This document shows, piece by piece, positions 1 to 64,000 of a stretch of DNA of 64,000 nucleotides. Positions within the stretch are counted from its first letter, which is position 1. Every line of letters starts with the position of its first letter. The position numbers and the translations under genes are program-made. This stretch comes from a phage. The notes beneath the pieces were generated by a model. It worked only from the letters and a program-made list of their open reading frames with translations. It did no database searches and was not told where the DNA came from. The DNA is taken from the sequence record PZ386967.1; one strand, given 5' to 3'.

Positions 1-174
1 ATCACCGAAGTCCGTGCCCTGAACAAGACACTGTCTAAAGTGGTGTATGGTATCGTTGCTGGCCACGGCTGGTTCACCGACCTCGACCTGGAAGAGTCCA
101 CCATGGAAGTTGAAGTGGATGGCGTGAAGTACAAGGTCACTGCCGAACTGACAGAGAAAGAAATCAAAATCTAA
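1..174 (+). CDS. 3-prime fragment of a CDS running in from upstream (hypothetical protein)
   Basis: Open frame from position 1 to TAA at 172-174; followed by a GC hairpin plus T-run. Confidence 0.4.
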   Translation: MTEVRALNKTLSKVVYGIVAGHGWFTDLDLEESTMEVEVDGVKYKVTAELTEKEIKI

Positions 175-182
175 TCCAACGG

Positions 183-206
183 GCGGGGCAACCCGCCTTT
201 CTTTGG
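183..206 (+). terminator. Putative rho-independent terminator
   Basis: GGGCGGGG-caa-CCCGCC stem-loop followed by TTTCTTT immediately after the upstream stop; coordinates approximate. Confidence 0.4.
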
Positions 207-216
207 GAGAAGTAGC

Positions 217-540
217 ATGAGCAGTAAACCAACATATGTTGAAGTCATGCGTCATCTGGCTCAGTACGCCACTGACAATCTGAACTTGGATCTGTGGCGT
301 GACGATGACAAGCGCAAATTGCTGGACGACGTGGCATCTCAGAACGAGGACGCCCTAGACAAGCTGGCTGGCCTCCGCACCAAGAAAGACCTCGGCGGTG
401 ATGAACTGGACGCTATCGAAATTGTAATGGACCTCGAAGAAGAGTTTCAGGTCGAAATCGACGATGGTTGGCTGGGCAGTAAAGGTGATGACCCGACCAT
501 GGGTGAACTCGCTGAACTCGTGGTTGCCCTGCGCAAATAA
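217..540 (+). CDS. Acidic acyl-carrier-protein-like protein; carrier Ser position is Glu
   Basis: Segment DLGGDELDAIEIVMDLEEEFQVEI closely matches the ACP phosphopantetheine-site helix ([20 protein letters not shown]) but has DEL instead of DSL. Confidence 0.5.
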   Translation: MSSKPTYVEVMRHLAQYATDNLNLDLWRDDDKRKLLDDVASQNEDALDKLAGLRTKKDLGGDELDAIEIVMDLEEEFQVEIDDGWLGSKGDDPTMGELAELVVALRK

Positions 541-545
541 CAGAA

Positions 546-611
546 GTCCCCAACAAACGTTGGGGATTTTTACTTTTAGGGGTTTACTTCTATAATGTAA
601 ATGCGTATTAT
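546..611 (+). promoter_or_regulatory. Terminator hairpin fused to early-type promoter (TTTACT-N17-TATTAT), repeat copy 1
   Basis: CCCCAACAAACGTTGGGG hairpin plus T-run, then TTTACT, 17 nt spacer, TATTAT; about 45 bp near-identical to 903-948. Confidence 0.5.
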
Positions 612-660
612 TGAATTCATAGAGCGGGGCGTTCCTGTTCATTGAAAGAAGGTATACATT

Positions 661-885
661 ATGTCTGCTATATCATGTGTTGTTGATCTCACCCCATTTT
701 GCCTGAACAATATTGCTAACCCTAAATTGGTCTTGTTTAAGGATCCCTCTAATTTCTGCTGGCTGGCAAGTTGTGATACCAACAACGGGCGTCGTGCTGT
801 TTGGGAGTTTCCCGCAACTGATGAAGGCAGAATTTCTGCTATAAGAAAATTAGAACTAGAAAATTCAAGCCGAGAAATTAAATAG
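661..885 (+). CDS. Hypothetical small protein
   Basis: ORF downstream of promoter copy 1. Confidence 0.35.
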   Translation: MSAISCVVDLTPFCLNNIANPKLVLFKDPSNFCWLASCDTNNGRRAVWEFPATDEGRISAIRKLELENSSREIK

Positions 886-902
886 GCATAACTTTTATTA
901 AA

Positions 903-968
903 TCCCCAACAAACGTTGGGGATTTTTAACTTTTAGGGGTTTACTTCCTTTAAGGAATGTCCTATTAT
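903..968 (+). promoter_or_regulatory. Terminator hairpin fused to early-type promoter, repeat copy 2
   Basis: Same hairpin and TTTACT-N17-TATTAT as 546-611. Confidence 0.5.
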
Positions 969-1019
969 TCAATAACTGGCGAACGATGGGTTCACCGGGT
1001 TGAAAGGTAAGATTATATC

Positions 1020-1259
1020 ATGAAGAACAAAATGGTCGAAACTTCAGTAGAGATTGATCGCAATTGGGGATTGCTCCGCGCTAAAGGGTTCCGTCGTGTG
1101 TATGCGACCAAAGAAGTCTACGCACAGCGCCGTGACGTTATCATCAGCAAGAAAGGCAAAGAGTGGGTTGCTGAAGAAGTTGATGTCGAGACAGGCATCG
1201 TAGGAAAGGTAAAGGCCAAGGCCGTGATCCTCTTCGCTCTTCTGAAGCACATCAGTTAA
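1020..1259 (+). CDS. Hypothetical protein
   Basis: ORF with ATG preceded by purine-rich stretch; downstream of promoter copy 2. Confidence 0.4.
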   Translation: MKNKMVETSVEIDRNWGLLRAKGFRRVYATKEVYAQRRDVIISKKGKEWVAEEVDVETGIVGKVKAKAVILFALLKHIS

Positions 1260-1318
1260 TTCTATAACTTTGGGCGGGGTATGATTACCCCGTCTATTTG
1301 AAATGCAGGAACTATACC

Positions 1319-1825
1319 ATGACCGATCAACAAATTCAAGATTTATTTTACCTCGTCCATGATAAGTCCCACATCATGCGCCCCGGTACTGTTTCCCCTG
1401 CCGTCCGTGATCTGGTGCAAGAATTGCGCGAACCACAGACGACCACACTTTATCGCGGGTTGCCTAAAGAGGACGTTGCGCGTTTAGAGATGATGTTTGA
1501 ACGAGGCGACATGTTCCAGACATGGGATTCTTGCCTTAGCTTCAGTGAACTGAAGCATGTGGCCAAAAAATTTTCTAAATCGTACGGAACCCAAGCTGTT
1601 GCCCGCATTTGTTACAAACATCGAAACAGACTCCCGGAGGGGCTTAATGTCTATGGTTCTCTAGAAAAATTTGTGAACAAAGGCGATGAATCAGAAATGG
1701 ATATGCTGGACTTGGCGTCCATGGAGAAAGAATGGATATTCTGCCAGCCTCGCGTCATACCAGTTTCAAGAAAAATGGCAACAGACGGCACGATGGTTTT
1801 TACCGTATCACTTGTTACCCTATAA
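1319..1825 (+). CDS. Hypothetical protein; possible ADP-ribosyltransferase-like (R, S-x-S, E-x-E motif order)
   Basis: Start trimmed to Met after AGGAACTATACC leader; motifs LYRG, WDSCLSFS, EKEW in the order of R-S-E class ARTs such as T4 ModA/ModB; weak. Confidence 0.45.
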   Translation: MTDQQIQDLFYLVHDKSHIMRPGTVSPAVRDLVQELREPQTTTLYRGLPKEDVARLEMMFERGDMFQTWDSCLSFSELKHVAKKFSKSYGTQAVARICYKHRNRLPEGLNVYGSLEKFVNKGDESEMDMLDLASMEKEWIFCQPRVIPVSRKMATDGTMVFTVSLVTL

Positions 1826-1877
1826 ACCCACGGCGGGGTATGATTACCCCGTCTATTTGAAACCAAGAGACTATATC

Positions 1878-2255
1878 ATGAAAAAGTTAATCCTCGCTGT
1901 TGCCCTGCTGGGCGCTTCCTTTGCTGCTGTTTCCGCCCCTCCTGTCATCACCGGAGTGTCTACCAACGGTGTTTATGCTTTCAAGGCGTATGGCCAAGAC
2001 CTCGTTCTGTATAAGAACGGGAAGATGATTGAGCGCTGCGTATCAGACGACGTGAATCGTGGGATCGACAATCAGGGTAGCCCATACGTCCTGGACATCT
2101 ATTCCTGCTCCAACGGGACGAAGTCCTTTGGCGTCAAGACCTTTGGCAACGTCGCCGACGGTGGCTGGGGCTTCATGTTCGAAACCCGCAACCACCACCC
2201 GGTCAAGACCATGCAAGAAGAGTTCTTGATCTCTGTCGGGGGTGGAACATTATGA
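1878..2255 (+). CDS. Secreted protein with N-terminal signal peptide
   Basis: Start trimmed to MKKLILAVALLGASFAAVSA after AGAGACTATATC leader. Confidence 0.5.
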   Translation: MKKLILAVALLGASFAAVSAPPVITGVSTNGVYAFKAYGQDLVLYKNGKMIERCVSDDVNRGIDNQGSPYVLDIYSCSNGTKSFGVKTFGNVADGGWGFMFETRNHHPVKTMQEEFLISVGGGTL

Positions 2256-2539
2256 CGCCTGAACAACGCCGTTCCGTGAAAGTCATGGTGAAAGGTAAGA
2301 CTCAGCTGAGTTATGTCCAGTCTGCCAATGTTGTCCGCCTGATGGAAGTCAAGAACGACATCGACAACTCCCGATTCCAATCGGCACTCTACGGGCTTCT
2401 CGAGTTCGTTCTTCGCCAGGCTGATCTTGGTCCTGTCTATACTCTTGATGATCTGACCAAGCTGTTGAACACGGGCGGGGAAGGTTTCGACACTGCTCGT
2501 ATCCTGATTGACGGTGGACCTAAAGAAGACGAGGTATAA
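2252..2539 (+). CDS. Hypothetical protein
   Basis: ORF with stop/start overlap to upstream gene. Confidence 0.4.
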   Translation: MTPEQRRSVKVMVKGKTQLSYVQSANVVRLMEVKNDIDNSRFQSALYGLLEFVLRQADLGPVYTLDDLTKLLNTGGEGFDTARILIDGGPKEDEV

Positions 2540-2699
2540 TTTGGATAAAGAATTGGTTTGGGAAATTGTGAAGGGTGTCCTAGTAATAATCGCGGTGGTT
2601 TTCATCTTGGGTGGAAACTTCTTCTATTGGTTATTCCGATCCGACCAGAAACGTCGCGAACGCAAGGAGAAAGAGAGAAAGGATCGATGGATGCGCTAA
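2508..2699 (+). CDS. Small membrane protein, start uncertain
   Basis: Hydrophobic segment VKGVLVIIAVVFILGG followed by a basic tail. Confidence 0.3.
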   Translation: MTVDLKKTRYNLDKELVWEIVKGVLVIIAVVFILGGNFFYWLFRSDQKRRERKEKERKDRWMR

Positions 2700-2731
2700 C
2701 TAAGGGATAACCCTATATCCCGAGGTGTGTC

Positions 2732-3181
2732 ATGTTCCTTACATCCTTTATTGACTGGTTGAACATCATTAACGGCCTGAGGATCCCTGTTGGGAACCTC
2801 GGGCTTTCTCGTTCTTCTATGCCGCAAATCGATGCCGACAAACAAGAAGATTTTCACAAATATCTTGAAGACAACGGCGTGTCCATAGATGCTGTGCAAG
2901 TGCCCATCAAAATGCTTCGTCTCACCCAGAACGAAATCAACAAGATGAAGGTCTGGAAGATCATGAAGCAGATCAGAAATAAGAAACCTATGGGTCGAGT
3001 TTGGGTGTCTTCTGACAATTACGTTGTTGACGGTTCTCACCGATTTGTCGCTGCGTTGAACATGGACGGCAAACAGCGCATGAAGGTCTACAAAGTTGAT
3101 TTGCCAGCGATGGAATTTGTTAAACTCGCTAAACAGTTTCAGGGTGTGCGATACAGAACGGTCAGCGATACCCGTTTCTGA
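2732..3181 (+). CDS. ParB/Srx-like nuclease domain protein
   Basis: Motif VVDGSHRFVAA resembles the ParB N-terminal DGxHR signature. Confidence 0.4.
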   Translation: MFLTSFIDWLNIINGLRIPVGNLGLSRSSMPQIDADKQEDFHKYLEDNGVSIDAVQVPIKMLRLTQNEINKMKVWKIMKQIRNKKPMGRVWVSSDNYVVDGSHRFVAALNMDGKQRMKVYKVDLPAMEFVKLAKQFQGVRYRTVSDTRF

Positions 3182-3260
3182 ATACGATAGTTTATTGAAA
3201 CCCTTTACTCATCATGGTGAGCCGCCTATCATTTCATCCAATGAAATAAGGAGAATCACC

Positions 3261-3947
3261 ATGAAACGTTTAATCCTCGGGGTCGTGCTGTCTGGTCTGG
3301 CATTACCCGCCGCTGCTAAGCTGAACCCCACAGGTGATAAACTGTGGTCCGACCTTTCCTATTGTGCTGGGTTCTCCCAGGCGGTTGCCATCGACAAGTC
3401 TGGTTCCATAGAGAACTTCGCTGAACTCTGGAACACAGGCAACGTCTCCACTGCTGTCGTCAATGCCGGAATTGAGTTCAACCGTTACAAACAGGGAGCC
3501 TATAACCTCAAGGGCTACCTCAATGACGACGAATTTAACCGTGGAGGCATGGAGGCTGGCGATTTGATCATGACTGGGCGTATGGGCACCCAAGGCCGAA
3601 TGACCGTAAGACAGTGCCGTTCGCTCCCTTCTCCGGCATTACAGAAGGGTGTGCAGGTTGGTCGCCGCCACCTGAACCTCATCAACGATGGCAACCAGTG
3701 CGTCAAAGTATTCGAATACAGCGCTACGCAGACCTCTGATCGCGTCCTGAAGAAGGAATGGCGCACCCGCGCTCTTGGTCTCAGAGCCTGGCTGGTTGAG
3801 AACGATTATTACTTTGAAGACAGGGTTCAGAACGGTCTGAAAGACCTGGCCACGAATCTGAGCGTGAACCTTGATGATCCTCGCATGTCGCGCGAACTCC
3901 AGCAGACTCGTGTTGACTGCGACAATATGATGAAGGAGAACGAGTGA
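3261..3947 (+). CDS. Secreted protein with signal peptide
   Basis: Start trimmed to MKRLILGVVLSGLALPAAA after AGGAGAATCACC. Confidence 0.5.
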   Translation: MKRLILGVVLSGLALPAAAKLNPTGDKLWSDLSYCAGFSQAVAIDKSGSIENFAELWNTGNVSTAVVNAGIEFNRYKQGAYNLKGYLNDDEFNRGGMEAGDLIMTGRMGTQGRMTVRQCRSLPSPALQKGVQVGRRHLNLINDGNQCVKVFEYSATQTSDRVLKKEWRTRALGLRAWLVENDYYFEDRVQNGLKDLATNLSVNLDDPRMSRELQQTRVDCDNMMKENE

Positions 3948-4273
3948 TGAAATGTAAAATCTTGCTCTTGTTGGTACTGATAGCCGGATGTGTAAACGCC
4001 GCGCCACCGTCCAAACTGAACACATGTGTGGCATGGATGGAGACGTATCAGCAGTTCCACCCAGATGACAAAGACACATCTATCCTCCTGTCTGACTTTG
4101 AGGGAGAGCTGAAGCGCCTTGATCTGTTCAGTGTTGATCAGATAGAGAATGCGCTGGATCTTCCCATGATGCTGACTGCGGCTGATAACAGTCCACAAAC
4201 GAAGAAAGACCTGATGTATTGTCGGGGGATTGCCCAGGACTTTGTCGGATTTCAAAATAAAGTTTCGGGTTAA
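3944..4273 (+). CDS. Putative lipoprotein
   Basis: N-terminus MMKCKILLLLVLIAGC has a lipobox-like LIAGC. Confidence 0.5.
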   Translation: MMKCKILLLLVLIAGCVNAAPPSKLNTCVAWMETYQQFHPDDKDTSILLSDFEGELKRLDLFSVDQIENALDLPMMLTAADNSPQTKKDLMYCRGIAQDFVGFQNKVSG

Positions 4274-4309
4274 AATTTAGCCCTACATTGTGAACTGAAG
4301 GAATACACT

Positions 4310-5179
4310 GTGATGCTCCTGACCAAAACAATCGCTGCGGCGATTATCGAAAAGAATAAGGCTTTTGCCCCCAACGTAGCCAAAGTTATGTTGGTACACG
4401 AAGACGCTCGCGTGATCTTCGCCGAGAAGTTCGAGATGGGCGCGAAGTTCTGGTATGCCGACAACTTACGTGAGAGCAAACTTCAGGGTATCATCCACAA
4501 ACTGACTCTGGTCGCCAAGCGTAATGACCAGGGTGACTGGGTCGGCGTTTCTGACTTCAGTACGAAGATCACCCCAAAGGCTCCGCTTTCTCGTCAAGAG
4601 CGCATTCTGGAAGCCCAGGAAAAGCTGCGTGCGGCTCGGAGTACCACAAAGGCGAAGCCAGATGCAAGCCCTGTCATCAAGCCAGCGGTTGTTCCTAAGT
4701 CCAAATACCTCCCGCCCGTGAGTCAAAAGTCTGTGGAGCAATTGGTTGAGAAGCGCAAGGGTGACGTTGTGATGAAGTCTGACTCTTCAGTGGAGTCGTT
4801 CAAGCCGGATCCAGCAGAAGTACAGGCGCTGGCAGAAAAGGTAAAGAATTCACAATTCATTTCCCTGCGCGAACTTGAACCGCCTACTCGCCGTCGTATC
4901 GCCAACGAGCTGTTTGTGTCGTTCAGGTCGGATGGCAAGATCGTCCTGTGCAAAGCCCTGCGCGATGCAATCCCTTGGACAACTCTGAACATGATGGTCA
5001 CTCGCGACTTCAAGCGTTTTGGTATCATGCAAGGCAAGGACTACAACGTCAACCAGAGCGGGACTTATGTTAATCGCGCCATGTGTGACAAACTGACCTT
5101 CCCAGAAGACACCGGAACGATCCGTGTCGTTCTGAATTGGGATGACAAGCTGAACATGTATGTTGGCGATTTCCAATAA
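4310..5179 (+). CDS. Hypothetical protein
   Basis: 289 aa ORF. Confidence 0.5.
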   Translation: MMLLTKTIAAAIIEKNKAFAPNVAKVMLVHEDARVIFAEKFEMGAKFWYADNLRESKLQGIIHKLTLVAKRNDQGDWVGVSDFSTKITPKAPLSRQERILEAQEKLRAARSTTKAKPDASPVIKPAVVPKSKYLPPVSQKSVEQLVEKRKGDVVMKSDSSVESFKPDPAEVQALAEKVKNSQFISLRELEPPTRRRIANELFVSFRSDGKIVLCKALRDAIPWTTLNMMVTRDFKRFGIMQGKDYNVNQSGTYVNRAMCDKLTFPEDTGTIRVVLNWDDKLNMYVGDFQ

Positions 5180-5235
5180 TCAATAACCTCGGGCGGCTTA
5201 TCATAAAGCTGCCCTTTCATTTGAGAGACTATATC

Positions 5236-5898
5236 ATGGAAAAACTTTATTCTATTATCGTCGGTCCTGATCCTGACGGATTATTCTTCGCCTCGTTGTC
5301 TTATATTGCCCACGCCCGTATCGGTAGCTATTACGCATATTGCACACGTGGCCACGACGGTTCCAATATCCTCCATTATAGCCGCCTGAACGATTTCCTG
5401 GCACTTCAACCAGAAGATGTTGTGCTGGCGCGTCGCGTGTTCATCGACTTCAACGCGATGCACAACAACGAAATCGACGCTCGCTACCATGCCATGCGTT
5501 CTATGGACGGGGGAGATTGCATTTATCGTATCGACCATTTTAGTGAGTTTACCGAATGTATTGATTGGTTTATCTCTGATAAAGTGATGGGTGAAAGAAT
5601 CGTCACAACTCCGTGGGCACATGCGGAACAACTTCGTGTGTCTACCGATGCGTACAAAGAAGTCGACAATCTGTGCAACAAGTTCCGCATCTCGGTGACC
5701 TGTAATCAAGACCTGGGCGAAGAGATACAATGGACAGCTGAGTCTCCTCATTTCAGTGGCCTGGTGATGACGGCCGAAACCCGTTCCCGTGCTGTTGTCC
5801 AGTTAGTACTCTGGGCGTTCTACCAGCGCACCCCGTTCTCGTACATGGGGCAGAAAGAGATTGATGAACTCCTGAAGTCTCACGCGGTGGAGGTGTAA
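5236..5898 (+). CDS. Hypothetical protein
   Basis: Start trimmed to MEKLY after GAGAGACTATATC leader; hairpin terminator upstream. Confidence 0.5.
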   Translation: MEKLYSIIVGPDPDGLFFASLSYIAHARIGSYYAYCTRGHDGSNILHYSRLNDFLALQPEDVVLARRVFIDFNAMHNNEIDARYHAMRSMDGGDCIYRIDHFSEFTECIDWFISDKVMGERIVTTPWAHAEQLRVSTDAYKEVDNLCNKFRISVTCNQDLGEEIQWTAESPHFSGLVMTAETRSRAVVQLVLWAFYQRTPFSYMGQKEIDELLKSHAVEV

Positions 5899-5899
5899 T

Positions 5900-6178
5900 A
5901 TGGCTGGCGTATGGTGTGATGTCTTGCTGGTTCGTTACAGCGTAAATGGGTGTGTCCAAGTGCGTTCCGCCTTCTATCCAGTACCGTTCTCTTCCGGTGG
6001 CCTGACGGTTCAGCGAGTTCTCGATATTGAGGCAGAACTGAACAAAAAGTCTTTTGGTGTACAAGTCCTGGGGTACGATCTTCTGAATGAAATGATGGTT
6101 GAAGAAGACAAAGTTGAGACTGTCATTGGTCGTCAGGAGATGGAATCGTTAATCTCCAAATCGGAGGTCAAATCATGA
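5900..6178 (+). CDS. Hypothetical protein
   Basis: ORF tightly packed after upstream gene. Confidence 0.4.
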   Translation: MAGVWCDVLLVRYSVNGCVQVRSAFYPVPFSSGGLTVQRVLDIEAELNKKSFGVQVLGYDLLNEMMVEEDKVETVIGRQEMESLISKSEVKS

Positions 6179-6426
6179 GTCCCAACATGGCAATAATCTG
6201 GGTTGGTGAATCGTCAATGCGTTGTCCTCACAAGACGATCACCTTCTTGGACGATGAGCGCCTGGCCGAACAACGGGTTGAAGTCCGCGAAATGCAGGTT
6301 TCTTCAAAGGTGGTGAACGTTCCTGTGACTAATATTCAGACTTTTAAGCCTTGCGTCAGAGTGATTTGTGAACGCTGTGGATGTTATGGCACGATGACGA
6401 CTGAAGACGTGGCGAAAGGCTATTAA
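6175..6426 (+). CDS. Hypothetical Cys-containing small protein
   Basis: ORF with overlapping stop/start. Confidence 0.4.
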   Translation: MSPNMAIIWVGESSMRCPHKTITFLDDERLAEQRVEVREMQVSSKVVNVPVTNIQTFKPCVRVICERCGCYGTMTTEDVAKGY

Positions 6427-6516
6427 TTCCGCTTTATTCAATAAAATTTGTTAGTTAAACTGTAGTCCTCTTGTAGTGAACATGAAAGTAAACATTAACC
6501 CAACGGAGAAATCCAG

Positions 6517-6795
6517 ATGAATCGTACTGAATTTGTTGCCCACATTGCTTCGACCCAGAACATCACCAAAGGCGAAGCGGAGAAAGTAGTGGCATCCTTT
6601 ATCAACGGTGTTAAGACTGCAGTTGCTGCAGGCGCATCTGTACAGCTGGTCGGCTTCGGTGCGTTCGAAGTGAAACACCAAGAAGCGCGTGAAGGCCGCA
6701 ACCCTCTGGACGGCCAGACCATTCAGATCGCGGCGAAAAACGTTGTGAAATTCAAAGTGGGCGAAGGTCTGAAGAACGCTGCCAACGGCAAGTAA
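6517..6795 (+). CDS. HU/IHF-family histone-like DNA-binding protein
   Basis: 92 aa; MNRTEFVAHIA, GFGAFEV, REGRNP, KFKVGEGLK are typical HU signatures. Confidence 0.85.
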   Translation: MNRTEFVAHIASTQNITKGEAEKVVASFINGVKTAVAAGASVQLVGFGAFEVKHQEAREGRNPLDGQTIQIAAKNVVKFKVGEGLKNAANGK

Positions 6796-6842
6796 TTCTA
6801 TCTGACGCGCGGCCAGGCTCTGCAATACAGGGCATGGCAAAG

Positions 6843-6876
6843 AGAAAGCCGGAGCATTGTACTCCGGCTTTTTCGT
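6843..6876 (+). terminator. Rho-independent terminator after HU gene
   Basis: AAGCCGGAG-cattgtact-CCGGCTTTTT; coordinates approximate. Confidence 0.5.
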
Positions 6877-6923
6877 TCTTGGGGATCGGGTAAACTATAG
6901 GCGAATCCCATAGGAGGAAGAAA

Positions 6924-8642
6924 GTGACAGCATTCAACCAATATACCAAGGCGCTTGACGGCGTCGGACCAGTCAGCATAGACCGCATCAAGTCTCTTGC
7001 CACTGAGTTCTTCCCGTATGACACCGCCAACCCCGGCCAGATGGAATGCATCGTTGAAGCCATTGATGCCCTTGTGAATAAGAAATTCAAACACGTGATC
7101 ATCGAGGCTCCGACTGGTGTAGGTAAATCCCTCATCGGCACTACCATCCATAATGTGCTTCGCCATTTGGTTCTTGAGCACAACCCGTATGGTCAGTTCC
7201 GCACGTCTATCACGACGCCGACCAAAGGTTTACAGGATCAGTATGCAGCAGAGAAAGCCGTGGCGATAGACATCCTGAAGGGCAAGAAGAACTACCGTTG
7301 CCACATCAGTCCCGACCTATACTACAACGCCATTCAGTGCCGTATGGCATGCCGTGATGGCCACTGTAGTAAGAATCGTTGCCCATATGTTCAGGCGCGT
7401 CGACAGTGGACCGACGTCTCCTCCCTGCGCTGCACCAACGCCGCCATGATGGTGGAGATGTGTACGACGATTTGTATGAAGCCGGAAAACCGTGCCGATA
7501 TGCTGATCCTTGACGAGTGTCATAAGATGCCCTCTACGCTCCTAGAGCATACTATCATGGAATACAACATAAAGGCTGTGGAAGGGTTGCTTACGATCCC
7601 CGAGGGAGTGCCTATCGTGGAGACCATCAAGGATATCATCATCCGCACAGAGAACTATGAATTGGGCAAGCTGTATTCCCTGTCTGGTGAGATGCATGCG
7701 ATATTTGATGAACTACACGGCAAGGTTGAAGCCCTGTTGGAAACTCTTGAAGAACTGGTAGAGGATGAGCGCCTGACTGAAGCCCAGGTGATGAAGCTGT
7801 CTGATATTATTGATAATCTTCACAACCTCAGTGACTACTGCGGTATCATGGGGCAGACCAACGCCAGCACTTTCATCGTACAGGAGAAGGACAAGGGTAT
7901 GATTCAGTTCAAGCCTGTCATCGCCTCTGATGTATCCCAGTTCGGTCTGTTCCGCAAGGGTGACTACCACGTTCACATGTCGGCGACCATCTGCGGGATT
8001 GACTCGTACGCCCGGTCACTGGGTATCCGCGAGGGTGAGTACCACAAGATACAGATCGGCAACCCTATCCCGATTGAGAACCGGAAAGTCAACTACATGC
8101 CCATCATGAAGATGACAGCGAACATGGGTGACTACGAGATGAAGAAGCTGGCTGAATACGTGGATGAAATTATCGCGTTCCACCCTGGGCAGTCTGGCAT
8201 CATTCACACAGTCAGTTATGACCGCGCCCTGGCTCTACAAAAGTTCAGTAAGTACCGGAATATGATTCACGTTCCTCGTACTCGTAAGGCTCTGATGGAC
8301 ATCATGGAAAACGCGTTCAGGACGAAGACGCCTTGTGTCATCGCCAGTCCGGCCATGGAAGAGGGGTATGACTTCAAAGGCGATTATAGTCGATTTCAGA
8401 TCTTGATCAAGGTGCCATACGATTACCTTGGTGATCCTCTGGTGGCCCACGTCAACAGTGTGGACCCATCGGCGTACTTCAGGATGGCGGTACTGCGTAT
8501 CGTTCAGATGTGTGGGCGTTCGGTCAGGGGTGTGAATGACTGGGCTGCGACGTACATCCTTGATTCTTCTTTTGAATCACTGATGATGCGCAACCCAGAG
8601 TTCTTCCCCGCTTGGTTCACTGATGCCGTGTTTGAGGTTTAG
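6924..8642 (+). CDS. SF2 DNA helicase, XPD/DinG (Rad3)-like with Cys cluster between Walker A and DECH box
   Basis: GTG start after AGGAGG; APTGVGKS Walker A, Cys-rich CHISPD..CRMACRDGHC..CPY insert, LILDECH box. Confidence 0.65.
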   Translation: MTAFNQYTKALDGVGPVSIDRIKSLATEFFPYDTANPGQMECIVEAIDALVNKKFKHVIIEAPTGVGKSLIGTTIHNVLRHLVLEHNPYGQFRTSITTPTKGLQDQYAAEKAVAIDILKGKKNYRCHISPDLYYNAIQCRMACRDGHCSKNRCPYVQARRQWTDVSSLRCTNAAMMVEMCTTICMKPENRADMLILDECHKMPSTLLEHTIMEYNIKAVEGLLTIPEGVPIVETIKDIIIRTENYELGKLYSLSGEMHAIFDELHGKVEALLETLEELVEDERLTEAQVMKLSDIIDNLHNLSDYCGIMGQTNASTFIVQEKDKGMIQFKPVIASDVSQFGLFRKGDYHVHMSATICGIDSYARSLGIREGEYHKIQIGNPIPIENRKVNYMPIMKMTANMGDYEMKKLAEYVDEIIAFHPGQSGIIHTVSYDRALALQKFSKYRNMIHVPRTRKALMDIMENAFRTKTPCVIASPAMEEGYDFKGDYSRFQILIKVPYDYLGDPLVAHVNSVDPSAYFRMAVLRIVQMCGRSVRGVNDWAATYILDSSFESLMMRNPEFFPAWFTDAVFEV

Positions 8643-9406
8643 TAACCCGCAACGAAGGACAGATGGCACTTGACATTCGGTTCCAACGACGTCACAGAAA
8701 CCGTCATATTGTCCGTATCTTGGCTGAAGTCAATGGTGGCGAGAGGTTTGGTCTGAATATGGTTGTAAACACTGTAGATCAGATCCTCGCCACGATACCC
8801 TACCTTCCCGTCGGTGTCTTGCCAATGACCCAGTGTCTCATCGTAGACATGCACTCTGAACTCGATCATATGGAAGAGTGCCTTGGGGATGTCCTTGAGT
8901 ACGCTGGTGCCAACCACGGGAATCTCTATGCTGGAATCATTGGAGTTCCCTTCATATACCGAAGCCCATGCAAAGGTGGGATCTCCCCCAGCAACAGGGG
9001 TTCGCTTCCAGTATTGGAATTCTGGGTTGCCTGAAGCGTTCTTCTGAAGTAGAATGACCTCACCACCTTTGAAGTTCGAAGTATCGATGTCGCCTCGCTG
9101 AAGTTCATCTGCTGGAGATCCAATAAATTTCCAGCCTTCGCGATCCAGTAAAGACTTATAATAGTCGGTGAACACGTTGCTGTCTTCTGCATCGTTGATG
9201 GCATCTTTGAGACCTTGGCCTGTCACCATCTCGTTGAGCTTCAACCACATGTTCTTGACAGCAGACGCTGCTGCGACTTGTCCAGCAGTCCCACCTGCAG
9301 CATAATCATAGATGATATCTTCTGACTTGATAGCATCATAGATAGAGAGGAGCAATTGCTCAATCTGCGGGGCGGTGAGACTGAAACGATATGCGCGGGG
9401 TGTCAT
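8639..9406 (-). CDS. Hypothetical late protein, possibly virion-associated
   Basis: Start trimmed to MTPRAY with GGAG-type RBS; TATAAATA late-promoter octamer on the minus strand about 35 nt upstream. Confidence 0.5.
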   Translation of the reverse strand: MTPRAYRFSLTAPQIEQLLLSIYDAIKSEDIIYDYAAGGTAGQVAAASAVKNMWLKLNEMVTGQGLKDAINDAEDSNVFTDYYKSLLDREGWKFIGSPADELQRGDIDTSNFKGGEVILLQKNASGNPEFQYWKRTPVAGGDPTFAWASVYEGNSNDSSIEIPVVGTSVLKDIPKALFHMIEFRVHVYDETLGHWQDTDGKVGYRGEDLIYSVYNHIQTKPLATIDFSQDTDNMTVSVTSLEPNVKCHLSFVAGY

Positions 9407-9441
9407 AGTTTCATTCCTCTTTCTATAAAACCAGTTTGGGA

Positions 9442-9449
9442 TATTTATA
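9442..9449 (-). promoter_or_regulatory. T4-type late promoter TATAAATA
   Basis: Exact octamer on the minus strand in the 45 bp gap between divergent genes; coordinates approximate. Confidence 0.45.
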
Positions 9450-9451
9450 TC

Positions 9452-9979
9452 ATGATAGAAATTTATTCTGACGGGGGTTCTAACCCGAAGACCAACCAGG
9501 CCGCAGGCTGGGCATTTGTCATCAGGCCAATAACGGGTATGCAATGGAAGGTGTTCTTCGGCCATCTACCTCCCCCGTCCACTAACAATATCGCCGAGTT
9601 GTTGGGTGTGACCAACGCATTGAAGCTACTGTGGGCATTCTCAGGAAAGGGTGAGCGCAGAATACCAAAGGCAACAATTTGGTCTGACAGCCAATATGCC
9701 ATCAAGAGTGTCACCGAATGGCGAGCGAAGTGGGAGTATCAGGGTTTCCCAGAAAAGAACGTTGAACTCATCAAAGATCTGTTCAGAATCTATGATCTCG
9801 TTTGTTCAATTTGTGATGTTGAACTAAAATGGGTTAAGGGTCATGCGGGGCACGAAGGCAACGAACTTGCCGATGACTGGGCCACAGCAGCCAAAAACGA
9901 CAGCAACTTCCTGATTGAGAATGACAAGATCTCAGTGAAGAAGGTTGTTGGATCTTTTGATGAATTTATCGGTATCTGA
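9452..9979 (+). CDS. rnhA: Ribonuclease HI (bacterial type)
   Basis: IYSDGGS, TNNIAELLG, IWSDSQYAI, WVKGHAGHEGNELADDWA match RNase H1 catalytic motifs. Confidence 0.85.
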   Translation: MIEIYSDGGSNPKTNQAAGWAFVIRPITGMQWKVFFGHLPPPSTNNIAELLGVTNALKLLWAFSGKGERRIPKATIWSDSQYAIKSVTEWRAKWEYQGFPEKNVELIKDLFRIYDLVCSICDVELKWVKGHAGHEGNELADDWATAAKNDSNFLIENDKISVKKVVGSFDEFIGI

Positions 9980-9990
9980 GGGCTTTCATA

Positions 9991-10782
9991 ATGGGAATGA
10001 ACTTCGTGGACAGAGGGGAGAATGTCGTCAAATATTTCACGGACGAAGACAACGAGCGTGTCATTAGTATCCTTCGTGATTGGATCCCCGCCCGCAAGAA
10101 AGCACTTGCTGAGGGCACCAGGCTTCCAAAGATCCCCAACTATGTTGCTCTGCAGGTCCAGCGCATCATCACCAAGATGAGTACCCGCTACAACTATCGC
10201 GACTATCCCTTCCGTGAAGACATGGTCTCTGAAGCAATAGTCAACATCCTGCGCTACCTCCACACCTTTGACGTCGAACACATTGGAAAGAAAGGGAAGA
10301 TCAACTTCTTCTCTTGGGTGACCATGTGCGCTGATCGATCATTCGCTCGTAAACTGAATATCGAAGAAGAACACACGTACATCAAATTGCGCTCATTTGA
10401 AGAGGCGGGTGGGTTCGCAGGCCTGGCAGACGATCCCGACTTCCAACAAGAGATCTTTGTTGACGCGACAGGGATTGGTATGGACTTCCGTGAGCGTATC
10501 GGTAACTTTGAGAACAAAAAGGACGCTCAAAGGCAGAAGGAGCGAGAGAAGGTGGAGGCGGCTCGTCTCGCAGAATCGAATAAAAAGATTGCGAAAGGCA
10601 TACTTCAATACATGGCGCAGGCTAAGAATACGGTAACAGCGCAGGCCGAAGACAATTCAGATCAGGACTTTGGCAAAACCCAATTCAATCTGGAAGATGA
10701 TATCTGTGCGATGGAACCAGATTGGGAAGCCCTCAAACAAAGATTAGAAGAACGGGAGAAAAAGAATAATGGCGATTGCTAA
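9991..10782 (+). CDS. 55: Late-transcription sigma factor, gp55-like
   Basis: Central region resembles T4 gp55 from memory; lies immediately upstream of gp47/gp46. Confidence 0.5.
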   Translation: MGMNFVDRGENVVKYFTDEDNERVISILRDWIPARKKALAEGTRLPKIPNYVALQVQRIITKMSTRYNYRDYPFREDMVSEAIVNILRYLHTFDVEHIGKKGKINFFSWVTMCADRSFARKLNIEEEHTYIKLRSFEEAGGFAGLADDPDFQQEIFVDATGIGMDFRERIGNFENKKDAQRQKEREKVEAARLAESNKKIAKGILQYMAQAKNTVTAQAEDNSDQDFGKTQFNLEDDICAMEPDWEALKQRLEEREKKNNGDC

Positions 10783-11884
10783 AATCGGCGATCTGCATAT
10801 CGGGAGCCGTAATGGTTCCCGATACGTTCGCGACTTCATCAAGAACTACCTCATCAATTATTTCATCCCTGAACTTGTCGCCTCCGACATCCATGAGGTC
10901 TGGCAGTTTGGTGACACATTTGACGTCCGCAAATTCATGTACGGGCGTGACAAGGACTGGTTGAAAGATGAGCTGACTCCGGCGCTGAAAGCTGCTGGGA
11001 TCAAGTGGAATGGTATTGTTGGCAACCACGACATCACCCTGGAAGAGTCTAACCGCATCAACTGGCCATCCTACCTGAACGAACTCGACCCAGATGTATA
11101 CTGCTATTATAGCGAACCGACCGAAGTGATGATCGAGGGTGTCAAGACTCTGCTCCTACCGTGGATCAACAAGGAGAACTATGATGCGTCTATTAAGGCG
11201 TTACAAGATACAGACGCCGAGTACTGTTTTGCGCATCTGGAGTTGGCAGGGTTCAAAATGTACCAGTCCTCTACTTGTGATCACGGTCAGATCGACGTTG
11301 CGTTGCTTTCCAAGTTTACCAGGGTCGACACGGGGCATTTCCATACCCGTTCGATGGAAGGTAACATTCAGTATCTTGGGACTCCGTATCACCTGAACTG
11401 GGAAGACTACAAAGATGGCACCAACCGTGGCTTCTATGTGGACGACATGCGCGGCGGTGAGGTATTCATTCCCAACAGCGAGCACCAGACGTTGTTCCGC
11501 TATGTGGAATATGATTACACCAAGTTGTCCTCAGACGATGAGGGTAACTGGATCGACCCGGAATGGTTGAACACAGGCTTGGGTATTGAAGGGCAAATCG
11601 TTAAGGTTATTGTACAGAATCGCGACAATGCTAAGCATTATGAAAAGTTCTGTGATGCAATGAAGCGATGCAAGTGTATTGACTACAACTTCATCGACCG
11701 GACTATTACCGTAGCGGCTGAGAAGGTTGAGGTCACCGAAGAGATGGTGGCAACCGACGCAGTGGAAGTCCTAAAGAAGGATATCCGCGCCGGGAACAAC
11801 ATCCAGCGCCCTGAAAACGTCTGCAAGCTAGCAGAGCACTTCTACAACGCTGCCCAACAACGCCTGAATACACTGGATGCATAA
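10769..11884 (+). CDS. 47: Mre11/SbcD-like recombination nuclease subunit (gp47)
   Basis: N-terminal GDLHIG and GNHD metallophosphoesterase motifs; adjacent to Rad50-like gene. Confidence 0.85.
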   Translation: MAIAKIGDLHIGSRNGSRYVRDFIKNYLINYFIPELVASDIHEVWQFGDTFDVRKFMYGRDKDWLKDELTPALKAAGIKWNGIVGNHDITLEESNRINWPSYLNELDPDVYCYYSEPTEVMIEGVKTLLLPWINKENYDASIKALQDTDAEYCFAHLELAGFKMYQSSTCDHGQIDVALLSKFTRVDTGHFHTRSMEGNIQYLGTPYHLNWEDYKDGTNRGFYVDDMRGGEVFIPNSEHQTLFRYVEYDYTKLSSDDEGNWIDPEWLNTGLGIEGQIVKVIVQNRDNAKHYEKFCDAMKRCKCIDYNFIDRTITVAAEKVEVTEEMVATDAVEVLKKDIRAGNNIQRPENVCKLAEHFYNAAQQRLNTLDA

Positions 11885-14222
11885 CATGACTCAAAGTACA
11901 GATATCCTGGCCAAATTTGGCAATCTTTTGAAGGAAGCTGACACCCCGGTAGAGGTGGAAGTCCCATTTGAAGTGCGTGATAACGTTACGCACAAACTGA
12001 CTTTCCGCAAAGGTCGCGCCAAGAACTTCCGCTCCATCGGCAATCAGTTCATGGAGATTGATTATCAGCGCAACCCAGCCACCCTTGTCACGTCTGATGA
12101 CAACGGCGCGGGTAAATCCACGATGTTGGTATGGCTGCTGTTCTTCGTACTGTACAACACCACGTACAGTAAGAAGGAGAAGAAGGCAGGCCTGGTTAAC
12201 TCACAAAGCCGCAAGGAATGTGTGGGTGAGGTAGAGTTTGCCTGTCGTGGTAGTGAATGGAAAGTTCGCCGGGGTATCAAGCCCGACTTTGTTGAAGTCT
12301 ACCAGATGGTGGACGGTAAGTGGTTGCAGATCGATAACGAAGCAGCCAAGGCCGACATGAACAAGTACATCGTGAACCTCATCGGTGTAGACCAGAAGAT
12401 GTTTGAGAACTCTCTGGTGCTGGGTAAAGAGAAGTTCATTCCGTTTACGGAGATGTACACTGCCGACCGTCGCGCCATGGTGGAGACAATTTGGGACTTG
12501 GGCTTCTTCAGCCTGATGAACGAAGATGTCAAGGCCGCCATCAAAAAGGCAAATACAACTCTGGACTCCATATCTAACGAATGCGCACTGAAGGTTATTG
12601 ACCACACCAACAAGAAGACGCAGCTTCAGCAGATCGAGCAATCCAACGCTCTGATCCAACAGCAGTCGGCCGATATCCTTGTACAGCAACAGGAAGCCCT
12701 GAATTCCCTGGATGCTGACATCGCTTCCCAGAACGAAGAGCGCAGCCGCCTCACTGCGGTTGAGTTCGAAGCCACCCAGGAAATGAAGACGGTAGAAAAT
12801 CGCCTGAATGATGAATCCATGGTGGAGATCGAGGCTATCAAGAAAGACTTTGATGCCAAGATCCAGGCGGTGAAGGATGCCGCTCAGGAAAAGGCCGATG
12901 ATTATGAGCGCATCGAAGTGTCTACTGCGGAGCATGAACTTCAGGTCTTGCGTGACCGTGCCTTTACAGTGGCCGAAAGCAAGAACACCCTGCTCACCGA
13001 GCGCAACACAAACCTGGACGCCCTGAACGCTGCTATTCAGCGCCGCCAGCAGGGTGAGAACTTCCGCATCAAGTTCCAGACCGAAATGGACGGACATCAG
13101 TCGGCCATCAAGCGCTTCCACGACATGGGGACTTGCCCTACCTGTACCCAACTGGTGTCTGATGACACCAAGGCGCGGATTGAGAGTGAGTACAATCCTC
13201 AGATCCAGGAACTACAGTCGAAGTTAGATCAACTAGACAAAGTTACCGCCGATATCAATGTCCTGATCGATGATCACAAGGCTCAGGATGATAAGTTGGT
13301 TGCTGACATTGCTGTGTTGGACACTGAACTGGATGCAATGCGCAAGCAGGCTGACGAAATCGTTGACAACATCAAGCAGCTGCGCCGTGATATTCAAGGT
13401 TTTCATGATGCTGCCACGATTGAGTGTAATTCACTGAACCGTGAATGTCAACAGAAGATCCTTGACATCCGTAAGGCACTGAACGTTCGTTTTGAAGACA
13501 TCACTGCGTCACTACAACAAACTCGAGAGAATGCCGTCAGCGGGATTAAAGCCGTCGATGATAAGATCGCCGAGCTGAAAGCCCGTCGTGCTCCTCTCGT
13601 GGCGTCTATTGCCGATCTGGAGCGTAAACTGGCTGTACAGCCAACACCTACCACCGACCTGGAGAACTCTATCGCTGCGTTGGAAGGTGAACTGGAGTCT
13701 CTGTATGAACTCCGTGAAGATGCAGATGAGGAACTCCAGGACTTACAGCACCTGCTGTTCTTCTTGAAAGATGACCAGACCAAGGCGCGTATCATCGCCC
13801 TGTATCTGCCATTCCTCAATAGCAAGATCAACGAGTATCTTGAAGCCCTCAACATGTTCTTGGATATCGTTGTTGACGATACCTTTGAGATCACCATGAG
13901 CGCAGCAGGCCGCAAGGGGCAGAGTATCTTCTCCCTGTCTACTGGCCAACGCAGTCGTCTGAACCTGGCTGTGACATTAGCTCTGCGCGATGTGGCTAAC
14001 CTCAAGGCATCGGTGCAATGTAACCTGTTTGTCCTGGATGAAATCCTTGAGAACATGAGCGAGCGCGGGGTGCAGGAATCGGTTGAGATGTTGAAGCATA
14101 AGTTCGGCGGGAACAACCTGTTTGTTATTAGCCAGCGCGAACAGGAGTTCCAAGAATACTTCCAACACAACATTCGCTACGGCCTGCGAAACGGCCTGAC
14201 TGAAGTTATCAAGAAGGATTGA
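11877..14222 (+). CDS. 46: Rad50/SbcC-like recombination ATPase subunit (gp46)
   Basis: Walker A GAGKST, long coiled-coil, zinc hook CPTC, C-terminal ABC signature region. Confidence 0.85.
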   Translation: MHNMTQSTDILAKFGNLLKEADTPVEVEVPFEVRDNVTHKLTFRKGRAKNFRSIGNQFMEIDYQRNPATLVTSDDNGAGKSTMLVWLLFFVLYNTTYSKKEKKAGLVNSQSRKECVGEVEFACRGSEWKVRRGIKPDFVEVYQMVDGKWLQIDNEAAKADMNKYIVNLIGVDQKMFENSLVLGKEKFIPFTEMYTADRRAMVETIWDLGFFSLMNEDVKAAIKKANTTLDSISNECALKVIDHTNKKTQLQQIEQSNALIQQQSADILVQQQEALNSLDADIASQNEERSRLTAVEFEATQEMKTVENRLNDESMVEIEAIKKDFDAKIQAVKDAAQEKADDYERIEVSTAEHELQVLRDRAFTVAESKNTLLTERNTNLDALNAAIQRRQQGENFRIKFQTEMDGHQSAIKRFHDMGTCPTCTQLVSDDTKARIESEYNPQIQELQSKLDQLDKVTADINVLIDDHKAQDDKLVADIAVLDTELDAMRKQADEIVDNIKQLRRDIQGFHDAATIECNSLNRECQQKILDIRKALNVRFEDITASLQQTRENAVSGIKAVDDKIAELKARRAPLVASIADLERKLAVQPTPTTDLENSIAALEGELESLYELREDADEELQDLQHLLFFLKDDQTKARIIALYLPFLNSKINEYLEALNMFLDIVVDDTFEITMSAAGRKGQSIFSLSTGQRSRLNLAVTLALRDVANLKASVQCNLFVLDEILENMSERGVQESVEMLKHKFGGNNLFVISQREQEFQEYFQHNIRYGLRNGLTEVIKKD

Positions 14223-14225
14223 TCA

Positions 14226-14387
14226 TGAACTACGAACAAATTAAACTCGCAATACTGATCTTTGCATGCATCATTGACATCGTTGCGTTTTCTCGTGAAG
14301 TCGAAAGGAAAAACTACCTGAAATCACTGGGGTATCTCGGGTTCTCTGTCTGGTTCTGTTATCTACTTGCAGGTCAAATCCTGAAAT
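14226..14387 (+). CDS. Putative 53-aa membrane peptide
   Basis: Short ORF below the track cutoff with hydrophobic core; ATGA overlap with next gene; coordinates by hand. Confidence 0.25.
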
Positions 14388-14715
14388 GAAAGTCGTCCAC
14401 TTCAAGAAGGAGCCATATGACGTCTACATTGGTCGGCCTGGTAAATGGGGGAACCCGTTTGAGGTCAAAGACCATGGACGAGGCGTCTGTATCGAGCTGT
14501 TTGAGGACGACCTGTATGTGCGCCTGGTTGAAGGGGATATCACTGAGGATGAACTCCTTGAGCTTGACGGGAAGGTATTGGGGTGCTGGTGTAAGCCACG
14601 CCCCTGCCACGGGGATGTTTACGTCAAAGTCATTGGTCGTATTAAACTATTCCGCAAGCTGGGTAAATCCTTTACTGAACACCTGAGACAAACATATGTC
14701 AGAATCAAAAGATGA
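14386..14715 (+). CDS. DUF4326-like protein
   Basis: Motifs GNPF and CWCKPRPCHGDV. Confidence 0.45.
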   Translation: MKVVHFKKEPYDVYIGRPGKWGNPFEVKDHGRGVCIELFEDDLYVRLVEGDITEDELLELDGKVLGCWCKPRPCHGDVYVKVIGRIKLFRKLGKSFTEHLRQTYVRIKR

Positions 14716-14980
14716 AATCCAAGACTCCTGTGACATTGCAGTTGAAACCTGGAACCGTCGGAACCCGCATTACCAGGTGACTGTCACTCCGAATCGTTAT
14801 CTTGAGCAGGGCGGCCTGATTGTGGTTGATGCTGTACTCGCTTTCAACAAGTACCAAGATATGCAGATCCTGGACGGCAACTTTACCGTCGCGACCAAGA
14901 CGGCATGGGATGACCCTCTACAGTTCGTCTACGGCTGGCTGGAGTGTATCGAGGAATCCTACCACCTCATCTACGAATGA
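14696..14980 (+). CDS. Hypothetical protein
   Basis: ORF overlapping end of upstream gene. Confidence 0.4.
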   Translation: MSESKDEIQDSCDIAVETWNRRNPHYQVTVTPNRYLEQGGLIVVDAVLAFNKYQDMQILDGNFTVATKTAWDDPLQFVYGWLECIEESYHLIYE

Positions 14981-15077
14981 GGCTGAAGGGCACTAAATAT
15001 CACGTGCCCTTTATCTTTTAACCCCTGTCAGGAGGCTCAAGCGAGCTGCAAGTCGACAAAACATAAGGAACGCCATC

Positions 15078-15692
15078 ATGACGATGACAACGTTGAAGGC
15101 CATGGCCTTGTCCGTGACCTTTACCATTGCCAGCGGGAATGTGCACGCTTCCCAAAGTACCACCCAATGTGATTATAATTTCTCCGAGCAACAACTCAAT
15201 ACACTGGCAACTGCCTACCATGTAGGCAAGACACAAGACCTTGGTTACACCCTGGCTGCAATATCCTGGCGAGAGAGCCGCGCTGGTGAAGATGTAGTGT
15301 CAATGCGATACGGCCTCAAGGCGGCCAACATGGGAGCCTTTCAGAACAAGGTGAAGACAGTTGGTGATCGCGAAGGTTGTAAGAATCGCAAGTGCTATGC
15401 CAATGTCGCCATAAAGTTGCTGACCGACCAAGAATATGCCGCGCAAGCCGCCCTCGATGAGATGCAGTTCTGGCTGACCTATCACAATCAGAATATCCGC
15501 AAATCCCTCTCCTCTTACAATGCTGGCTTCGCCCGTAATCCTGCATCGAACGCTTATGCTGCCGACGTCGTGAAGAAAGCTAAATATCTTCAGAAATGTG
15601 TGTCTTTCGAAGGCCGGACCATCTCCGAGGTAGATCCTCGGGTGATCGCCATGAACAAGCACACAATAGAGAAACTGAAGAGGACAAGATAA
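15078..15692 (+). CDS. Secreted lytic-transglycosylase-like (SLT domain) protein
   Basis: Signal peptide; AISWRESRAG (E-S catalytic motif) and YNAG motif typical of family 1 lytic transglycosylases. Confidence 0.5.
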   Translation: MTMTTLKAMALSVTFTIASGNVHASQSTTQCDYNFSEQQLNTLATAYHVGKTQDLGYTLAAISWRESRAGEDVVSMRYGLKAANMGAFQNKVKTVGDREGCKNRKCYANVAIKLLTDQEYAAQAALDEMQFWLTYHNQNIRKSLSSYNAGFARNPASNAYAADVVKKAKYLQKCVSFEGRTISEVDPRVIAMNKHTIEKLKRTR

Positions 15693-16330
15693 TGAACATC
15701 ACTCCATCTCAGGCCGGATATGAACATATCTTGGTCTTCATTGCTCTACAGGGTGCGAAGGAAGGCATCATCGTATCCGAGTACTCAGGCACGGTTCGCC
15801 TTGCCGATTATGTCGCACCAGAGGCATTTATCAAGAAGTGTATTGACGCATGGTGTCTCTATGCCCTCAGCACATACCCTGCTCCTCCTGAGGGTGAGCT
15901 GTTGTTTACTGTACCGACTCCGGCTGTTGGGGATACGGATGCCATCTTTGCCGATATGCTGGCGAAGGGGTATCTGGTGTATGACATCACCCACGATGTC
16001 TACTCTTTTACTTCGCTGAACACCGTGTTTGGATTCACCATCACATCTGAAGCCAACATCCCTGACTGGGGTATCTTGGCATGGGGTGTTGACGGCCTGG
16101 GTGCAACCTACGCATCGTCTGACGTCGGTGCAGTTCTGATTGATGAGGGTGTCACCATGGAGCAGTACCTTGCCCAGTTCCCTCAGCACAATATCACAGG
16201 CAGCGACATCATTTTGGTCCAGCCTGGCGCTATCGCTCTCCCCCGTTTGGTGGATGGATGGAATCCTCGGCTGAAGGGCATCATCGCAGGTATTCGATCC
16301 CACATTCCGATTGTGAATCCGACGCCGTAA
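15692..16330 (+). CDS. Hypothetical protein
   Basis: Start trimmed to MNITPSQ; ATGA overlap with upstream gene. Confidence 0.5.
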   Translation: MNITPSQAGYEHILVFIALQGAKEGIIVSEYSGTVRLADYVAPEAFIKKCIDAWCLYALSTYPAPPEGELLFTVPTPAVGDTDAIFADMLAKGYLVYDITHDVYSFTSLNTVFGFTITSEANIPDWGILAWGVDGLGATYASSDVGAVLIDEGVTMEQYLAQFPQHNITGSDIILVQPGAIALPRLVDGWNPRLKGIIAGIRSHIPIVNPTP

Positions 16331-16343
16331 AATAATTCAATAA

Positions 16344-16388
16344 AAGGGGCTTTTGCCCCTTTACTTCTTCAATATCCTTCCCTATACT
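16344..16388 (+). promoter_or_regulatory. Terminator hairpin plus early-type promoter TTTACT-N17-TATACT
   Basis: AGGGGC-tttt-GCCCCT hairpin then TTTACT, 17 nt, TATACT; coordinates approximate. Confidence 0.45.
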
Positions 16389-16436
16389 TCATTCCATAAG
16401 CAACACAACACCAACTTGAAAAGCAGGAACTACACC

Positions 16437-16712
16437 ATGAAAATTATCCTCGACGCATATATCCGCCACGGTCAGAAATACCTGATGGCCAAGGTTTACG
16501 ACGGCGAAGAATTGATCCACGCCCAGACCGCCCCAGCTGCCCAGCTGCGAGAAATCATGTCACGCGACTTCCCTGGTGTTGAAATGGTAGAGCCTACCAA
16601 CCAGGCCGAAGTAGACAAAGAGTGGGAGCGCGAATGGAGTCCAGCGGCTATCGCTCGGGCTGAAAAGAATTGGTCTAACCGCGAAAACGCAAACCGCCCT
16701 TTCCGCCGTTAA
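16437..16712 (+). CDS. Hypothetical protein
   Basis: Start trimmed to MKIILD after CAGGAACTACACC leader. Confidence 0.5.
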   Translation: MKIILDAYIRHGQKYLMAKVYDGEELIHAQTAPAAQLREIMSRDFPGVEMVEPTNQAEVDKEWEREWSPAAIARAEKNWSNRENANRPFRR

Positions 16713-16734
16713 TTTGAACCGAAGGAACTATATC

Positions 16735-17070
16735 ATGACACAACTCAAGAACTTCACCGCCGATGACATGTTTGCCTTCCAGGGTGCTGAGCACTTTGCT
16801 GACGGCTCCGTACCTCGCATCTACTACTTCTCCGACGAAGAAATGGAAGATTTCTTCGCCCTGATGGAAAAGGACTACGAACCAGACGACTTCGTTTATA
16901 TCATCCATCACGCCGAAGGACTGACATTGGGCTGGACGGCCAACAATGAACCAGAAGAAGTAAACTTCCCTGAAGGTATCATGTCAGAGCGCGTCGAATA
17001 TCTACTGGAAGCCCTGGACCCCCACACCCTCCCGCTCTGGGCGATGTCTGTAGCCCAAGTTCAAAAATAA
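16735..17070 (+). CDS. Hypothetical acidic protein
   Basis: Start trimmed to MTQLK after AAGGAACTATATC leader. Confidence 0.5.
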   Translation: MTQLKNFTADDMFAFQGAEHFADGSVPRIYYFSDEEMEDFFALMEKDYEPDDFVYIIHHAEGLTLGWTANNEPEEVNFPEGIMSERVEYLLEALDPHTLPLWAMSVAQVQK

Positions 17071-17145
17071 GATAAGGGGGCTGACGCTCCCTTTTGGTTT
17101 CGCTAATTAGAAGAAACCGCCGTTAATTCAATCAGGAGATATAAA

Positions 17146-20130
17146 ATGTCAAAGCCAAGTTTCCTCCAGTTCATGCAGGAAAGAGATCAGTTGGACGAAG
17201 CGTTCAACTCCGCTCCGTATGAGCTGACCATGGGTAAGAAGAACGCAGGCGATGTGTTCTTCACCTTCGTCGACGAAGATGATAAGGAATACCGCATTCA
17301 GTTCTATACTCCTCAGGGACTGGGCAAGAGCGTTCGTCAGGTTTTCATCGGCCAGAAGCGCGGCTCCGTCTATCCTGACGCCATCGCTCGCTTCAAGAAC
17401 CCAATGCGCGTTATTGCTTCCATGATCGAAGCGACCAAACAATTCATGGCGACTCCTCTGGGCAAAACTATCGATGGCTATGCTGTCAACTTCTCGAAGA
17501 AAGCGCTGGATCGCGGTATGACCCTGATTCCTAAGATCATCCGCCAGTCCGGTCTGAAGCAGAAACTGAATGTCATGGACCTGACCTACGCGCCTGTCCC
17601 TGACCGTGGTTATGTGTGGCTAGTTCGTAAGGGCAAAGATCCGGCTCAGGTATTCGACGGTCCGAAGATGCAGGGTATCACCTGGGATGATCCAGACAAG
17701 GTCGGTGACGTTCCGGTTCAGAACAATACTCCGGATGTGGGTGTGTCATCTTCTGTTGATAATTCCAACGGATGGAAATTAACTTCAAACGGGGATCAGC
17801 CCATGTTGATATGGGCTGGTAAGGAGAGAGGCCGCACGAATACGGCAAATATCGCTCCCCACTACAATGAGCCGGGCGTGTATGTTGGCGCATACATGAA
17901 TGAGAAACCTGTGCGTGGGCAAAGTGCTGATTTCATTGCTCGTCAGTTGAAATTACCACAAGTCCCTATCAGTATCCTGAATGATTTCACCACGGCGTCC
18001 ACAAAATTTTGGAAAGGTTCTCAACAGAAATCTGCGCCTGTTGTGCCGGCAGGTTCGGACAGAAATAACCCAGCCAACATTATCGGTTCTGGAACTGCTG
18101 TTATTGATGCCAAACGGCTTGGTGCTCAGGAAGTAAACGTGGAACGATTCAAAAACGGCGTTCGCATGCGTTCTCGAAACGGTGACGTCGACATCAGTAT
18201 TTCTGACCCAGACTTTTCAAATGCAGCAAGTGCGGCTGATGCTGCCACAGCCTCTGTTGTGGTCAAGAACGGGCGTTACGAAGGTGCCATCAATTCAAAG
18301 CGCAAGATTGCCCGCACCTCGAACGAGCAGGGTACTGAATGGGATATCATCGGTGTCAACGGGGAAACCCTTGTCTCTATCAAGTTGAACAAAGTGTCTA
18401 AATCCACATCAGATTCGACCGAGGGTGCAACCAGTGTTGATCAATTACGTGACAGCGGTTTCATCGCTCGTGTTCTGGGTATCATTGATACCAACGTTGG
18501 GCTGGACACTTCTATTCTTCCTGGTGAAAACATCCGTCGCGTGGGCGCTGGTCGTTACACGACGGCAGGCGGGTTGGTTATCGTTGTCAACTTCACAAAC
18601 GTCCTCGCTGGTTTCGTTCAATACTCAGTTTTCAGCGAAATTGCTGAAGAGGAGAACGTGGCCAAAGGTAGCGCCCGTGACGTCGCCAAGGCGGTAATTG
18701 CGTCCATCTTTGAGGTTGCTAAGACCCAGTACACTGGCAAATGGGAAATTAGCGCAGTGCCAACAAGCGCTCCATATCCTATCAAAGCCATTCGCCGTTC
18801 TCGGGGCTGGGGTTATGTGGAAACCGCAAACTGGACTCTGACAGTGTCCGACGCTGTCCTGAATCGTGTGAAGCCAGGGAACACTGCTCTACTGGAACTC
18901 ATCAAAGAACCTCCGCGTGGCAAGCACCCGCTGGAAATCATCCCAGAGAAGGGCGACAAGACCCTGATGCTGAAAGATCGTATCACCGGGGCCATCTATG
19001 GTTCTATCGACCTGAATGCCCAAGGCGCTGATCTGGTCAACTCTGGAACCCTGAAGATACCAAGCAACGCCATGGTGTTTGGTGAGACTGTCAACGGTAT
19101 GTCCATTCGGTGGGATGTCAATTTCCCCGAAACGGGAAAATACGCCGGTACTTCTATGATAACCAACGTGACCTATTACTACGACAAAGGTAAAGTTGCA
19201 TTCACCCCAATTGTCTCTCAGAAAGGGCGTACCCTGAACAATCCGAAGACATATGAACTTCCTTTAAACAAAGATATGGTCCAGAGTGTGATTGATGAGA
19301 TTTCATCAAAAATGGTATATCTTTCCAGAAACCTCCAACAGTTGAAAAGTCAGTCATACAACCCAAACCAGGTGTTCTTGAACGATATAACCATCACGGA
19401 TAAAGGTGAAGTGATTTGGAATGATTACAACTTGTCTGACGGCAAAGTTACACAAATTATGCTGTCCATGATAAGCGCAGAAAATAAACGCCTGGAGAAA
19501 GTAGCAAACACGCCGGATATCAATATCACATTGCCCAAGAAACAAGCTGAAGTGGTAGAATTTATAAACCGGATGATCGATGTCGATCTCACCCCTTATG
19601 TGAGAACCCCCAAAAAACGTGATGTGGTATTATTTGACTCTTCTGAATTGTCGATAAACCAACTCAACAACATAGAACGCCTGGGAAGAGAAACAGGAAA
19701 ATGGTCTCTTCAGCCAAACGGTGGTATGGGTCATGCACTACTTCTGAAAAGCACGTCGCACAATCCGAAGGACGACCTTGCGGCATACGCCGACTCCATT
19801 CGCGACAACGCACCAAAAGGTCGCGACCTGGATTGGCAGATCTATGCAAGCCGTGATGGTCAGACTCTGAACGTGGACTGGGATATCACCTTCCGCCGCA
19901 ACACAACTGAAGGGGCATATCGCGAGTTCAAAGCTCAGATTGACCGCGCCAACCAGTACCTGCAGACACTGTACCGGGATGCGAAGTCCAAGGGTTACAA
20001 CCCGACTGAACCAAACCTGATGACTCTGGATAGCGCCCAGCAGTCTGACCAGTGGGCACGAGACTACGGGGAAGGCGCATACAGCGAGTACGAGCAGTCC
20101 CTGGGTGGCAACATGCAGATTAAGATCTGA
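17146..20130 (+). CDS. Large hypothetical protein (994 aa)
   Basis: Long uninterrupted ORF; no recognisable catalytic motif. Confidence 0.6.
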   Translation: MSKPSFLQFMQERDQLDEAFNSAPYELTMGKKNAGDVFFTFVDEDDKEYRIQFYTPQGLGKSVRQVFIGQKRGSVYPDAIARFKNPMRVIASMIEATKQFMATPLGKTIDGYAVNFSKKALDRGMTLIPKIIRQSGLKQKLNVMDLTYAPVPDRGYVWLVRKGKDPAQVFDGPKMQGITWDDPDKVGDVPVQNNTPDVGVSSSVDNSNGWKLTSNGDQPMLIWAGKERGRTNTANIAPHYNEPGVYVGAYMNEKPVRGQSADFIARQLKLPQVPISILNDFTTASTKFWKGSQQKSAPVVPAGSDRNNPANIIGSGTAVIDAKRLGAQEVNVERFKNGVRMRSRNGDVDISISDPDFSNAASAADAATASVVVKNGRYEGAINSKRKIARTSNEQGTEWDIIGVNGETLVSIKLNKVSKSTSDSTEGATSVDQLRDSGFIARVLGIIDTNVGLDTSILPGENIRRVGAGRYTTAGGLVIVVNFTNVLAGFVQYSVFSEIAEEENVAKGSARDVAKAVIASIFEVAKTQYTGKWEISAVPTSAPYPIKAIRRSRGWGYVETANWTLTVSDAVLNRVKPGNTALLELIKEPPRGKHPLEIIPEKGDKTLMLKDRITGAIYGSIDLNAQGADLVNSGTLKIPSNAMVFGETVNGMSIRWDVNFPETGKYAGTSMITNVTYYYDKGKVAFTPIVSQKGRTLNNPKTYELPLNKDMVQSVIDEISSKMVYLSRNLQQLKSQSYNPNQVFLNDITITDKGEVIWNDYNLSDGKVTQIMLSMISAENKRLEKVANTPDINITLPKKQAEVVEFINRMIDVDLTPYVRTPKKRDVVLFDSSELSINQLNNIERLGRETGKWSLQPNGGMGHALLLKSTSHNPKDDLAAYADSIRDNAPKGRDLDWQIYASRDGQTLNVDWDITFRRNTTEGAYREFKAQIDRANQYLQTLYRDAKSKGYNPTEPNLMTLDSAQQSDQWARDYGEGAYSEYEQSLGGNMQIKI

Positions 20131-20154
20131 TCATTGAAAGCCCCTTCGGGGGCT

Positions 20155-20162
20155 TATAAATA
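20155..20162 (+). promoter_or_regulatory. T4-type late promoter TATAAATA
   Basis: Exact octamer about 25 nt upstream of ATG at 20188, after a hairpin terminator; coordinates approximate. Confidence 0.45.
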
Positions 20163-20187
20163 ACTGAAATCCCCGAGGAGAGATCCA

Positions 20188-20493
20188 ATGAAACCTTTTA
20201 TCGAATATTTTAAAGAACAAGCCGCTCAACCCCAGACCCATGCTGGTGTCCAGGGTAAGACCGTATCCATCACCAAGCAAGCTGACGGCACCCAGTGGTG
20301 TTCCGGCGCTACCGTGACCCAGATTACCCCTGACAATCAGGCGGATGTATATAACCTGGAGTTAACCAACGGCAACACTATCAAGGTGAAGCTGACCCCA
20401 GACCAGACTCACGGTATCTCCCAAGGTCAGGAAGTCGTTGCTGTTCATGACGGCTTCGAATTCTTCTTTGGCAAGTCTATCGACAAAGACTAA
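20188..20493 (+). CDS. Hypothetical late protein
   Basis: ORF with GAGGAG RBS downstream of the TATAAATA element. Confidence 0.5.
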   Translation: MKPFIEYFKEQAAQPQTHAGVQGKTVSITKQADGTQWCSGATVTQITPDNQADVYNLELTNGNTIKVKLTPDQTHGISQGQEVVAVHDGFEFFFGKSIDKD

Positions 20494-20578
20494 GTGAAAC
20501 CATCAAGATGACTCTTGTCAAGCCATGATCATAATCCCCCTTAAATACAGGGGGATTTCTTTTTCTGAGGACAACATC

Positions 20579-20932
20579 ATGGTCAATGCGAGTATTTTCA
20601 TCAACCGTGGACTGCTTGCTATAGCCCACTCTCATGCCTTGCACTTCGTTACAACATCCTATGCCAAGCACAAGGCACTCGGGGAGTTCTACGGGGAATT
20701 GGAGGGCTTGCTGGACACGTTTACCGAAGCATACATCGGTGCGGGTGGTCAGTATGTTCCATCATTCGAGAATATCAAATTGTACAACCCAGACCCTATC
20801 TCCTATATTAACAGTGTGGTGATAGACGTCGATGGCATCTACAAGCAGTGTGACTCCCACCTTCAGAGCACTCTTGACGATATCAAGACACTGTGCTACC
20901 AGACGATCTACAAACTGAAGCAGCTGTCGTAA
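20579..20932 (+). CDS. Hypothetical protein
   Basis: Start trimmed to MVNASIF. Confidence 0.4.
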   Translation: MVNASIFINRGLLAIAHSHALHFVTTSYAKHKALGEFYGELEGLLDTFTEAYIGAGGQYVPSFENIKLYNPDPISYINSVVIDVDGIYKQCDSHLQSTLDDIKTLCYQTIYKLKQLS

Positions 20933-21175
20933 GTCAATACGAAATAAAGGCATATAATTTTGCTCATTATTCGCCAAAAGGAAAGGACAATGAGCAAAAT
21001 CTTTACCCCGACACATGCGCAGCTACATGAATCTCTTGGACGGCTTCGCCCACTTCGAGCGCAACACGGCTGATAAACAGAATATATTGTATGGGGCTTG
21101 ACGACAACTGTGTATAGCTCAAAGTCGTGATGTAGACTATACTGTGACCGAAGTGTTCCAGAGGCAGAAGATCTA

Positions 21176-22237
21176 ATGAAATTTCTTGATGAACAATTCA
21201 TAAATTACGTTGCTCCTAGACTCGATAAATTCAAGTGGGAACGTGTTGGGTCTGTCGCAAATTTTAGATGCCCAATTTGTGGAGATTCTCTCAAAAGTGC
21301 TAACAAGCGACGCGGTTATTTTTTCTTCGATCGAGATAATGATTGCTTTCGGTTTAAATGTCATAATTGCCATAACATGAGTGGCTGGGCGTTTGAGTTC
21401 TGGTTGAAGAAGTTTGATGAACGCTTGTCCACTGAGTACAACATGGAGAAGTTCCGTCTGCTGGGTGATTCATCTTCCAAGCCGCTCCCGGCGCTGAAGC
21501 CTTTGCCAAAGCTGACACAATCAGCCCGTATCGGTTCAATGGAGGCTAAACGCGACGAGAGCCTCCTCGGCAATATGCTCCGGCTTGATCTGCTACCGCC
21601 TGACCATAAGGCTCGGCAGTACGTACAGGGCAGGGGAATGCCGGAGAGCACGTTGCCCCTCCTGTATTACACCCAACACTTCCGCCAGGATCTACTCCAG
21701 TTCGAAACGAATCCCGAGAAGCAGCTGAAAATCCCCGATGACGAGCGGCTGGTGATTCCGTTCTGGACTCAGGATGGTCGCATGAAGATCGTCCAGGGAC
21801 GTGCATTTGAAGTGCGTGATGGGGTACTGCGTTACTCTACTGTCAAGCCGCGCGATGAAGACACTAAGGTCTATGGTGAAGACCGGGTGAACTTTCACAA
21901 GACCAAGCTGGTTGTGGAAGGTCCGATTGACAGCCTGTTCCTACCCAACTGTCTTGCATCAGCCGACGCCGATCTACTGAGTGTGAAGGGTGACATCTAT
22001 ATCCCCGACAACCAGTACCGAAACCCGCAGGTATGTGATGGCATTCAGAAGATGATAGATAAAGGTGTCAAGGTCGTCCTCTTCCCGCCGAACATTCCGT
22101 GGAAGGACATCAATGATATGGTCATGCCTTCGAAGGGTAACATGGCCATACGAGACCTCCTGAAGCTGATTGCACAGAACGTCTACCAGGGGATGGCCGC
22201 ATCACTGCAATTTGCTGAACTGAGGAAAGTGAGATGA
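21176..22237 (+). CDS. 61: DNA primase, gp61-like (zinc ribbon plus TOPRIM)
   Basis: CPICGD..CHNCHN zinc-binding motif near N-terminus; VVEGPIDSLFL TOPRIM-like motif. Confidence 0.75.
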   Translation: MKFLDEQFINYVAPRLDKFKWERVGSVANFRCPICGDSLKSANKRRGYFFFDRDNDCFRFKCHNCHNMSGWAFEFWLKKFDERLSTEYNMEKFRLLGDSSSKPLPALKPLPKLTQSARIGSMEAKRDESLLGNMLRLDLLPPDHKARQYVQGRGMPESTLPLLYYTQHFRQDLLQFETNPEKQLKIPDDERLVIPFWTQDGRMKIVQGRAFEVRDGVLRYSTVKPRDEDTKVYGEDRVNFHKTKLVVEGPIDSLFLPNCLASADADLLSVKGDIYIPDNQYRNPQVCDGIQKMIDKGVKVVLFPPNIPWKDINDMVMPSKGNMAIRDLLKLIAQNVYQGMAASLQFAELRKVR

Positions 22238-22440
22238 CATTAGAAGAACTGAACAAACTGGACGACGGAGAGATCTTGCGGGGGTACTTGAAATCTCGTG
22301 AGGGATATGTCCTATCTGGGGAAGAGTCTCCGAGTTTCATCCACGGCTGGAAGAATGGTCAGGTGGACTTCCATGGGGTTCCCATCAGTGCTGAGCAAGC
22401 CGAATTGGCTCGCGAGTTTGTAAGATTTCGCCCGAACTAA
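22234..22440 (+). CDS. Hypothetical small protein
   Basis: ATGA overlap with primase gene. Confidence 0.4.
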   Translation: MTLEELNKLDDGEILRGYLKSREGYVLSGEESPSFIHGWKNGQVDFHGVPISAEQAELAREFVRFRPN

Positions 22441-22467
22441 AACTTTTTACTTCACATTACTTCCATC

Positions 22468-22563
22468 CAGGCCTCATTCGACGAGGCCTTTTAAAATACT
22501 TCAAAAATAATTTTAAAAAATTATTGAAAAAGACTTTACTCTTCAATAATGATGCACTATTAT
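22468..22563 (+). promoter_or_regulatory. Terminator hairpin plus early-type promoter TTTACT-N17-TATTAT
   Basis: AGGCCTC-attcgac-GAGGCCT hairpin with T-run, AT-rich tract, then promoter; coordinates approximate. Confidence 0.45.
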
Positions 22564-22636
22564 AGTTCACATAGGGCGGTAACACACCGCCGAATGAAAA
22601 GTGAAATGAACCAACTACATTATGAGGAATTACATC

Positions 22637-23125
22637 ATGGCTACCACCAAAACTCTGATCACCAACGGCACCATCTCTTTCGAACTGAACACCGAAGTTG
22701 CTAAAGTTGAAATGTTCCGCATCGCTCAGGCAGCTGGCTTCACTGGTGGCAAAACTTCCTTCATGAACCTGCTGAACGGTAAAGTGAAAGCGACTAACGG
22801 CTTCACCCTGGTAGAGCAGGTTGTGGTTGATAAAGCTGTGGTTGCTAAGACTGCCGACAAAGTTGGTATGCTGAAAAACCTGGGTCACGACATCCACATT
22901 GTCGAAGCAAGCACCGAAACTTACGGCACCATCGTAGTCGGTAAAGGTCGCATCCAGCTGAACCCGCTGAACAACGGTTCCTTCTCTGTGATGGTCTTCC
23001 CTAAGAAGGGGTACGACAACACCGACATCGTGAAAGCTGTTGGCGGCGAAGCAAAAGCTCAGTACGTCAAAATGGGTAAACTGAGCGCCGACGCAGTTGA
23101 AGCTCTGGTGAACAAACTGGCTTAA
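22637..23125 (+). CDS. Hypothetical protein, likely highly expressed
   Basis: Start trimmed to MATTKT after GAGGAATTACATC leader; codon usage biased to CTG/AAA/GGT/GAA. Confidence 0.55.
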   Translation: MATTKTLITNGTISFELNTEVAKVEMFRIAQAAGFTGGKTSFMNLLNGKVKATNGFTLVEQVVVDKAVVAKTADKVGMLKNLGHDIHIVEASTETYGTIVVGKGRIQLNPLNNGSFSVMVFPKKGYDNTDIVKAVGGEAKAQYVKMGKLSADAVEALVNKLA

Positions 23126-23307
23126 TCCAGACGTGTAACATAGGGGAGGCAACTCCCCCTATCAGGTCTTTGGAGGAGATCGCAGTCATTCAATCCTCTT
23201 TGGTGCTCTCTGGGTTGCTGACACATCCAGAACAAAGTCTCCCCCAGCTCCTCGAGTAGTTCACTTTCACTTTAAATACCTCTGCATTCATTGTGGAGGT
23301 ATTTCTT

Positions 23308-24102
23308 ATGGCCATTCTAAAACTTGGCAACCGTGGCACTGAAGTGAAGGCACTTCAGAATAGCCTCAACAAAATCGGCTTCACCCTCGTCGCTGATGGT
23401 ATCTTTGGCAAGGCAACAGAGAACGCCGTCAAGACTGTTCAGGCGGGTGCGGGGCTTGTCATTGATGGTATCGTGGGTCCAAAGACCTCCTATGCTATTC
23501 GCAACGCCGGAGACGCCCATCAGGATCATCTAACTGAGTCAGACCTGATTGATGCTGCTAACGATCTGGGTGTTGACCTCGCCTCTGTCAAGGCGGTGAA
23601 TCAGGTTGAGTCGCGCGGCACGGGCTTCACCAAGTCAGGTAAGATCAAGACATTATTTGAGCGCCACATCATGTATAAGAAGCTGATGGCGAAGTTCGGA
23701 CAGGCTCGAGCGAATGCCATGGGACATATGTACCCGACGTTGGTCAGTCCTTCCGCAGGCGGGTACACGGGAGGCGACGCGGAGTTGGATCGACTTCATG
23801 CGGCCATCAACATCGATGAGGATTGTGCGTACGAGAGCGCCTCTTACGGTCTCTTCCAGATCATGGGATTCAACTGCCAGATCTGTGGATATGCCAACGC
23901 CAAGGAGATGTTCAACGACTTCCTGACAGGAGAACGTGCTCATTTGATGGCATTCGTGAAGTTCATCAAGGCTGACGCCAAGCTCTGGCAGGCTCTGAAG
24001 GACAAGAACTGGTCTGAATTTGCACGGCGCTATAATGGTCCGGCGTATGCCAAGAACCAGTACGACAAGAAGCTCGCAGCAGCATACAAGAGTTTCAGTT
24101 AA
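23308..24102 (+). CDS. Endolysin: peptidoglycan-binding domain plus muramidase-like domain
   Basis: N-terminal PG_binding_1-like LKLGNRGTEVKALQNSL..GIFGKATENAV; C-terminal NWSEFARRYNGPAYAKNQYDKKL typical of phage muramidase (DUF3380-type) endolysins. Confidence 0.75.
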   Translation: MAILKLGNRGTEVKALQNSLNKIGFTLVADGIFGKATENAVKTVQAGAGLVIDGIVGPKTSYAIRNAGDAHQDHLTESDLIDAANDLGVDLASVKAVNQVESRGTGFTKSGKIKTLFERHIMYKKLMAKFGQARANAMGHMYPTLVSPSAGGYTGGDAELDRLHAAINIDEDCAYESASYGLFQIMGFNCQICGYANAKEMFNDFLTGERAHLMAFVKFIKADAKLWQALKDKNWSEFARRYNGPAYAKNQYDKKLAAAYKSFS

Positions 24103-24204
24103 CTCAAAGGCCGGAAACGGCCTTTTCTTTATCCAATCCTCAGGTATGCTGGGGTTGTCACCTTAATTAGAGGTGATGACACCCTGAGATATAGGAAGGT
24201 TCCC

Positions 24205-25047
24205 ATGCAATCTGCCACCAAAGTTGTAAGTAAGAAGCCAGCGGGTAAGACCAAGTCAGCACGTAAGAAAGAGACAATTCAGAAAGAAGATGACTGGATG
24301 AAGTTCTCTAAAGGTGACTTCAGAATCGCTCCATTCAATGGCCTCTCAGAAAATCAGAACCTCGCGTATCAATCTGCTCTTGAAGAAAACCTCACCATCG
24401 CAATCGGTCCGGCAGGCACAGGTAAATCGTATTGTGGTGCCTCAGCCGCCGCCAAGCTCCTGATCGATAAAGTGGTCAGCAAGATCGTCATCACGCGCTC
24501 TCCGCTGCCAACAGGCCAGACTGCAGGCTTCCGCCCTGGCGACACATACGAAAAACTGATGCCATATCTGATGCCCCTGATTCAGACGCTGAAGAAGGTG
24601 CTGAAGACTGACACAGGTAGCGACGGTTTCTTCAACTATCTGTGGGAGAAGCGGATCATTGAGATCCAGGATCTGGAGACCATCAAGGGGATGACCTTCG
24701 ACGACACCTTCCTGATCATTGAAGAAGCGCAGGAATGTGATATGGAGCAGCTGAAGAACCTACTGACCCGCGCATCCGACTCGACTTATATCTTTGTCAA
24801 CGGTGACATCAAACAGTCCAACAAGCGCCTGCGCGACAGCGCCCTTGAAAAGTACGTCAGTTCCTTCCGCGACTTCAACGCCAAGCTGGAGGCCGGAACC
24901 CTGAAGATCGATGGTATTGACGTCGGTGATGAGTACCCTGAATGGGTTCAGCCGTTCAGTATCATCGAGTTCGACAAGTCTGACCGCAACGGGCGCGGCG
25001 ACTTCACCCGCCTGATGCTGGAAGTCAACGATCTGTACGACATTTAA
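24205..25047 (+). CDS. phoH: PhoH-like ATPase
   Basis: Walker A GPAGTGKS and overall PhoH-family layout. Confidence 0.8.
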   Translation: MQSATKVVSKKPAGKTKSARKKETIQKEDDWMKFSKGDFRIAPFNGLSENQNLAYQSALEENLTIAIGPAGTGKSYCGASAAAKLLIDKVVSKIVITRSPLPTGQTAGFRPGDTYEKLMPYLMPLIQTLKKVLKTDTGSDGFFNYLWEKRIIEIQDLETIKGMTFDDTFLIIEEAQECDMEQLKNLLTRASDSTYIFVNGDIKQSNKRLRDSALEKYVSSFRDFNAKLEAGTLKIDGIDVGDEYPEWVQPFSIIEFDKSDRNGRGDFTRLMLEVNDLYDI

Positions 25048-25130
25048 GTAACTCGCCAACCCTCCCCGCCGCCTTCAATCTACGAGGGCGGCGTATAATA
25101 AAACCTGCGTAAACAAACCCGAGGAACACC

Positions 25131-27413
25131 ATGATTAACGTTATAAAACGTGACGGATCTTCTGTCCCATTTGATATTGAGAAACTACACGCAGTCGTAG
25201 ACCGCGCATGTGATGGCCTGTCTGGTGTGTCAATGTCAGAGGTGATCGCTGCATCGAAGATTCAGTTCACCGACAACATGAGAACAGATCGCATTCAGGA
25301 TATCCTCATCCAGGCTGCGGCTTCACTGATCTCTGTAGAGAAACCCAACTACCAGTATGTGGCCGCTCGCCTGAAGTCATATGATCTGCGCAAGGCTGTC
25401 TATGGCCAGTACAAGCCGCCTCACCTGCTGGACATCTTCGTCAAGAACATCAAACAGCGCGTGTATGATCGTGAGTTCCTTGATCTCTACACGACCGAAG
25501 AGTTCAACGAGCTGAACGATGTTATTAACCACAAACGTGACAAGAACTTCACGTGGGCGGCCATGGGCCAGCTGACAGAGAAGTATCTGCTGCGCGACCG
25601 TTCCAAGAAAGACAGCAAGATCTTCTATGAAACTCCACAGGTCATGTACATGGGCATCGCCATGGCGTTGTTCTCCAACTGGGACAAAGCCAGCCGCCTG
25701 GAGATGGTGAAAAAGTTCTATGAATATGCCAGCACAGGCAAGTTCAGTCTTCCCACCCCGATTATGGCAGGTGTTCGTACTCCTACCCGTCAGTTCAGTT
25801 CCTGTGTGTTAATCAAGACGGATGACACCCTGAACTCTATCAACGCAACAGCCAAGACCATCGTTGACTATGTGTCCAAACGTGCGGGTATCGGCTTCGA
25901 TGTCGGGGCAATCCGTGGGATTGGTAGTCCTATTCGCGGCGGAGAGATGGTTCACACAGGCCTGATCCCGTTCATCAAGTATCTCACTGGGGCACTCAAA
26001 TCGTGCTCTCAGGGCGGCATTCGTGGTGGTGCAGCAACAGCGTACATCCCTCTGTGGCATTACCAGTTCGATGACGTCGTTGTTCTGAAGAACAACCGTG
26101 GTACTGAAGAAAACCGCGAACGCCGTATCGACTATGGCATTCAGATCAACCGCGTGATGTTTGAGCGCCTGGTTGCCAAGCAGCCTCTGTATCTGTTCGA
26201 CCCGAAAGACAACCGCGAAATGTATGAAGCATACTTCGCTGACGTTGACAAGTTCCGTACTCTGTATGAGAACATGATCAAGGCCGCTGATGCTGGTTTG
26301 GTTCGTGCTAAAAAGTTGCAGGCAGAAGAGGTGTTCCAGATGCTGTTAGACCAGCGTTCAGACACAGGCCGCATCTACATCGCATTTGTCGATCACATGA
26401 ATGAATACAGTCCATTCAACCTAGACACGATTTATTCTTCAAATCTTTGTTTAGAAATCGCCCTGCCGACCCGTGAGTTTGAGCAGTACAACGATGAAAA
26501 CGGGCGCGTGGCTCTGTGCACCCTGGCTTCCTTCAACCTGACAGCGTTCGAAGATCCTACGGAAATGGAAGACGTGGCGTTCGTGTTGGTGTCTGCGCTG
26601 GACATGCTGTTGGAATATCAGGACTATCCAGCGATTCAGGCTCGCAAGGCTGTTGAAGACTATCGTCCTCTGGGTGTTGGTATCGTGAACGTGGCTCACT
26701 TCCTGGCCAAGAACTTCACGGGCTATGGCTCACCAGCTGGTCTTGAAATGCTGGATGCGTGGATGGCACACCTGCACTTCTATCTGGTCAAGGCGTCCAA
26801 CCGTCTGGCCATGAAGTTCGGGGCGTGTAAACGCAGAACCATCCACAATAATGGGCAGGTCACCGCCGACCTTCAGCCGCTTCCACTTGATATCCTACCA
26901 AATGGCAAGAAGCCAGAAGGGATGGCATACGGGCTGGATTGGGATGAGTTGAAGGATAATCTGAAGACCTATGGTATCCGCAACGCCACTCTGCTGGCAG
27001 TAGCCCCTACCGAAAGCTCCTCACAGGTCCTCAACGCAACGAACGGCATTGAGCCACCGAAGGGCTTGGTGAGCATCAAGGGTAGCAAGGACGGCACTTA
27101 TAAGCAGGTCGTCCCGGACGTTGAGACCCTTGGACCGATGTATGACCTCAAGTGGGACCTGGACTGTATTGAGTACCTGAAGACCGCTGCTGTCATCCAG
27201 CGCTGGGTTGACCAGTCCATCAGTACCAACACGTGGTATGACCCAGAGAAGTACCCTGACAGCAAGATCCCTCGCGCCAAGATGATGCAGGATATCCTGT
27301 CGTTCTATATGTGGGGTGGCAAGACTCTGTATTACAACACAAACAAGGACGCCAAGGAAGACGAAGAGCTGAAGCAGGCTGAGGAAACTCAGTGCGATAG
27401 CTGTGTTGTATAA
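25131..27413 (+). CDS. nrdA: Ribonucleoside-diphosphate reductase alpha subunit (class Ia) with ATP-cone
   Basis: N-terminal VIKRDGS ATP-cone; 760 aa; C-terminal Cys pair CDSCVV. Confidence 0.9.
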   Translation: MINVIKRDGSSVPFDIEKLHAVVDRACDGLSGVSMSEVIAASKIQFTDNMRTDRIQDILIQAAASLISVEKPNYQYVAARLKSYDLRKAVYGQYKPPHLLDIFVKNIKQRVYDREFLDLYTTEEFNELNDVINHKRDKNFTWAAMGQLTEKYLLRDRSKKDSKIFYETPQVMYMGIAMALFSNWDKASRLEMVKKFYEYASTGKFSLPTPIMAGVRTPTRQFSSCVLIKTDDTLNSINATAKTIVDYVSKRAGIGFDVGAIRGIGSPIRGGEMVHTGLIPFIKYLTGALKSCSQGGIRGGAATAYIPLWHYQFDDVVVLKNNRGTEENRERRIDYGIQINRVMFERLVAKQPLYLFDPKDNREMYEAYFADVDKFRTLYENMIKAADAGLVRAKKLQAEEVFQMLLDQRSDTGRIYIAFVDHMNEYSPFNLDTIYSSNLCLEIALPTREFEQYNDENGRVALCTLASFNLTAFEDPTEMEDVAFVLVSALDMLLEYQDYPAIQARKAVEDYRPLGVGIVNVAHFLAKNFTGYGSPAGLEMLDAWMAHLHFYLVKASNRLAMKFGACKRRTIHNNGQVTADLQPLPLDILPNGKKPEGMAYGLDWDELKDNLKTYGIRNATLLAVAPTESSSQVLNATNGIEPPKGLVSIKGSKDGTYKQVVPDVETLGPMYDLKWDLDCIEYLKTAAVIQRWVDQSISTNTWYDPEKYPDSKIPRAKMMQDILSFYMWGGKTLYYNTNKDAKEDEELKQAEETQCDSCVV

Positions 27414-27482
27414 ATTGGTCTAAACCTACTACCGTTATATCATCAGGGGTGAGAGATCACCCCTATTCATCAGGAGTTCTAT

Positions 27483-27776
27483 ATGTTCCAAACGTTATTG
27501 TTAGTCCCTGGCCAACCAGGTATCTTGCTCGAACACAACAGCAAAATGGAAGCGGAGAATGTTCTGCGCAACGTGAAGGTGGCCACTGCTTGGCACAACG
27601 GCGGCGAAGTCACGGCTATCCCGTTGAACTACACGGATCCAATGGATACTGTGAACCGTACTCACATCCTTCTAGACCTCAGCAAATTACCTGCAGACAA
27701 ACGCCGGGATTTTGTTGTTAACATCAAGAATTACATTACCACCGAACAGATCAAACTCCACGAAGGCAAGGCATAA
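27483..27776 (+). CDS. Hypothetical small protein between nrdA and nrdB
   Basis: 97 aa ORF, partly overlapped by the nrdB N-terminal extension frame. Confidence 0.35.
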   Translation: MFQTLLLVPGQPGILLEHNSKMEAENVLRNVKVATAWHNGGEVTAIPLNYTDPMDTVNRTHILLDLSKLPADKRRDFVVNIKNYITTEQIKLHEGKA

Positions 27777-27777
27777 C

Positions 27778-28881
27778 ATGAGCGAACAGAAACAATTCTC
27801 CGTATTCGACCCAAGCTCCGATAACACTGGTCTGCCGTTCTTCGGTGACCCAGTGAGCATTCAGCGTTACGATGTCGTGGCCTGGCCATTCGTACAGAAG
27901 TGGTATGAGAAAGGTCTCAGTCAATTCTGGCGTCCTGAAGAGGTGGACATCACCAAGGACAAGGCAGACTTCGCTACTCTGAACGAAGCAGAGAAACATG
28001 TCTACTTCAGCAACCTGAAGCGCCAGACCATGCTGGACTCTATCCAGGGTGCGGCTCCGTTCGAGGCGTTTGGTCCATGGGCGTCTACCCCTGAAATGCA
28101 GTTTGCTGTCCTTGAATGGACGCGCCAGGAAGCCATTCACTCTTTATCTTACACCCACATTTTGCGCAATACTGTGAACGATCCAGGTATTGTGTTTGAC
28201 CACGTACTGGATGTTGTGGAGATCGTGGACTGTGCTCACCAGATCAGTGTGTACTACGATGACATGGTACAGTACAGTGGCATGCGTATGGCCGGACGCA
28301 TCTTCACCCGAGAAGATCTGATGAATGCCAAACGCGCATTCTGGCGTGCTCTGTTTGCTGCCAACACACTGGAAGGCATCCGCTTCTACGTGTCCTTTGC
28401 ATGCTCTTGGGCATTCACACAGTTCCAGAAGAAGATGGAAGGCAATGCCAAAATCATTCGACAGATCGCCCGTGATGAGCAGGATCACCTGATCCTGACC
28501 CAGACGCTGCTAAACCGCCTGCCTGGTATGGACCCTGACTTTGCAATCATCCGTGAGGAACTGCGTGGTGAGATGACCCAGATGTTCCTGGACGTGGTTC
28601 ATCAAGAGAAGGAGTGGGCGAACTACCTATTCAAAGACGGTTCCATCCTGGGGCTGAACGCCAAGATCCTTCATCAGATGGTAGACTGGCTGGCAACCCA
28701 CCGAATGGGCGCTATCGGGCATCCATATCCCGGTGAACCTCGCAAGGAGAACCCAGTCCCATGGATTAATGACTGGCTAGATAATAAGGCAATGCAGTAC
28801 GCGTTGCAGGAAGCGGAAGCTCCTGATTATCTGATGGGTGTACTGACTGGTTCGGTATCCGATGGCCTCAAATTCGCTTAA
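27778..28881 (+). CDS. nrdB: Ribonucleoside-diphosphate reductase beta subunit
   Basis: Start trimmed to MSEQKQFSVF; ferritin-like di-iron motifs (EAIHS, EGIRFY). Confidence 0.9.
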   Translation: MSEQKQFSVFDPSSDNTGLPFFGDPVSIQRYDVVAWPFVQKWYEKGLSQFWRPEEVDITKDKADFATLNEAEKHVYFSNLKRQTMLDSIQGAAPFEAFGPWASTPEMQFAVLEWTRQEAIHSLSYTHILRNTVNDPGIVFDHVLDVVEIVDCAHQISVYYDDMVQYSGMRMAGRIFTREDLMNAKRAFWRALFAANTLEGIRFYVSFACSWAFTQFQKKMEGNAKIIRQIARDEQDHLILTQTLLNRLPGMDPDFAIIREELRGEMTQMFLDVVHQEKEWANYLFKDGSILGLNAKILHQMVDWLATHRMGAIGHPYPGEPRKENPVPWINDWLDNKAMQYALQEAEAPDYLMGVLTGSVSDGLKFA

Positions 28882-28890
28882 AGGTGAGAA

Positions 28891-29115
28891 ATGATTACTA
28901 TCTATTCCAAACAAGGTTGCGCTCAGTGTGTAACAGCCGAAAATCTGTGCAAAATGAAAGGGCTGGAACACAAGATCCTCAAGCTGGACAAAGATTACCG
29001 GCTGGAAGAACTTCAGCAGTTGACGGGTAAGCCGCGCGTGTCGATGCCTGTAATCGTCCTCGCTGACCAGACCGTGACCGACGTTAATGGACTCGCCGCC
29101 AGCCTTAAACGCTGA
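28891..29115 (+). CDS. Glutaredoxin-like redoxin (NrdH/NrdC-type)
   Basis: 74 aa with CAQC active-site motif immediately after nrdB. Confidence 0.7.
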   Translation: MITIYSKQGCAQCVTAENLCKMKGLEHKILKLDKDYRLEELQQLTGKPRVSMPVIVLADQTVTDVNGLAASLKR

Positions 29116-29122
29116 CAAGCCA

Positions 29123-29170
29123 AAGCCCCTCAATGAGGGGCTTTACTTCTATAATCCCTGCGCTTATACT
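29123..29170 (+). promoter_or_regulatory. Terminator hairpin plus early-type promoter TTTACT-N17-TATACT
   Basis: AGCCCCTC-aat-GAGGGGCT hairpin then promoter; coordinates approximate. Confidence 0.45.
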
Positions 29171-29221
29171 TCCCAGTAATTCATTGGCATTCGCCACAAA
29201 TTGAACAGCAGGAACTATATC

Positions 29222-29461
29222 ATGACCGACTCTGAAGTCTACGACACCTCAATGAAATACCACGCCATGACAGCCAAACGCGGCTGTGCTGCTAACAAGG
29301 CATATTGGATAGGTGAACTCAGAACCCTCCGCGCCGTGGTCAACCACGAAATCATTATGAATCACGACAACAACGGTCAAGGTAAAGACCGAGAAGAATT
29401 GAAGGTTGCTCGTGAACGTCTTCGCTTTGGTCTGACCAAAGCCCTTGAATATGTGAAATAA
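29222..29461 (+). CDS. Hypothetical protein
   Basis: Start trimmed to MTDSEV after CAGGAACTATATC leader. Confidence 0.5.
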   Translation: MTDSEVYDTSMKYHAMTAKRGCAANKAYWIGELRTLRAVVNHEIIMNHDNNGQGKDREELKVARERLRFGLTKALEYVK

Positions 29462-29472
29462 GGAACTATATC

Positions 29473-29934
29473 ATGACAAACAAAGTACTCACCAACCCAC
29501 TGCACAACTTCGGTTACATTCAACTCCCTCTGGTGATCGACACCCTGTACGCCGACGACAAAGAAGAGATCTGCTGGTCACCCACCGCACTGATTGAACG
29601 CGAAATCTTCAAGTCTGTTGTTGATGTCATGTTCCGTATCGGTCGCAATGGACCTCTGGTCTACCTCGGCAAGGTGACTGAGTTGAAGACAAGCCACAAC
29701 GAACGCTTCCTTCGTATCGATACAACGGGGTGCTCTCATCAGGACTTCAACACATTGCGCAATTATGTTCTGGTCAACCGCCCGGTCAGTCAACACCGCC
29801 CGTATCTGACGTCAATGCACATCGACAATTTCATCACCGACGTACACCTCCGCGCCGAAACCCTCCATGAAGAGGAAACAGGCCGAGCTATCGACACAGT
29901 CTTAAATATGGTTGTGATCACCCTGGCGGAGTAG
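29473..29934 (+). CDS. Hypothetical protein
   Basis: ATG preceded by AAGGAACTATATC leader. Confidence 0.5.
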   Translation: MTNKVLTNPLHNFGYIQLPLVIDTLYADDKEEICWSPTALIEREIFKSVVDVMFRIGRNGPLVYLGKVTELKTSHNERFLRIDTTGCSHQDFNTLRNYVLVNRPVSQHRPYLTSMHIDNFITDVHLRAETLHEEETGRAIDTVLNMVVITLAE

Positions 29935-29939
29935 TCCTC

Positions 29940-30290
29940 ATGCAAGATTACAAAGAGTTGAGAATGCAGCTGGCAGTCCCCATACCAGACAAAGGTTTAT
30001 ACCAGAACCTGCATCATCTGATGTCTGAAGGGCATATGCTGCCCTTGCGGTCTGAGGATGGATCTCAGATCGGTTATGCCACCAGTTGCGTGGTCTACGA
30101 CAAACCAGGAGACGAAGAGCGCGGAAAGGTCAGTGTGGGTTCCAGATTTGTGTTGAACAAGAAGCTGGAGGGATCAGTGGTTGACGTCAGGCCGATGATT
30201 ATCCTCTACCAATTCAACGGCAAAGAAATGTTCAGGTTATTGAGCCACTTCATGTTAGTCGTGGCTCCGGCATTCAGGACGAAATTCTAA
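29940..30290 (+). CDS. Hypothetical protein
   Basis: ORF close-packed after upstream gene. Confidence 0.4.
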   Translation: MQDYKELRMQLAVPIPDKGLYQNLHHLMSEGHMLPLRSEDGSQIGYATSCVVYDKPGDEERGKVSVGSRFVLNKKLEGSVVDVRPMIILYQFNGKEMFRLLSHFMLVVAPAFRTKF

Positions 30291-30667
30291 TTCGTCCTTT
30301 TCAACCACACGGTGTCTGTTATTGGATCTGGATTGTTGACCACATAGAATGTGATGGTCACGCCCAGAGAGTGGTAATCCTCTGACAGACTCACCGTGAC
30401 TTCTTCTACCTCTGCTCTGGGTTCATACAGGGCGATGGCGTCCTCTACTTTGTTCTTCACATCTACCTGGATAGTCGGTGTCGTGTTTTCACCCAGCAGC
30501 CCATAAAGTCCCGCGCCGATCCCAGGATAAGTGGGCCAGTCCCCGACTGAAGACATGACGATATTCCGCACGGATTGTAAGACAGCATACACACCTGATT
30601 TCATGGTGACATCTTTGGTCACCGGATGCATGCCGAACTTCAGATCGACATCTTTATACTCTTTCAT
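30287..30667 (-). CDS. 25: Baseplate wedge protein gp25-like
   Basis: YEPRAEVEEV and VNNPDPI match T4 gp25 YEPRI and IDNPDDI regions from memory. Confidence 0.7.
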   Translation of the reverse strand: MKEYKDVDLKFGMHPVTKDVTMKSGVYAVLQSVRNIVMSSVGDWPTYPGIGAGLYGLLGENTTPTIQVDVKNKVEDAIALYEPRAEVEEVTVSLSEDYHSLGVTITFYVVNNPDPITDTVWLKRTN

Positions 30668-30740
30668 TTCGCGATCCTCTCAGGATGCCTATAAGGAGCA
30701 GAGAGACGTGCTGTCCCTCTGCCACTAAACTTATACCAAC

Positions 30741-32351
30741 TTACTCTTTGGTGCCGAAATTACCACCATTGTCTTTTAATTCTGCCTTGATGTCAATCTC
30801 ACCCGGACCCGTAGGGGATGCAGGGGTTGCACCTGACAGAGAAGAAGCGCGACCAGCACCTTCGGCATATATGATGTTACCATTGATCGTCTGAGCGACA
30901 GTCAGTTTGTCAGCGATTATCTCAGTCGTTAGAATCTTAGGAACCTTCAATGTCCCACCGACCTCCAGAGTCTCGCAGATAATGCGCAGAATATTCTGCG
31001 CTTGCATTTCCGCTAGGTCACTGAATTTCATCAGCGCTGTGCCCGCAACCACGTTGGAGTAATTGTTGGAATGCAAATGATAGACCTCACCTGTCTTGCG
31101 CTGAACTTCAGTTCCTTTGACCGTCAGGTTGTGGTCCCCGCCGACATAATAACGCTTGTTGAACATCGTCAGGTCATAGTGGTCTTTGACGGACTTGTTG
31201 ACCACATCACCATCCGGCAACATTTGCTTGTAAGACCCAGACTTATGCATCCAGTGAAGACGTTCACCACCAGGGGTGTCGTCCACTTCCATAATATGCC
31301 CAGCTCGGGACACCATGACGTTATTGTACGGGTATTTAGATCCACCCGCAGCCGGAACCATGGTTTCTCCAGTGTTGTCAATATCCTGTACTCGCCCAGT
31401 AGGAGCCGGAGTCGGTTGTTCCTTTGGGGTACGATCTGGGATAGGTTCTGACCATTTACCATTCTGCTGCGCAGGCGCGGCTGTGGCTGTGTTAGCAGGA
31501 CCAGGCCAACGATATCCCAAGACCGAAGAACGTCTGAAACGACTGACCTTCACTGAATCGGATTGGTTGCCACCAATACACCAGACATAGTTTGCATCGA
31601 ACTTCTGCACAAACGCTACGTGTCCAAATGTGGGGTTGTTACCACGCCGGAAGACTACGATAGCGCCATATTGTGGTGCTGACAGTGCAGTACCCCATGT
31701 AAGGTAAGATCGGGCAAGAGCGGAGCGTGTAGACGTGTATCCAGCCTGTATCATAACCCAACCCACGAACGCCGCACACCACGACACTTCATCTTCAGAA
31801 GCACCAAGGGAGGTTGTCTTGTGATATTCTATAATGCGCGGGTTGTTGTTGAACTTTCCGGCATACTCCTTGATACCTAATTCGCCACGAGCGATTGTCA
31901 TCCACTTCTCTGGATCATACCCACCAACAGGTGGTTGTGGATCTGGTTGTGGTTCGTCTTCTTGTTTCACAGGAACGTCAGTGACAGCGTTGTACGCCTG
32001 ACGTTCTACAGATTGAACGACCTGCCCGAGAGCCAGTGGGTTTGTGTCGGCGCCATCAGTAGGACTTGAACCAGTCCAAGTCCAGGTGATGCGTAAATTC
32101 TGGTATGCTTCGTCAAGGGCGAACCCCATAACCTCAGTACCAGGAATGATACCCGTTGGAGACCAACCTAAACCAGCAGAGGAGGCGTTAGAAGCAGGCA
32201 TCAGTACCTTCGCCCACGGGAGTTTGTCTGTAGGCAGGAGGACGGGATCGTCGGTGTGTACGCCATAGATGCGGACGGCGACGCGCCCGTTTTGGTCTGG
32301 ATCGTTGACATCTTCAACGGTGCCGTAAAACCATCTCATATTGTCTAACAT
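30741..32351 (-). CDS. 5: Baseplate central spike gp5-like with CHAP peptidase domain
   Basis: N-terminal OB-fold spike motif (VEDVNDPDQNGRVAVRIYG); central CHAP-like Cys/His pair (SWCAAFVGWV and GHVAFV). Confidence 0.7.
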   Translation of the reverse strand: MLDNMRWFYGTVEDVNDPDQNGRVAVRIYGVHTDDPVLLPTDKLPWAKVLMPASNASSAGLGWSPTGIIPGTEVMGFALDEAYQNLRITWTWTGSSPTDGADTNPLALGQVVQSVERQAYNAVTDVPVKQEDEPQPDPQPPVGGYDPEKWMTIARGELGIKEYAGKFNNNPRIIEYHKTTSLGASEDEVSWCAAFVGWVMIQAGYTSTRSALARSYLTWGTALSAPQYGAIVVFRRGNNPTFGHVAFVQKFDANYVWCIGGNQSDSVKVSRFRRSSVLGYRWPGPANTATAAPAQQNGKWSEPIPDRTPKEQPTPAPTGRVQDIDNTGETMVPAAGGSKYPYNNVMVSRAGHIMEVDDTPGGERLHWMHKSGSYKQMLPDGDVVNKSVKDHYDLTMFNKRYYVGGDHNLTVKGTEVQRKTGEVYHLHSNNYSNVVAGTALMKFSDLAEMQAQNILRIICETLEVGGTLKVPKILTTEIIADKLTVAQTINGNIIYAEGAGRASSLSGATPASPTGPGEIDIKAELKDNGGNFGTKE

Positions 32352-32685
32352 ATTGAGTTCCGGTTGTCAAACAAGGATTTGAAGGTATTTATGCGCAGCT
32401 GATTTTGCCTTATATACTATAGGAAGCTCTGCTTCCGTTCATTTTATTTGTTTTATTCGATCCTATTCGCTTCGCTCATCAAACCGCCCTATGCGGGCAG
32501 CACCATTCCAATGCCATGGAGGCATAAGGGCGAGGCAATAACTGTACACCCCAGAACACTCCTTGAAAAATGGTATTTTACTGACAATCTGATTCAAAAC
32601 AGACAAACACCAACAAATGACTCGGGAACAAGCCCATTATAGCAATTTCAGGTAAAAAGAGCGCGTGTTAACCGATTTTACAGTT

Positions 32686-32716
32686 AAGCCAATAAAAATC
32701 CCGCCGAAGCGGGATT
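32686..32716 (-). terminator. Rho-independent terminator for the minus-strand gene ending at 32864
   Basis: AATCCCGC-ttcg-GCGGGATT followed by TTTTTATT on the minus strand; coordinates approximate. Confidence 0.5.
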
Positions 32717-32863
32717 ACTGTTTCTTAGACAACCTGACCTTGAGGGCTTCGGTTAACAAGTCAAGATGCCATGGCATCGACTCGTTGATTTCAAATATGC
32801 TATAGCCGTGTAACTTCAATTCATCACACATCACGAAGTAGGATAATAAATCAGTTTCAAACA

Positions 32864-33670
32864 TTAAATGAAAATTTCATTAATACTATTGAATTCGATT
32901 TTGTGCTCCTTACCACATTTCGGACACTTGATCGAACTCTTGTAGTGGATGCGCGGTATTTTATGGAAGAAGTTCTTCGTAATGCTGTCAATAACATCTG
33001 ATTCGATGTTATCCTTCACCCACTCAACAAACGCTTCTTTCACACGGCGGCGCTCAGTAGCCTCTTCCGGAGTGATTCCGATTTCTTCAGGATTCTCAAC
33101 CTTCCACACCTGACCGTCATCATCGTACAGACAGTCGATAAAGGTGGCCAGCATCATCTCAACGCTTGCAGCATCAGACAGTGCCGTAGCGTCCGAGAAG
33201 GAAGGTTGGCGCATCTTGAGGTGATATCCACCTGGCAGGTCAAACGTCTCCCGGAAGCCGTCCTGAGCAATGCATTTGACGTTGTTCAACGGGATAGGTA
33301 GAGTCAGTTCCTGCTCACAGGGAACCATCTGGTGCTTTTCTTGACCATCTCCCAGATCGATCGTTTCTTCAATCTGATTATTGCACTTATAACGAATCTT
33401 CATCAATTCACCGATGGAGATCATGCGCATGCGGATGAACACTTCCTCAACAACGCCGATTGGCAGTTTACTGAAAGGTGCGCCTGCATTTACACACTCG
33501 CTAAAGAGACTCTCCATCATGGCCGCGCGTTCTTCAATCGGCGTTTGCGGATCTGACACCTGAAGTAATAAAGTTTGTTGCCCCGCAGTAAAGGCGCGAT
33601 ATTTGATCACAGTAGGCCAAAAGTCGCTTTTATATGTCTTTTCTGTTCTGGGCAATGATGGTAAATTCAT
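32864..33670 (-). CDS. Hypothetical protein with C-terminal CxxC motif; possible baseplate-associated by position
   Basis: Start trimmed to MNLPSLPRT with GGAG RBS; C-terminal KCPKCGKEHK. Confidence 0.5.
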   Translation of the reverse strand: MNLPSLPRTEKTYKSDFWPTVIKYRAFTAGQQTLLLQVSDPQTPIEERAAMMESLFSECVNAGAPFSKLPIGVVEEVFIRMRMISIGELMKIRYKCNNQIEETIDLGDGQEKHQMVPCEQELTLPIPLNNVKCIAQDGFRETFDLPGGYHLKMRQPSFSDATALSDAASVEMMLATFIDCLYDDDGQVWKVENPEEIGITPEEATERRRVKEAFVEWVKDNIESDVIDSITKNFFHKIPRIHYKSSIKCPKCGKEHKIEFNSINEIFI

Positions 33671-33713
33671 AATGTATCTCCACGGTATATTGTAAGAGTA
33701 ATTATAACGAGGA

Positions 33714-34244
33714 ATGAAAATGCGCGGATTTTGTTTTAGTGAAATAGGCAAAGAACTGTCTATACAATATCCCGATCCCAACACAGACTTCTTTATCTTC
33801 CTGACTGATTATGCCAAGAAAGAGAATATCCTCCATGTGGCAATGAAACACGAAGATTATAAGTTCTGTCGGCTGGGTGTCAAAGACCTGCTGCGTTATG
33901 GTCTACAAGTGGTCATTGTAGACCCATACTACAGCCCTATCGACGATGAAGAAGTTCTACCCGTATATGTTCACCGCAACATCAATACATTGGAAAAGCA
34001 TTATCCAGATTGTATTGTCATCGGCGAACTCATCTCGTATTATCATCGTGTGCGAAAGCTGGAACAGATTAAAAGTTATTTTCAAGAGGGTGTTGGTCAA
34101 TATAAGATGAATGCCCTTAGTAGTGGATGGATGGTGCTGTCTTCAGCAGGCAGTGCTGACTATATTAAGATGCGTGTCTACCAATACGTTGTGGAGCGCG
34201 ATTATGAACTGGAGAAAAGTAATGCAAAACGAAAAACCCGTTGA
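33714..34244 (+). CDS. Hypothetical protein
   Basis: Divergent from the minus-strand gene across a 43 bp gap. Confidence 0.45.
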   Translation: MKMRGFCFSEIGKELSIQYPDPNTDFFIFLTDYAKKENILHVAMKHEDYKFCRLGVKDLLRYGLQVVIVDPYYSPIDDEEVLPVYVHRNINTLEKHYPDCIVIGELISYYHRVRKLEQIKSYFQEGVGQYKMNALSSGWMVLSSAGSADYIKMRVYQYVVERDYELEKSNAKRKTR

Positions 34245-34713
34245 ACGTGCTCCGATTGAGGAAGTACAACAACACGTCCTGGACCTTATGAAACACACAG
34301 TTTCTGATGCCGAAGGTAAAGTGCCGGATGAGTTCATCGGTGCGTTCGATCAGGTGGCTTTCGATACAGAGGGAGTTCCTTTGATCCAGACGATCGCTGG
34401 TATGGTTTTGTTTGAACCAAAAGCAGTAGAAAATGGCGTAATCGTCTACTCAGCCAACATCGGTGTGGACGGTGAGTCCCTGTCTCTCGAAGTTAGCAAC
34501 ATTGCTAAGTACCTGATCAAGTGTGGTTATGATCTGCAGGTTGTGACAGCCCACTACATCGATCCTCAGGGACAGATCTCCTACGGTGATGAAGCGCGCA
34601 AAGTGAAACGCCACATCGACACTACCGTGATCCTGCAGAGTATCCAACAGATGCAGAAGAACCTGGACCACCCTGGTCTGATCCTACCTGATAGCAAAAT
34701 CATCACCCGTTAA
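34222..34713 (+). CDS. Hypothetical protein
   Basis: Start trimmed to MQNEKP with GGAGAAAAG RBS. Confidence 0.45.
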   Translation: MQNEKPVERAPIEEVQQHVLDLMKHTVSDAEGKVPDEFIGAFDQVAFDTEGVPLIQTIAGMVLFEPKAVENGVIVYSANIGVDGESLSLEVSNIAKYLIKCGYDLQVVTAHYIDPQGQISYGDEARKVKRHIDTTVILQSIQQMQKNLDHPGLILPDSKIITR

Positions 34714-34764
34714 CCCGGCGTAAATAGCCCATACACCAATGAAACTTCGTTATGGGCTATTTAC

Positions 34765-35355
34765 ATGAAATATTGCGGAATCGACTACTCCTATGGCTGT
34801 CCATCCCTGTGCTTCTGGGATGACAAAGACCCTCTTGATTTTGATCATCTGCGCTTCTACGCATATTATACTGTGGAGAAGTACTGCACTCAGATTCGTC
34901 AGAATATCCTTATCATGAAGCAACCGAAGTGGGAGACCCCAGAAGAACGCTTCTATAACATCTGTAAATGGGCTGAGGCTGTCCTGTTGACTGAGAAGCC
35001 GGATGTGATCACTCTTGAAGGGTATGCTATGGGCAACTCTAAGAACTCCAACAACATATGCCAGACCGCAGAGAATACCTCACTGTTGAAGCAAGCCCTG
35101 CGCCGTAACAATTTCGACTTCCAGATCGTGACGCCATCCCATGTGAAGAAGATGTTCACCGACAAGGGCAACGCGGATAAACACGCCATGATCGCTCACT
35201 TCGAGTCGCTGTTCAATGTTAATATGCGCGGTATAATGGATATGTTGGAAGTTAAGGATCCTAAGCCAATCGATGACCTCGTGGATTCGTTTGCGATAAT
35301 GGCTTGTGGCTCTTACTTCATTGAGAATAATCCAGACTTCAACAGAGGTATATGA
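34765..35355 (+). CDS. Putative RuvC-like Holliday junction resolvase
   Basis: N-terminal GIDYS, mid TLEGYAMG and C-terminal DSFAIMA follow the RuvC D/E/D acidic-residue layout. Confidence 0.4.
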   Translation: MKYCGIDYSYGCPSLCFWDDKDPLDFDHLRFYAYYTVEKYCTQIRQNILIMKQPKWETPEERFYNICKWAEAVLLTEKPDVITLEGYAMGNSKNSNNICQTAENTSLLKQALRRNNFDFQIVTPSHVKKMFTDKGNADKHAMIAHFESLFNVNMRGIMDMLEVKDPKPIDDLVDSFAIMACGSYFIENNPDFNRGI

Positions 35356-35666
35356 TGGTCGATTATTGGTTGTTGGCGAACTTCCTGACGTTCGCTTTGT
35401 TGTTAGTGGTTGTCTTGGTCTGGGTGAAGTCGTTCTTCACTCTGGTTCATGCGTATGTGTACCAGATCAACTTCTACACGCTGTCCCCACATCGTGACAC
35501 GAACGTTCGTGCCGATCAACAGGCCGAGGCTATCCTCTCATATCAGTTCATCCACATGCGCGATAAAATGATCAAGCGTGTAGTGTTTTCTACAGTGATG
35601 TTGCTGGTTATCATTATGGTGCGTTTCGTACTGACAACCGTGGGGGTGTTCCATGCCGCTGTATGA
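35352..35666 (+). CDS. Membrane protein (two predicted TM segments)
   Basis: Hydrophobic stretches LLANFLTFALLLVVVLVWV and VVFSTVMLLVIIMV. Confidence 0.45.
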   Translation: MMVDYWLLANFLTFALLLVVVLVWVKSFFTLVHAYVYQINFYTLSPHRDTNVRADQQAEAILSYQFIHMRDKMIKRVVFSTVMLLVIIMVRFVLTTVGVFHAAV

Positions 35667-35898
35667 TTATCAATGCAAGGGCTGTGGTAACGCGATGACA
35701 CTGCGTAAATCTATTGCAGATCGCCATGAGCCTGAATCCAACCCTTGCACTGAGTGCGGAGGGGAGATTAAAATGATCGTGGGTGCTCCCAAGATTGTCT
35801 CTGGGGTGAAGGGACCACAATCAGCTCCAGACGGCTTCAAGGACGTCTTGCGTACGATAAAGAAGGGTTCGGGTAAGGGGAACACAATCGATGTCTGA
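35653..35898 (+). CDS. FmdB-family zinc-ribbon protein
   Basis: MPLYDYQCKGCG ... CTECGG matches the FmdB regulatory zinc-ribbon signature. Confidence 0.5.
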   Translation: MPLYDYQCKGCGNAMTLRKSIADRHEPESNPCTECGGEIKMIVGAPKIVSGVKGPQSAPDGFKDVLRTIKKGSGKGNTIDV

Positions 35899-36136
35899 CG
35901 AAAAACAGCCAGCGCTTGTGATGACACCAGAATTATTTTCTGAAATCGTCCTACTACGCGCCGCCCAAACCAAGGATAGTATCCTTGAGACTCTGGCAGC
36001 TGTCTGTGAAGAGAACGACATAGACGAGACCAAAGTCAAAAAGATGATTACAGCACCATTGTTGTCACGACTGACAGCTGAGTGCTCCGATGCGCGCCTG
36101 ATCAAAGACGCGCTAAAGTCTAAGAAATTAGTGTAG
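35891..36136 (+). CDS. Hypothetical protein
   Basis: ORF overlapping upstream stop. Confidence 0.4.
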   Translation: MSDEKQPALVMTPELFSEIVLLRAAQTKDSILETLAAVCEENDIDETKVKKMITAPLLSRLTAECSDARLIKDALKSKKLV

Positions 36137-36143
36137 GTCTATT

Positions 36144-36383
36144 ATGAGCAAAGAATCAATTTACAGCGCAATGAAAGCCTCCGAATTCCTTCCTGGCTCT
36201 ATGCGCTGGCGTGTGGGTAGCCTGAACGAGCATGCCGACCAGACGGATCGTATTCGTTACGTTACCCCTGATGGTCGCTCATATGTCGTTGAGTATCACA
36301 CGCACGACGAAGGCAAGAAGACGTTTTCGGACGTGTTCGACATTATTGAAATTGACCCAGCAAATCAAGTGCTTAAAGGTTAA
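36144..36383 (+). CDS. Hypothetical protein
   Basis: 79 aa ORF. Confidence 0.4.
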   Translation: MSKESIYSAMKASEFLPGSMRWRVGSLNEHADQTDRIRYVTPDGRSYVVEYHTHDEGKKTFSDVFDIIEIDPANQVLKG

Positions 36384-36481
36384 TTCAATGTAAGATCGGG
36401 GTATAATTACCCCGCTTTGTAGCAAACTGAAATACATGTAACAGAATAGCCCTGAGGGGCGGAAACAGAGGAAATTAAGAA

Positions 36482-37492
36482 ATGGGTAATTTATTCGATC
36501 GTCTGAAAGCATCTCGTGGCCAGCAAACTGAAGCAATGCAGGCGCGTCTTGCACAGCAAGGCCAGAAGTCCGGTTTCCAGAAGGATCCTCGCATCTGGAA
36601 ATGGACTTGGAACAAAGATGGTATCTCCGAGAATATCATCCGCTTCCTGCCAGTCCCGCTGGTAGACCTCAAGGCACAGGAAGAAGGGACGATCGATAAA
36701 GATCAGATCCTCACCCCTTGTGCCATGATCATGAAGCATCAGTTCCAAGGACCTGGTGGTTGGTACATTGAGAACTCACCTCAGACGTTCGGCAACGACG
36801 ATCCGGTGCGCGACCATGACCGTCCGCTGTGGGCGCAGCAGAAAGAAACGAACGACGAAAAGCTGAAGGACATCCTGAAGAAACGTCTACCCAACACCGA
36901 TTACTACGCTAACATTCTGGTGATCAAAGATGTCAACGTACCGGAAAACAACGGCAAGGTCTTCCTGTTGAAATTTGGTAACGCCATCAAGAAAATCCTG
37001 GATCAGGCGCAGAATCCTAAGTTCCCAACCGACCCTAAATTCGATCCGTTCGATCTGTGGGAAGGTGCCAACCTGAACCTGAAGCTCTTTGGCGAGCAGA
37101 AGAAGTTTGGGAACTGGGAAGGTCTGGTGGCAAACTTCAGTAAGGTGGTGTGGGAGAACCCTGCCCCGCTGAGTGATGACGAAGCGTATATGGAAGACGT
37201 CTGGTCTCGTGAGCATAGCCTGTTTGAATTCTTCAATCCGGCTAACTTCAAAGACTACGACACCCTGGAAAAGCGCCTGCGCAAAGTTCTGGCAATTCCT
37301 GATGACCAGCCTCTGGTTGAAGGTGGTGCAGCCACGATGGCTCATGCTCCTAGCACCCAGACTACACATCAGCCAACTGCTCAAGACAGCCTGAAACAGC
37401 AACAGGCCGCGCCGTCGCAGGCTCAGACTCAACCGGATGCCAGAAACACGGCTACCATTGATGAATTCGAGCAGTATCTCAAGTCTAACTGA
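36482..37492 (+). CDS. 32: Single-stranded DNA-binding protein gp32
   Basis: IRFLP, YYANILVIKDVNVPENNGKVF and WEGANLNLK match T4 gp32 (IRFLP, [30 protein letters not shown]); acidic Q/A/P-rich C-terminal tail. Confidence 0.85.
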   Translation: MGNLFDRLKASRGQQTEAMQARLAQQGQKSGFQKDPRIWKWTWNKDGISENIIRFLPVPLVDLKAQEEGTIDKDQILTPCAMIMKHQFQGPGGWYIENSPQTFGNDDPVRDHDRPLWAQQKETNDEKLKDILKKRLPNTDYYANILVIKDVNVPENNGKVFLLKFGNAIKKILDQAQNPKFPTDPKFDPFDLWEGANLNLKLFGEQKKFGNWEGLVANFSKVVWENPAPLSDDEAYMEDVWSREHSLFEFFNPANFKDYDTLEKRLRKVLAIPDDQPLVEGGAATMAHAPSTQTTHQPTAQDSLKQQQAAPSQAQTQPDARNTATIDEFEQYLKSN

Positions 37493-37519
37493 TCAAACAA
37501 GCCATCTTCGGATGGCTTT

Positions 37520-38464
37520 TTATTTTCCCATCACGTCTTTCAATATCCCCAACAGGCTTGTCTTCTCCGCCGCCGTCAGGTTATCGTTGCCCATGATGTC
37601 ACGAGAGATACCTACCGAGATGCGCTCGAAGTCCTGTATGCTTATCCCAGCCAGGTTGTTTACAAGTTGGTCAAGCTGTTTGTAAGCCAGGAGAGCCTCT
37701 CCTGTGAAGTTCCCTTCTTTCACCTTGCGATAAAGCTGTCCGGCTTTTGAGGCCGCAGTTTCCCAGTCACCACTGGTAAGAGCGTCAGCAATACCGAGAG
37801 GAAGAAAATCGCTGGAAAGGCTGCGTGTTTCATATTCTGTCTCCGAAAGCACTTTGTTGTAAGAGAAAGAAATGTTGTACTGGTTGAACTGGTCTGTGGC
37901 ACCTTTATCCAGCTCAATAGAACTGAAATTTATTGGGTGAGCCTCGACGATGTAGACGCGGTGGACCACTTGATCTTCGGTGTCAAGCTGTTCAATGCAT
38001 ATGTCAGTCACGAAGTCTTCGTAATATCCCATTTTGGTGGTGTGTGGATCAAAGATCAGACTCTTCCACTTGTCCATCACAGACTTCTCATAATAGTCAT
38101 TGGCTAATAAGAATGACAAGTCGAGGTCGACGTTGGACTTGTTGTTCGGCATCTTGATGTGATTACCGTTGCTTGTCATTGGAGTGGTGTCGATACCAAC
38201 CCCTGGCAATGAGGCAACCATACACATCATCTGAAGGGAACGGGACGTCTGGTTTGTCCCTCCAAAGAAAGCGTTTACAATACGGGCTGACTGCTTAAAC
38301 AAGTCACCGAAAGATGAATTGGTTCTGTACGCCTTTCCGTCATTAGCCAGAGTGGCATTGGAGTCAAAGATCCCTGGTGGTAGAGGGATGGTCACTCTGA
38401 AGCGGTTCTTGCGCGACAAGCCCCGCTGTAATATCTGTGTGATAAAATTGCGATAGTCTTCCAC
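37520..38464 (-). CDS. Late structural protein, possibly baseplate/tail-tube associated (gp48/gp54-like); assignment uncertain
   Basis: TATAAATA octamer on the minus strand about 35 nt upstream. Confidence 0.45.
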   Translation of the reverse strand: MEDYRNFITQILQRGLSRKNRFRVTIPLPPGIFDSNATLANDGKAYRTNSSFGDLFKQSARIVNAFFGGTNQTSRSLQMMCMVASLPGVGIDTTPMTSNGNHIKMPNNKSNVDLDLSFLLANDYYEKSVMDKWKSLIFDPHTTKMGYYEDFVTDICIEQLDTEDQVVHRVYIVEAHPINFSSIELDKGATDQFNQYNISFSYNKVLSETEYETRSLSSDFLPLGIADALTSGDWETAASKAGQLYRKVKEGNFTGEALLAYKQLDQLVNNLAGISIQDFERISVGISRDIMGNDNLTAAEKTSLLGILKDVMGK

Positions 38465-38498
38465 GGTGAGGACTCCACTTAAATAAAATAACTGTTAT

Positions 38499-38506
38499 TA
38501 TTTATA
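38499..38506 (-). promoter_or_regulatory. T4-type late promoter TATAAATA
   Basis: Plus strand reads TATTTATA upstream of minus gene start at 38464; coordinates approximate. Confidence 0.45.
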
Positions 38507-38517
38507 GGAGTTGACAA

Positions 38518-39222
38518 ATGGCAAAGAATGCAGCTGGCGAAGAAGATCCGTTGCTGTTTCCGGCCGAGATGGACGCCCCCGAGCTGGTCAAGCGTTACAT
38601 CCGCAAGTACCGTCAACACTTCGGTCCAGAGGCGAAGCGTAACATCCGCCGTTCGCATGTGTGGTTCATGGAGCGTGTGTCTAAGGACGCCAACCTGAAT
38701 CCCAACCATATGAAACAGGCGTTTGCTGATCACAAACGTCCGGTACAAGGTGTGCGGTATATAGTCGGGCGTATGTTCTATTTCAAATATGATGCTCTGA
38801 CGAAGAATGAACTACCCTACTGGGATATGTACCCTCTGGTGTTCTTCTTCAACTTTGTCAAGGGTGATGGTATCACCTTTGGAGAGAAGGGTGTGACATA
38901 CCTCTGGGGACTCAACATGCACTACCTGCCACCGAAGCTCAGGCTGTTGGTGTTTGAGGATCTGATTAAGTTGCGTAACGAACGGGCATACCGCTCAAAG
39001 ACGCGTCTGAAGCTCACCTGGGAAGCCCTGAAGCGCTTCGCCAACCATCCGCTGTACAATCACTGTGTGAAGCTGTACCGCGCCGATCAGTTCCGTTCAC
39101 AGCTTTACGAGATTGAACCACAGTACTGGGAGATCGTTCTCTTCATGCGCACGGCTCGCTTCCAGAAACAGAGCCAGATGTCTGTGTGGAAAGATGCACG
39201 TCGTATGCATAAGAAGAAATAG
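38518..39222 (+). CDS. Hypothetical protein
   Basis: 234 aa ORF with GGAG RBS. Confidence 0.5.
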   Translation: MAKNAAGEEDPLLFPAEMDAPELVKRYIRKYRQHFGPEAKRNIRRSHVWFMERVSKDANLNPNHMKQAFADHKRPVQGVRYIVGRMFYFKYDALTKNELPYWDMYPLVFFFNFVKGDGITFGEKGVTYLWGLNMHYLPPKLRLLVFEDLIKLRNERAYRSKTRLKLTWEALKRFANHPLYNHCVKLYRADQFRSQLYEIEPQYWEIVLFMRTARFQKQSQMSVWKDARRMHKKK

Positions 39223-39285
39223 TTCTATAACCTGTTCCGAGGGATAATTCGTGAACGGGTAATCCTTCAACAATGAGGCTATAAC

Positions 39286-40035
39286 ATGTCACAAATGTAT
39301 CGTTTGTTCGGTCTGGAGTTTACGCCAGCCCGTCTTGAAATGAAACTCCCAAACTTTGAAAAGAGCGGGTTCGAAGTCGGTTGCGTCCTGGGGTTCGATC
39401 GCAATGGCAGATCTGTCCGTGAACACAATATCTTCGACGCGCTGGGTCTGAAAGAAGACAGCGAAACCGCAATTCAGTTCAGCGAAGACATTCGTTTTGG
39501 TCATGCCGACCTGTACGATTATGTCCGTGATGTGATCGCTGGATATGAACATGCCAAAGCGCATATGAAGATGGCGACAGAGGCTTGCCTGAAGCTGGCG
39601 CATTGTCTATACTTCTTTGGTCGCAAGCGTCAGAATCTCGATATGGTATTCCCATCGGAACTGCTTGAACGCTTCTCTGAAACCGAATTCCTGCTGAAGC
39701 AAGCTGACGGAGTTGCTGTCAAATCTAGTGAAGTATTCAAACACCCGATAAATCTGGTGTCTGGGCATCTGCTGGTAGGGCGTGATCAGGTCGACCTGGC
39801 GATTCATCCGGATATGGAGTATGATCAGAACTCCTGTCGTGCCATCCACAACTACGTAGGTGCCATTCTAGAAAACTTGTACTCAGCCATGGAAGAAGTG
39901 ATGGCAGCAGAACAACAGGAAGAAGTGATTCGTCGTATCCGCGAAGATATCGAAGGGAAGGTGAAACAGGATGTTCTGGTGGGATATCTACCAGAGCATT
40001 TCCCTGAAGTTCCAAACTTCTACCTGTCCAAATAA
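39286..40035 (+). CDS. Hypothetical protein
   Basis: 249 aa ORF. Confidence 0.5.
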   Translation: MSQMYRLFGLEFTPARLEMKLPNFEKSGFEVGCVLGFDRNGRSVREHNIFDALGLKEDSETAIQFSEDIRFGHADLYDYVRDVIAGYEHAKAHMKMATEACLKLAHCLYFFGRKRQNLDMVFPSELLERFSETEFLLKQADGVAVKSSEVFKHPINLVSGHLLVGRDQVDLAIHPDMEYDQNSCRAIHNYVGAILENLYSAMEEVMAAEQQEEVIRRIREDIEGKVKQDVLVGYLPEHFPEVPNFYLSK

Positions 40036-40049
40036 CTCCACTGTGAGAG

Positions 40050-40331
40050 GTGTGTATGAAACGTTATCTGAAGCTGACGACTGTCCTTGAGTCGATCATA
40101 GAGTATTTCATCATGCAACACCTCCGCGCCGACAACATGCATTTAGACGGTTGCCTGACGTATGACCACAAGATCATTGTCCATTCTGTTGAAGTGGTGG
40201 ATGATGATCTGATGATTGCAAATGTAGAACACTGTCTGTTTGATGAGTCGGTTGATGCGTACTGCCAACCACGGTTCGCAAAAGTCGAGCTAACAAATTG
40301 TTGGCCGCCGGAAATGGTTTTTCTATATTGA
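40050..40331 (+). CDS. Hypothetical protein
   Basis: 93 aa ORF. Confidence 0.4.
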   Translation: MCMKRYLKLTTVLESIIEYFIMQHLRADNMHLDGCLTYDHKIIVHSVEVVDDDLMIANVEHCLFDESVDAYCQPRFAKVELTNCWPPEMVFLY

Positions 40332-40423
40332 CGTAGAAAGTTAATATTCACGCAAGTTCGCGCTCCACTTGGTCGCGCACCTTATAACACTAAGGTGTTA
40401 ACTTTCTTTTCAATAAAAAGTAG

Positions 40424-40452
40424 TTTACATCTATGAAAATGCAGTATATTAT
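40424..40452 (+). promoter_or_regulatory. Early-type promoter TTTACA-N17-TATTAT
   Basis: Near-consensus sigma70-like hexamers with 17 nt spacing upstream of 40521; coordinates approximate. Confidence 0.5.
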
Positions 40453-40520
40453 GTTCTCACTACACAGTCAGAACAACAATATGCCGCGGATACGGTCTTA
40501 ATAACGAAAGGGTTTTTATT

Positions 40521-41360
40521 ATGTCATATATTCTTCATGTGGATTCTGGAACCAAAATTGAAATTGAAGGCAAAGACGTTGCTGCTATTCAGGCTGAAAT
40601 CAAAGAAGCAGGTCTGATCATCGGAAACGTTACCCTGCGCCGTATGGTTGAAGGTGTTCTTCAGGCTGCCAACGGCTTCGAACTGATTGAAGGTCTGAGC
40701 GCCGAAGAGAAGGAAGAAACTCAGCAGGCTCTGGCGCAAGCCCAAGAGCAAGCCCAAGCTGAAGTATCCCTGAAAGTCGCTGAAACCGTTGATGCTGAAG
40801 CACCGATCTCTGCCGATGCATGTGAAGCCCCAGTGTCCGACGCCCCGGTAGACGCGGTTGAAGATGCAGTCAACGCGGCGCTGGAAGAAGGCAATCAGCC
40901 GTCCGACGCGAAAATCGGTTCCTTAGCGTCTTCTATGCTGAAAGAAGCATCGAAGGGTAAGACCCTGACCCCGCAGGCAGCGCTGGTAGAGCGTAAACGC
41001 CGTCACACCAAACGTGAGGAAATGGTTGACTTGGCTCGCGCTTCTAATCACGGTCCGGTCTTGGCGGCGATTGAAGCTGGTGTTGTCCCCGGCGTGTTCC
41101 TGAGCTACGTGAACCCAGACATGCGTTGGTTCCAGTTCCCGGTCACCGAACTGGCTAACCCTGAAAACCTTCACGCCCGCACCAATACGTATGTCGACGT
41201 TGCGCCTATCGTTTCCGGTGGCTGGGGCTTCAGTCTGTACGTGAACGGCAAGTCCTTCACCAAACGTCAGAAGATCAAAGAGTCTGATGCTGAGTCTCTG
41301 GTTAAGGCGATCAATGAATGGCTTCCACAGGCTCTGGCTGAAGCGAAAGCTGCTGCGTAA
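40521..41360 (+). CDS. Hypothetical protein with acidic Q/A/E-rich linker
   Basis: 279 aa ORF after strong promoter. Confidence 0.5.
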   Translation: MSYILHVDSGTKIEIEGKDVAAIQAEIKEAGLIIGNVTLRRMVEGVLQAANGFELIEGLSAEEKEETQQALAQAQEQAQAEVSLKVAETVDAEAPISADACEAPVSDAPVDAVEDAVNAALEEGNQPSDAKIGSLASSMLKEASKGKTLTPQAALVERKRRHTKREEMVDLARASNHGPVLAAIEAGVVPGVFLSYVNPDMRWFQFPVTELANPENLHARTNTYVDVAPIVSGGWGFSLYVNGKSFTKRQKIKESDAESLVKAINEWLPQALAEAKAAA

Positions 41361-41434
41361 TTTAAGTTCAGAAACTGTTCAAAAGATGAAGGGGCTGCTA
41401 TAATAGCAGCTCCTTTTGTTTATTGGAGCAGTTT

Positions 41435-42094
41435 ATGTCCTACTCCCTGAAGGGGTTGATGAAGCGCCCCGTCCACACATTCTTTAAACCACCCGTCGTA
41501 AAGGGGATCTACCCAGCACGAGGGCAAATCTACTACGTCAAAGGCTCCAATGGTAGCGGTAAATCCACTGTGCCGTCTCAGCTGGCGGAGAGGGATCCTC
41601 AGGCGTATGTCGTGACCCATAATGGCAAGGTCATGCTGACTGTCTGTCCTTCGTTCAACGTGGTCTGTATCGGTAAATATGACAAGTCGAAGTCCAAGGG
41701 GGTTGATTCCCTGAAGGACACTGAGCAGATGTTGTTCGCGTTGTCTATTGCTGACCAACCAGAATACTTGAAATATGATGTGATTTTCGAAGGTATCATT
41801 CCATCCACATTATTGAGTTCTTGGATCCCCCGTCTGACACGCCCACCACGTGAATTGGTTGTGCTCTTTATGGACACTCCTCTTGAAACGTGTATCACCC
41901 GCGTTAAATCACGTAACGGCGGTGTGGACTTCAATGAAAGTCTGGTGGTCGAGAAGTGGGAGAGAGTTCATGACCATCGTCAACGACATAAAGACTTGTT
42001 CCCTACGGTAGCTGCGGGTATGATGAAGTCTCACGGCCTAACGGTAGACCAGGCTGTGATGGCATTCCTCTGTCGTGATTTTGGGAGTATCTGA
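41435..42094 (+). CDS. P-loop kinase of unknown substrate (candidate nucleotide or DNA-base kinase)
   Basis: Start trimmed to MSYSL; Walker A GSNGSGKST; first gene of a translationally coupled nucleotide-metabolism operon. Confidence 0.5.
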   Translation: MSYSLKGLMKRPVHTFFKPPVVKGIYPARGQIYYVKGSNGSGKSTVPSQLAERDPQAYVVTHNGKVMLTVCPSFNVVCIGKYDKSKSKGVDSLKDTEQMLFALSIADQPEYLKYDVIFEGIIPSTLLSSWIPRLTRPPRELVVLFMDTPLETCITRVKSRNGGVDFNESLVVEKWERVHDHRQRHKDLFPTVAAGMMKSHGLTVDQAVMAFLCRDFGSI

Positions 42095-43140
42095 TGGAAA
42101 TCAAAGCAATTAACAACAATGACATGCTGAAGCAGGCTGTCTTGGCTATCCGTGAATTCGGGATCGAATCTGATCCTGGTAATGCTGAAATCAATACTGA
42201 TAGCACCCGCTTCCTTGATGGTGTGACTATCACTGTTTCCGATATTCGTGACCGCTGGCTCTCCGTTGAAGGTCGCAACTCATCGGCTATCGCTGCCATC
42301 GGCGAGACCTTCTGGGTGTTGTCAGGTCGCAACGACATAAAGTTCCTGTCACGCGTATTGCCTCGCGCTGCTAACTTTTCGGATGATGGGGTAACATGGC
42401 GAGCTGCTTATGGTCCGCGTCTGTACGCCCATGGCCAGCTGGATAGCGTTATCAACCGCCTGCGCAAGAACCCAAACACTCGTCAGGCGTACCTCACCAT
42501 CTATGACCCGGCTCTAGATTCGGATGCTGGTCTGGCGAAGTTCAGCGAGAGCGGCGAAGCAAAGACTAAAGACATGGTGTGTAACCTGGCTCTGTTGTTC
42601 GCCATCGTTGAAGGTCGTCTGAACCTGACGGTCATCAATCGCTCACAGGATGTTCTGTGGGGGATGAGTTCAATCAACTTCATTGAGTTCTCTATTCTTC
42701 AGGAAGTGATTGCTCGGGTGTTAGATGTTGATGTCGGTCAGTACAAGCTCTTCTCCAACAATCTTCATTACTACAACAATGAAGTCAGCCAGAAGCAGCT
42801 GGGAAAGATCACGAAGGACACCAAAGTAGAAGCTGGGTTCATCAACACCATGATTCACTTCACGAACGTGACCAACCAGAACCATATCCGCAATCTGTTC
42901 ACTGGTGTGCTTCATCACTGTGATATCGGTAGCCCGTGGGAAACTGTGGTTGCTCACCTGAAGGAATACGATGCGGATCGCGGCCTGATTGTACAGATGG
43001 CGTACTGTCTGCACTGCAAACTGAACGAAAAGCTCATTAACCTGGACCTGATTCAGGATCATGGCTTGAACACCGCGCTCACCCATTCTCCGGTTGACCG
43101 CAAGATCGTTGATCCTAAGTTCCTGGAAGGTGTAGTATGA
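42094..43140 (+). CDS. Thymidylate-synthase-family pyrimidine hydroxymethylase-like enzyme (dUMP or dCMP hydroxymethylase candidate)
   Basis: Catalytic-Cys region DMVCNLALLF and NRSQDVLWG align to T4 gp42 (FMCTNT, MRSNDVVFG) and TS (PCH, QRSCDVFLG); lacks canonical TS WNP and PCH motifs; about 100 aa C-terminal extension. Confidence 0.6.
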   Translation: MEIKAINNNDMLKQAVLAIREFGIESDPGNAEINTDSTRFLDGVTITVSDIRDRWLSVEGRNSSAIAAIGETFWVLSGRNDIKFLSRVLPRAANFSDDGVTWRAAYGPRLYAHGQLDSVINRLRKNPNTRQAYLTIYDPALDSDAGLAKFSESGEAKTKDMVCNLALLFAIVEGRLNLTVINRSQDVLWGMSSINFIEFSILQEVIARVLDVDVGQYKLFSNNLHYYNNEVSQKQLGKITKDTKVEAGFINTMIHFTNVTNQNHIRNLFTGVLHHCDIGSPWETVVAHLKEYDADRGLIVQMAYCLHCKLNEKLINLDLIQDHGLNTALTHSPVDRKIVDPKFLEGVV

Positions 43141-43706
43141 TGTACCCAAATCTTGAATTCTTTACGGGGCGCAAACGCTCCGGTAAGGACTTCTGTTTGG
43201 AGTCCCTCATCAGCTATCACCAACTACAGGGTGATATGGACATCCAGCGCCTTTCGTTCTCAGATGAACTGCGCCGTGTGGCCAACTACATCTACCCATG
43301 GCTGCCAGCGGAGGTAGAGGATGCCGTGAAGGACGTTCCTTACGTGCACCCTGATAACCCCAAGGGCTTAACTCCACGGCAGATCTGGCTTCATCTGGGC
43401 AGCGATACGGGCTTGCGTTACGTACAGCCTGATCTGTTCCTGGCATTCTTCAAGCGCTTCCAGCTTCCTCTGGTAGAGCAGAACCCCCACGTCCATTATA
43501 TCGTGAGTGATCTGCGTACCCCTCAGGAATATGAATGGGCGCTGAGTACGAAATGTCCTATCACCCGTATTTCAAAGGCCGACCGTGCTGGTATCATAGA
43601 GGACGATATAGAGGCTTTCATTGACCAAATGAAAGTGGACTACGAATTCCTCAATCCATTTGATGGTTGGGAACCGTTCGTTAAATTCTACGGAGAACGT
43701 AAATGA
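43137..43706 (+). CDS. 1: Deoxynucleoside monophosphate kinase, gp1-like
   Basis: FTGRKRSGKDF matches T4 gp1 LSGVKRSGKDT; VSDLRTPQEYE resembles gp1 VPDTRQDHEMD. Confidence 0.65.
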   Translation: MMYPNLEFFTGRKRSGKDFCLESLISYHQLQGDMDIQRLSFSDELRRVANYIYPWLPAEVEDAVKDVPYVHPDNPKGLTPRQIWLHLGSDTGLRYVQPDLFLAFFKRFQLPLVEQNPHVHYIVSDLRTPQEYEWALSTKCPITRISKADRAGIIEDDIEAFIDQMKVDYEFLNPFDGWEPFVKFYGERK

Positions 43707-44257
43707 TCACAGCAGGACATATCAAAAGCCTGCTCGAACTCCAAAAGGCCACCAACGTGGCCTATTTTGGGGAAGAGTGGAAGAATGTATGGAGTCAGAA
43801 CGCAGTCATCAACTCTATCTATCGTGAGTGGGCAGAGTTCCTTGATGAAACCACCCGTGACTGGAAGGTCTATGGCAACGACATCAGGTTTGACCATACG
43901 AACGCAGTTTATGAACTGGTGGACGTGGTACACTTCATGTTGTGCTTCATCCTTGTGGACCGCACCAAAGGTGAGATCGAAGAAGAATTTGAAGTCCTTA
44001 GCAATCGCGAATTCACCCCATCTGCTTTGGGTGTTGTAGGGCATCGCAATGTTACGTACCGCCTTGGGCAATTCATGAACGATCCTTGCGTTGAGACTCT
44101 CATGTTCTTCCTGTCGTCTGCGTGTTCTTATATGGAGATCGACATTGAGACTTACATGCTGGCACACAAACGCAAGAACGATCGCAATCGTCTGCGTGCT
44201 TCTGGTGGTGTGGATTACGACAAGTCCGCAGAAACCCCTCTGACCCTGGAGTTCTAA
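43703..44257 (+). CDS. 56: All-alpha NTP pyrophosphatase, gp56 dCTPase/dUTPase-like
   Basis: YELVDVVHFMLCF matches T4 gp56 FELVDIFHFVLNMF. Confidence 0.6.
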   Translation: MITAGHIKSLLELQKATNVAYFGEEWKNVWSQNAVINSIYREWAEFLDETTRDWKVYGNDIRFDHTNAVYELVDVVHFMLCFILVDRTKGEIEEEFEVLSNREFTPSALGVVGHRNVTYRLGQFMNDPCVETLMFFLSSACSYMEIDIETYMLAHKRKNDRNRLRASGGVDYDKSAETPLTLEF

Positions 44258-44799
44258 TGTTTACAGTCGTCGTTTCATACCATGCGGAGAACGCTGCTCA
44301 GGCATCCTCCAAATTCGCCGAGCACATCATCGGCGGCGGCCATAATGTATTCCTTACCGAATACAACAGGCCTGTTAAACCGGGCGACGGTCTTTCGGCG
44401 ACTGTTACGCATAAGATCGCCAGCGAGCAACCAGAGTCTCTGTTCAGAATGATCGAAGAGTATGCCAGTGGTGGCATCAAGATACCAGATGAACTGGTAG
44501 ACGTCTATTTCGAAGGCTCGATCTATTACATCCACGCTATGCCAAAGGATATAACCATTGAACAGATGATGTATATCCTGAATATAGCACTGAACACTGC
44601 GTGCATCAACCGCACGAACTACAACAATCTGCGCAATATGTACCTAACCGACCGGCATAATGACGCATCGTCACTTGTTGAGACAATGTCCCTGAAGAGC
44701 ATCCAAGAGGCGGTTAACATTTTGTCCCAGAAGGTTATGGGTGTAGACTTACTAACGACGATTAACAACAAAGAGGAAGTGAAATGGCCAGTTCATTAA
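44257..44799 (+). CDS. Hypothetical protein within the nucleotide-metabolism operon
   Basis: 180 aa ORF, start overlaps upstream stop. Confidence 0.5.
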   Translation: MFTVVVSYHAENAAQASSKFAEHIIGGGHNVFLTEYNRPVKPGDGLSATVTHKIASEQPESLFRMIEEYASGGIKIPDELVDVYFEGSIYYIHAMPKDITIEQMMYILNIALNTACINRTNYNNLRNMYLTDRHNDASSLVETMSLKSIQEAVNILSQKVMGVDLLTTINNKEEVKWPVH

Positions 44800-45869
44800 T
44801 GGACCGCATGCTGAAGGTTGCTAAGAAACACGATGACCAGGCTTCAGTGCTGTCCCAATCAGACGCTCTGGAACCGTCTATCATCTGTTCTACTGGTATT
44901 CCCCTGATCGACATCGCATGGTCTGGGCGTATTGACGGCGGTCTGATCTCCGGTATCAAGATGATGGTGGGTGATTCCCGTACCTTCAAAACGATGTTCG
45001 GCCTGGTCGATGTCAAGGCGTACATGGACAAGTTCCCTGATGCTATCTGCGTCTTTGCGGACTCAGAAAAGGGTGCCAACGCAGATTACTGGACCTCTAT
45101 GGATATTGACATGGACCGCGTCCTGTACGTACCGATCGACAACGTTGAACAGACCAAGATCCGCTTGCTACAGATCCTACAGGAAGTCAAGAAAGGCGAC
45201 CATGTTATTGTCTTCATCGACTCTATCAGCCAACTTCCCTCCACCAAGGAAGTTGAAGATGCGATCAAAGGGAACGACACTCAAGACATGACCCGCGCCC
45301 GTGCCCTCAACAGCTTCTGGCGTGTCATGACTCCTGAAATCAACAGCAAAAATCTCGTGTGTGTTTGGATCAACTCCTATTACGATGAGATCGGCAACCA
45401 GTATGCCGAGCCCAACATCAAAGGCGGCAAGCAGGGCTTCTTATCCTCCAACTTGATCTGGTTTATCACCCGTTCTCAGGTGAAGGAAGACAAAGATCTG
45501 CTGGGCTGGAACTTCAACATAAGCATCATGAAAGGTCGCCATGTCAAAGAGAAAGCCAAGCTCCCTGTGACGGTACTGTACAACGGTGGTATTGATCGCT
45601 GGAGCGGCCTGCTTGAGATCGCTCGTGCTCTGGGTTATGTTGATATGCCGTCTTCCGGCTGGTATGTGCGTACAGCCAAGGGTGGTTTCGATCCTGAGAA
45701 GGAAAAGAAATATCAGAAGCGTCAGATGGGTGATGATTTCTGGTATCCGCTGCTGGAGAATGTCAACTTCGCCGATGACGTGAAGAAAATGTTCGGTGTT
45801 TCTAACGGTACTGTTATGCCTGCTAACATGCTGGAGCAAATGGACCATGTTATTAACACAAGCGAATAA
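44784..45869 (+). CDS. uvsX: UvsX RecA-like recombinase
   Basis: Extensive similarity to T4 UvsX from memory (DAVCLFYDSE versus DAICVFADSE; VVFIDSL; DMTRAK; GGIDPYSGLL). Confidence 0.85.
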   Translation: MASSLMDRMLKVAKKHDDQASVLSQSDALEPSIICSTGIPLIDIAWSGRIDGGLISGIKMMVGDSRTFKTMFGLVDVKAYMDKFPDAICVFADSEKGANADYWTSMDIDMDRVLYVPIDNVEQTKIRLLQILQEVKKGDHVIVFIDSISQLPSTKEVEDAIKGNDTQDMTRARALNSFWRVMTPEINSKNLVCVWINSYYDEIGNQYAEPNIKGGKQGFLSSNLIWFITRSQVKEDKDLLGWNFNISIMKGRHVKEKAKLPVTVLYNGGIDRWSGLLEIARALGYVDMPSSGWYVRTAKGGFDPEKEKKYQKRQMGDDFWYPLLENVNFADDVKKMFGVSNGTVMPANMLEQMDHVINTSE

Positions 45870-46176
45870 TAGTGGAGGGGGAGGAGACTCCCCCAATAAC
45901 TACACAATCATCGACCCTGGTGCTGATCAGCTGGCGATCATCAAGATCACTTCTGGCAAATTCCGTGGTGTTCAATTCCGGTTCGGCAAGGTGGCTATTA
46001 ACGAAGTGGACGGCGAACCCCGCCTGTCTTTCGTGACTGATATATTGAAGAAACCATTGCGTCTGATGTTTGTGAATTTGAAAGAAAATGACTTGTTCAC
46101 TGAGGTATCAGGGGATATCCTTGTAGACCTCATGCAGCGTAATGCTCAGGAATATAATAAATTTTTGGTGGGGTAG
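45847..46176 (+). CDS. Hypothetical protein between uvsX and gene 41
   Basis: Start trimmed to MLLTQ; overlaps end of uvsX. Confidence 0.4.
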   Translation: MLLTQANNSGGGGDSPNNYTIIDPGADQLAIIKITSGKFRGVQFRFGKVAINEVDGEPRLSFVTDILKKPLRLMFVNLKENDLFTEVSGDILVDLMQRNAQEYNKFLVG

Positions 46177-46182
46177 TGGCCA

Positions 46183-47607
46183 ATGTTACTCGAATCTGTC
46201 GTGCTTTCACAGTTGATTTACAATGAAGATTACCAAAGAAAGATCCTGCCGTACCTGAAAGCCGATTATTTTGACAACGAAGGCGAAAAGGTCATCTTTG
46301 GCCTGATTGACAGTTATACCTCAGAGTACAATGCCCGCCCGTCTGTCGAAGCACTATCTATCATTCTTGAACGGACAAAGTTGAACGAATATGTGTTTGA
46401 CCAGGCAGTGACTGCCCTGGAGAACATCAACGACAACACCTTCAATGAAGAGTGGCTGGCGAAGGAAACCGAGGCTTGGGCGCGGCAAAAAGCCGTACAC
46501 AACGCAATCAAGACCGCCGTCAACATCTACGGTGACGAGAAGCGCAAGGACGAGATGAACAACATCCCGACCATGTTGCAGGAAGCCCTGGCTATCCGGT
46601 TTGATTCATACCTCGGTCACATCTATTGGGAGATGGCGGCAGAGCAGTATGACCACATGAACTCCAACGAGGCCAAGATCCCGTTCGCAGTTGAGATCTT
46701 CAATAAGGCGACACGTGGTGGCGTTGGTAAGAAGACACTGAACATCGTAACAGGTGCGATCAACGCAGGTAAGACCACAACGCTGATTGACCTGACCGCA
46801 GGGTACTCGGAGCAGGGGCTGAACGTCTTTGTCTTCACCCTTGAAGTGGCCGAGAACGTCTGGCGACACCGTCTTGATGCCCGTATCATGCGTCGCGACT
46901 TTGAGTCTTTAGAGAAACTCACAAGGCACGAGTATATTGCAACGATAGAGAAGCTCCGCAGTCGCCAAGATGGTGCGCCCAAGGGTGATATCGTCATCAA
47001 GGAATATCCTTCTGGTACTGGACACACGGGTTTATTCCGCCGCGATATCCTTGAGTACATCCAGGCAACAGGTCGTGCTCCTGATGTTATCGTTATTGAC
47101 TATCTTGGCGAAGCTGCTTCCTCGCGCCTGCCTTCCCACCTGATGCAGAACACGAACGTCTATTACACGTCTGTGGCTCGTGAGTTTCGTGCGCTGGGAT
47201 TTGAGTTTGATGTCCCTGTATGGACTGGTATGCAGTTCAATCGTGAGAATCAGAATAGCACTGATGGTGGAATCAGTGATCTGGCAGATGCTATCGGTAT
47301 TCCGAAGGTGGCCGACTTCATCATGGCATTCTATGCTCCTGACGAACTGGCGGCGGTCAAGAAAGCCCGAGCCTCAATACTCAAGAACCGTTATGCCAAC
47401 AAGCAGAAGCTGAAGTCATTCCTGTTTGGTATGGACCAAGACAAACAGATCCTGTTTGACCTGGACTGGAACGAAGTTAAGAAGGATCTGACTGAGGCTG
47501 AGGCCAAATATGTCGAAAACGTACACATCAAACATGACCTCAACAAGTCCGGGGCTGCTGCCAGCGATGAGCAGAAAGCCCAAACAGTCAATAATTGGAA
47601 ATTCTAG
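46183..47607 (+). CDS. 41: Replicative DnaB-like helicase gp41
   Basis: Walker A GAINAGKTT; strong collinearity with T4 gp41 including C-terminal NWKF/ELKF ending. Confidence 0.85.
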   Translation: MLLESVVLSQLIYNEDYQRKILPYLKADYFDNEGEKVIFGLIDSYTSEYNARPSVEALSIILERTKLNEYVFDQAVTALENINDNTFNEEWLAKETEAWARQKAVHNAIKTAVNIYGDEKRKDEMNNIPTMLQEALAIRFDSYLGHIYWEMAAEQYDHMNSNEAKIPFAVEIFNKATRGGVGKKTLNIVTGAINAGKTTTLIDLTAGYSEQGLNVFVFTLEVAENVWRHRLDARIMRRDFESLEKLTRHEYIATIEKLRSRQDGAPKGDIVIKEYPSGTGHTGLFRRDILEYIQATGRAPDVIVIDYLGEAASSRLPSHLMQNTNVYYTSVAREFRALGFEFDVPVWTGMQFNRENQNSTDGGISDLADAIGIPKVADFIMAFYAPDELAAVKKARASILKNRYANKQKLKSFLFGMDQDKQILFDLDWNEVKKDLTEAEAKYVENVHIKHDLNKSGAAASDEQKAQTVNNWKF

Positions 47608-47671
47608 GCAATTCAATAAAGCGGGTCATAGGGTATAATTCTATGATCTGAATGTAAACCAGGAGCACATC

Positions 47672-48007
47672 ATGTCACACAATGATTTTATGGCTGGCCT
47701 GGTGCAGGCCGCCAAACAGGTGTGCCACACCAAACAAGCGATTGAGCTGAGTCCGGAGCAGACTCTGGAGTTCTTCAACAATCGTAAAATCTGGGAGGAA
47801 TATGGAATTGGTATGATATGCCAAGAGGGTGAACTCGTACAGCTGGATCTGCCGTCATTCCCCCTTCCAGTGCGCACTAACACAGTGGAATGGTATACGA
47901 CGGAAGATGGTGTAGAGATCATCCCGAAGTTCCAGTATCACTCCATCGTAAACTTCTTTTTACGCCGTTGCGGGACTAATCTGATCCCACAAGGTATGAG
48001 ATCCTAA
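47672..48007 (+). CDS. Hypothetical protein
   Basis: 111 aa ORF. Confidence 0.4.
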   Translation: MSHNDFMAGLVQAAKQVCHTKQAIELSPEQTLEFFNNRKIWEEYGIGMICQEGELVQLDLPSFPLPVRTNTVEWYTTEDGVEIIPKFQYHSIVNFFLRRCGTNLIPQGMRS

Positions 48008-48022
48008 CAAGAGGAACACCAA

Positions 48023-48337
48023 ATGTCTGTAGAACAAATCGGTTTTTATGTACTACCTTCTGATCCTGAATCCCGTCGCAAGCTGATAGGTGCGATTGAA
48101 AACTGTCGTGCCGCCCAGGTCCGCATCAAGTCGGAACAGACTTTCATTACTGAGACTCTGGCCGAGCTGGCGAAAGAGACGGGCATCAAGGCCAGCGACC
48201 TGCGCAAGGTTGTATCCGACCGCGCCAATGGAACTTACCATAAGACGATCGAAACGAGCGAGAAATATCAAGACTTGTACGAGTCTCTATTCCCGAACGC
48301 CAAGCCCGATCGAGATCCGAATGCCAGTGGCGAATAA
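48023..48337 (+). CDS. Hypothetical protein
   Basis: 104 aa ORF. Confidence 0.4.
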   Translation: MSVEQIGFYVLPSDPESRRKLIGAIENCRAAQVRIKSEQTFITETLAELAKETGIKASDLRKVVSDRANGTYHKTIETSEKYQDLYESLFPNAKPDRDPNASGE

Positions 48338-48344
48338 GTCAATA

Positions 48345-48420
48345 GAACACCAAGAAGCCCAGTCAAGTACTGGGCTTTTTAACTTCAATAACTTTACTTT
48401 CAAGAAATAATCGCCTAATA
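48345..48420 (+). promoter_or_regulatory. Terminator hairpin plus early-type promoter TTTACT-N17-TAATAT
   Basis: GCCCAGT-caagt-ACTGGGC hairpin with T-run then promoter; coordinates approximate. Confidence 0.45.
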
Positions 48421-48452
48421 TTTAATCTGTATTGAAGAGTTACAACTACATC

Positions 48453-49658
48453 ATGAGGCTGGAAATGAACGTCAAAACATTCAATATTCCGATCGACAAT
48501 GAAGGGTTGGTAGTTGAGCGACTGAAGAAGCTCGAGCGCACTGCCGAAAGGTTGGGTGTTCCGTTTCCGACTGTGACTTATGGTGAACCCTTCAAAACCC
48601 ACACCCGCGACTTCACTGGTGAGATCCTTACTCACTGGTGGAAACCTGTTACTCTCGAAGGCGAAGGCATTGACCGCCCCGTCTCTTATGGTGGCTGGAA
48701 GATCATCGGTCAGTTCAATCACGAATATCCAAAGGTTATTCTTAACCGCCTGTCCGACAACATCAATCCTGACTTCATCCGTCACTTCGAGACAGAGAAC
48801 GTCTCTTGGTGTCAGCATTGCAATCTAGTCATCCGTCGCAAGAACACGTATGTGATTGAAAATGAGGAAACGCATACCCAGATGCTGATTGGTAGCACCT
48901 GTATGCATCATTATGTGCCTCATCAGAAGTCCCTTGACGCGATTATGTCTTACTATCTGGAAATCCAAGAGTTCTTCATGCCAGACGAGGACGACCCAGA
49001 GGGTATATATCGCGTCCAAAATGAGCGCTTCGTCGACACCCACAGTTTCCTGCGCGCATGCTTCCAGGTGATGCTAGCAGGCGTGGATATCAAGTCTGAA
49101 CTGTTTGACAAAGTACTGGGCTATGTCCGGTCTCATCAGAAACCAAAAGCAGGTTCCGATGAAGAGTATTTCGTAAACAAGGCACACGAATACCGTGAAG
49201 ATGCCGAGTCGGAAATGTACCATATGAAGCTTTTCATCAGTGCGCTGTCCGAATCTAATGAGTTCAATGTTCGCCTGAAACGCATGTGTGAACCCGGCTA
49301 TCACCTCATCAAGGATAACAACACAGTCCGCTGGGGTGCCAAGAAGTATTACGATTACATCCATCGTCCTCGTACTGACCGCAAGGCGGAGAACAAATGG
49401 GTGGGTGAAGTCGGTGAAATGCTGGAAGTGCAAGTCAGGTTCGACAAGCGCACCTTCCTCTTCTCCAATGAATATGGTGATAGCTACCTGTTTACTTTCA
49501 AAACAGCAGAAGGCAATACAATTACCTGGAAGACCTCTTATATGGATACAGAGTTCTTGCAGGGTGATATGATCATCCGTGGTCGTGTTAAAGAACTGAC
49601 TGAGTACAACGGCGTTAAACAAACTCAGGTCACCAGAGCTAAATTGAGGAAGTTATGA
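48453..49658 (+). CDS. Hypothetical protein (402 aa) with Cys/His cluster
   Basis: Start trimmed to MRLEMNVK; CQHCN ... CMHH region suggests metal binding. Confidence 0.5.
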   Translation: MRLEMNVKTFNIPIDNEGLVVERLKKLERTAERLGVPFPTVTYGEPFKTHTRDFTGEILTHWWKPVTLEGEGIDRPVSYGGWKIIGQFNHEYPKVILNRLSDNINPDFIRHFETENVSWCQHCNLVIRRKNTYVIENEETHTQMLIGSTCMHHYVPHQKSLDAIMSYYLEIQEFFMPDEDDPEGIYRVQNERFVDTHSFLRACFQVMLAGVDIKSELFDKVLGYVRSHQKPKAGSDEEYFVNKAHEYREDAESEMYHMKLFISALSESNEFNVRLKRMCEPGYHLIKDNNTVRWGAKKYYDYIHRPRTDRKAENKWVGEVGEMLEVQVRFDKRTFLFSNEYGDSYLFTFKTAEGNTITWKTSYMDTEFLQGDMIIRGRVKELTEYNGVKQTQVTRAKLRKL

Positions 49659-49770
49659 ATTTGATTGAGTTTGTTCTGAAGTCGTTCGCCTTCGGTCTGA
49701 TAGCATGTGGGATGATTACAGCTATGCTTCTCATCATAGCCCTGGTCATCCCCTTTAAGAGGAAACGTTG

Positions 49771-49983
49771 ATGGAATGTTCATGCGGAGGGCAGGGCACA
49801 AGTGCTTACCTGCCATTCACCACTGTGAAGGAAGCCGAAGCCGCTGGATTTGCCGTGGACAAGGCTCCCTGTGTAATCGCCACGAAGGATTGCCCGTGCT
49901 GTAAGAGGCACTCTCAGGACGTCTTCTACGCTCCTGATGCGCGTCCGGCTACGGTCAACCTACTCTCATTGATGAGGAAGTGA
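49771..49983 (+). CDS. Cys-rich small protein
   Basis: MECSCGG ... CPCC, 8 Cys in 70 aa. Confidence 0.4.
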   Translation: MECSCGGQGTSAYLPFTTVKEAEAAGFAVDKAPCVIATKDCPCCKRHSQDVFYAPDARPATVNLLSLMRK

Positions 49984-50213
49984 CATGCGCAAGTATTTCA
50001 ACTGGCTGTTGGCAAGCCCCTGAGCACCGAAATCCGTTGTCTGATAGATGCGATCGATGTTGAAATGGAATGGCGAGCGCCGGATTAATCGCACAAAGGC
50101 TCAGGCCGAAATTAAAATCGTGAAGAAGTCCACAAGGCTCTGGGTTTCATAACAAATAATTCAATAAACTATTCACCCATATAATACATGGGAACTTACA
50201 GAAGGAACAGACC

Positions 50214-50555
50214 ATGACTACACTCGTAGAAACATTATTCCCAGGCTGCGTGCTTGGGCGCGGTGGATCCGAAGCCAACGGGCTACCGATTGACGTCGAA
50301 CCTCAGAACTGTGTTATTGTTGACAAGTTTCACGACAACCACTATGCCCTGAACAATCGTCGTGACCACTATCTTGTTTCCGTAGGAGATTCTTTGGTCA
50401 GTCTGCGCATCTGCAAGGCTATGCCAGGATCCGGCTATGGAGCATTCGCCTATATTCACAGCGTGTCAAATGACAAGCTGGGTAAAGAAGCCCTGGTTGA
50501 AAAATTCAAGAGTTGGAAGGATTCTTTCACCTCAATTGAACCCCCGAAGAAATAA
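50214..50555 (+). CDS. Hypothetical protein
   Basis: 113 aa ORF. Confidence 0.45.
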   Translation: MTTLVETLFPGCVLGRGGSEANGLPIDVEPQNCVIVDKFHDNHYALNNRRDHYLVSVGDSLVSLRICKAMPGSGYGAFAYIHSVSNDKLGKEALVEKFKSWKDSFTSIEPPKK

Positions 50556-50572
50556 CTGAGGACTACACACTG

Positions 50573-51181
50573 ATGTCACTGAAAAACTTACTGAAACGCA
50601 TCTTCACCACTGTTGAAGCTAACGTCACCGCAGGTCTGGATAAACTGACCGACACCGAAAAGCGCCTGAACCTGGCTGCTCGCAAGCTGTCTGACGAAAT
50701 CCGTCGCCTGGAGGAAGCCCGTGTCACCAACGTCCGCAACGGCGTCAAGCTGAAGAAGACCGCAGAACAGAACCTAAGTGAAGCCGCCAAGCGCGAAGAA
50801 GTTCTGAAGGACGCCATCGCTCGTGGTGTCACACCAACCCGCGCCGACGCCCTGATTATTCTGCATCGCCGCCGTATCGGTGAAGCCCTGTTGGCTCAGG
50901 TGAAGGACATCGAAGCAAGCAGCGACAAACTGAACGGTGCGATCATCCAGCTGGGTGACAAACTGGACGAAGTCAAGTCCAATCTCGAGCTGGTTCGTGT
51001 TCAGAAAGAGACGAACGACCTGGGTCTGGTGCTCCCTGAAGATATCGATTATGCCGCTGGTATGACCACCATCGATATCGATGCCATCCTGCGCGAAACC
51101 GAAATCGCTGATTCGAGCTACTCCGCCAACAGCCCGTCGTCTATCGAAGCCGACAACTACCTCGCCAGCCTGAGCAAATAA
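50573..51181 (+). CDS. PspA/IM30 (phage shock protein A)-like coiled-coil protein
   Basis: N-terminus LKRIFTTVEANVTAGLDKLTDTEK parallels PspA [24 protein letters not shown]; all-helical coiled-coil composition. Confidence 0.5.
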   Translation: MSLKNLLKRIFTTVEANVTAGLDKLTDTEKRLNLAARKLSDEIRRLEEARVTNVRNGVKLKKTAEQNLSEAAKREEVLKDAIARGVTPTRADALIILHRRRIGEALLAQVKDIEASSDKLNGAIIQLGDKLDEVKSNLELVRVQKETNDLGLVLPEDIDYAAGMTTIDIDAILRETEIADSSYSANSPSSIEADNYLASLSK

Positions 51182-51195
51182 CATCAGAGGGGCTT

Positions 51196-51756
51196 ATGCC
51201 CCTCTATCACTTCGGGGATCTTATGAACATTATTGATTCTTTCAACATACTCACTGGTGCTACTGCTTTCGTTCTTTTGTGTATTGGCAGTGCCTGGCTG
51301 AGAGGTCGACTGAAGAAACGGGAAGTCTTGAAGCGAGACCGTATTGACATCCACAAAATAATGCTGGATAGAACTTGCAAACATGGCCCCAGCGGTGACT
51401 TCCGTTTGTATTATTTGTCGGATGAAGTCACCCCTTCGGAATTCTTCAATTATGCGATGGCTGGGTTGCGATGGCCGGAGATAAACGGCGTTGTTCAGAA
51501 AACTGATTACGTGTACGTGAATATGGCTTCCCTGAACAAGCACGGGGAACGCGACGATCTGCGGATGTGGTTCTTTGGAGGAGAGGAACAAGAAGAGTTT
51601 GTAAAAGAACTTGCTCTCTTGCTTAACACGTACGAAAAGGCTGGTTGCCCACCACTCGAGGTGGAAGAATCAGTAGAATCTATCGTGGCTCGCGCTCGTG
51701 GTGAAACCGTGGATCTACTGAACAAATACGGCTTTGTCTGGGCGGAGGGTTCATGA
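51196..51756 (+). CDS. Membrane-anchored protein (N-terminal TM), holin-like topology
   Basis: Single N-terminal hydrophobic segment then soluble domain; hairpin terminator between it and the PspA-like gene. Confidence 0.45.
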   Translation: MPLYHFGDLMNIIDSFNILTGATAFVLLCIGSAWLRGRLKKREVLKRDRIDIHKIMLDRTCKHGPSGDFRLYYLSDEVTPSEFFNYAMAGLRWPEINGVVQKTDYVYVNMASLNKHGERDDLRMWFFGGEEQEEFVKELALLLNTYEKAGCPPLEVEESVESIVARARGETVDLLNKYGFVWAEGS

Positions 51757-51811
51757 TGGATACAGAAGTCATTATCAGCCAAGCAAGATCCCACACCCGC
51801 CAATAATCTAT

Positions 51812-51844
51812 TGAAGTCCCCAGGGTTATAATAGCAGCACATAT
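51812..51844 (+). promoter_or_regulatory. Perfect 11-bp inverted repeat containing TATAAT upstream of ligase gene
   Basis: CCAGGGTTATA-atagcagcaca-TATAACCCTGG; coordinates approximate. Confidence 0.4.
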
Positions 51845-51861
51845 AACCCTGGAGACACCGC

Positions 51862-53292
51862 ATGATCCCTATCCTTGAAACAGTCCGCCGACTTCGCGAA
51901 ACCAAAGGCAGCAATGCGAAGAAAGCCGTGCTGACCGAAGCATTCAAGAACAACCCAGACTTGGCAGACTTCCTGCAGTATGTCTATGACCCAATGACGT
52001 CGTTCTATCGGACTGAGTTGAAGCTCAGCGCGTACCCTCGCATGCTCGTCCGTGAGAAGACTGATGACATTAGCGAAGTCTATGGCGTCCTCGACCAGAT
52101 GGCGCAGCGCCTTGTCGGTGGCCAAAAGGCTGATGCCCTGTTGGCCTCTGTCGCCCTGAAGATGGATCCCCAATACCACGAACTCATTCAGATGATCCTA
52201 GACCGTGATATCAAGGCGGGTATCGCTGAGAAGGGCATCAATGCAGCGTTCAAAGCAGCGGGTGGCACAGGCCGACTGATCAACATCCTTCCGTATCATC
52301 GTTATGACAACATGACGATTGACCTGCTGAAGAAGATGGACTTCAAGCGTGGTGTCTACAGCCAGCTGAAGTCAGACGGTATGTTCGCCAACATCATATG
52401 TCGGTACAATAAAGAGCCTGAGATTCGCTCTCGATCCGGTTCCCTTATCGCAGGCGGTTCGGTTGACAACCTGTCACTGGTGTTCAAGGACATCATCTAC
52501 GATGCGGGGATTGGTGAGAGTGTGTTCCATGGTGAACTTCTCGTTGTTGACCTCAAGTCGAATACCATCCTGCCTCGTGCTGTCGGTAACGGTAAACTCA
52601 ACAGCGTGATTCAGACAGGAGAACCCCTAGAAGATCGTTATCGGGTGATCTACCGGGTGTGGGATGTTATCCCGTACGACAACTGGTTCAACGCCCAGCG
52701 CGTGGACACCCCGTATGAAACCCGCTTCGACATGATCATGCAAATGTTTTGTGAAGACGACGGTCTGGTTCAGGTTCAAGAAACCCGTGTTGTTCACTCA
52801 TTTGCCGAAGCCGTCGACCACTTCAAAGACGCGCTGGCTCGCAAAGAAGAAGGCACGATATGTAAGGCCGCAGACATGCCGTGGGAAGATGGTACTTCTT
52901 CTGAAGGTCTGAAGCTGAAGATGGAGGTTGAGTGTGACCTTGAAATCGTGGGCTTCAACGAGGCTGACAAGAAGGGTAAACACGCCAAGACTTTTGGCTC
53001 ACTGATTTGTAAAACTTCCGATGGCCTGCTTGTTGTTGGCGTATCAGGGATCTCAGATGAGCTGAGACGCCATATGTGGGAGAACCAGGGCGATTACATT
53101 GGCAAGATCGCCGCAGTGCTCTCCAATGGCGTACAGGACAAGACAGACGATGCGATGAAGTCTTTGTTCCTACCTCGCCTTGTAGAAGTCCGCATTGACA
53201 AGAAAGTGGCCAACACACTGGATGAAGTCTATGCGATACAGAAAGCGTACATCGAAAACATCGCATTCCTGTTGGAGAAGGGTAATGGGTGA
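51862..53292 (+). CDS. 30: ATP-dependent DNA ligase
   Basis: Adenylation motif KSDGM (KxDG); size and layout of phage ATP-dependent ligase. Confidence 0.75.
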   Translation: MIPILETVRRLRETKGSNAKKAVLTEAFKNNPDLADFLQYVYDPMTSFYRTELKLSAYPRMLVREKTDDISEVYGVLDQMAQRLVGGQKADALLASVALKMDPQYHELIQMILDRDIKAGIAEKGINAAFKAAGGTGRLINILPYHRYDNMTIDLLKKMDFKRGVYSQLKSDGMFANIICRYNKEPEIRSRSGSLIAGGSVDNLSLVFKDIIYDAGIGESVFHGELLVVDLKSNTILPRAVGNGKLNSVIQTGEPLEDRYRVIYRVWDVIPYDNWFNAQRVDTPYETRFDMIMQMFCEDDGLVQVQETRVVHSFAEAVDHFKDALARKEEGTICKAADMPWEDGTSSEGLKLKMEVECDLEIVGFNEADKKGKHAKTFGSLICKTSDGLLVVGVSGISDELRRHMWENQGDYIGKIAAVLSNGVQDKTDDAMKSLFLPRLVEVRIDKKVANTLDEVYAIQKAYIENIAFLLEKGNG

Positions 53293-53518
53293 GTATATGA
53301 GTTTCTGGTGGGCGAAGTTCTTGGTTGAACTTCAGATATCCGGCATCGTCTTCTTGATCGCCTTGATCCCAGTTGCCCGTTCGGCGTTCAAGCAATGGCG
53401 CTGCAAACACAGCACCTATCGTGAGAACCATGCTTGCCATGCTATCTGCACCCATTGTGGGAAGGATCTTGGGTTTGTGGGCACTGTCCGCAAGATGAAG
53501 AATCACAAAGAGGTGTGA
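53285..53518 (+). CDS. Small membrane protein with Cys/His cluster
   Basis: Start trimmed; TM segment then CKH..C..C..HC. Confidence 0.35.
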   Translation: MGEYMSFWWAKFLVELQISGIVFLIALIPVARSAFKQWRCKHSTYRENHACHAICTHCGKDLGFVGTVRKMKNHKEV

Positions 53519-53522
53519 TCTG

Positions 53523-53780
53523 ATGGACGAGCTATTCGCATTGGTGATTGCATTAACGTTCTTACTGTCCTTGATTATCAGCTCGCTTGTGTTGTTGCTG
53601 GTGTGGATAGCTATTCCCGAGATCAATAACCACAAGGCGCTCGTTGTCGTGATTATCCTAGGTCTGAGTGCTTCCCTTACTCTTCACTATTCCAAACAGG
53701 AGTATAATCCTAACAAATATTACAAGACATTAGCGGACAAGTATCATGAGTTTAAGAATGAAAGAGCTTCCGGTAAATGA
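53523..53780 (+). CDS. Small membrane protein (two TM segments)
   Basis: Two hydrophobic helices. Confidence 0.4.
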   Translation: MDELFALVIALTFLLSLIISSLVLLLVWIAIPEINNHKALVVVIILGLSASLTLHYSKQEYNPNKYYKTLADKYHEFKNERASGK

Positions 53781-54000
53781 CAAGAAGTACATGTACAAGG
53801 TTCTGCTGAGCCTCGGGGTGTCACAATCTGGGCTGGCTCGTTTATTGGATTGTTCTAATGTTGTGAACTACTGGGCGAAGGGATATCGTGTTGTCCCCCG
53901 CTCCTTCCGTCGCTTCATCCTGGTGTTACAGTTCATCAAGAAGAAAGGGCTGATGGAAGAGTTATTGCAATTTATTAAAGAAGAGGAACGCAAATGCTAA
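53746..54000 (+). CDS. Helix-turn-helix DNA-binding protein
   Basis: VLLSLGVSQSGLARLLDCSNVVNYW resembles an XRE-type HTH. Confidence 0.45.
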   Translation: MSLRMKELPVNDKKYMYKVLLSLGVSQSGLARLLDCSNVVNYWAKGYRVVPRSFRRFILVLQFIKKKGLMEELLQFIKEEERKC

Positions 54001-54653
54001 CAGAGTGGCAGAAGATGGAGTTCGAGCGGGCGTTCAACGTTTACTGTGTCTTCATGGCGATCAAGCTGCACTTCACCACTAAGGACTTCGATTACAGCTT
54101 GTATGGGCCGATGAATTACAAGTTCGAGACGTTCTTGGCGAAGGAGGCCGTGTGCAAACAGTTTGCTCGCCTTGCCCGTCGGTTCGAGTCATCACAGGGT
54201 GAAGTGGTAGAGAACTACATCATTGCCAACTTCATCAAATCACCCAAGACCTGGGTGACGACATTGCTTACACGCCAGGCTCAGGCCAATTATGATGAAT
54301 ACCGTAAGCTGTACGAGAACTTCACATATAACTTCCTTGAGGAGTTCGAGCGGGAGATGATCCCTGCCATAAGGGAGCGCAACTGCACCTTCATTGAGTA
54401 CATCAAGGGGACGGGTACAGGCCATCCACCGTTGCTGACAGACATCATCATCAAGAAGTTCCCGATTTGGTTCCTTGTCGGTCTGAACAAGATCGTTGGT
54501 TTCATTCATCTATACGATACGATTCTGCGTGATGACATCTATTGGAACTCGGAGGCGTTCTTGCTCAGGAAGACGAATGCTGTGGTTCCGGATGAGGATA
54601 CCACATATTCAAAACAGAGACTCCGTGAGCTAATACAAGCCCACGGAATTTGA
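53994..54653 (+). CDS. Hypothetical protein; weak resemblance to gp59 helicase loader
   Basis: 219 aa, size and basic/aromatic composition comparable to T4 gp59; similarity not firm. Confidence 0.35.
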   Translation: MLTEWQKMEFERAFNVYCVFMAIKLHFTTKDFDYSLYGPMNYKFETFLAKEAVCKQFARLARRFESSQGEVVENYIIANFIKSPKTWVTTLLTRQAQANYDEYRKLYENFTYNFLEEFEREMIPAIRERNCTFIEYIKGTGTGHPPLLTDIIIKKFPIWFLVGLNKIVGFIHLYDTILRDDIYWNSEAFLLRKTNAVVPDEDTTYSKQRLRELIQAHGI

Positions 54654-56600
54654 TTACCATTCCCACAGGATGCGGGAATTATCTGTTTTGTTCTCAGGCT
54701 CAAGATATGAGCTGTTGAAGTTATTGGTCGTGTTGATCCTCTTAGAAGCATCCACATTCTGCTGTACTGGCATCACGACGCTGGCTGGAGGCGGTGAATA
54801 GCCGCCTTGTACTTGCTCAATATTAGACAGCGCCCTCCCTTGTGTTGGCATGGCCCCGCCCAGAGTACCACCCCCGATAGAACCATACGCAGCTTTCAGC
54901 TGAGAGGTGCGGTCATTAGTCATATTCTTGTCATCCGAAGACGCACCAGAAGGTATTGGAGTCAGCGTTTGTGGATCGATGTTCGGTTGTGCTGGCTTCT
55001 GTGGCTGCTGGGTCTCTGTCACATTAGGAGACGGATTCTCATCAGTGTCAATCAGCATAGACTGGCGAGCCTCATCCATCTTCTGCTTCGCAGCCTGTCC
55101 ACCCAGAGCGTCAGGGATGATGCTGACGAACTTGTCAACGATATCGAACATCGCATTGGTGATTGTGTTCAGCATGTTGAAGAAAGGTTTCTTCACATTT
55201 TCGGCAAATCCCTTCTTGATATCGTCAATGACCTTGTTGGCCACACCCATGCCCTCGTCGATCACACTACTGATACCCCCTGTGATCCAGTCTACCAGCT
55301 TTATCAACTCGGACTGTAGGTTGTCTGCTAACTTGCCAGGGATATCCGTAAGAGACGTGTCTCTCCCGATCCCTGCAAACAAGTCGTTGCTAATCCAGTC
55401 GATAATACCATTCAGCCAACGAGCGGGAGCCTCAGTGATCATGAGGGTGTATTTGCGCAGGGTTTCACCCGCCTCGGTATCAAAGCCAAAGATCTTGGAC
55501 ACCCAGTCAAATAGATCACCAAATCCACCAACCAGTTCTGATATCCCCGCCCGTACTCGGTCAACTATCGTGACAGCACCTTTACCCAGGATCTCCTTCG
55601 CATCAATGAAGCCTTTACCGAAGTCCCAGATCATAGACAGGAGAGCCAGTGGGCCGACTTTCAGGAACTTAAACACCTTCCCAAATGGACCCAGAAGTTT
55701 GGTGATACCTTCTCCCAGCTTGGAGAACATGCCGAGGAAAGTCCCGACAACACCACCGATGATCTTGAACGGCTTGAGCAAGAAGCCCTTCAGTGCATTC
55801 AGGCCAAGCATGGCCGCCACCGCCGCCCCGATACCGGAGGAATCGTCTTTCTGGTCATCGTCTTTGGGTATAACAGAACCCGCCTGAGGATGACCACCCG
55901 TTTCTTTGTCGGTTTCCCCACGGCGCATCTCGTCCTTCTCACGCCACTTCTGGTCTTCATCAAAGATGCGTGTCAACACTCCAACGATATGACCACCCGT
56001 GCGCCCAATCTTGTTTTCAATGCTAGACAAGCGAGTAAGGGTGTCATCGGAGTTCTTTTTCAGTTCAGCAACATCGTCACGAACCTCGATCATCACTCCG
56101 TCGATCATGTTCAAGAATGATCCCACGCGGACCAGAGACACACTCTGCTCGTCCATGCGCTTGAGGGTGTCATCATTGGCAGACTTCAGCTGGTCTGAGA
56201 TCAGGTTAAGATACTCCAGGGACGTGTCATCTGTTGGCATGCGGGTGATCTCACCGAGGCGGTCAATCTTGCCTGCGATATTCTCCAGTTCCCGATTGCC
56301 TTCGTTACCCACATCGACAGTATCCTTCATCCATACGCTGAAGTCGCGGGTGAAGATCGGAGACATGCGAGCGAATCCCATGACGATCTCATTGACTGTC
56401 GGGATACGGATTTCAAATGGCTTGGACTCGGCCTTGGTGCCCTGTTTAGTGGCAGATTCCAGCTTGGCCAGATTCTTGTTCATCCGGTCAAGCTGTCTGT
56501 TGGTTTCATTCTGAGCGCGGAGTTGTTTGCGCTGCATCATCTCCGCCTTGATCTTGTCTAGAACTTTGACAACATCATTGTTCGTTGCTTCCTGTGCCAT
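54654..56600 (-). CDS. 29: Tail tape-measure / baseplate hub protein gp29-like
   Basis: 648 aa with central Gly-rich hydrophobic repeats and N-terminal coiled coil; downstream of hub gene on same strand. Confidence 0.6.
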   Translation of the reverse strand: MAQEATNNDVVKVLDKIKAEMMQRKQLRAQNETNRQLDRMNKNLAKLESATKQGTKAESKPFEIRIPTVNEIVMGFARMSPIFTRDFSVWMKDTVDVGNEGNRELENIAGKIDRLGEITRMPTDDTSLEYLNLISDQLKSANDDTLKRMDEQSVSLVRVGSFLNMIDGVMIEVRDDVAELKKNSDDTLTRLSSIENKIGRTGGHIVGVLTRIFDEDQKWREKDEMRRGETDKETGGHPQAGSVIPKDDDQKDDSSGIGAAVAAMLGLNALKGFLLKPFKIIGGVVGTFLGMFSKLGEGITKLLGPFGKVFKFLKVGPLALLSMIWDFGKGFIDAKEILGKGAVTIVDRVRAGISELVGGFGDLFDWVSKIFGFDTEAGETLRKYTLMITEAPARWLNGIIDWISNDLFAGIGRDTSLTDIPGKLADNLQSELIKLVDWITGGISSVIDEGMGVANKVIDDIKKGFAENVKKPFFNMLNTITNAMFDIVDKFVSIIPDALGGQAAKQKMDEARQSMLIDTDENPSPNVTETQQPQKPAQPNIDPQTLTPIPSGASSDDKNMTNDRTSQLKAAYGSIGGGTLGGAMPTQGRALSNIEQVQGGYSPPPASVVMPVQQNVDASKRINTTNNFNSSYLEPENKTDNSRILWEW

Positions 56601-56611
56601 GGGTCACCTCG

Positions 56612-58000
56612 TTAAACCTTCTGTGCTTGGCCTTTCTCAATCGCCTGAGGAGTAGTGGTGGAAGCAGTTGTCTGATTGGTCTGAGGTGGAAGCACCTGCT
56701 CCAGCAAACTGTCCTTGGCAATCTCAGCGATGCACTGATAATCTTTGGTCAGGCGGGAAATTTTGTGACGCACTTTGGTCACGATATAGTGGCCTGTCGA
56801 TAGCTTACTTAACTCTGCCAGGTTTTCGTTCTTCTTAGGACGGTTGGACTGGTCTTCGACGTAGAACACCTGACCGACGTTCAGGCGGTTATCACCAACG
56901 AGCAACACGCGCATCACAGTGCTGGCAAGACTGAAGTTGATAACACGACGAGCATAATCAATCTGCTCCGCTCCATCCGGCTGGGCTTCAATGTAACGGA
57001 CGTTCTGACGATTGAATTCATCTGAGAACATCGGGAACGGATCAAGGTGAGCCGTCTCTGCAAACCACTCAGTATAGATGCGCTGTGTTGGGGTGACTGT
57101 CTTGGTCTCAAAGTCGTAGACGCGCTCGTTCACCGCCAGGACATCGCGGTAGTTTGCCATAAATTGGTCACGCGTCAGCTTCTTCTCTGCCTTGATGATC
57201 GTGCGCATAAAGCGCTCAGAGTTGAAGTTGTTATCCTGCATGAGCGGTGCGTCCTGAGGATCACGGAATAACTTGTTCTGCTGAGCCAGTTCCTGCTTCT
57301 CTTCTGCCGTCAATGACTGGCTGCCCTGGTTGAACAACGTCGTCAGGCTCTTGAAGTGATAGCCATTGAAGTCTTCATAGAAAACGAATGGCATGAACAA
57401 TTCGTCATAAGAACGGCTCGCCATATAATCAATAGATCGCAGCACAGGCCAGAGCGGGGTGGCGAACCGCTCTTGAATTCCATACGACGGGTCGATGTCT
57501 TCGAACTTGGTGCGCGACTCCAACTGATTGAAGATTGCCTTCGCCATGTCAGAATACGAACCGTCGAGACCGAGGGAGCATCGGATCATGCTGTCCTTAT
57601 AGGCATCGGTGGTCACCATGTGCAACCAGAATGCTTTCTTGGACGAGCTGTTGGACTCATCAGCTACGCGCCCAACACGCGCTACGCGCAGGGAGAGAGT
57701 GGTGTATTCCGAGGCCGCCGGACTCTTGAATGACACCACAACTTCTTCACCACCCAAGATAGGCATTGTGTCAAGAATGTCCCACCCTTCTTTTATCAAG
57801 ACATTGGCTGTAAGTGATGGAGATGACTTCCCTTCAAGACCCAGATCCTGGAATACGTTGAACTCCTCAAACAACGCCGTCAGGTCATATGGCGTTGGTG
57901 ATCCGCCCTGGGGTGTATGAGGGAGTATCGCCATATACTTCAGGTCAAATGTTGTTGACGGTGTTACAATACCGTCTTGGGTCTCTCTGTTTTCGATCAT
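56612..58000 (-). CDS. 27: Baseplate hub subunit gp27-like
   Basis: Position immediately upstream of the tape-measure gene; assignment by context. Confidence 0.45.
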   Translation of the reverse strand: MIENRETQDGIVTPSTTFDLKYMAILPHTPQGGSPTPYDLTALFEEFNVFQDLGLEGKSSPSLTANVLIKEGWDILDTMPILGGEEVVVSFKSPAASEYTTLSLRVARVGRVADESNSSSKKAFWLHMVTTDAYKDSMIRCSLGLDGSYSDMAKAIFNQLESRTKFEDIDPSYGIQERFATPLWPVLRSIDYMASRSYDELFMPFVFYEDFNGYHFKSLTTLFNQGSQSLTAEEKQELAQQNKLFRDPQDAPLMQDNNFNSERFMRTIIKAEKKLTRDQFMANYRDVLAVNERVYDFETKTVTPTQRIYTEWFAETAHLDPFPMFSDEFNRQNVRYIEAQPDGAEQIDYARRVINFSLASTVMRVLLVGDNRLNVGQVFYVEDQSNRPKKNENLAELSKLSTGHYIVTKVRHKISRLTKDYQCIAEIAKDSLLEQVLPPQTNQTTASTTTPQAIEKGQAQKV

Positions 58001-58551
58001 TTCGCCAACTCCTGCTCCAGCTGATTGACAAACGAAGACACATAATCTGGGTCGAGTACTTGGATGTTCCGTTTGGCTTCATTCTTACTGATTGCATCAT
58101 CATGGTATGAAACTGCCGTCAGACCATAGTTAGCAATTATGGACGGCTCATCTAGGTCTAGGTTATATGCAAATTTGATAGCACGGGCGTCGGTCACATT
58201 GTTGAACTGGTCGACATAATAGGCTGTATCCCACATACCATCGATGCCGTAATCTGCAGTCAGTTCTTCAACAATACGGCGTTCCGGTTTCGGCCAGTCC
58301 TTATTGATGTCCATGATGCCGTTTATCAGACAAGGTATCCAAAACAACTCGAAGGATCCGTAAACGCGTTCTGCGAAAGACCTTGGGGTTTCCCCATCTT
58401 GGATCGTATACGGCAGGAGAAGTCCTTCGATGTCCTTAATTTTCTGTAAGATCATCACCCGGCGCGTTAAGTTCTGTAACAGCACCTGATCATTCTCTTG
58501 GACATCTTGCAATTGATGCCAAACAAGTGGAAACTTCTCAAAATATTTCAT
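57997..58551 (-). CDS. Baseplate hub-associated protein (gp51/gp28-like by position)
   Basis: Overlapping start/stop with flanking hub genes. Confidence 0.4.
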   Translation of the reverse strand: MKYFEKFPLVWHQLQDVQENDQVLLQNLTRRVMILQKIKDIEGLLLPYTIQDGETPRSFAERVYGSFELFWIPCLINGIMDINKDWPKPERRIVEELTADYGIDGMWDTAYYVDQFNNVTDARAIKFAYNLDLDEPSIIANYGLTAVSYHDDAISKNEAKRNIQVLDPDYVSSFVNQLEQELAK

Positions 58552-58562
58552 GGCATCCTCTC

Positions 58563-59531
58563 TTAGAAGCTATCGCCTTCGGTTTCAAAGCGCCCTTTGT
58601 GTAGAGGCTCCAGTTCGATGAAGGTCATGTCAACCTGCGTGGACACGATACCATCATCTTTGTGAACCGCGTATGAACTGTCCGGCGTCTCGTTGACGAA
58701 CATGTTGGAAAGTACACAAGTGGAGATGCGGTGCAGCCACTGGTTACGCTCCCCATTGACCATGAACGTAATGTCGAATGTTGAAGGATGCAAGTAAAAC
58801 GCGCTGGAATTCTTGTTGTACTTGTACTCTGGGTACATATGCATCTTGAACATGCGGATGATCTCACGGACCATCTTGGCTTCCTTCTGAGATCGCGGCG
58901 TGAATTTGAATGTAAATGGAATCTCACGGTTGCGAACACCCTGGAAGATCATCTCCACATATGGGTTGGTCATGGTGCCTGTGAACAACTCAAGGGTGTC
59001 ATGAGCGTTAATGCTCGGCAGGAATGGAATAGCCTCCGACGCAGATTGGATAGCCTTGGTGGCAGCGAATCGCCCCATCTCCTTCCCGACGTTGAGCGCA
59101 TCACCCAGTTTAAACTGAGTCATGTCTTGGGCGGCGCGGGAAAGGAACTGTGCCCCCATACCAGCCAGCCCCAGCTCGCTACCGTTCCAGCCAACACCAT
59201 AGTTGGTTGTAATGGACTCCGGCATACACAGAACAATAGATTCGTTCGAACGAACGTGACGCGCCCATGCATATTTGGTGATGGAACCAGACTTGGACCC
59301 ATAGACCACAGGAGTATTCCCCAGAGGGTTCTGTATTGGGTTCTCGATAGTCTGAGTAGCCGTGTTGCCATAAGATGAACCGGAGATGCGGTTGATGTTG
59401 AATAGGACATAGTGTCCCAAGGTCTTACCCCCAGTAACGTCTAGGGGATAAGACAATTGCTTCTGAGCCTGGGACAATCCCTTCGTGTTCAGAACCTTGA
59501 TCTTATCGATTGTCTTCTTGAAGTCGGCCAT
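58563..59531 (-). CDS. Late structural protein, baseplate/tail-tube junction candidate (gp48/gp54-like)
   Basis: First gene of the minus-strand late operon after divergent promoter region. Confidence 0.45.
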   Translation of the reverse strand: MADFKKTIDKIKVLNTKGLSQAQKQLSYPLDVTGGKTLGHYVLFNINRISGSSYGNTATQTIENPIQNPLGNTPVVYGSKSGSITKYAWARHVRSNESIVLCMPESITTNYGVGWNGSELGLAGMGAQFLSRAAQDMTQFKLGDALNVGKEMGRFAATKAIQSASEAIPFLPSINAHDTLELFTGTMTNPYVEMIFQGVRNREIPFTFKFTPRSQKEAKMVREIIRMFKMHMYPEYKYNKNSSAFYLHPSTFDITFMVNGERNQWLHRISTCVLSNMFVNETPDSSYAVHKDDGIVSTQVDMTFIELEPLHKGRFETEGDSF

Positions 59532-59581
59532 GGTCTCAGCCCTTAAATAGATAGAGTGTTATGGCTATTTAGGACTAGATT
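59532..59581. promoter_or_regulatory. Divergent late promoter region with TAAATAG inverted repeat
   Basis: 50 bp gap containing TAAATAG ... CTATTTA, close to the TATAAATA late-promoter octamer on each strand. Confidence 0.4.
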
Positions 59582-60196
59582 ATGAGCAACTATCTTCAGG
59601 GGAAGTACACCCCGGTTAATCCCAAGAAGTATCAGGGGAATGTGAATAACATCATCTTCCGCTCTTCGCTGGAGTTGGTGGCTTTCAAGTTCTGTGATAT
59701 GAACTCCGCGATAGTGAAGTGGTCTAGTGAGGAGACCGTAATCCCTTACATTTCCCCAGTCGACGGGCGCACCCATCGTTACTTCATGGACCTCAAGGTC
59801 TGGACGCGCCGTGAAGGGCAAGAGGAACTACAGGTCACCCTCATTGAGATCAAGCCCAAAGACCAGATCAAGCAGCCGAAGAAGACTCCGAACATGAAGG
59901 AGTCGACATTCAACAATGCGATGCGAACCTGGTTGGTCAATTCTGCCAAGTGGGAGGCCACCCGCGAACTGTGTGCCAAGAAGAACTGGAAGTTCATTAT
60001 CTGGACCGAAGAGCATCTTGTTCCAGGTGAAGATCCGGATGTTCGTAAACAGTTTGAGCTGAAGTCGAAAAAGAAACGGGATATGGAGATGCAAGATCGC
60101 CGACATGCCGAACGTGTCAGGGTGCTGAAGGAACAGATGCGGAAGGAGATTAAACCCGCCCCAACGGAGCGGGATGATGGACTTCTATTACCTTAA
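59582..60196 (+). CDS. Hypothetical late protein with PD-(D/E)XK-like motif; possible head-completion nuclease-like
   Basis: FMDLKVW ... LIEIKPK resembles D ... ExK nuclease core; basic C-terminal tail. Confidence 0.4.
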   Translation: MSNYLQGKYTPVNPKKYQGNVNNIIFRSSLELVAFKFCDMNSAIVKWSSEETVIPYISPVDGRTHRYFMDLKVWTRREGQEELQVTLIEIKPKDQIKQPKKTPNMKESTFNNAMRTWLVNSAKWEATRELCAKKNWKFIIWTEEHLVPGEDPDVRKQFELKSKKKRDMEMQDRRHAERVRVLKEQMRKEIKPAPTERDDGLLLP

Positions 60197-60201
60197 CTAC
60201 C

Positions 60202-60414
60202 TTAACTTCTTTTGTGGCCAGGGGCGTAGCAGGTATGCCTGTCGCGCCCGATTTGCCAGCCGTCTGCTCGCGCCTGTTTGACACAATCACCCCAAGTCTC
60301 ACCAGTGTATTGTTTGAACCCGCACTTGGGGTGATGCTCTTCCCAAGCCCAACTGCATGCCTTGCAATCTGAGCATTCACAATAAAGATCGATGGTGTAA
60401 CCTGAAATGATCAT
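60202..60414 (-). CDS. Cys-rich small protein
   Basis: 8 Cys in 70 aa. Confidence 0.4.
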   Translation of the reverse strand: MIISGYTIDLYCECSDCKACSWAWEEHHPKCGFKQYTGETWGDCVKQARADGWQIGRDRHTCYAPGHKRS

Positions 60415-60416
60415 AA

Positions 60417-60824
60417 TCAGTCTTCTAGGTGATCGTAGATCTTCTGACGGAACGCATTACCACCAGCACAACCCTTGGCCAGCAGGTGGGTGCCGCCCGT
60501 ACCGATCACGCTGATTGTTGAGAAGCCCAAGATACGGCCTGTGATGGACTGATCAACCTTCACTGTCTCCACCTTACCGATGCGCAACTCATCAGCATCA
60601 CGACGGATGAAACCACGTTTGACGATGACACGCTTATTAGTCACAGCGAATTCAGTTGTCAATACATTTAAAATTGTTGGTATCAGAAATAACAAGCTGA
60701 ATCCAAATGTTGGGATAAACGTTAAAATAACCAGAACGTAAATCCAAAAACCGCTCCACCAGGTCGGGCGGGTGAAGGCAATAACGTGCTCGTCTTTGCC
60801 GAGCATACGATCTACATAACGCAT
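60417..60824 (-). CDS. Bacterial PH-domain (YdbT/DUF304-like) membrane protein
   Basis: N-terminal TM hairpin followed by FAVTNKRVIVKRGFIRRD, characteristic of bPH_2 proteins. Confidence 0.5.
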   Translation of the reverse strand: MRYVDRMLGKDEHVIAFTRPTWWSGFWIYVLVILTFIPTFGFSLLFLIPTILNVLTTEFAVTNKRVIVKRGFIRRDADELRIGKVETVKVDQSITGRILGFSTISVIGTGGTHLLAKGCAGGNAFRQKIYDHLED

Positions 60825-60834
60825 GATAAATTCC

Positions 60835-61344
60835 TTATTTGTCAGGGTTCACTAAAACAGGGGTGGATACCAGTTCGCCGTTCTTCACAGAATGCTGGAC
60901 TACAACAAACTGATCGACCATGCGATATACTTCAATTCCAGCAGCCAGCATGTCAATAATGCCGTCTATGATACGATATGGTCGGTCATAGAACACTTTA
61001 GCGATCTTGCCACTGTCGATAATACGACGGGTGCACTCTGGGCATGGACTATGAGTGACAAACATCACTAGGCCACAACAGTCTTCAGTGTGCTGGGGGA
61101 GTTTGCTCAGAGCATTCTCCTCGGCGTGGATAACACCCACCGATACCAGTTGACCGTCTACTTCCTTCTCACAGACATTAGGAGCGCCAGGAGCAGTCCC
61201 GTTCCAACCGATAGACAGGGGCTGGTCAACACGCGGGTCAACGATAACACAGCCGACCTTCAGGCGCTGGGCATAGCTGGACAGGGCGTATGCATGAGCC
61301 GAGCGCATATGCGCAAATAACATACGGGGTTTGATAGCCATCAC
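60835..61344 (-). CDS. cd: dCMP deaminase
   Basis: Zinc-binding HAEENAL and SPCPEC motifs. Confidence 0.8.
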   Translation of the reverse strand: MMAIKPRMLFAHMRSAHAYALSSYAQRLKVGCVIVDPRVDQPLSIGWNGTAPGAPNVCEKEVDGQLVSVGVIHAEENALSKLPQHTEDCCGLVMFVTHSPCPECTRRIIDSGKIAKVFYDRPYRIIDGIIDMLAAGIEVYRMVDQFVVVQHSVKNGELVSTPVLVNPDK

Positions 61345-61655
61345 ATCACCAGTTTCTTTTCAAGGAGGAAGATCATGTCGTCTTGGTCTGCACGACCAAA
61401 GATCTGACCCATGGCGACCATCTGGTGGACTTCCCTGACAATGATTTCTTTACCAGGAGTAACTTCATCCAGGTCCATGATAGTGCTGACGCGGTCTACC
61501 ATGCGCGGCGGGTGATTAATGTAGCGCTGCAGGTACTTCTCGCGAGTGGCAATCAGGTTGTTCAGCTCGGAGATTTCAGACTCTTCTTCTGAGAAGCGCT
61601 TTTCCTTCGCCTGCAGTTCAGCCAGGCGCTCATACATTTCTTTTAATGGGGTCAT
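61341..61655 (-). CDS. Hypothetical protein
   Basis: Stop/start overlap with dCMP deaminase gene. Confidence 0.45.
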   Translation of the reverse strand: MTPLKEMYERLAELQAKEKRFSEEESEISELNNLIATREKYLQRYINHPPRMVDRVSTIMDLDEVTPGKEIIVREVHQMVAMGQIFGRADQDDMIFLLEKKLVM

Positions 61656-61724
61656 TTCCGGTTCCTCTTAATAAACGAAGGGAAGTATATACTCCCCCTT
61701 CTTCAATAACCGCTGAATCTTTAT

Positions 61725-62054
61725 TCAGAGATAAGATTTACCGAGTTCGGTCAGGCGATAGAACGTCACCTCAGTGTTCGGCCAGTTCACGTAAGAACCG
61801 TCATGAACCATTGAGCCAGCTGGTTCGATCAACCCCTTGGCGAGCAGGGAAGCCCCAGTGCGGGGGTTGCCTTTGACGGAGGTGAAACCACCAGCGTTCG
61901 GGCATACCTGGAACGTCCAGACGGTGTTGCCCTTGTCATTGGTCCAGGATTTGGGATGAAAGTACCATTCACCATAACGGTAATGACCTTTCTCAAAGTT
62001 CAACATTCCTAAAAGGACGCAGAGTTGATGTCCTGTGATGCGCGGCTTTTTCAT
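61725..62054 (-). CDS. Hypothetical protein
   Basis: Start trimmed to MKKPRITGH. Confidence 0.45.
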   Translation of the reverse strand: MKKPRITGHQLCVLLGMLNFEKGHYRYGEWYFHPKSWTNDKGNTVWTFQVCPNAGGFTSVKGNPRTGASLLAKGLIEPAGSMVHDGSYVNWPNTEVTFYRLTELGKSYL

Positions 62055-62368
62055 GACAATACTCCTTTCAGAGCTAAAACGGAAAGCACACCAATAATCA
62101 ACCATGTCGGGATAATTGGCTTGCAGTTCATGTGGGTTTCTCCACCTTCGATGTTCGGGCTTCCTTGTATAAGAACGTGTTCACAGGAAGCTCTGAACGT
62201 CATTACACAGCCCATCAACACAATTGGCCTGATATAATAACCCGTTTTAGTTTGCTTCACGATACATGGAGAGGAGAAGCGCAGATATGGATCCCCTTTC
62301 CGGTAGCCTGTGATTGTGACCTTCTGCACTTCAGAAGGCACTTTTTGGCCAGGAAAATAAATTTTCAT
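62051..62368 (-). CDS. Hypothetical protein with C-terminal TM anchor
   Basis: C-terminal hydrophobic tail [15 protein letters not shown]. Confidence 0.45.
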
Positions 62369-62925
62369 ATTTCAATCCCCAGATTGGTGTATAACAACTC
62401 AGACAGGGTTACAGGACGCTTGAATTGTTCCCAGCTGCAGTTCAGGTATTCGCGCTCTTCACGCATTTCACCGTGAAGATGGCCATGGATATTATACGCC
62501 CAGCGGTCTAATTGATAAGGAACGTGAGTGGTCAGCACACGACCAACCGGAGTATCACGCTCATACATCGCACCAAAGGAGCTAATCCATCCCTCTTGAT
62601 ACAGCTGCATCAACATCTTGAATTTGTCATGGTTGCCTTGCGCCACCCTGATGATAAAGTTCGGTCGCCAGTCATCAGGGACGGGGCGGCGCTTGAACTC
62701 ATCAATATTCCGCTTGGCACCCTCGCGCATCAGGCGAATGAACCCCTCAGCCCCGATGAAGCAGATGTCCCCAGCCAGTTCAAGGACGTCTCGGGACTTC
62801 AGCCCCTGAAAGATACTGTCGATAACTGCAGCATCATGTGCCTCTTGGGTATCGAACCCACGGGGCTTGAAGATCTTCTTGTGTCCGAGGTGAGTGTCGC
62901 CCAGATACTTTACAATTCCTGCCAT
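62365..62925 (-). CDS. Calcineurin-like metallophosphoesterase
   Basis: GDTHLGH, GNHD and HGHLH motifs; start trimmed to [10 protein letters not shown]. Confidence 0.7.
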
Positions 62926-63353
62926 TATGGTCTCCTCAACCATTCTAAAATCGGTACGTTCACAAACCCTTTATGCCAGCGATGGGGTTTATGGCCTCTG
63001 TTGTGTTCGAGCAAACACGTATCCGGTGGGACACTGAAGTGGATGCCTTCGATGTCGTAGTAATGCCCATCAATCAGAGTATACACATGACCTTCGGTCT
63101 GACTGTAATGGATCTCTGCTTGGGGATACACGTGCTTCAGAAGTAGAGCAACCTGGTAACACTTCCCGTTCTTCCCCACGTACTCGACATCCACCTGTTG
63201 TGGAAACACATCTTTGATAAGGTTTATCAATCTCGTGATGTCATTTACGACAACCGAACGTTTCATATCACCTCTCCCGAGGATTCGTTGGTGAACCAAT
63301 GATACTCTATCCCGGATATAGAAAAGCCCCTCACGGGGCTTGATCGTCTTCAT
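62925..63353 (-). CDS. Hypothetical protein
   Basis: 142 aa ORF; start uncertain. Confidence 0.4.
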
Positions 63354-63633
63354 CAGGGAATATACGCCATCGACCTATTCCATACCACTCACCGATAGAG
63401 TTCCATGTCCTTTCCCCAGGCCAGCCGCCGACCGAGTAGTAATGCGTCACCAGCCGCCAGTAAGGAAGAGAGGCCGTGTTCACGCCGCCGTCGGCCTTTA
63501 GGCAGGCCAAGTACCAATTCGTGAGACTGAACGCCTGAAATAACGGATGAAGGAACATGAAGTACAGGTAGCCCAATATGGCTGTGAATACCCCAGCTGT
63601 TACGATCACACCGATGACAGTGAATACAATCAT
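63331..63633 (-). CDS. Membrane protein
   Basis: N-terminal hydrophobic segments. Confidence 0.4.
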   Translation of the reverse strand: MIVFTVIGVIVTAGVFTAILGYLYFMFLHPLFQAFSLTNWYLACLKADGGVNTASLPYWRLVTHYYSVGGWPGERTWNSIGEWYGIGRWRIFPDEDDQAP

Positions 63634-63962
63634 CCCACAACCTCCAGACCCATCAGATCTTCCATGGTCTTCTGAATACGCAGCCAGTCAAGCGCAGCGT
63701 CATAACGAGGGTCATGATAGACCATACCTTCCAGTTCCCACGCCTTGATACCAGCATACCGATCCTGCTGTCCAACACCCTTCAGCCAACTCACGATGTC
63801 GAAGGTGTGGTGGTAGTCCCAAGGCTCGTTGGAGTCCTGCTTACATGTCACCTCAATGATGTGCTGAGCCTTGCGCAGATCAAACAGGTTGCGATCACAC
63901 CAGTCGACCGAGCGCGGGTCTACCCCAAGACGATGACAACCCTTGCGGATTTCATCGGCCAA
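63630..63962 (-). CDS. Hypothetical protein
   Basis: 110 aa ORF with overlapping stop/start to downstream gene. Confidence 0.4.
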   Translation of the reverse strand: MADEIRKGCHRLGVDPRSVDWCDRNLFDLRKAQHIIEVTCKQDSNEPWDYHHTFDIVSWLKGVGQQDRYAGIKAWELEGMVYHDPRYDAALDWLRIQKTMEDLMGLEVVG

Positions 63963-64000
63963 TTGGAAGATAGAGATGTCATCTTCCTTGGGGTACAGAC

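Follow-up and report, generated by a model that had tools for sequence, protein, structure and literature searches.

T4-like phages carry mobile regulatory cassettes known as promoter-early stem-loop (PeSL) elements (Arbiol et al. 2010, PMC2839356; Comeau et al. 2014, PMC4122927). At their 3' end stand a Shine-Dalgarno (SD) sequence and an ATG, and the crossovers have been placed in the interval from the -10 box to the ATG (PMC2839356, PMC4122927). We analyzed a 64,000-nt stretch of phage record PZ386967.1 (one strand, 5' to 3'; hereafter the window), which comes from an Ag3/ZQ1-like, ViI-like phage of the Ackermannviridae. At the sequence level, the early sigma70-type promoter consensus, the adjacent, G+C-rich and repeated intergenic stem-loop (terminator or attenuator), the 3' SD with its start codon ATG, and the location at insertion, deletion and replacement junctions of close relatives that mark a PeSL were all found in the window, and the flanking genes are likewise small ORFs of unknown function. 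The window cassettes differ from PeSLs in belonging to a family outside the scope of the PeSL papers, in their consensus, whose -35 box is the T4-early-like TTTACT, in a 3' end that is more than an SD, namely a sharp two-block motif (TTGAA-N4-AGGAACTAYAYC), and in that this motif also stands alone, with neither promoter nor stem-loop, as a 22-nt operon linker.

Other described systems share parts of this arrangement. Early mRNAs of T4 contain the RegB/S1 site GG*AGRAYARAA (Durand et al. 2006, PMC1702504; Uzan & Miller 2010, PMC3014915). Like that site, the leader described here has a class-specific, single-stranded sequence of approximately 11 nt that starts with GGA in the early SD and extends through the spacer; unlike it, GGA is followed by ACUAYAYC and not by G-R-A-Y-A-R-A-A, and there is an additional upstream TTGAA block. 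The T4 and RB69 RegA operators also overlap -12..+3, take in the AUG, and are unstructured and rich in A/U, but the T4 operators have no sharp consensus (SELEX sequence aaAAUUGUUAUGUAA). The T7 gene 10 leader, a strong phage ribosome-binding site (AAGGAGAUAUACAU-AUG), likewise has an SD followed by a G-free, structure-poor spacer of the UAUA(C)AU type, and the gene 661 variant of our motif (GAAGGTATACATT-ATG) is very close to it; the T7 leader is, however, a single site and not a recombining repeat family, and homology is not implied. Botstein's modular theory of phage evolution of 1980 reportedly invokes conserved 'linker' sequences between modules. In both cases a short conserved boundary sequence permits homologous exchange of unrelated modules, although the linker in the window doubles as the downstream translation start and is confined to early accessory genes.

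The papers on CBA120, AG3 and LIMEstone1 report that early regulatory signals are few or absent in ViI-like phages, and the one on CBA120 states that early promoters could not be identified. Our literature search on Ackermannviridae transcriptomes and early promoters found nothing relevant. A sequence-only reading of the window had pointed to a leader shared by many early genes and was partly borne out; it had missed that the leader is the 3' end of a promoter/UTR cassette and a gene-exchange junction. We consider it reasonably likely that the leader serves a repeated early expression cassette, the counterpart of PeSLs in the Ackermannviridae, as its module for translation initiation, and that it is a recombination linker as well.

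A two-block leader at a subset of gene starts

The leader, approximately 24 bases long and found before many early genes, reads TTGAA-N4-AGGAACTAYAYC-ATG at eight gene starts of the window, all on the + strand (Table 1), with weaker or SD-less copies at 661, 1020, 22622 and 48453. AGGA occupies -12..-9, 8 nt before the ATG, at the eight gene starts, where a canonical SD-led initiation region was found; at the SD-less 22622 and 48453 it was not. The sequence-only reading had quoted nine starts (1319, 1878, 5236, 16437, 16735, 22637, 29222, 29473 and 48453), and the sequence that it described is present at all nine. As for TTGAA, said to precede it often, 5236 lacks this block and 29473 and 22622 carry GTGAA. 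At 48453, and likewise at 22622, the motif lacks an SD, and the real start probably lies at another ATG.

Table 1. Leader copies, cassettes and associated hairpins in the window.
Feature	Position	Strand	Elements
Focal leader, operon-internal	16714..16737	+	TTGAA 16714-16718, N4, AGGAACTATATC 16723-16734, ATG 16735-16737; gene 16735-17070 downstream; TAA of gene 16437-16712 ends 1 nt upstream
Complete early cassette	16342..16439	+	terminator hairpin 16342-16362; -35 TTTACT 16360-16365; -10 TATACT 16383-16388; G-poor 5'UTR; TTGAA 16416-16420; AGGAACTACACC 16425-16436; ATG 16437
Leader of gene 1319-1825	1274..1321	+	hairpin GCGGGGTATGATTACCCCGT 1274-1293; TTGAA 1298-1302; AGGAACTATACC 1307-1318
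Leader of gene 1878-2255	1833..1880	+	second copy of the 1274-1293 hairpin, 1833-1852; TTGAA 1857-1861; AGAGACTATATC 1866-1877
Leader of gene 5236-5898	5191..5238	+	hairpin 5191-5214; AGAGACTATATC 5224-5235; TTGAA block absent
Tandem leader region	22535..22639	+	early promoter TTTACT 22535..TATTAT 22563; 5' hairpin 22574-22591
Tandem region, copy 1 (SD-less)	22601-22624	+	GTGAA-N7-AACTACATT-ATG
Tandem region, copy 2 (canonical core)	22625-22636	+	AGGAATTACATC, then real ATG 22637
Leader of gene 29222-29461	29126..29224	+	terminator hairpin 29126-29140; early promoter 29142-29170; 5'UTR; TTGAA 29201-29205; AGGAACTATATC 29210-29221
Operon-internal leader of gene 29473-29934	29452..29475	+	GTGAA; AGGAACTATATC 29461-29472
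SD-less site	48393..48467	+	early promoter 48393-48421; TTGAA-N7-AACTACATC-ATG 48432-48455, then AGG..ATG
Two weaker cassettes	548..1022	+	repeated terminator CCCCAACAAACGTTGGGG 548-565 and 904-921; TTTACT promoters 583-611 and 940-968; leader variants TTGAAagaAGGTATACATT-ATG (gene 661) and TTGAAaggtAAGATTATATC-ATG (gene 1020)
Hairpins immediately upstream of promoters	548-565, 904-921, 16342-16362, 29126-29140, 48358-48374
UTR hairpins	1274-1293, 1833-1852, 5191-5214, 22574-22591

In the window, AGGARMTAYAYC has 5 matches against 0.09 expected, ACTAYAYCATG has 8 against 0.13, and the two-block pattern TTGAA-N7-AACTAYAYY-ATG, with at most one mismatch, has 7 against 0.00. When the window was scanned with a weight matrix built on the 12 nt preceding the ATG, 8 sites scored at least 15.8 while the runner-up scored 12.5, which indicates a discrete class; all 8 lie on the + strand with the ATG of a gene start immediately 3'. 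An alignment of start regions, which the sequence-only reading had suggested, was made with 90 called starts. It contained information only in the SD (-11..-8) and in a weak A-T-C at -3..-1, indicating that the leader belongs to a subset of starts and is not a genome-wide habit. Our data support the earlier claims that conservation reaches well past the SD and that the leader marks a class of early genes. TAYAY follows the SD at 14 of 92 starts (background 1.6%), but as a general spacer rule for early genes it was rejected, since most of these 14 starts are the leader sites themselves.

We found the leader in ZQ1, CBA120 and Erwinia phage Bue1 and in putative LIMEstone1 and putative Klebsiella phage sequences as well, and it heads at least 20 unrelated gene families. 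The ZQ1 sites outside the part that matches the window all lie before annotated ATGs of small hypothetical genes. The TTGAA block, which played no part in selecting the sites of the 20-family comparison, is conserved in 14-19 of the 20 unrelated families, and the N4 between the blocks varies. Since late, highly expressed genes (major capsid, sheath and portal) lack the leader, it is not simply the best start region of this phage. An exact-match scan of IMG/VR for AGGAACTATATCATG returned at least 120 contigs, mostly unrelated, as chance predicts for a 15-mer; it was set aside as evidence of spread, being uninformative beyond the retrieval of contigs of Ackermannviridae size.

Putative early cassettes and gene exchange at the leader

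The leader forms the 3' end of repeated early cassettes, each made of a terminator hairpin, a T4-early-like, host-sigma70-type promoter (TTTACT-N17-TATACT) and a 5'UTR, and it also occurs without a promoter as a 22-nt linker within operons. The ATG of the cassettes lies 48-51 nt past the -10 box, and the promoter spacer often contains CTTCAATAA. By consensus match, TTTACT-N17-TA..T lies upstream of 661, 1020, 16437, 22637, 29222 and 48453, and likewise in ZQ1 and CBA120. Approximately 12 TTTACT-type promoters are present in ZQ1; a strong leader follows 7 of these (six at 48-50 nt after the -10 box, one at 73 nt), and weak leader variants follow three more. The promoters, the start of transcription and the 'early' timing are putative and derive from such consensus matches. 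The product of gene 1319-1825 is RNA polymerase ADP-ribosylase-like, a function typical of immediate-early genes. Searches with Rfam covariance models found nothing at gathering score across the window and nothing at E <= 1 within 16300-16800.

That the leader acts in translation initiation, as proposed earlier, is consistent with where it lies, with an AGGA box 8 nt ahead of the ATG, and with its lower predicted structure. The predicted mean unpaired probability was 0.62 for leader start regions and 0.50 for other starts (Mann-Whitney p = 0.001), and the predicted local MFE was -1.6 versus -3.8 kcal/mol (Mann-Whitney p = 0.004), in samples that are not independent since the eight leader sites share sequence. 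On the mRNA, AGGA would pair with the 16S rRNA tail, and the 8-nt A/U/C spacer and the G-poor UTR would hold the site single-stranded; every downstream ORF might then receive equally efficient, context-independent ribosome loading early in infection. By inspection, no pairing with the 16S rRNA 3' tail beyond AGGA was found.

Between relatives, homology ends exactly at the leader ATG. In the slot after the DUF7270 gene, the promoter, UTR and leader of the cassette at 16342..16439 stand before six different gene sets in relatives; the contents are A, B, C, D, E+F, B+G or A+B, and genes A to E are unrelated by blastp. An identical linker, TAA tttgaaccgaaggaactatatc ATG, joins A to B in the window, where it contains the focal leader, and the unrelated E to F in relative L140, and the identical junction between the two different gene pairs amounts to 25 nt. 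At a different genomic site, the same UTR and leader precede a homologue of gene C (29% identity). Gene 29222, referred to as gene X, is present or absent between two leader copies: it is missing in ZQ1 and 9 other relatives (L134, L139, L141, L147-L151), in which the leader abuts the next gene. Gene 1319 is an insertion or deletion between direct repeats of approximately 50 nt (left copy 1274..1321), and in relative L155 the repeat is single-copy and aligns to both window copies (1274..1321 and 1833..1880). This direct-repeat indel would be the evolutionary footprint of recombination between leader copies.

Homology to 8 relatives is lost at 5238-5272. Overall, left edges of homology loss lie at 1322-1324, 1881, 5238-5272, 16440/1 and 29224-30, with 3-11 relatives each, and such edges were found at 5 of 8 leader starts compared to 6 of 37 other starts (Fisher p = 0.014), with the caveat that phage gene boundaries are commonly mosaic junctions anyway. 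Gaps 616-900 and 524-1014 in relatives terminate at the modules of the weaker cassettes (548..1022). On the DNA, comparison shows that the leader is a repeat of 22-50 nt exactly at the ORF boundary, so that it would serve as recombination homology: an ORF could enter, leave or be exchanged right at the ATG, and its expression would be automatic. Within operons, the promoter-less copies would connect one cassette to the next. Two forces are probably at work in keeping the leaders the same: selection acting on the start region, and homogenization or spread by recombination.

Together with TTTACT-N17-TATACT, the leader would make the immediate-early genes of Ackermannviridae recognizable by a simple sequence rule. 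Exchange at a shared 22-50 nt socket that supplies expression would explain the swapping of small accessory genes in an otherwise very syntenic family. Ackermannviridae serve in biocontrol and therapy, and the socket would mark variable genes, probably for host takeover or anti-defence, as well as a natural insertion site for payload genes.

Several observations speak against the cassette model. The SD is just AGGA (4-6 bp) and not a strong box, the model gives the TTGAA block no role, and conservation extends to the SD-less copies at 22601-22624 and 48432-48455, whose ATG does not act as the main start. The region 22535..22639 is kept in 20 relatives, and its copy 1 is retained even where copy 2 is lost. 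Plain ribosome-binding function does not account for the conservation of the SD-less copies.

Alternative explanations for the conserved leader

The leader might instead be an operator for a trans-acting post-transcriptional regulator, either a RegA homologue or another RNA-binding protein of phage or host, an alternative that we regard as unlikely. The candidate regulator would bind the single-stranded region -21..+3 and shut off the immediate-early class together, in a way analogous, but not identical, to T4 RegA or RegB/S1. Only genes of the early class carry the motif, late genes do not; its two conserved blocks with a variable spacer are what a binding site would have, and the SD-less copies are conserved too. 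Furthermore, it is predicted to be unstructured, is A/U-rich and includes the AUG, like T4 RegA sites (PMC3014915), and T4 offers the precedent of an 11-nt class-specific site starting in the SD. The relatives ZQ1 and CBA120 encode a true RegA homologue beside clamp-loader genes (Pfam PF01818, E 2e-34), in a region approximately 7 kb outside the window. However, the leader is absent from the start regions of regA, 44, 62, 45 and rIIA in ZQ1 and CBA120, and the rIIB start has only a partial match (GGAACTACAAG-ATG); the leader is therefore not the consensus of the classical RegA regulon. It also has no similarity to the T4 or RB69 SELEX sequences besides A/U richness, and the recombination pattern could by itself maintain the repeat. 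The RegA-like operator raised by the sequence-only reading thus gains a homologue in relatives and loses the classical targets, and we do not favor it. Only tentatively would we read UUGAA-N4-AGGAACUAYAYC-AUG as the site of a candidate phage factor, for instance the divergent RegA homologue, or else a nuclease or a repressor with no relation to RegB. Such a factor would silence the whole immediate-early class after the first minutes of infection, making it functionally analogous to RegB/S1 control in T4, although protein and site would both differ, and any ORF recombined behind the leader would automatically fall under the same control. A regulator that binds the leader would represent a second class-wide control of early mRNAs via the start region, independent of T4 RegB.

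It is rather improbable that a generic SD is all the leader provides and that its extended identity stems from neutral hitch-hiking after recent cassette copy-and-paste or gene conversion. Promoter/UTR/leader modules are indeed near-identical at paralogous sites in front of ORFs that are unrelated or just 29% identical, and the direct-repeat indels show that the repeats recombine. Against this, the core is retained from Aglimvirinae to Cvivirinae, in Erwinia phage Bue1 and in the putative Klebsiella phages, while the N4 and the upstream UTR diverge; in the putative Klebsiella phage genomes the UTR differs in sequence and length and TTGAAcagcAGGAACTATATC is unchanged. Moreover, the core varies only by pyrimidine-for-pyrimidine changes at -4, -2 and -1, and the motif is invariably placed exactly at the ATG.

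We consider it very improbable that a RegB-like endoribonuclease cuts the leader and thereby inactivates early mRNAs within the SD, a possibility that had also been raised from the sequence. In T4, RegB/S1 acts on 11 nt of single-stranded sequence starting with GGA in early-gene SDs, the leader likewise begins with (A)GGA, and ZQ1 carries a 'putative RegB' annotation. That protein (window 15078-15692) proved to be a homologue of T4 Vs.1 (E 1e-14) and not RegB, and its ORF gave no RegB signal in Pfam, PDB or PHROG searches. The suggested search for a regB homologue, done by tblastn with T4 RegB, gave no match in the window, in the whole of ZQ1 (149 kb) or in 150 kb of CBA120, with a best E-value of 1. 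The leader has AGGAAC and neither GGAG nor GGAGRAYARAA, so that GGA alone is common to AGGAACTAYAYC and the RegB/S1 site.

That the reverse complement CATGATATAGT acts as an extended -10 promoter (TGnTATAGT) making antisense RNA against early 5'UTRs is hardly conceivable: a consensus scan does flag TG before TATAGT on the - strand at 1339-1311, but neither a conserved -35 box nor an antisense feature was seen, and in approximately one third of the sites position -4 is a C (TACA), which replaces the essential A2 of the -10 hexamer by G. A sigma70 or middle promoter on the coding strand (TTGAAx / TAYAYC) was rejected as well, with a spacer of just 9-10 nt, a C as the last -10 base and a transcript that would begin inside the ORF. 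A CsrA-type A(N)GGA site was discarded as unspecific because any AGGA box fits it.

Start codons and annotation of early genes

The products of leader genes align to PHROG families from residue 1. The N-terminal extensions of the 'RNYIM' type had been suspected to be artefacts, and this was confirmed: AGG-AAC-TAT-ATC-ATG is in frame and free of stops, and the TTG of TTGAA at -21 is in frame too, which is why the ORF list begins these ORFs at 1298, 16714, 29201 and 48432. Downstream of the SD-less motif copies, the real starts are probably 48465, and not the motif ATG at 48453, and 22637, and not the motif ATG at 22622; in CBA120 the first ATG is out of frame with the protein. The leader thus fixes true start codons, and several database starts, the six-frame extensions and one 'RegB' annotation are wrong. 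At the boundary between genes 29222 and 29473, the TAA stop of the former overlaps the SD of the leader of the latter (aTAAGGAAC).

A discrete leader before a subset of genes

Our data indicate that the leader, a TTGAA block separated by four nucleotides (N4) from a 12-nt core that includes an AGGA box and directly precedes the ATG, is real and statistically solid. The sequence-only reading had described it at nine or more gene starts, and it is present at all nine that were named. In the window, which is 96% identical to Escherichia phage vB_EcoM-ZQ1 (ZQ1) and 92% to Shigella phage Ag3 (Ackermannviridae, Aglimvirinae) and has no identical counterpart among the phage-collection records, we found 5 matches to AGGARMTAYAYC (0.09 expected), 8 to ACTAYAYCATG (0.13 expected) and 7 to TTGAA-N7-AACTAYAYY-ATG with at most one mismatch (0.00 expected). 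When the 12 nt before the ATG were scored with a weight matrix, eight sites reached at least 15.8 and the next best 12.5, which defines a discrete class; all eight lie on the + strand with a gene-start ATG directly 3'. Across 90 called start regions (our own gene call, 92 genes), information was limited to the SD (-11 to -8) and a weak A-T-C (-3 to -1), so the leader is a subset-specific element and no genome-wide habit. It also explains artefactual ORF extensions beginning at 1298, 16714, 29201 and 48432, since AGG-AAC-TAT-ATC-ATG is in frame and stop-free and the TTG of TTGAA (-21) is in frame. The rnh start (9435-9454) and the start at 60417 (- strand) end in ..TTTATATC-ATG or ..AGGAATTTATC-ATG, and ATC-ATG endings are common among late genes. 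These endings suggest that the phage may have a general preference for A-U-C at -3 to -1.

The first 31 kb of the window hold, on the + strand, small ORFs of unknown function intermixed with replication and nucleotide-metabolism genes (helicase, RNase H, gp55, gp46/47, primase, PhoH and NrdAB). For comparison, ZQ1 (149 kb) and CBA120 (150 kb) were assembled out of annotated records, and 45 more Ackermannviridae loci, including a LIMEstone1-size genome (152,427 bp), Klebsiella-phage-size genomes and Erwinia phage Bue1, were chosen through protein similarity and not through the motif. ZQ1 contains further strong leader sites outside the region matching the window, each ahead of the annotated ATG of a small hypothetical gene, with some of them inside the structural region, and CBA120, from another subfamily, carries the leader both at orthologues and at further genes. 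Major capsid, scaffold, portal, tube and sheath genes, which are late genes, lack it, and several of them end in ATC-ATG. Taking all compared sequences together, at least 20 unrelated gene families stand behind the leader. Using one representative per family (n = 20), we found TTGAA, which played no part in site selection, conserved at -21 to -17 in 14-19 of the 20, while N4 (-16 to -13) is variable and changes in the core are confined to exchanges of one pyrimidine for the other at -4, -2 and -1. At the orthologous gene-Y site, Klebsiella-type and window sequences differ in UTR sequence and length with TTGAAcagcAGGAACTATATC unchanged, and Bue1 retains ACACTATATC-ATG.

Leader copies, associated elements and homology edges in the window
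Feature	Position	Strand	Description or basis
Leader of gene 16735	TTGAA 16714-16718; AGGAACTATATC 16723-16734; ATG 16735-16737	+	sequence
Promoter cassettes	upstream of 661, 1020, 16437, 22637, 29222, 48453	+	terminator-like hairpin, TTTACT-N17-TA..T, G-poor 5'UTR
Hairpin directly 5' of leader	genes 1319, 1878, 5236	+	instead of promoter cassette
Identical 31-nt hairpin copies	1273-1303 (gene 1319); 1832-1862 (gene 1878)	+	sequence repeat
Promoter-less leader copies	genes 16735, 29473	+	TTGAA/GTGAA block and core directly after preceding stop codon
SD-less motif copies	22601-22624; 48432-48455	+	two-block motif fits, no SD in N7
Left edges of homology loss	1322-1324 (11 loci); 1881 (3); 5238-5272 (8); 16440/1 (11); 29224-30 (8)	n/a	blastn

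The TTTACT element of the putative promoters, in whose spacer CTTCAATAA is frequent, is similar to GTTTAC, the -35 box found in early promoters of T4, and early timing and promoter activity of the cassettes are presumed from consensus matches. The whole ZQ1 genome has approximately 12 such promoters, followed by a strong leader in 7 cases and by weaker variants in 3 more; among the strong ones, the ATG lies 48-50 nt past the -10 box in 6 of 7 and 73 nt in the other. CBA120 shows the same promoter-leader pattern. Downstream of the ATG of the SD-less copies come AGG and, 12-15 nt on, another ATG, which is the conserved protein start; the first ATG does not share the reading frame of the protein in CBA120 orf061 and opens a 3-codon mini-ORF in Klebsiella-phage-size genomes. 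Separately, CTTAAATA / ACTAAATA recurs just upstream of late-type genes (37492-38518, 59531-59582, and upstream of 20188, 23308 and 29940), twice as back-to-back pairs between divergent genes, and appears to be the phage family's gp55-type late promoter.

Gene exchange at the leader

We found one shared promoter, UTR and leader in every genome at the slot flanked by the DUF7270 gene (15692-16330) and the 994-aa gene (17146). What starts from the leader ATG differs, namely A (91 aa), B (111 aa), C (122 aa), D (123 aa), E+F, B+G or A+B, with no similarity among A, B, C, D and E by blastp. Exactly the same junction, TAA tttgaaccgaaggaactatatc ATG, joins A to B in the window and E to F in the relative locus L140, where both flanking genes are different. 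ZQ1 carries a homologue of gene C (29% identity) at another location, adjoining the region of the tail sheath, and the UTR and leader ahead of it are again the same. Gene X (29222), in the slot that follows the glutaredoxin gene, occurs in some relatives and is missing from others; the window and L140 have a second leader copy before gene Y, and in ZQ1 and nine others (L134, L139, L141, L147-L151) Y comes straight after the first cassette.

When window positions 1-32 kb were mapped against 39 relatives (blastn), left edges of homology loss clustered just past leader ATGs, at 5 of 8 leader starts vs 6 of the 37 remaining + strand starts (Fisher p = 0.014), and right edges fell immediately 5' of the leaders at 1878, 16735 and 29473. 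Both window copies (1273-1322 and 1832-1881) align to one and the same 50-nt hairpin-plus-leader in L155, which makes gene 1319 an insertion/deletion between direct repeats. This gene is missing from several close relatives. In PHROGs, its product (1319-1825) matches the 'RNA polymerase ADP-ribosylase' family (E 5.8e-15, over the C-terminal portion of the profile), a name also carried by the CBA120 orthologue in RefSeq; the 2011 CBA120 paper described ViI-like phages as being without Alt/ModA homologues.

Promoter-early stem-loop cassettes (PeSLs) of T4-like phages are repeated modules that combine a stem-loop with an early promoter and finish 3' in an SD and ATG, and they sit at indel junctions with crossovers between the -10 box and the ATG (PMC2839356, PMC4122927). 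The leader cassettes have every PeSL feature testable from sequence, but differ in phage family, consensus, a sharply conserved two-block 3' end and promoter-less linker copies. The best-supported reading is that the leader is probably a shared early-gene start module doubling as the recombination socket of PeSL-like cassettes, presumably by providing the homology for exchange. The CBA120, AG3 and LIMEstone1 genome papers contain no description of the leader, and early promoters could not be identified in the CBA120 paper.

Not all variable genes use this socket, because an ORF between nrdA and nrdB (27483-27776, 97 aa; region 27475-27775), missing from 15 compared relatives, has an ordinary SD without the leader. 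Gene 661-885 lies between near-exact repeats, 355 nt apart, of a terminator hairpin (CCCCAACAAACGTTGGGG and ATTTTTA(A)CTTTTAGGGGTTTACTTC, 548-600 and 902-955), and is missing in most relatives (gap 616-900). The 994-aa gene (17146-20130), annotated in CBA120 as a possible fusion protein, has a centre (17714-19773) that is hypervariable or replaced in most relatives and conserved ends.

Translation start features and trans-acting regulation

The AGGA box of the leader is placed 8 nt 5' of the ATG, a distance that corresponds to a gap of 6 nt behind a full AGGAGG box, and the spacer is similar to that of the T7 gene 10 leader, UAUACAU. In predicted structures (-50 to +40 context), mean unpaired probability over -20 to +10 was 0.62 at the 8 leader sites vs 0.50 at 78 other starts (Mann-Whitney p = 0.001) and local MFE was -1.6 vs -3.8 kcal/mol (p = 0.004), the 8 sites not being independent samples since they share sequence. 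These features suggest that the leader may support efficient translation.

It had also been suspected that the leader is the target of a RegA-like repressor or a RegB-like endonuclease, which is reasonable in kind because the T4 RegB/S1 site is an 11-nt single-stranded sequence, GGAGRAYARAA, in early-gene SDs (PMC1702504, PMC3014915). That the leader is an operator for a trans-acting factor is the less likely reading in our judgement, and the most interesting alternative. A RegA homologue is clear in ZQ1 and CBA120 beside the clamp-loader genes (Pfam PF01818, E 2e-34), approximately 7 kb past the left end of the window; against the RegA suggestion, the leader is absent from the regA, 62, 44, 45 and rIIA start regions of both genomes, and rIIB has only GGAACTACAAG-ATG. 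T4 and RB69 SELEX sequences have A/U richness alone in common with the leader, and no Rfam family matched it. Fragments of the leader do occur at classical RegA-target genes of ZQ1 outside the window, because gene 44 has a GC hairpin and (C)TATTTGAA upstream, as at 1319/1878, but without the core, and TTGAAC-cccc-ACTATATT lies 5' of the SD that belongs to gene 45.

A RegB-like mechanism is very improbable, since a tblastn search of the window, ZQ1 and CBA120 with T4 RegB (protein sequence from the T4 record) found no match (best E-value 1). The 'putative RegB protein' of ZQ1 (QVW27157; window 15078-15692) matches T4 Vs.1 (E 1e-14) and gave no RegB signal in Pfam (a weak SLT transglycosylase-like match only), PDB or PHROGs; judged by these matches, the annotation is evidently wrong and the protein a T4 Vs.1 homologue. 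In the T4 locus, several early genes (nrdC.8, nrdC.10, denV and mobD.2) have a common extended leader, (C)TATCAACT(A/G)..GGAG(G)AA.A.AAA-ATG, which likewise has a conserved block ahead of the SD and makes a helpful comparison with the two-block leader of the window.

Follow-up and report, generated by a model that had tools for sequence, protein, structure and literature searches.

Gene organization at the locus

We analyzed a 64,000-nucleotide stretch of phage DNA (sequence record PZ386967.1), which is referred to as the window and in which all features described below lie on the plus strand. The source phage belongs to Ackermannviridae (Aglimvirinae), and its closest relative is Escherichia phage vB_EcoM-ZQ1 with 97.5% amino acid identity. 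The first-pass annotation had regarded it as a T4-like phage; a relationship to T4 exists in core genes only, and the phage is of the ViI/CBA120 type of Ackermannviridae. The window does not contain a head module.

The gene of interest (17146–20130) was taken from the ORF list, starts with ATG, and encodes a precursor of 994 amino acid residues (109.9 kDa, pI 8.9) without cysteine. The coordinates given previously were exact, and the gene is indeed the largest ORF of the window; the next-largest one (781 aa) encodes a homolog of gp46/SbcC. A Shine-Dalgarno sequence, AGGAGA (17134–17139), was read directly from the sequence 6 nt before the ATG. The upstream ORF is separated from the gene by a terminator-like hairpin (17074–17093), after which no late promoter was found. 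Scanning of the window for the T4-type late promoter TATAAATA yielded three sites only, none of which was upstream of the 994-aa gene, in agreement with the earlier remark that a clear late promoter is lacking. The site closest to the gene, a perfect one at 20155–20162, serves the next gene.

The gene behind this promoter (20188–20493), detected by a motif scan and as phrog_4048, encodes a 101-aa protein starting with MKPFIEYFKE, which resembles the T4 capsid targeting sequence (CTS) MKTYQEFIAE. Its homologs, LIMEstone1 ORF80 and Sajous1 gp215, have been detected as virion proteins by mass spectrometry (MS), and it is a probable small internal head protein. The 994-aa gene is clustered with two other genes whose homologs are virion proteins: a DUF7270 gene (15692–16330; homolog, LIMEstone1 ORF85) and a DUF5856 ferritin/Dps-like gene (20579–20932; homologs, LIMEstone1 ORF78 and Sajous1 gp217).

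Homologs of the 994-aa protein

The protein had been described as an orphan, which proved incorrect. It belongs to phrog_3867 (E = 0), matches 357 phage records, and is a member of a large family conserved across Ackermannviridae. Homologs have been analyzed by MS of whole virions in two genera. LIMEstone1 ORF81 was recovered with 23 peptides and 55% coverage, a result exceeded only by that of the tail sheath; ORF82 was also found as a virion protein. Sajous1 gp214, which we confirmed to be a homolog, gave 196 spectra in CsCl-purified virions, the third highest number. Homologs of the 994-aa protein are abundant virion proteins. The genes for LIMEstone1 ORF81/82 and Sajous1 gp214 occupy the same syntenic slot as the 994-aa gene, flanked by the gp46/47 nuclease genes and the primase. 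These two homologs, however, have fewer residues (about 531 and 795 aa) and are devoid of variable insert I described below; in gp214, the Ip9-like insert II is missing as well. The LIMEstone1 record contains two overlapping ORFs, and its close relative Kamild has one; the split into ORF81 and ORF82 is probably due to a frameshift in the record.

In the viable genome-reduced Kuttervirus selz mutants MZ375357 and OL964753, for which the loss of genes 176–178 was reported, the homolog is deleted (one laboratory host). As is the case for T4 Alt and the T-even internal proteins (IPs), the homolog is not needed for plaque formation. The names published for homologs are "unknown structural protein" and "tail completion protein", the latter given without evidence in the Sajous1 proteome paper.

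Domain searches and segment architecture

The earlier statement that the protein has no recognisable domains held for searches of Pfam (no matches at E ≤ 1), NCBIfam (no matches), and PDB sequences (no matches at E ≤ 10), but profile methods revealed recognisable modules. In Pfam, neither a MuF (phage head morphogenesis) domain nor, at E ≤ 1, the R-S-E type ADP-ribosyltransferase (ART) domain PF03496 was found; with the same library, T4 Alt scored 5.8e-36 for PF03496. Clear homology to a known structural protein such as a tail fibre had been named in the first-pass annotation as the finding that would speak against its interpretation. Pfam, PHROG, Foldseek PDB, and BFVD revealed no such homology, and thus this objection to the interpretation did not arise: for T4 gp34 and the Mu fibre, the Foldseek PDB matches had E > 0.03 and TM < 0.1, and the BFVD fibre matches had E > 1e-3.

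Residues 1–18 (MSKPSFLQFMQERDQLDE; 17146–17199) constitute a predicted N-terminal propeptide, a family-conserved leader with a helix resembling T4 capsid-targeting leaders. It ends with L16-D17-E18 (17191–17199), predicted from the alignment with T4 Alt to be a gp21-type prohead protease site cut after E18. The following alpha/beta domain (residues 19–176; 17200–17673) was assigned to the Alt-N type by hhalign against Alt-family N-termini and is proposed to be a head-incorporation domain; its pLDDT in the predicted model was about 80 once remote rows were added. An acidic linker of low confidence (residues 177–205; 17674–17760; pLDDT < 50 in both models) connects it to a small conserved beta-rich domain (residues 206–295; 17761–18030), which is found in about 105 of 120 homologs and has a pLDDT of 70–84. 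Variable insert I (residues 296–425; 18031–18420) is present in about half of the close homologs according to the coverage map. It is followed by a conserved core of several alpha+beta domains (residues 426–780; 18421–19485) without a known fold or catalytic signature, variable insert II (residues 781–880; 19486–19785), and a conserved C-terminal module defined by profile matches (W.ITFRRNT ... YSEYEQSLGG...; residues 881–994; 19786–20127). The protein is mildly basic overall, and the N-terminal domain (NTD) and the first beta domain are basic.

Insert II contains an Ip9-like "internal head protein" module. Residues 796–851 matched phrog_7673, "internal head protein" (E = 1e-9), and tblastn of residues 776–890 detected Straboviridae ip9/ipI genes with 31–43% identity and E-values down to 2e-7. 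As judged by eye from the sequences, the module aligns with the whole mature VR20 Ip9. The 994-aa protein thus resembles the T-even IPs (IPI, IPII, IPIII, and Ip6–Ip13) in that residues 776–890 are homologous to Ip9, as one module only, and it is likewise variable, mosaic, and non-essential. It differs from them in that the IPs are single-module proteins of 8–20 kDa, whereas the 994-aa protein has a mass of 110 kDa and at least six segments, with the Ip9-like unit located internally.

The profile of the C-terminal module gave C-terminal matches in more than 55 protein clusters, and the module also occurs by itself, in small metagenomic proteins that start with CTS-like leaders. Among isolates, it was found in Ackermannviridae only; for the standalone proteins, PHROG provided no independent annotation, and isolated phages outside Ackermannviridae yielded no counterpart. 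A weak BLAST echo raised the possibility of an internal duplication of this module, which was rejected, as its HMM found one copy (residues 893–993).

Relationship of the N-terminal domain to T4 Alt

A homolog search with the Alt N-terminus gave four proteins only, and therefore the Alt profile was made from 11 annotated Straboviridae loci. Comparison of residues 14–176 with these Alt-family N-termini by hhalign gave 96.2% with an E-value of 2.1e-9 over 159 columns. The score was 65.3, and reversed and 20 shuffled profiles scored at most 17.6. When the Alt-N HMM was run against 405 window ORFs and 69 NTD proteins, the top 25 matches were all NTD proteins, with collinear positions. On the basis of these profile comparisons, the first ~180 residues of the 994-aa protein are homologous to the N-terminal part of T4 Alt.

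The homologous part comprises the N-terminal ~175 residues, in which the start, L/I-x-E-(A/V/L)-F-(N/D), is conserved. The two proteins further agree in being virion components, in phages whose heads are of the gp21/gp22/gp23 type, and in being dispensable in the laboratory. On the other hand, the 994-aa protein lacks PF03496, and its part beyond residue ~177 is unrelated to Alt; as the ART domain is absent, the protein does not do the job of Alt. The two proteins also differ in length (682 aa for Alt) and in apparent copy number, with ~40 copies of Alt and a far higher abundance of the 994-aa type as judged by spectral counts. The C-terminal processing of Alt at LTE-619 has no nearby [LI]xE counterpart in the 994-aa protein.

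Predicted leader and cleavage site

In T4, gp21 removes small N-terminal peptides from Alt and the IPs. The LDE-18 motif of the 994-aa protein aligned column for column with I4-T5-E6 of T4 Alt (ITE-6), a site that has been verified by MS and is also annotated in X15811. LDE-18 is the sole [LI]xE conserved in the family (33/33); L16 and E18 remain invariant even when the Alt-like P0262 is included; and 64 of 70 relatives have the same motif after a variable leader of 4–45 aa. A helix was predicted in the model at residues 6–21. Limestonevirus, Kuttervirus, and Vibrio Ackermannviridae possess homologs of gp21 (S77). These alignments suggest that the precursor would be cleaved after E18 to give the new N-terminus AFNSAPYELTMGK (A19). 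The MS supplement for Sajous1 contained no matching N-terminal peptides of the homolog.

Leaders of the 994-aa protein and of neighbouring genes share the pattern M-K-x-[FY]-x-[ED]-[FY]-x-x-E with MKTYQEFIAE, but the CTS match of the leader of the 994-aa protein itself is loose. The sequence MSKPSFLQFMQE conforms to a loose CTS-like pattern, which the window has at no more than two genuine gene starts, but it differs from the T4 leaders; the IPII and IPIII leaders used for comparison were read from the T4 genome.

Distribution of the N-terminal domain

The Alt-N-type NTD heads about 70 protein clusters (50% identity) with differing bodies and is always the most N-terminal domain, preceded by what looks like a cleavable leader. 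Three of the clusters carry the PF03496 ART domain, and phmmer with Alt matched P0194, P0199, and P0186 only. Other bodies contain an anthrax-lethal-factor-like domain or a DinI-like domain, and in most of them no toxin or enzyme domain is recognisable. One ART-bearing NTD protein is encoded next to a T4-type head module. A search for homologs of P0194 retrieved only P0194 itself and P0181 and led to contig L018, in which two tandem NTD genes adjoin those for gp23, scaffold, S77 protease, and portal. Vibrio Ackermannviridae have two or three NTD paralogs each.

This arrangement resembles that of MuF-fused polymorphic effectors and "polyvalent proteins", in which a head-associated conserved N-terminus is joined to exchangeable C-terminal parts thought to be delivered into the host; the 994-aa protein, however, has no MuF, and its delivery domain would be of the Alt-N type. 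Alt-N has not been described as a separable module in the literature searched. We tentatively raise the possibility that phages with T4-type heads (Straboviridae, Ackermannviridae, and relatives) use the N-terminal domain of Alt as a general, exchangeable module for head loading and ejection, which would tag a large polymorphic repertoire of injected proteins, often with two or three paralogs in a genome. The 994-aa protein may then be a polyvalent effector combining internal-protein modules, including that of Ip9, against host defences.

Proposed role and alternative interpretations

We consider it fairly probable that the 994-aa protein is an Alt-type, protease-processed, ejected internal head protein without an ART enzyme. 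In T4, Alt (~40 copies) and the IPs are non-essential prohead-core proteins that are ejected. The Alt-N match together with the virion abundance of the homologs makes carriage in the head and delivery with the DNA most likely; head location and injection are inferred by homology, and any host-directed activity is likewise deduced. The suggestion in the first-pass annotation of an injected internal protein or a host-modifying enzyme therefore pointed in the right direction with regard to the virion homologs, the Alt-N domain, and the Ip9 module, but no sign of an enzyme was found and ART is absent.

The precursor would be made with the 18-residue helical leader and the Alt-N-homologous alpha/beta domain (residues 19–176), and this N-terminal unit would carry it, as the head is assembled, into the scaffolding core of the prohead. 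The gp21-type (S77) prohead protease would then cut after L16-D17-E18 to give a mature protein of about 108 kDa, many copies of which would remain in the DNA-filled head. At infection, the protein would be ejected with the DNA, and its mosaic body, composed of family-specific alpha+beta domains, the Ip9-like module, and the C-terminal module, would act early, with host defences or host takeover as the probable target.

All the virion and Alt-N evidence applies equally to a protein that is packaged by Alt-N but stays and acts in the capsid, for example by organising or condensing DNA or by forming an inner body with the ferritin/Dps-like and TOBE-like virion neighbours. High virion abundance, the mildly basic character (pI 8.9; NTD and first beta domain both basic), the clustering of the gene with that of a Dps/ferritin-like virion protein, and the lack of an enzymatic signature are consistent with such a role. 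We nevertheless regard it as rather unlikely, because ejection is the fate of the T4 precedents that have an Alt N-terminal unit or an Ip9-type module, the mosaic, fast-changing inserts suit a conflict interface better than a housekeeping structure, and the gene is dispensable for viable phage.

The label used for Sajous1 would make the protein a component of the tail or neck, and it would then belong to a "ferrojan horse" device for iron/molybdate entry that is carried by the tail and encoded by gp214–217. This assignment is improbable: no homology to T4 gp3/gp15 or another tail terminator or completion family was found, and the gene is dispensable. Both the tail completion and the tail-fibre interpretations were rejected on these grounds, namely lack of homology and dispensability. 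It is very improbable that the Alt-N likeness is real but the domain does another job, such as binding a host target like RNA polymerase, with virion entry by another route or as surface decoration; in the literature searched, the role of Alt residues 7–177 is not addressed by a direct experiment, and the C-terminal processing of Alt (LTE-619) implies that other regions may matter for targeting, but virion presence is the sole property known to be common to ART-bearing Alt and the ART-less Ackermannviridae proteins, the domain is constantly at the extreme N-terminus behind its cleavable-looking leader, and NTD genes adjoin head-morphogenesis genes on L018.

Implications for Ackermannviridae

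Ackermannviridae are widely used in biocontrol and detection of Salmonella, E. coli O157, Klebsiella, and Dickeya. Internal or injected proteins are not mentioned in a 2024 review of the family, and the contents of the head are undescribed in the literature searched. The link to Alt and Ip9 provides a concrete, testable model for a protein that ranks among the most abundant ones in virions of the family, and assignment of the protein to the inside of the head is an alternative to the tail-based "ferrojan horse" interpretation of the gp214–217 cluster. The results suggest that the N-terminal domain of Alt is a portable unit for loading proteins into heads. Once defined, such a domain would also help to package foreign proteins in Ackermannviridae, a purpose that the CTS of T4 already serves. 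The link further points to a set of proteins that are probably injected and that may determine host range in the face of defence systems. If the domain is a general module, T4 Alt would be one cargo of a wider delivery system, so far undescribed as such.

Gene organization and relatives of the phage

The 994-aa protein is encoded on the + strand by an ORF extending from an ATG at 17146 to a stop codon ending at 20130, with a ribosome-binding site, AGGAGA, 6 nt 5′ of the ATG. Its coordinates, length, and rank as the largest ORF in the window (the second encodes a gp46/SbcC homolog of 781 aa) all agreed with the first-pass annotation, which had also reported no recognizable domains and no clear late promoter. 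Both observations were borne out: the protein had no matches in Pfam at E ≤ 1, in NCBIfam, or among PDB sequences at E ≤ 10, and a scan of the window found no T4 late promoter TATAAATA 5′ of the gene. The nearest of the three such sites in the window (20155–20162) lies ahead of the next gene and serves it. A terminator-like hairpin (17074–17093) separates the preceding ORF from the gene. A bidirectional-looking hairpin and a sigma-70-like −35/−10 pair were observed at 16339–16388, the position where the Dickeya phage LIMEstone1 annotates a terminator and a "middle promoter" before ORF084. The gene may be transcribed from 16339–16388, with two small upstream ORFs, through the 17074–17093 hairpin.

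The phage had been described as T4-like; its closest relatives were instead Ackermannviridae of the ViI/CBA120 type. The nearest record was Escherichia phage vB_EcoM-ZQ1 (97.5% at the amino acid level; subfamily Aglimvirinae), and full-length relatives of the protein were all from ViI/CBA120-type phages (Salmonella, Klebsiella, Escherichia, Dickeya, Serratia, and Erwinia).

An Alt-type N-terminal domain and its predicted maturation site

Searching 1.84 billion representative proteins with a profile gave 144 matches in two sets. About 70 clusters matched only profile positions 1–180, always at the extreme N-terminus of proteins of 279–1409 aa with unrelated downstream parts. The ADP-ribosyltransferase (ART) domain PF03496 was present in three of the 64 scanned proteins with this N-terminal domain (NTD), namely P0194, P0186, and P0199, and directly matched that of T4 Alt, a packaged head protein. 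When a profile of 70 NTD sequences was aligned by hhalign with an Alt N-terminus (Alt-N) profile built from T4 and 11 diverse Straboviridae alt loci, the probability was 96.2% (E 2.1e-9, 159 columns), and residues 14–176 of the protein were paired with T4 Alt 2–177. The score was 65.3, against a maximum of 17.6 for the reversed and 20 column-shuffled templates. Among 405 window ORFs and 69 NTD proteins searched with the Alt-N HMM, the best 25 were all NTD proteins with collinear matches and individually weak E-values. In a model with three remote rows added, residues 22–176 formed a compact alpha/beta domain (pLDDT about 80, pTM 0.68), preceded by a helix (6–21) and followed by a disordered linker. 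These sequence comparisons identify the NTD as the Alt N-terminal domain.

In a metagenomic contig (Logan SRR30568138), tandem NTD paralogs at 616–3968, one fused to ART and one to an unknown body, adjoin gp23, a T4_CASP scaffold, an S77 protease, a T4 portal, gp19, gp18, and TerL. The contig comes from an uncultured phage whose head module is of the T4 type; the closest match to its protease was Ralstonia phage RSP15. Vibrio Ackermannviridae carry two to three NTD paralogs apiece; in phage D528, the slot follows SbcCD.

The prohead protease gp21 removes six N-terminal residues from T4 Alt at ITE-6 (PMC5694885; X15811 annotation) and also 63 C-terminal residues at LTE-619 (PMC5694885). In the profile alignment, L16-D17-E18 corresponded to Alt I4-T5-E6. 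This was the sole [LI]xE site kept in 33 of 33 aligned family members, and L16 and E18 were still invariant after the Alt-like protein P0262 was aligned. The pattern [LIVMC]-x-E-[ASG]-[FLAM]-[NDTI] occurred in 64 of the 70 NTD-bearing proteins, behind a leader of 4–45 residues (median 16.5). Because of the alignment with ITE-6, this conservation, and the gp21-type S77 proteases encoded by Limestonevirus, Kuttervirus, and Vibrio Ackermannviridae, the protein is predicted to be cut after E18, which would leave a mature form of ~108 kDa.

Domain architecture and the Ip9-like module

Placing 120 homologs on the protein (109.9 kDa, pI 8.9, zero cysteine) divided it into five segments: a conserved N-terminal region (residues 1–300), variable insert I (about 300–420), a conserved core (420–780), variable insert II (about 780–880), and a conserved C-terminal module (880–994). 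Lengths in the family were 640–1208 aa. In an AlphaFold model built on the family alignment, small beta-rich or alpha+beta domains were confident at residues 206–293, 315–415, 465–735, and 890–994. The C-terminal module (W.ITFRRNT ... YSEYEQSLGG) is also the closing part of small metagenomic proteins in more than 55 clusters. Many of these begin like a capsid targeting sequence (CTS), e.g., MKTFKEFVKE, and none had an independent annotation; in isolated phages, the module was confined to Ackermannviridae.

Residues 796–851 matched phrog_7673, "internal head protein," in PHROGs. A tblastn search with residues 776–890 retrieved at least 150 Straboviridae genes (ip9, ipI, or "internal head protein"; 31–43% identity, E down to 2e-7), and the match, judged by eye, covered the entire mature VR20 Ip9. 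Because the Ip9-like unit lies near the C-terminus in some relatives, such as P0105 (964 aa; unit at 887–945), modules are shuffled; in P0105, the query match stops at residue 867, short of the C-terminal module. A host-conflict role for the body of the protein is conjectured from its mosaic inserts and from IPI as a precedent.

The T4 internal head proteins (IPs) IPII and IPIII begin with MKTYQEFIAE, IPI with MKTFKEF..., and VR20 Ip9 with MKTFNELFNE. The protein starts with MSKPSFLQFMQE, the next gene (20188) with MKPFIEYFKE, and gp216 of Salmonella phage Sajous1 with MKGFPDFLKE; the homologs of the 20188 gene and Sajous1 gp216 are virion proteins. The strict leader pattern marked only two real gene starts in the window, those of the 994-aa protein and the 20188 gene. 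Two further matches, an internal GTG within the former and a 73-aa hydrophobic ORF (53297–53518), were judged to be chance.

Homologs in virions and in deletion mutants

The LIMEstone1 record divides the homolog between two overlapping ORFs, 082 and 081 (6001–7597 of the locus), each a "confirmed structural protein." Since Kamild, a near-identical relative, has a single 531-aa ORF at this position, a sequencing frameshift probably accounts for the division in the reference record. In the proteome of LIMEstone1 virions, ORF81 had 23 unique peptides and 55% coverage, outranked by the tail sheath alone, and ORF82 had 4 peptides; ORF78–ORF85 were described as a virion-protein cluster without functional prediction (PMC3296691). 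In Sajous1 (Kuttervirus), the corresponding position is taken by gp214, which shares 74%, 35%, and 75% identity with the protein over residues 1–290, 430–792, and 877–994, respectively. It gave 196 spectra in CsCl-purified virions, third behind the major capsid protein and VriC (PMC10892097). By these proteomes, the family is an abundant virion protein; its sole previous description was "unknown structural protein."

A tblastn match of 50 C-terminal residues pointed to "Mutant Salmonella phage SenALZ1 clone selz_232L" (MZ375357, 121.8 kb), in which DUF7270 residues 1–about 85 are joined in frame to residues 739–795 of the gp214 homolog (3755–4156 of the locus), with about 93% of the latter gene missing. 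In a second mutant (OL964753, 122.7 kb), just its last 32 codons are left. The CiPGr study reported spontaneous loss of selz genes 176–178 in viable genome-reduced phages (PMC9825161). The homolog is dispensable in the laboratory, like T4 Alt and the IPs.

In-frame fusions created by deletion connect upstream genes (DUF7270 or a 91-aa phrog_5704 protein) to the last 32–57 residues of the family; at least two of them (MZ375357 and OL964753) stem from selz phages whose genomes were reduced by a CRISPR-driven approach. The selz fusion products stand in public protein databases as though natural: the 133-aa product of MZ375357 matches database protein P0196, and P0173 is a further in-frame fusion.

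Neighboring genes

The next gene (20188–20493; 101 aa, phrog_4048) has a weak TOBE-like match, a perfect late promoter ahead of it (20155–20162), and a start closely resembling the T4 CTS. Because its homologs LIMEstone1 ORF80 and Sajous1 gp215 are 189-aa virion proteins, this copy and that of ZQ1 are the N-terminal half only. The small CTS-bearing gene that follows in Sajous1 (gp216) was absent in the window. A DUF5856 ferritin/Dps-like protein is encoded at 20579–20932, and virions contain its homologs LIMEstone1 ORF78 and Sajous1 gp217; phage particles do not usually carry proteins of the Dps type. It has been assigned to a "ferrojan horse" tail device, but an internal head protein associated with DNA is just as plausible.

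The DUF7270 gene (15692–16330) forms the upstream edge of a small virion-protein cluster apart from the main structural module; presence in the virion has been confirmed for its LIMEstone1 homolog, ORF85. Relatives of the 204-aa protein at 15078–15692 are annotated as "RegB endoribonuclease" or "RNA endonuclease." It has only a sub-threshold Pfam SLT lytic transglycosylase match (E 4e-4), and its N-terminus, MTMTTLKAMALSVTFTIASGNVHA, resembles a signal peptide; from its sequence, the RegB annotation seems doubtful.

Role of the protein in the virion

The evidence favors, with some reserve, an Alt-type, protease-processed internal head protein without the ART enzyme. Membership in the Alt enzyme family was rejected, as the catalytic domain was tested for and absent, and a classical small IP was also rejected. 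In the T4 prohead core, Alt is present at ~40 copies and IPI–III at ~360 each. Alt and the IPs lose small N-terminal peptides to gp21, are non-essential, and in many cases are expelled along with the DNA. The protein resembles them in its probable loading and delivery; that it is loaded into the head and stays there on ejection is unlikely.

A tail or neck component is quite improbable. The Sajous1 authors labeled gp214 a "tail completion protein" and proposed gp214–217 as a tail-borne "ferrojan horse" operon, with TonB/FeoB dependence not seen (PMC10892097); gp214 is hypothetical in GenBank, and no homology backing the label was found. The viability of mutants lacking the homolog speaks against an essential part in scaffolding or tail completion. 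Least probable is that the Alt-N domain, found on proteins with and without ART, does something other than head loading.

In the open-access papers and preprints searched, neither the Alt-N link nor the predicted site of cleavage nor the Ip9 module within the protein was described. T-even IPs have been described as a highly diverse defense-countering set with the CTS as their sole common feature. The present results point to Alt-N as a portable domain by which a polymorphic group of delivered proteins is loaded, and they open to testing what is carried in the heads of this widely applied family of phages.

Follow-up and report, generated by a model that had tools for sequence, protein, structure and literature searches.

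The gp5-type central spike encoded in the window, the whole 64 kb stretch of phage DNA that was analysed, very probably carries a CHAP peptidase with a Cys192-His244-Asn262 triad as its cargo and opens peptidoglycan through an amide bond of the peptide moiety. The central domain of this protein is an intact-looking NlpC/P60-CHAP cysteine peptidase that replaces the lysozyme cassette. The gene is an ATG-start ORF of 536 aa plus stop that fills exactly 30741-32351 on the minus strand, and it stands in a baseplate-gene context, with a gp26-like gene on one side and a gp25-like gene on the other:

30741..32351, minus strand: gp5-type baseplate central spike / hub protein, whole gene (ORF; PHROG 430, E 1.8e-154; annotation of relatives)
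30287..30667, minus strand: gp25-like baseplate wedge protein, downstream neighbour (Pfam GPW_gp25 and PHROG 261)
32864..33670, minus strand: gp26-like baseplate hub protein, upstream neighbour (Pfam T4_baseplate, E 1.5e-46); the start was adopted from annotated relatives, the 'T4-like gp26' of AV101 being 807 nt long

The spike gene shares 98-99% nucleotide identity with those of Escherichia phages AV101, PC3, A221, RPN242 and others, Aglimvirinae relatives whose copies are annotated 'baseplate hub subunit (T4-like gp5)', and about 91% with that of Shigella phage Ag3. At the protein level, identity to Kuttervirus, Limestonevirus and Taipeivirus phages is 80-90%. The window overall is 98-99% identical to deposited Aglimvirinae coliphages, and in AV101 (Ackermannviridae, Aglimvirinae) the gene, named 'baseplate hub protein (T4-like gp5)', is likewise flanked by gp26-like and gp25-like genes. 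The spike gene belongs to a Vi1-like (Ackermannviridae, Aglimvirinae) myovirus. Judged only from published proteomics of orthologs, its product is a virion component: the ViI ortholog was found in particle proteomics (Kutter 2011, PMC3184105), and the 'tail associated lysozyme' of Sajous1 was identified via virion mass spectrometry.

Comparison with T4 divides the protein into a shared scaffold and an unrelated insert. Against a T4-type gp5, BLASTP aligned aa 3-94 at 42% identity and aa 339-435 at 36%, with nothing between, and solved structures of T4 gp5 matched at aa 1-93 and 337-432 only. The resulting layout is as follows:

31962..32351, minus strand: N-terminal OB-fold domain, about aa 1-130 (Pfam Gp5_OB at aa 39-96; T4 gp5 alignments)
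31926..31961, minus strand: Pro/Glu-rich linker 1, aa 131-142, EDEPQPDPQPPV (sequence composition)
31503..31925, minus strand: CHAP / TIGR02594 (NlpC/P60 superfamily) cysteine peptidase domain, aa 143-283 (Pfam, NCBIfam, fold)
31344..31502, minus strand: Pro/Ala/Thr-rich linker 2, aa 284-336 (65% of residues are P/T/S/A/G/Q)
30867..31343, minus strand: C-terminal needle region, aa 337-495 (aa 337-432 correspond to T4 gp5 385-477)
30744..30866, minus strand: low-complexity C-terminal tail, aa 496-536 (family alignment)

The preliminary description had credited the protein with a gp5-like OB-fold signature at its N-terminus, and the profile search bore this out. Pfam Gp5_OB scored 48.1 bits (cut-off 25; E 1.9e-12), and aa 1-93 aligned with residues 4-101 of T4 gp5 in solved structures (E ~1e-14 to 3e-16). 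In T4, the counterpart of this domain docks onto the gp27 hub. Conservation within the family is lowest in linker 1 (mean identity 52%). Linker 2 showed no alignment to T4 gp5; its position is equivalent to that of the T4 gp5 linker holding the maturation cleavage site. Downstream of it, aa 337-432 aligned to T4 gp5 residues 385-477 (E ~1e-13), and no match to Pfam Gp5_C or Gp5_trimer_C was obtained in the spike by Pfam scan, distal needle included. By sequence, the first ~100 aa of the needle appear to share ancestry with the opening part of the T4 gp5 beta-helix, and the distal part appears lineage-specific. A full-length AlphaFold monomer (AF2, 15 orthologs) had a mean pLDDT of 42, with values below 40 in the needle region, which it left unresolved; this model was dropped and supports no claim made here.

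The tail ends in L-x-D-x-G-G-N-F (aa 525-532), which is invariant in the 15-ortholog alignment. This motif may form the tip of the spike or the docking site for a tip protein, and it could represent a new spike-tip or docking element in place of a PAAR cap. Among 10 small ORFs of the window, none gave a Pfam match to a PAAR cap. Orthologs of the Serratia phage 3M and Erwinia phage phiEa2809 types have an extra C-terminal extension of ~75 aa that includes a conserved small terminal module. Two large structural ORFs adjoin the gp53-like and gp48-like genes at 54654-58000 (minus strand), one of 648 aa (PHROG 3799, weak tape-measure similarity) and one of 462 aa (PHROG 350 'tail protein', no Pfam domain). 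The latter, at 56612-58000, is a candidate hub partner of the spike; a sequence search of the PDB gave no gp27 match for it.

Between the two linkers, the preliminary description had noticed a Cys/His pair of CHAP type in place of a lysozyme. The sequence contains both motifs: SWCAAFVGWV occupies aa 190-199 (window 31755-31784) and GHVAFV occupies aa 243-248 (window 31608-31625). Both family profiles score well above their cut-offs and far outside chance expectation. Pfam CHAP matched aa 187-262 with model positions 4-81 of 81 at 43.1 bits (cut-off 26; E 6e-11), and NCBIfam TIGR02594 matched aa 150-282 with model positions 2-132 of 132 at 129.3 bits (cut-off 70.55; E 1.1e-37). The profile scan detected no lysozyme or glycoside hydrolase family in the spike protein, whereas a T4-type gp5 put through the same Pfam scan returned Phage_lysozyme and Gp5_C repeats, both absent from the spike. 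The central domain has the profile, the triad and the papain-like alpha+beta fold of the CHAP / NlpC-P60 family (Pfam clan CL0125). A domain search, proposed earlier as the check with a lysozyme/GH fold as the contrary outcome, thus resolves the region as CHAP/NlpC-P60 and the domain call stands, which makes the label 'tail lysozyme' a misnomer.

The residues of the predicted active site were followed in two alignments, one of 43 TIGR02594 sequences (the spike domain and 42 stand-alone homologs) and one of 15 Ackermannviridae orthologs with identity down to 59%:

31776..31778, minus strand: Cys192 codon, predicted catalytic nucleophile (invariant in 43/43 TIGR02594 sequences and 15/15 orthologs)
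31620..31622, minus strand: His244 codon, predicted catalytic base (invariant in both alignments)
31566..31568, minus strand: Asn262 codon in a GGNQ motif, predicted third residue of the triad (invariant in both alignments)

Asn262 is the final position of the Pfam CHAP match. Within the spike protein, conservation is highest in the CHAP segment: mean identity among orthologs is 83% there, 70% in the OB domain and 58% in the distal needle. Together with the invariance of the triad, this conservation argues for selection on catalysis. Sequence searches of the PDB with the domain and its profile returned sub-significant matches only (E 0.06-0.4), in which the motif correspondence is nevertheless seen: the profile search set Cys192 on the Cys motif 'DCSSF' and His244 on the 'GHV' of CwlO, a placement with weak E-values at the sequence level yet consistent with the fold match. 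The 'GHV' of the phi812 hub C51 domain likewise aligned with His244. Fold comparison ranked C. difficile Acd24020 highest (15.0), followed by LytE (14.4), the LysIME-EF1 CHAP (13.4), CwlO (12.9), MepS (12.8), the LysGH15 CHAP (11.0), Tae3 (10.7) and Tse1 (8.8), with sequence identities to the CHAP domain of 10-22% throughout.

Could the domain be something other than a working peptidoglycan hydrolase? A catalytically dead module, structural or peptidoglycan-binding, would leave penetration purely mechanical. The activity of the CHAP domain is a prediction from sequence and fold, and a passage of PMC11948020 describes some contractile phages that have no enzymatic penetration domains. Dead domains, by comparison, usually lose their triad, and here Cys, His and Asn are invariant in 43 + 15 sequences within the best conserved segment, so that we give this reading hardly any weight. 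It is very improbable too that the enzyme acts on an amide outside peptidoglycan, such as the Braun lipoprotein-mDAP link, another periplasmic target or a phage protein in self-processing. The papain-like CHAP fold does include glutathionylspermidine amidase and bacteriocin-processing peptidases, and T4 gp5 itself undergoes a maturation cleavage by an unclear route. Against such substrates, the best fold matches are all peptidoglycan hydrolases, and close homologs (about 50% identity) very frequently come with an attached PG_binding_1, LysM, SH3 or GH108 module, as is typical of cell-wall hydrolases. Stand-alone homologs at ~50-58% identity number more than 1,200; most are named TIGR02594 and many carry one of these modules.

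Peptidoglycan is the preferred substrate, and the choice narrows to the bond. The preliminary description had the enzyme cleaving peptide cross-links rather than glycan strands; a peptide or amide bond in place of a glycan one is accepted, while 'cross-links' is over-specific, since the fold spans three bond classes. Bond specificity is unreadable from the fold alone. The top structural neighbours (Acd24020, LytE, CwlO, the Thermus D,L-endopeptidase and the YkfC-like 2evr/3h41) are gamma-D-Glu-diamino-acid endopeptidases, and gamma-D-Glu-mDAP within the stem, the bond of a D,L-endopeptidase, is tentatively our leading candidate. DD-endopeptidases and MurNAc-L-Ala amidases share the fold at slightly lower scores, which leaves cross-link cleavage as one of three options. 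Cutting of the mDAP-D-Ala (4-3) cross-links between stems, as by MepS or the T6SS effectors Tae2 and Tae3, seems unlikely given that the highest-scoring neighbours cut the other bond and that the domain has no sequence feature specific to MepS or Tae3, with identities all only 14-22%. An N-acetylmuramoyl-L-alanine amidase, which would strip whole stem peptides off the glycan at the MurNAc-L-Ala amide as several CHAP domains do, is doubtful to a similar degree: amidase matches rank below the endopeptidases, and Kutter 2011 (PMC3184105) had, by database annotation, put the domain in the D,L-glutamate-specific amidohydrolase class. A literature search found no enzymatic assay or structural study of the spike or any ortholog, and a search of the PDB returned no Ackermannviridae spike structure. 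According to a 2017 review, phi6 P5 was the sole endopeptidase demonstrated among the virion lysins of Gram-negative phages.

For the D,L-endopeptidase reading and its two alternatives alike, the proposed course of entry would be modelled on T4. The T4 gp5 scaffold is retained, with the N-terminal OB domain predicted to dock on the baseplate hub and the C-terminal part to form a trimeric needle, and a TIGR02594-type CHAP/NlpC-P60 peptidase between two proline-rich linkers substitutes for the lysozyme cassette. Sheath contraction would then drive the needle through the outer membrane, and its release would expose the enzyme. Tethered in three copies at the tube tip, the peptidase would digest peptidoglycan locally and let the tail tube reach the inner membrane; an amide bond of the peptide moiety is predicted to be hydrolysed and the glycan backbone spared. 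The T4 order of needle piercing, needle release and local peptidoglycan digestion is summarised in PMC7677548, and trimerisation, gp27 docking, maturation cleavage and needle release are carried over to the spike by analogy with that phage.

Exit from the host is served by a different gene:

23293-24102, plus strand: endolysin, PG_binding_1 and N-acetylmuramidase (PF11860) (domain matches)

Given this separate muramidase, the idea that the spike doubles as the lysis enzyme was rejected; the entry and exit enzymes are unrelated and attack different bonds. This is unlike T4, in which the gp5 and gpe lysozymes are paralogs. In some records the endolysin gene is labelled merely 'peptidoglycan binding protein'.

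Upstream of the spike gene, and of the gp54-like and gp48-like genes, we found motifs of one type at one spacing, together with a hairpin ahead of the spike gene:

32386..32393, minus strand: CATAAATA, late-promoter-like motif of T4 type whose end lies 34 nt before the gp5 ATG (consensus match only)
38499-38506, minus strand: TATAAATA, ending exactly 34 nt before the start codon of the gp54-like gene (consensus match)
about 59565-59572, minus strand: CCTAAATA, at 34-nt distance from the gp48-like gene
32697..32716, minus strand: strong intrinsic-terminator-like hairpin, closing the gp26-like transcription unit (sequence)

ATAAATA occurs only 4 times in the 64 kb window, and 2 of these copies end at -34, before the gp5 and gp54-like genes. 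These motifs look like T4-type (gp55) late promoters whose leaders are constant in length; Kutter 2011 (PMC3184105) stated that no late promoter had been identified for this phage group. About 345 nt of apparently non-coding sequence (32352-32696, minus strand) lie between the terminator hairpin and the gp5 start, a gap shared by AV101. An Rfam scan of this stretch gave nothing above gathering thresholds, the weak matches merely overlapping the hairpin. A perfect sigma-70 consensus (TTGACA, 16 nt, TATAAT; 12/12) at 33856-33883 (minus strand) precedes the gp26-like gene by ~185 nt, within a divergent intergenic region.

To see how the spike cargo is distributed, aa 1-290 were searched exhaustively against 1.84 billion representative proteins (E 1e-3 or better). 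The search returned 10,566 proteins, with the whole of Ackermannviridae collapsed into one representative, and among the top 150 matches ~15-20 other 50%-identity clusters span both OB and CHAP. Pfam scans revealed the following architectures:

Rhizobium phage RL2RES gp241, and P0144, P0145, P0244 and P0265: OB and CHAP, no needle
Acinetobacter phage SH-Ab 15599: split gene, OB and CHAP followed by a separate 486-aa ORF
P0241 and P0251: OB, SLT and CHAP (P0251 also with Gp5_trimer_C)
P0270: OB, Gp5_C repeats and a C-terminal CHAP
P0146: OB and NlpC/P60
P0148: OB and a VgrG3-like C domain
P0330: evolved T6SS VgrG with a C-terminal CHAP

P0330 is a metagenomic protein of 956 aa with Phage_GPD, Phage_base_V and Gp5_trimer_C, and its CHAP is ~46% identical to the spike domain, so that phage spikes and T6SS spikes have this effector module in common. 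In SH-Ab 15599 (Ackermannviridae; locus L005, 1959-4368), adjacent ORFs encode 315 aa (OB and CHAP) and 486 aa (a presumed needle, no Pfam match), and this is either a natural split where linker 2 would lie or the product of a frameshift in sequencing. In BFVD, a 'tail associated lysozyme' of 1359 aa is 41% identical to the CHAP domain. The 'gp5' of Vibrio phage ICP1 (GP207; locus L004, 2752-3468) was rejected as a further example: it has PG_binding_1 and CHAP and no OB domain, and its position next to nrdAB and phoH makes it more likely a mislabelled enzyme of the endolysin type. The fold is also present in solved tail hubs, among them the diffocin hub-hydrolase, the phi812 hub and Andhra gp10. 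Together, the several OB and VgrG cargo architectures and the solved hubs indicate that cargo swapping on spikes is a general and recognised theme.

The gp5 spike emerges as a modular carrier, with lineages exchanging the cargo that cuts the cell wall; lysozyme, SLT, VgrG3-like, NlpC/P60 and CHAP are the cargoes observed. For an entire family of phages that serve in biocontrol against Salmonella, E. coli O157, Klebsiella and Dickeya, the label 'tail lysozyme' is wrong, and the CHAP domain is a candidate peptidoglycan peptidase active on Gram-negative bacteria. Its presence predicts that lysozyme-directed inhibitors of host or phage fail to block the entry of these phages. An improbable extension of this idea is that the swap from lysozyme to cysteine peptidase was an adaptive escape, implying a Tai-like periplasmic immunity protein in Ackermannviridae. 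If true, the swap would evade periplasmic lysozyme inhibitors (Ivy/MliC/PliC-type), peptidoglycan O-acetylation and Spackle-type superinfection exclusion, and the Tai-like protein, still unrecognised in this family, would block the CHAP of superinfecting relatives.

The OB and CHAP architecture is already known from CBA120 (2011) and PhiSH19, and as an observation it is not new. Kutter et al. 2011 (Virol J 8:430, PMC3184105, 'Baseplate Lysozyme') described the 537-aa gp5 homolog of CBA120 as being without the usual lysozyme, with a putative CHAP of the TIGR02594 family (NlpC/P60 superfamily) at aa 150-282 between gp5-like flanks at 3-109 and 334-437, and the genome paper of PhiSH19 lists the ortholog as 'Gp5 OB family & CHAP domain'. 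The orthologs of CBA120, Vi01/ViI, PhiSH19 ('tail-associated lysozyme') and AV101 share 84-99% amino acid identity with the spike of the window, and in length, domain order and synteny nothing substantive differs. The window copy is an Aglimvirinae allele. Misleading names persist in databases ('tail lysozyme', 'hypothetical protein', 'cell wall-associated hydrolase'); at NCBI a prophage-like copy is named 'TIGR02594 family protein' and one phage record reads 'cell wall-associated hydrolase'.

T4 gp5 (PDB 1K28, 1WTH, 5IV5) resembles the spike in placing an enzyme cassette between OB domain and needle and in its baseplate neighbourhood. It differs in the enzyme, a GH24 lysozyme as against a cysteine peptidase, so that a different bond is attacked. 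T4 also has Gp5_C octapeptide repeats, which were not detected in the spike, and gp5.1/gp5.4 (PAAR) genes, which are not adjacent to the spike gene, whereas the C-terminal tail with its DNGGNF motif is found in the spike and is absent in T4. Stand-alone TIGR02594 proteins (predicted phage endolysins and T6SS-associated effectors) have the same invariant Cys, His and Asn at 50-58% identity along the entire domain; they are soluble proteins of ~140-220 aa, often with PG_binding_1, SH3 or LysM, whereas the window domain is embedded in a structural spike. In T6SS effector clusters, a role of TIGR02594 in peptidoglycan degradation has been inferred. The structurally solved NlpC/P60 D,L-endopeptidases Acd24020 (7CFL), LytE (8I2F) and CwlO (8WT3) of B. 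subtilis, and E. coli MepS share only 18-22% identity with the window domain, at which level substrate specificity is not confidently transferable. The diffocin hub-hydrolase CD1368 (8V3W), the phi812 hub C51/CHAP (9EUF/9EUM), Andhra gp10 and the VgrG P0330 share with the spike the idea of a peptidoglycan peptidase on the tail tip or spike. Diffocin, phi812, Andhra and P0330 differ from it in having other scaffolds and attachment points, in mostly Gram-positive-targeting systems, and in P0330 and P0270 the CHAP follows the needle, whereas in the window spike it precedes it.
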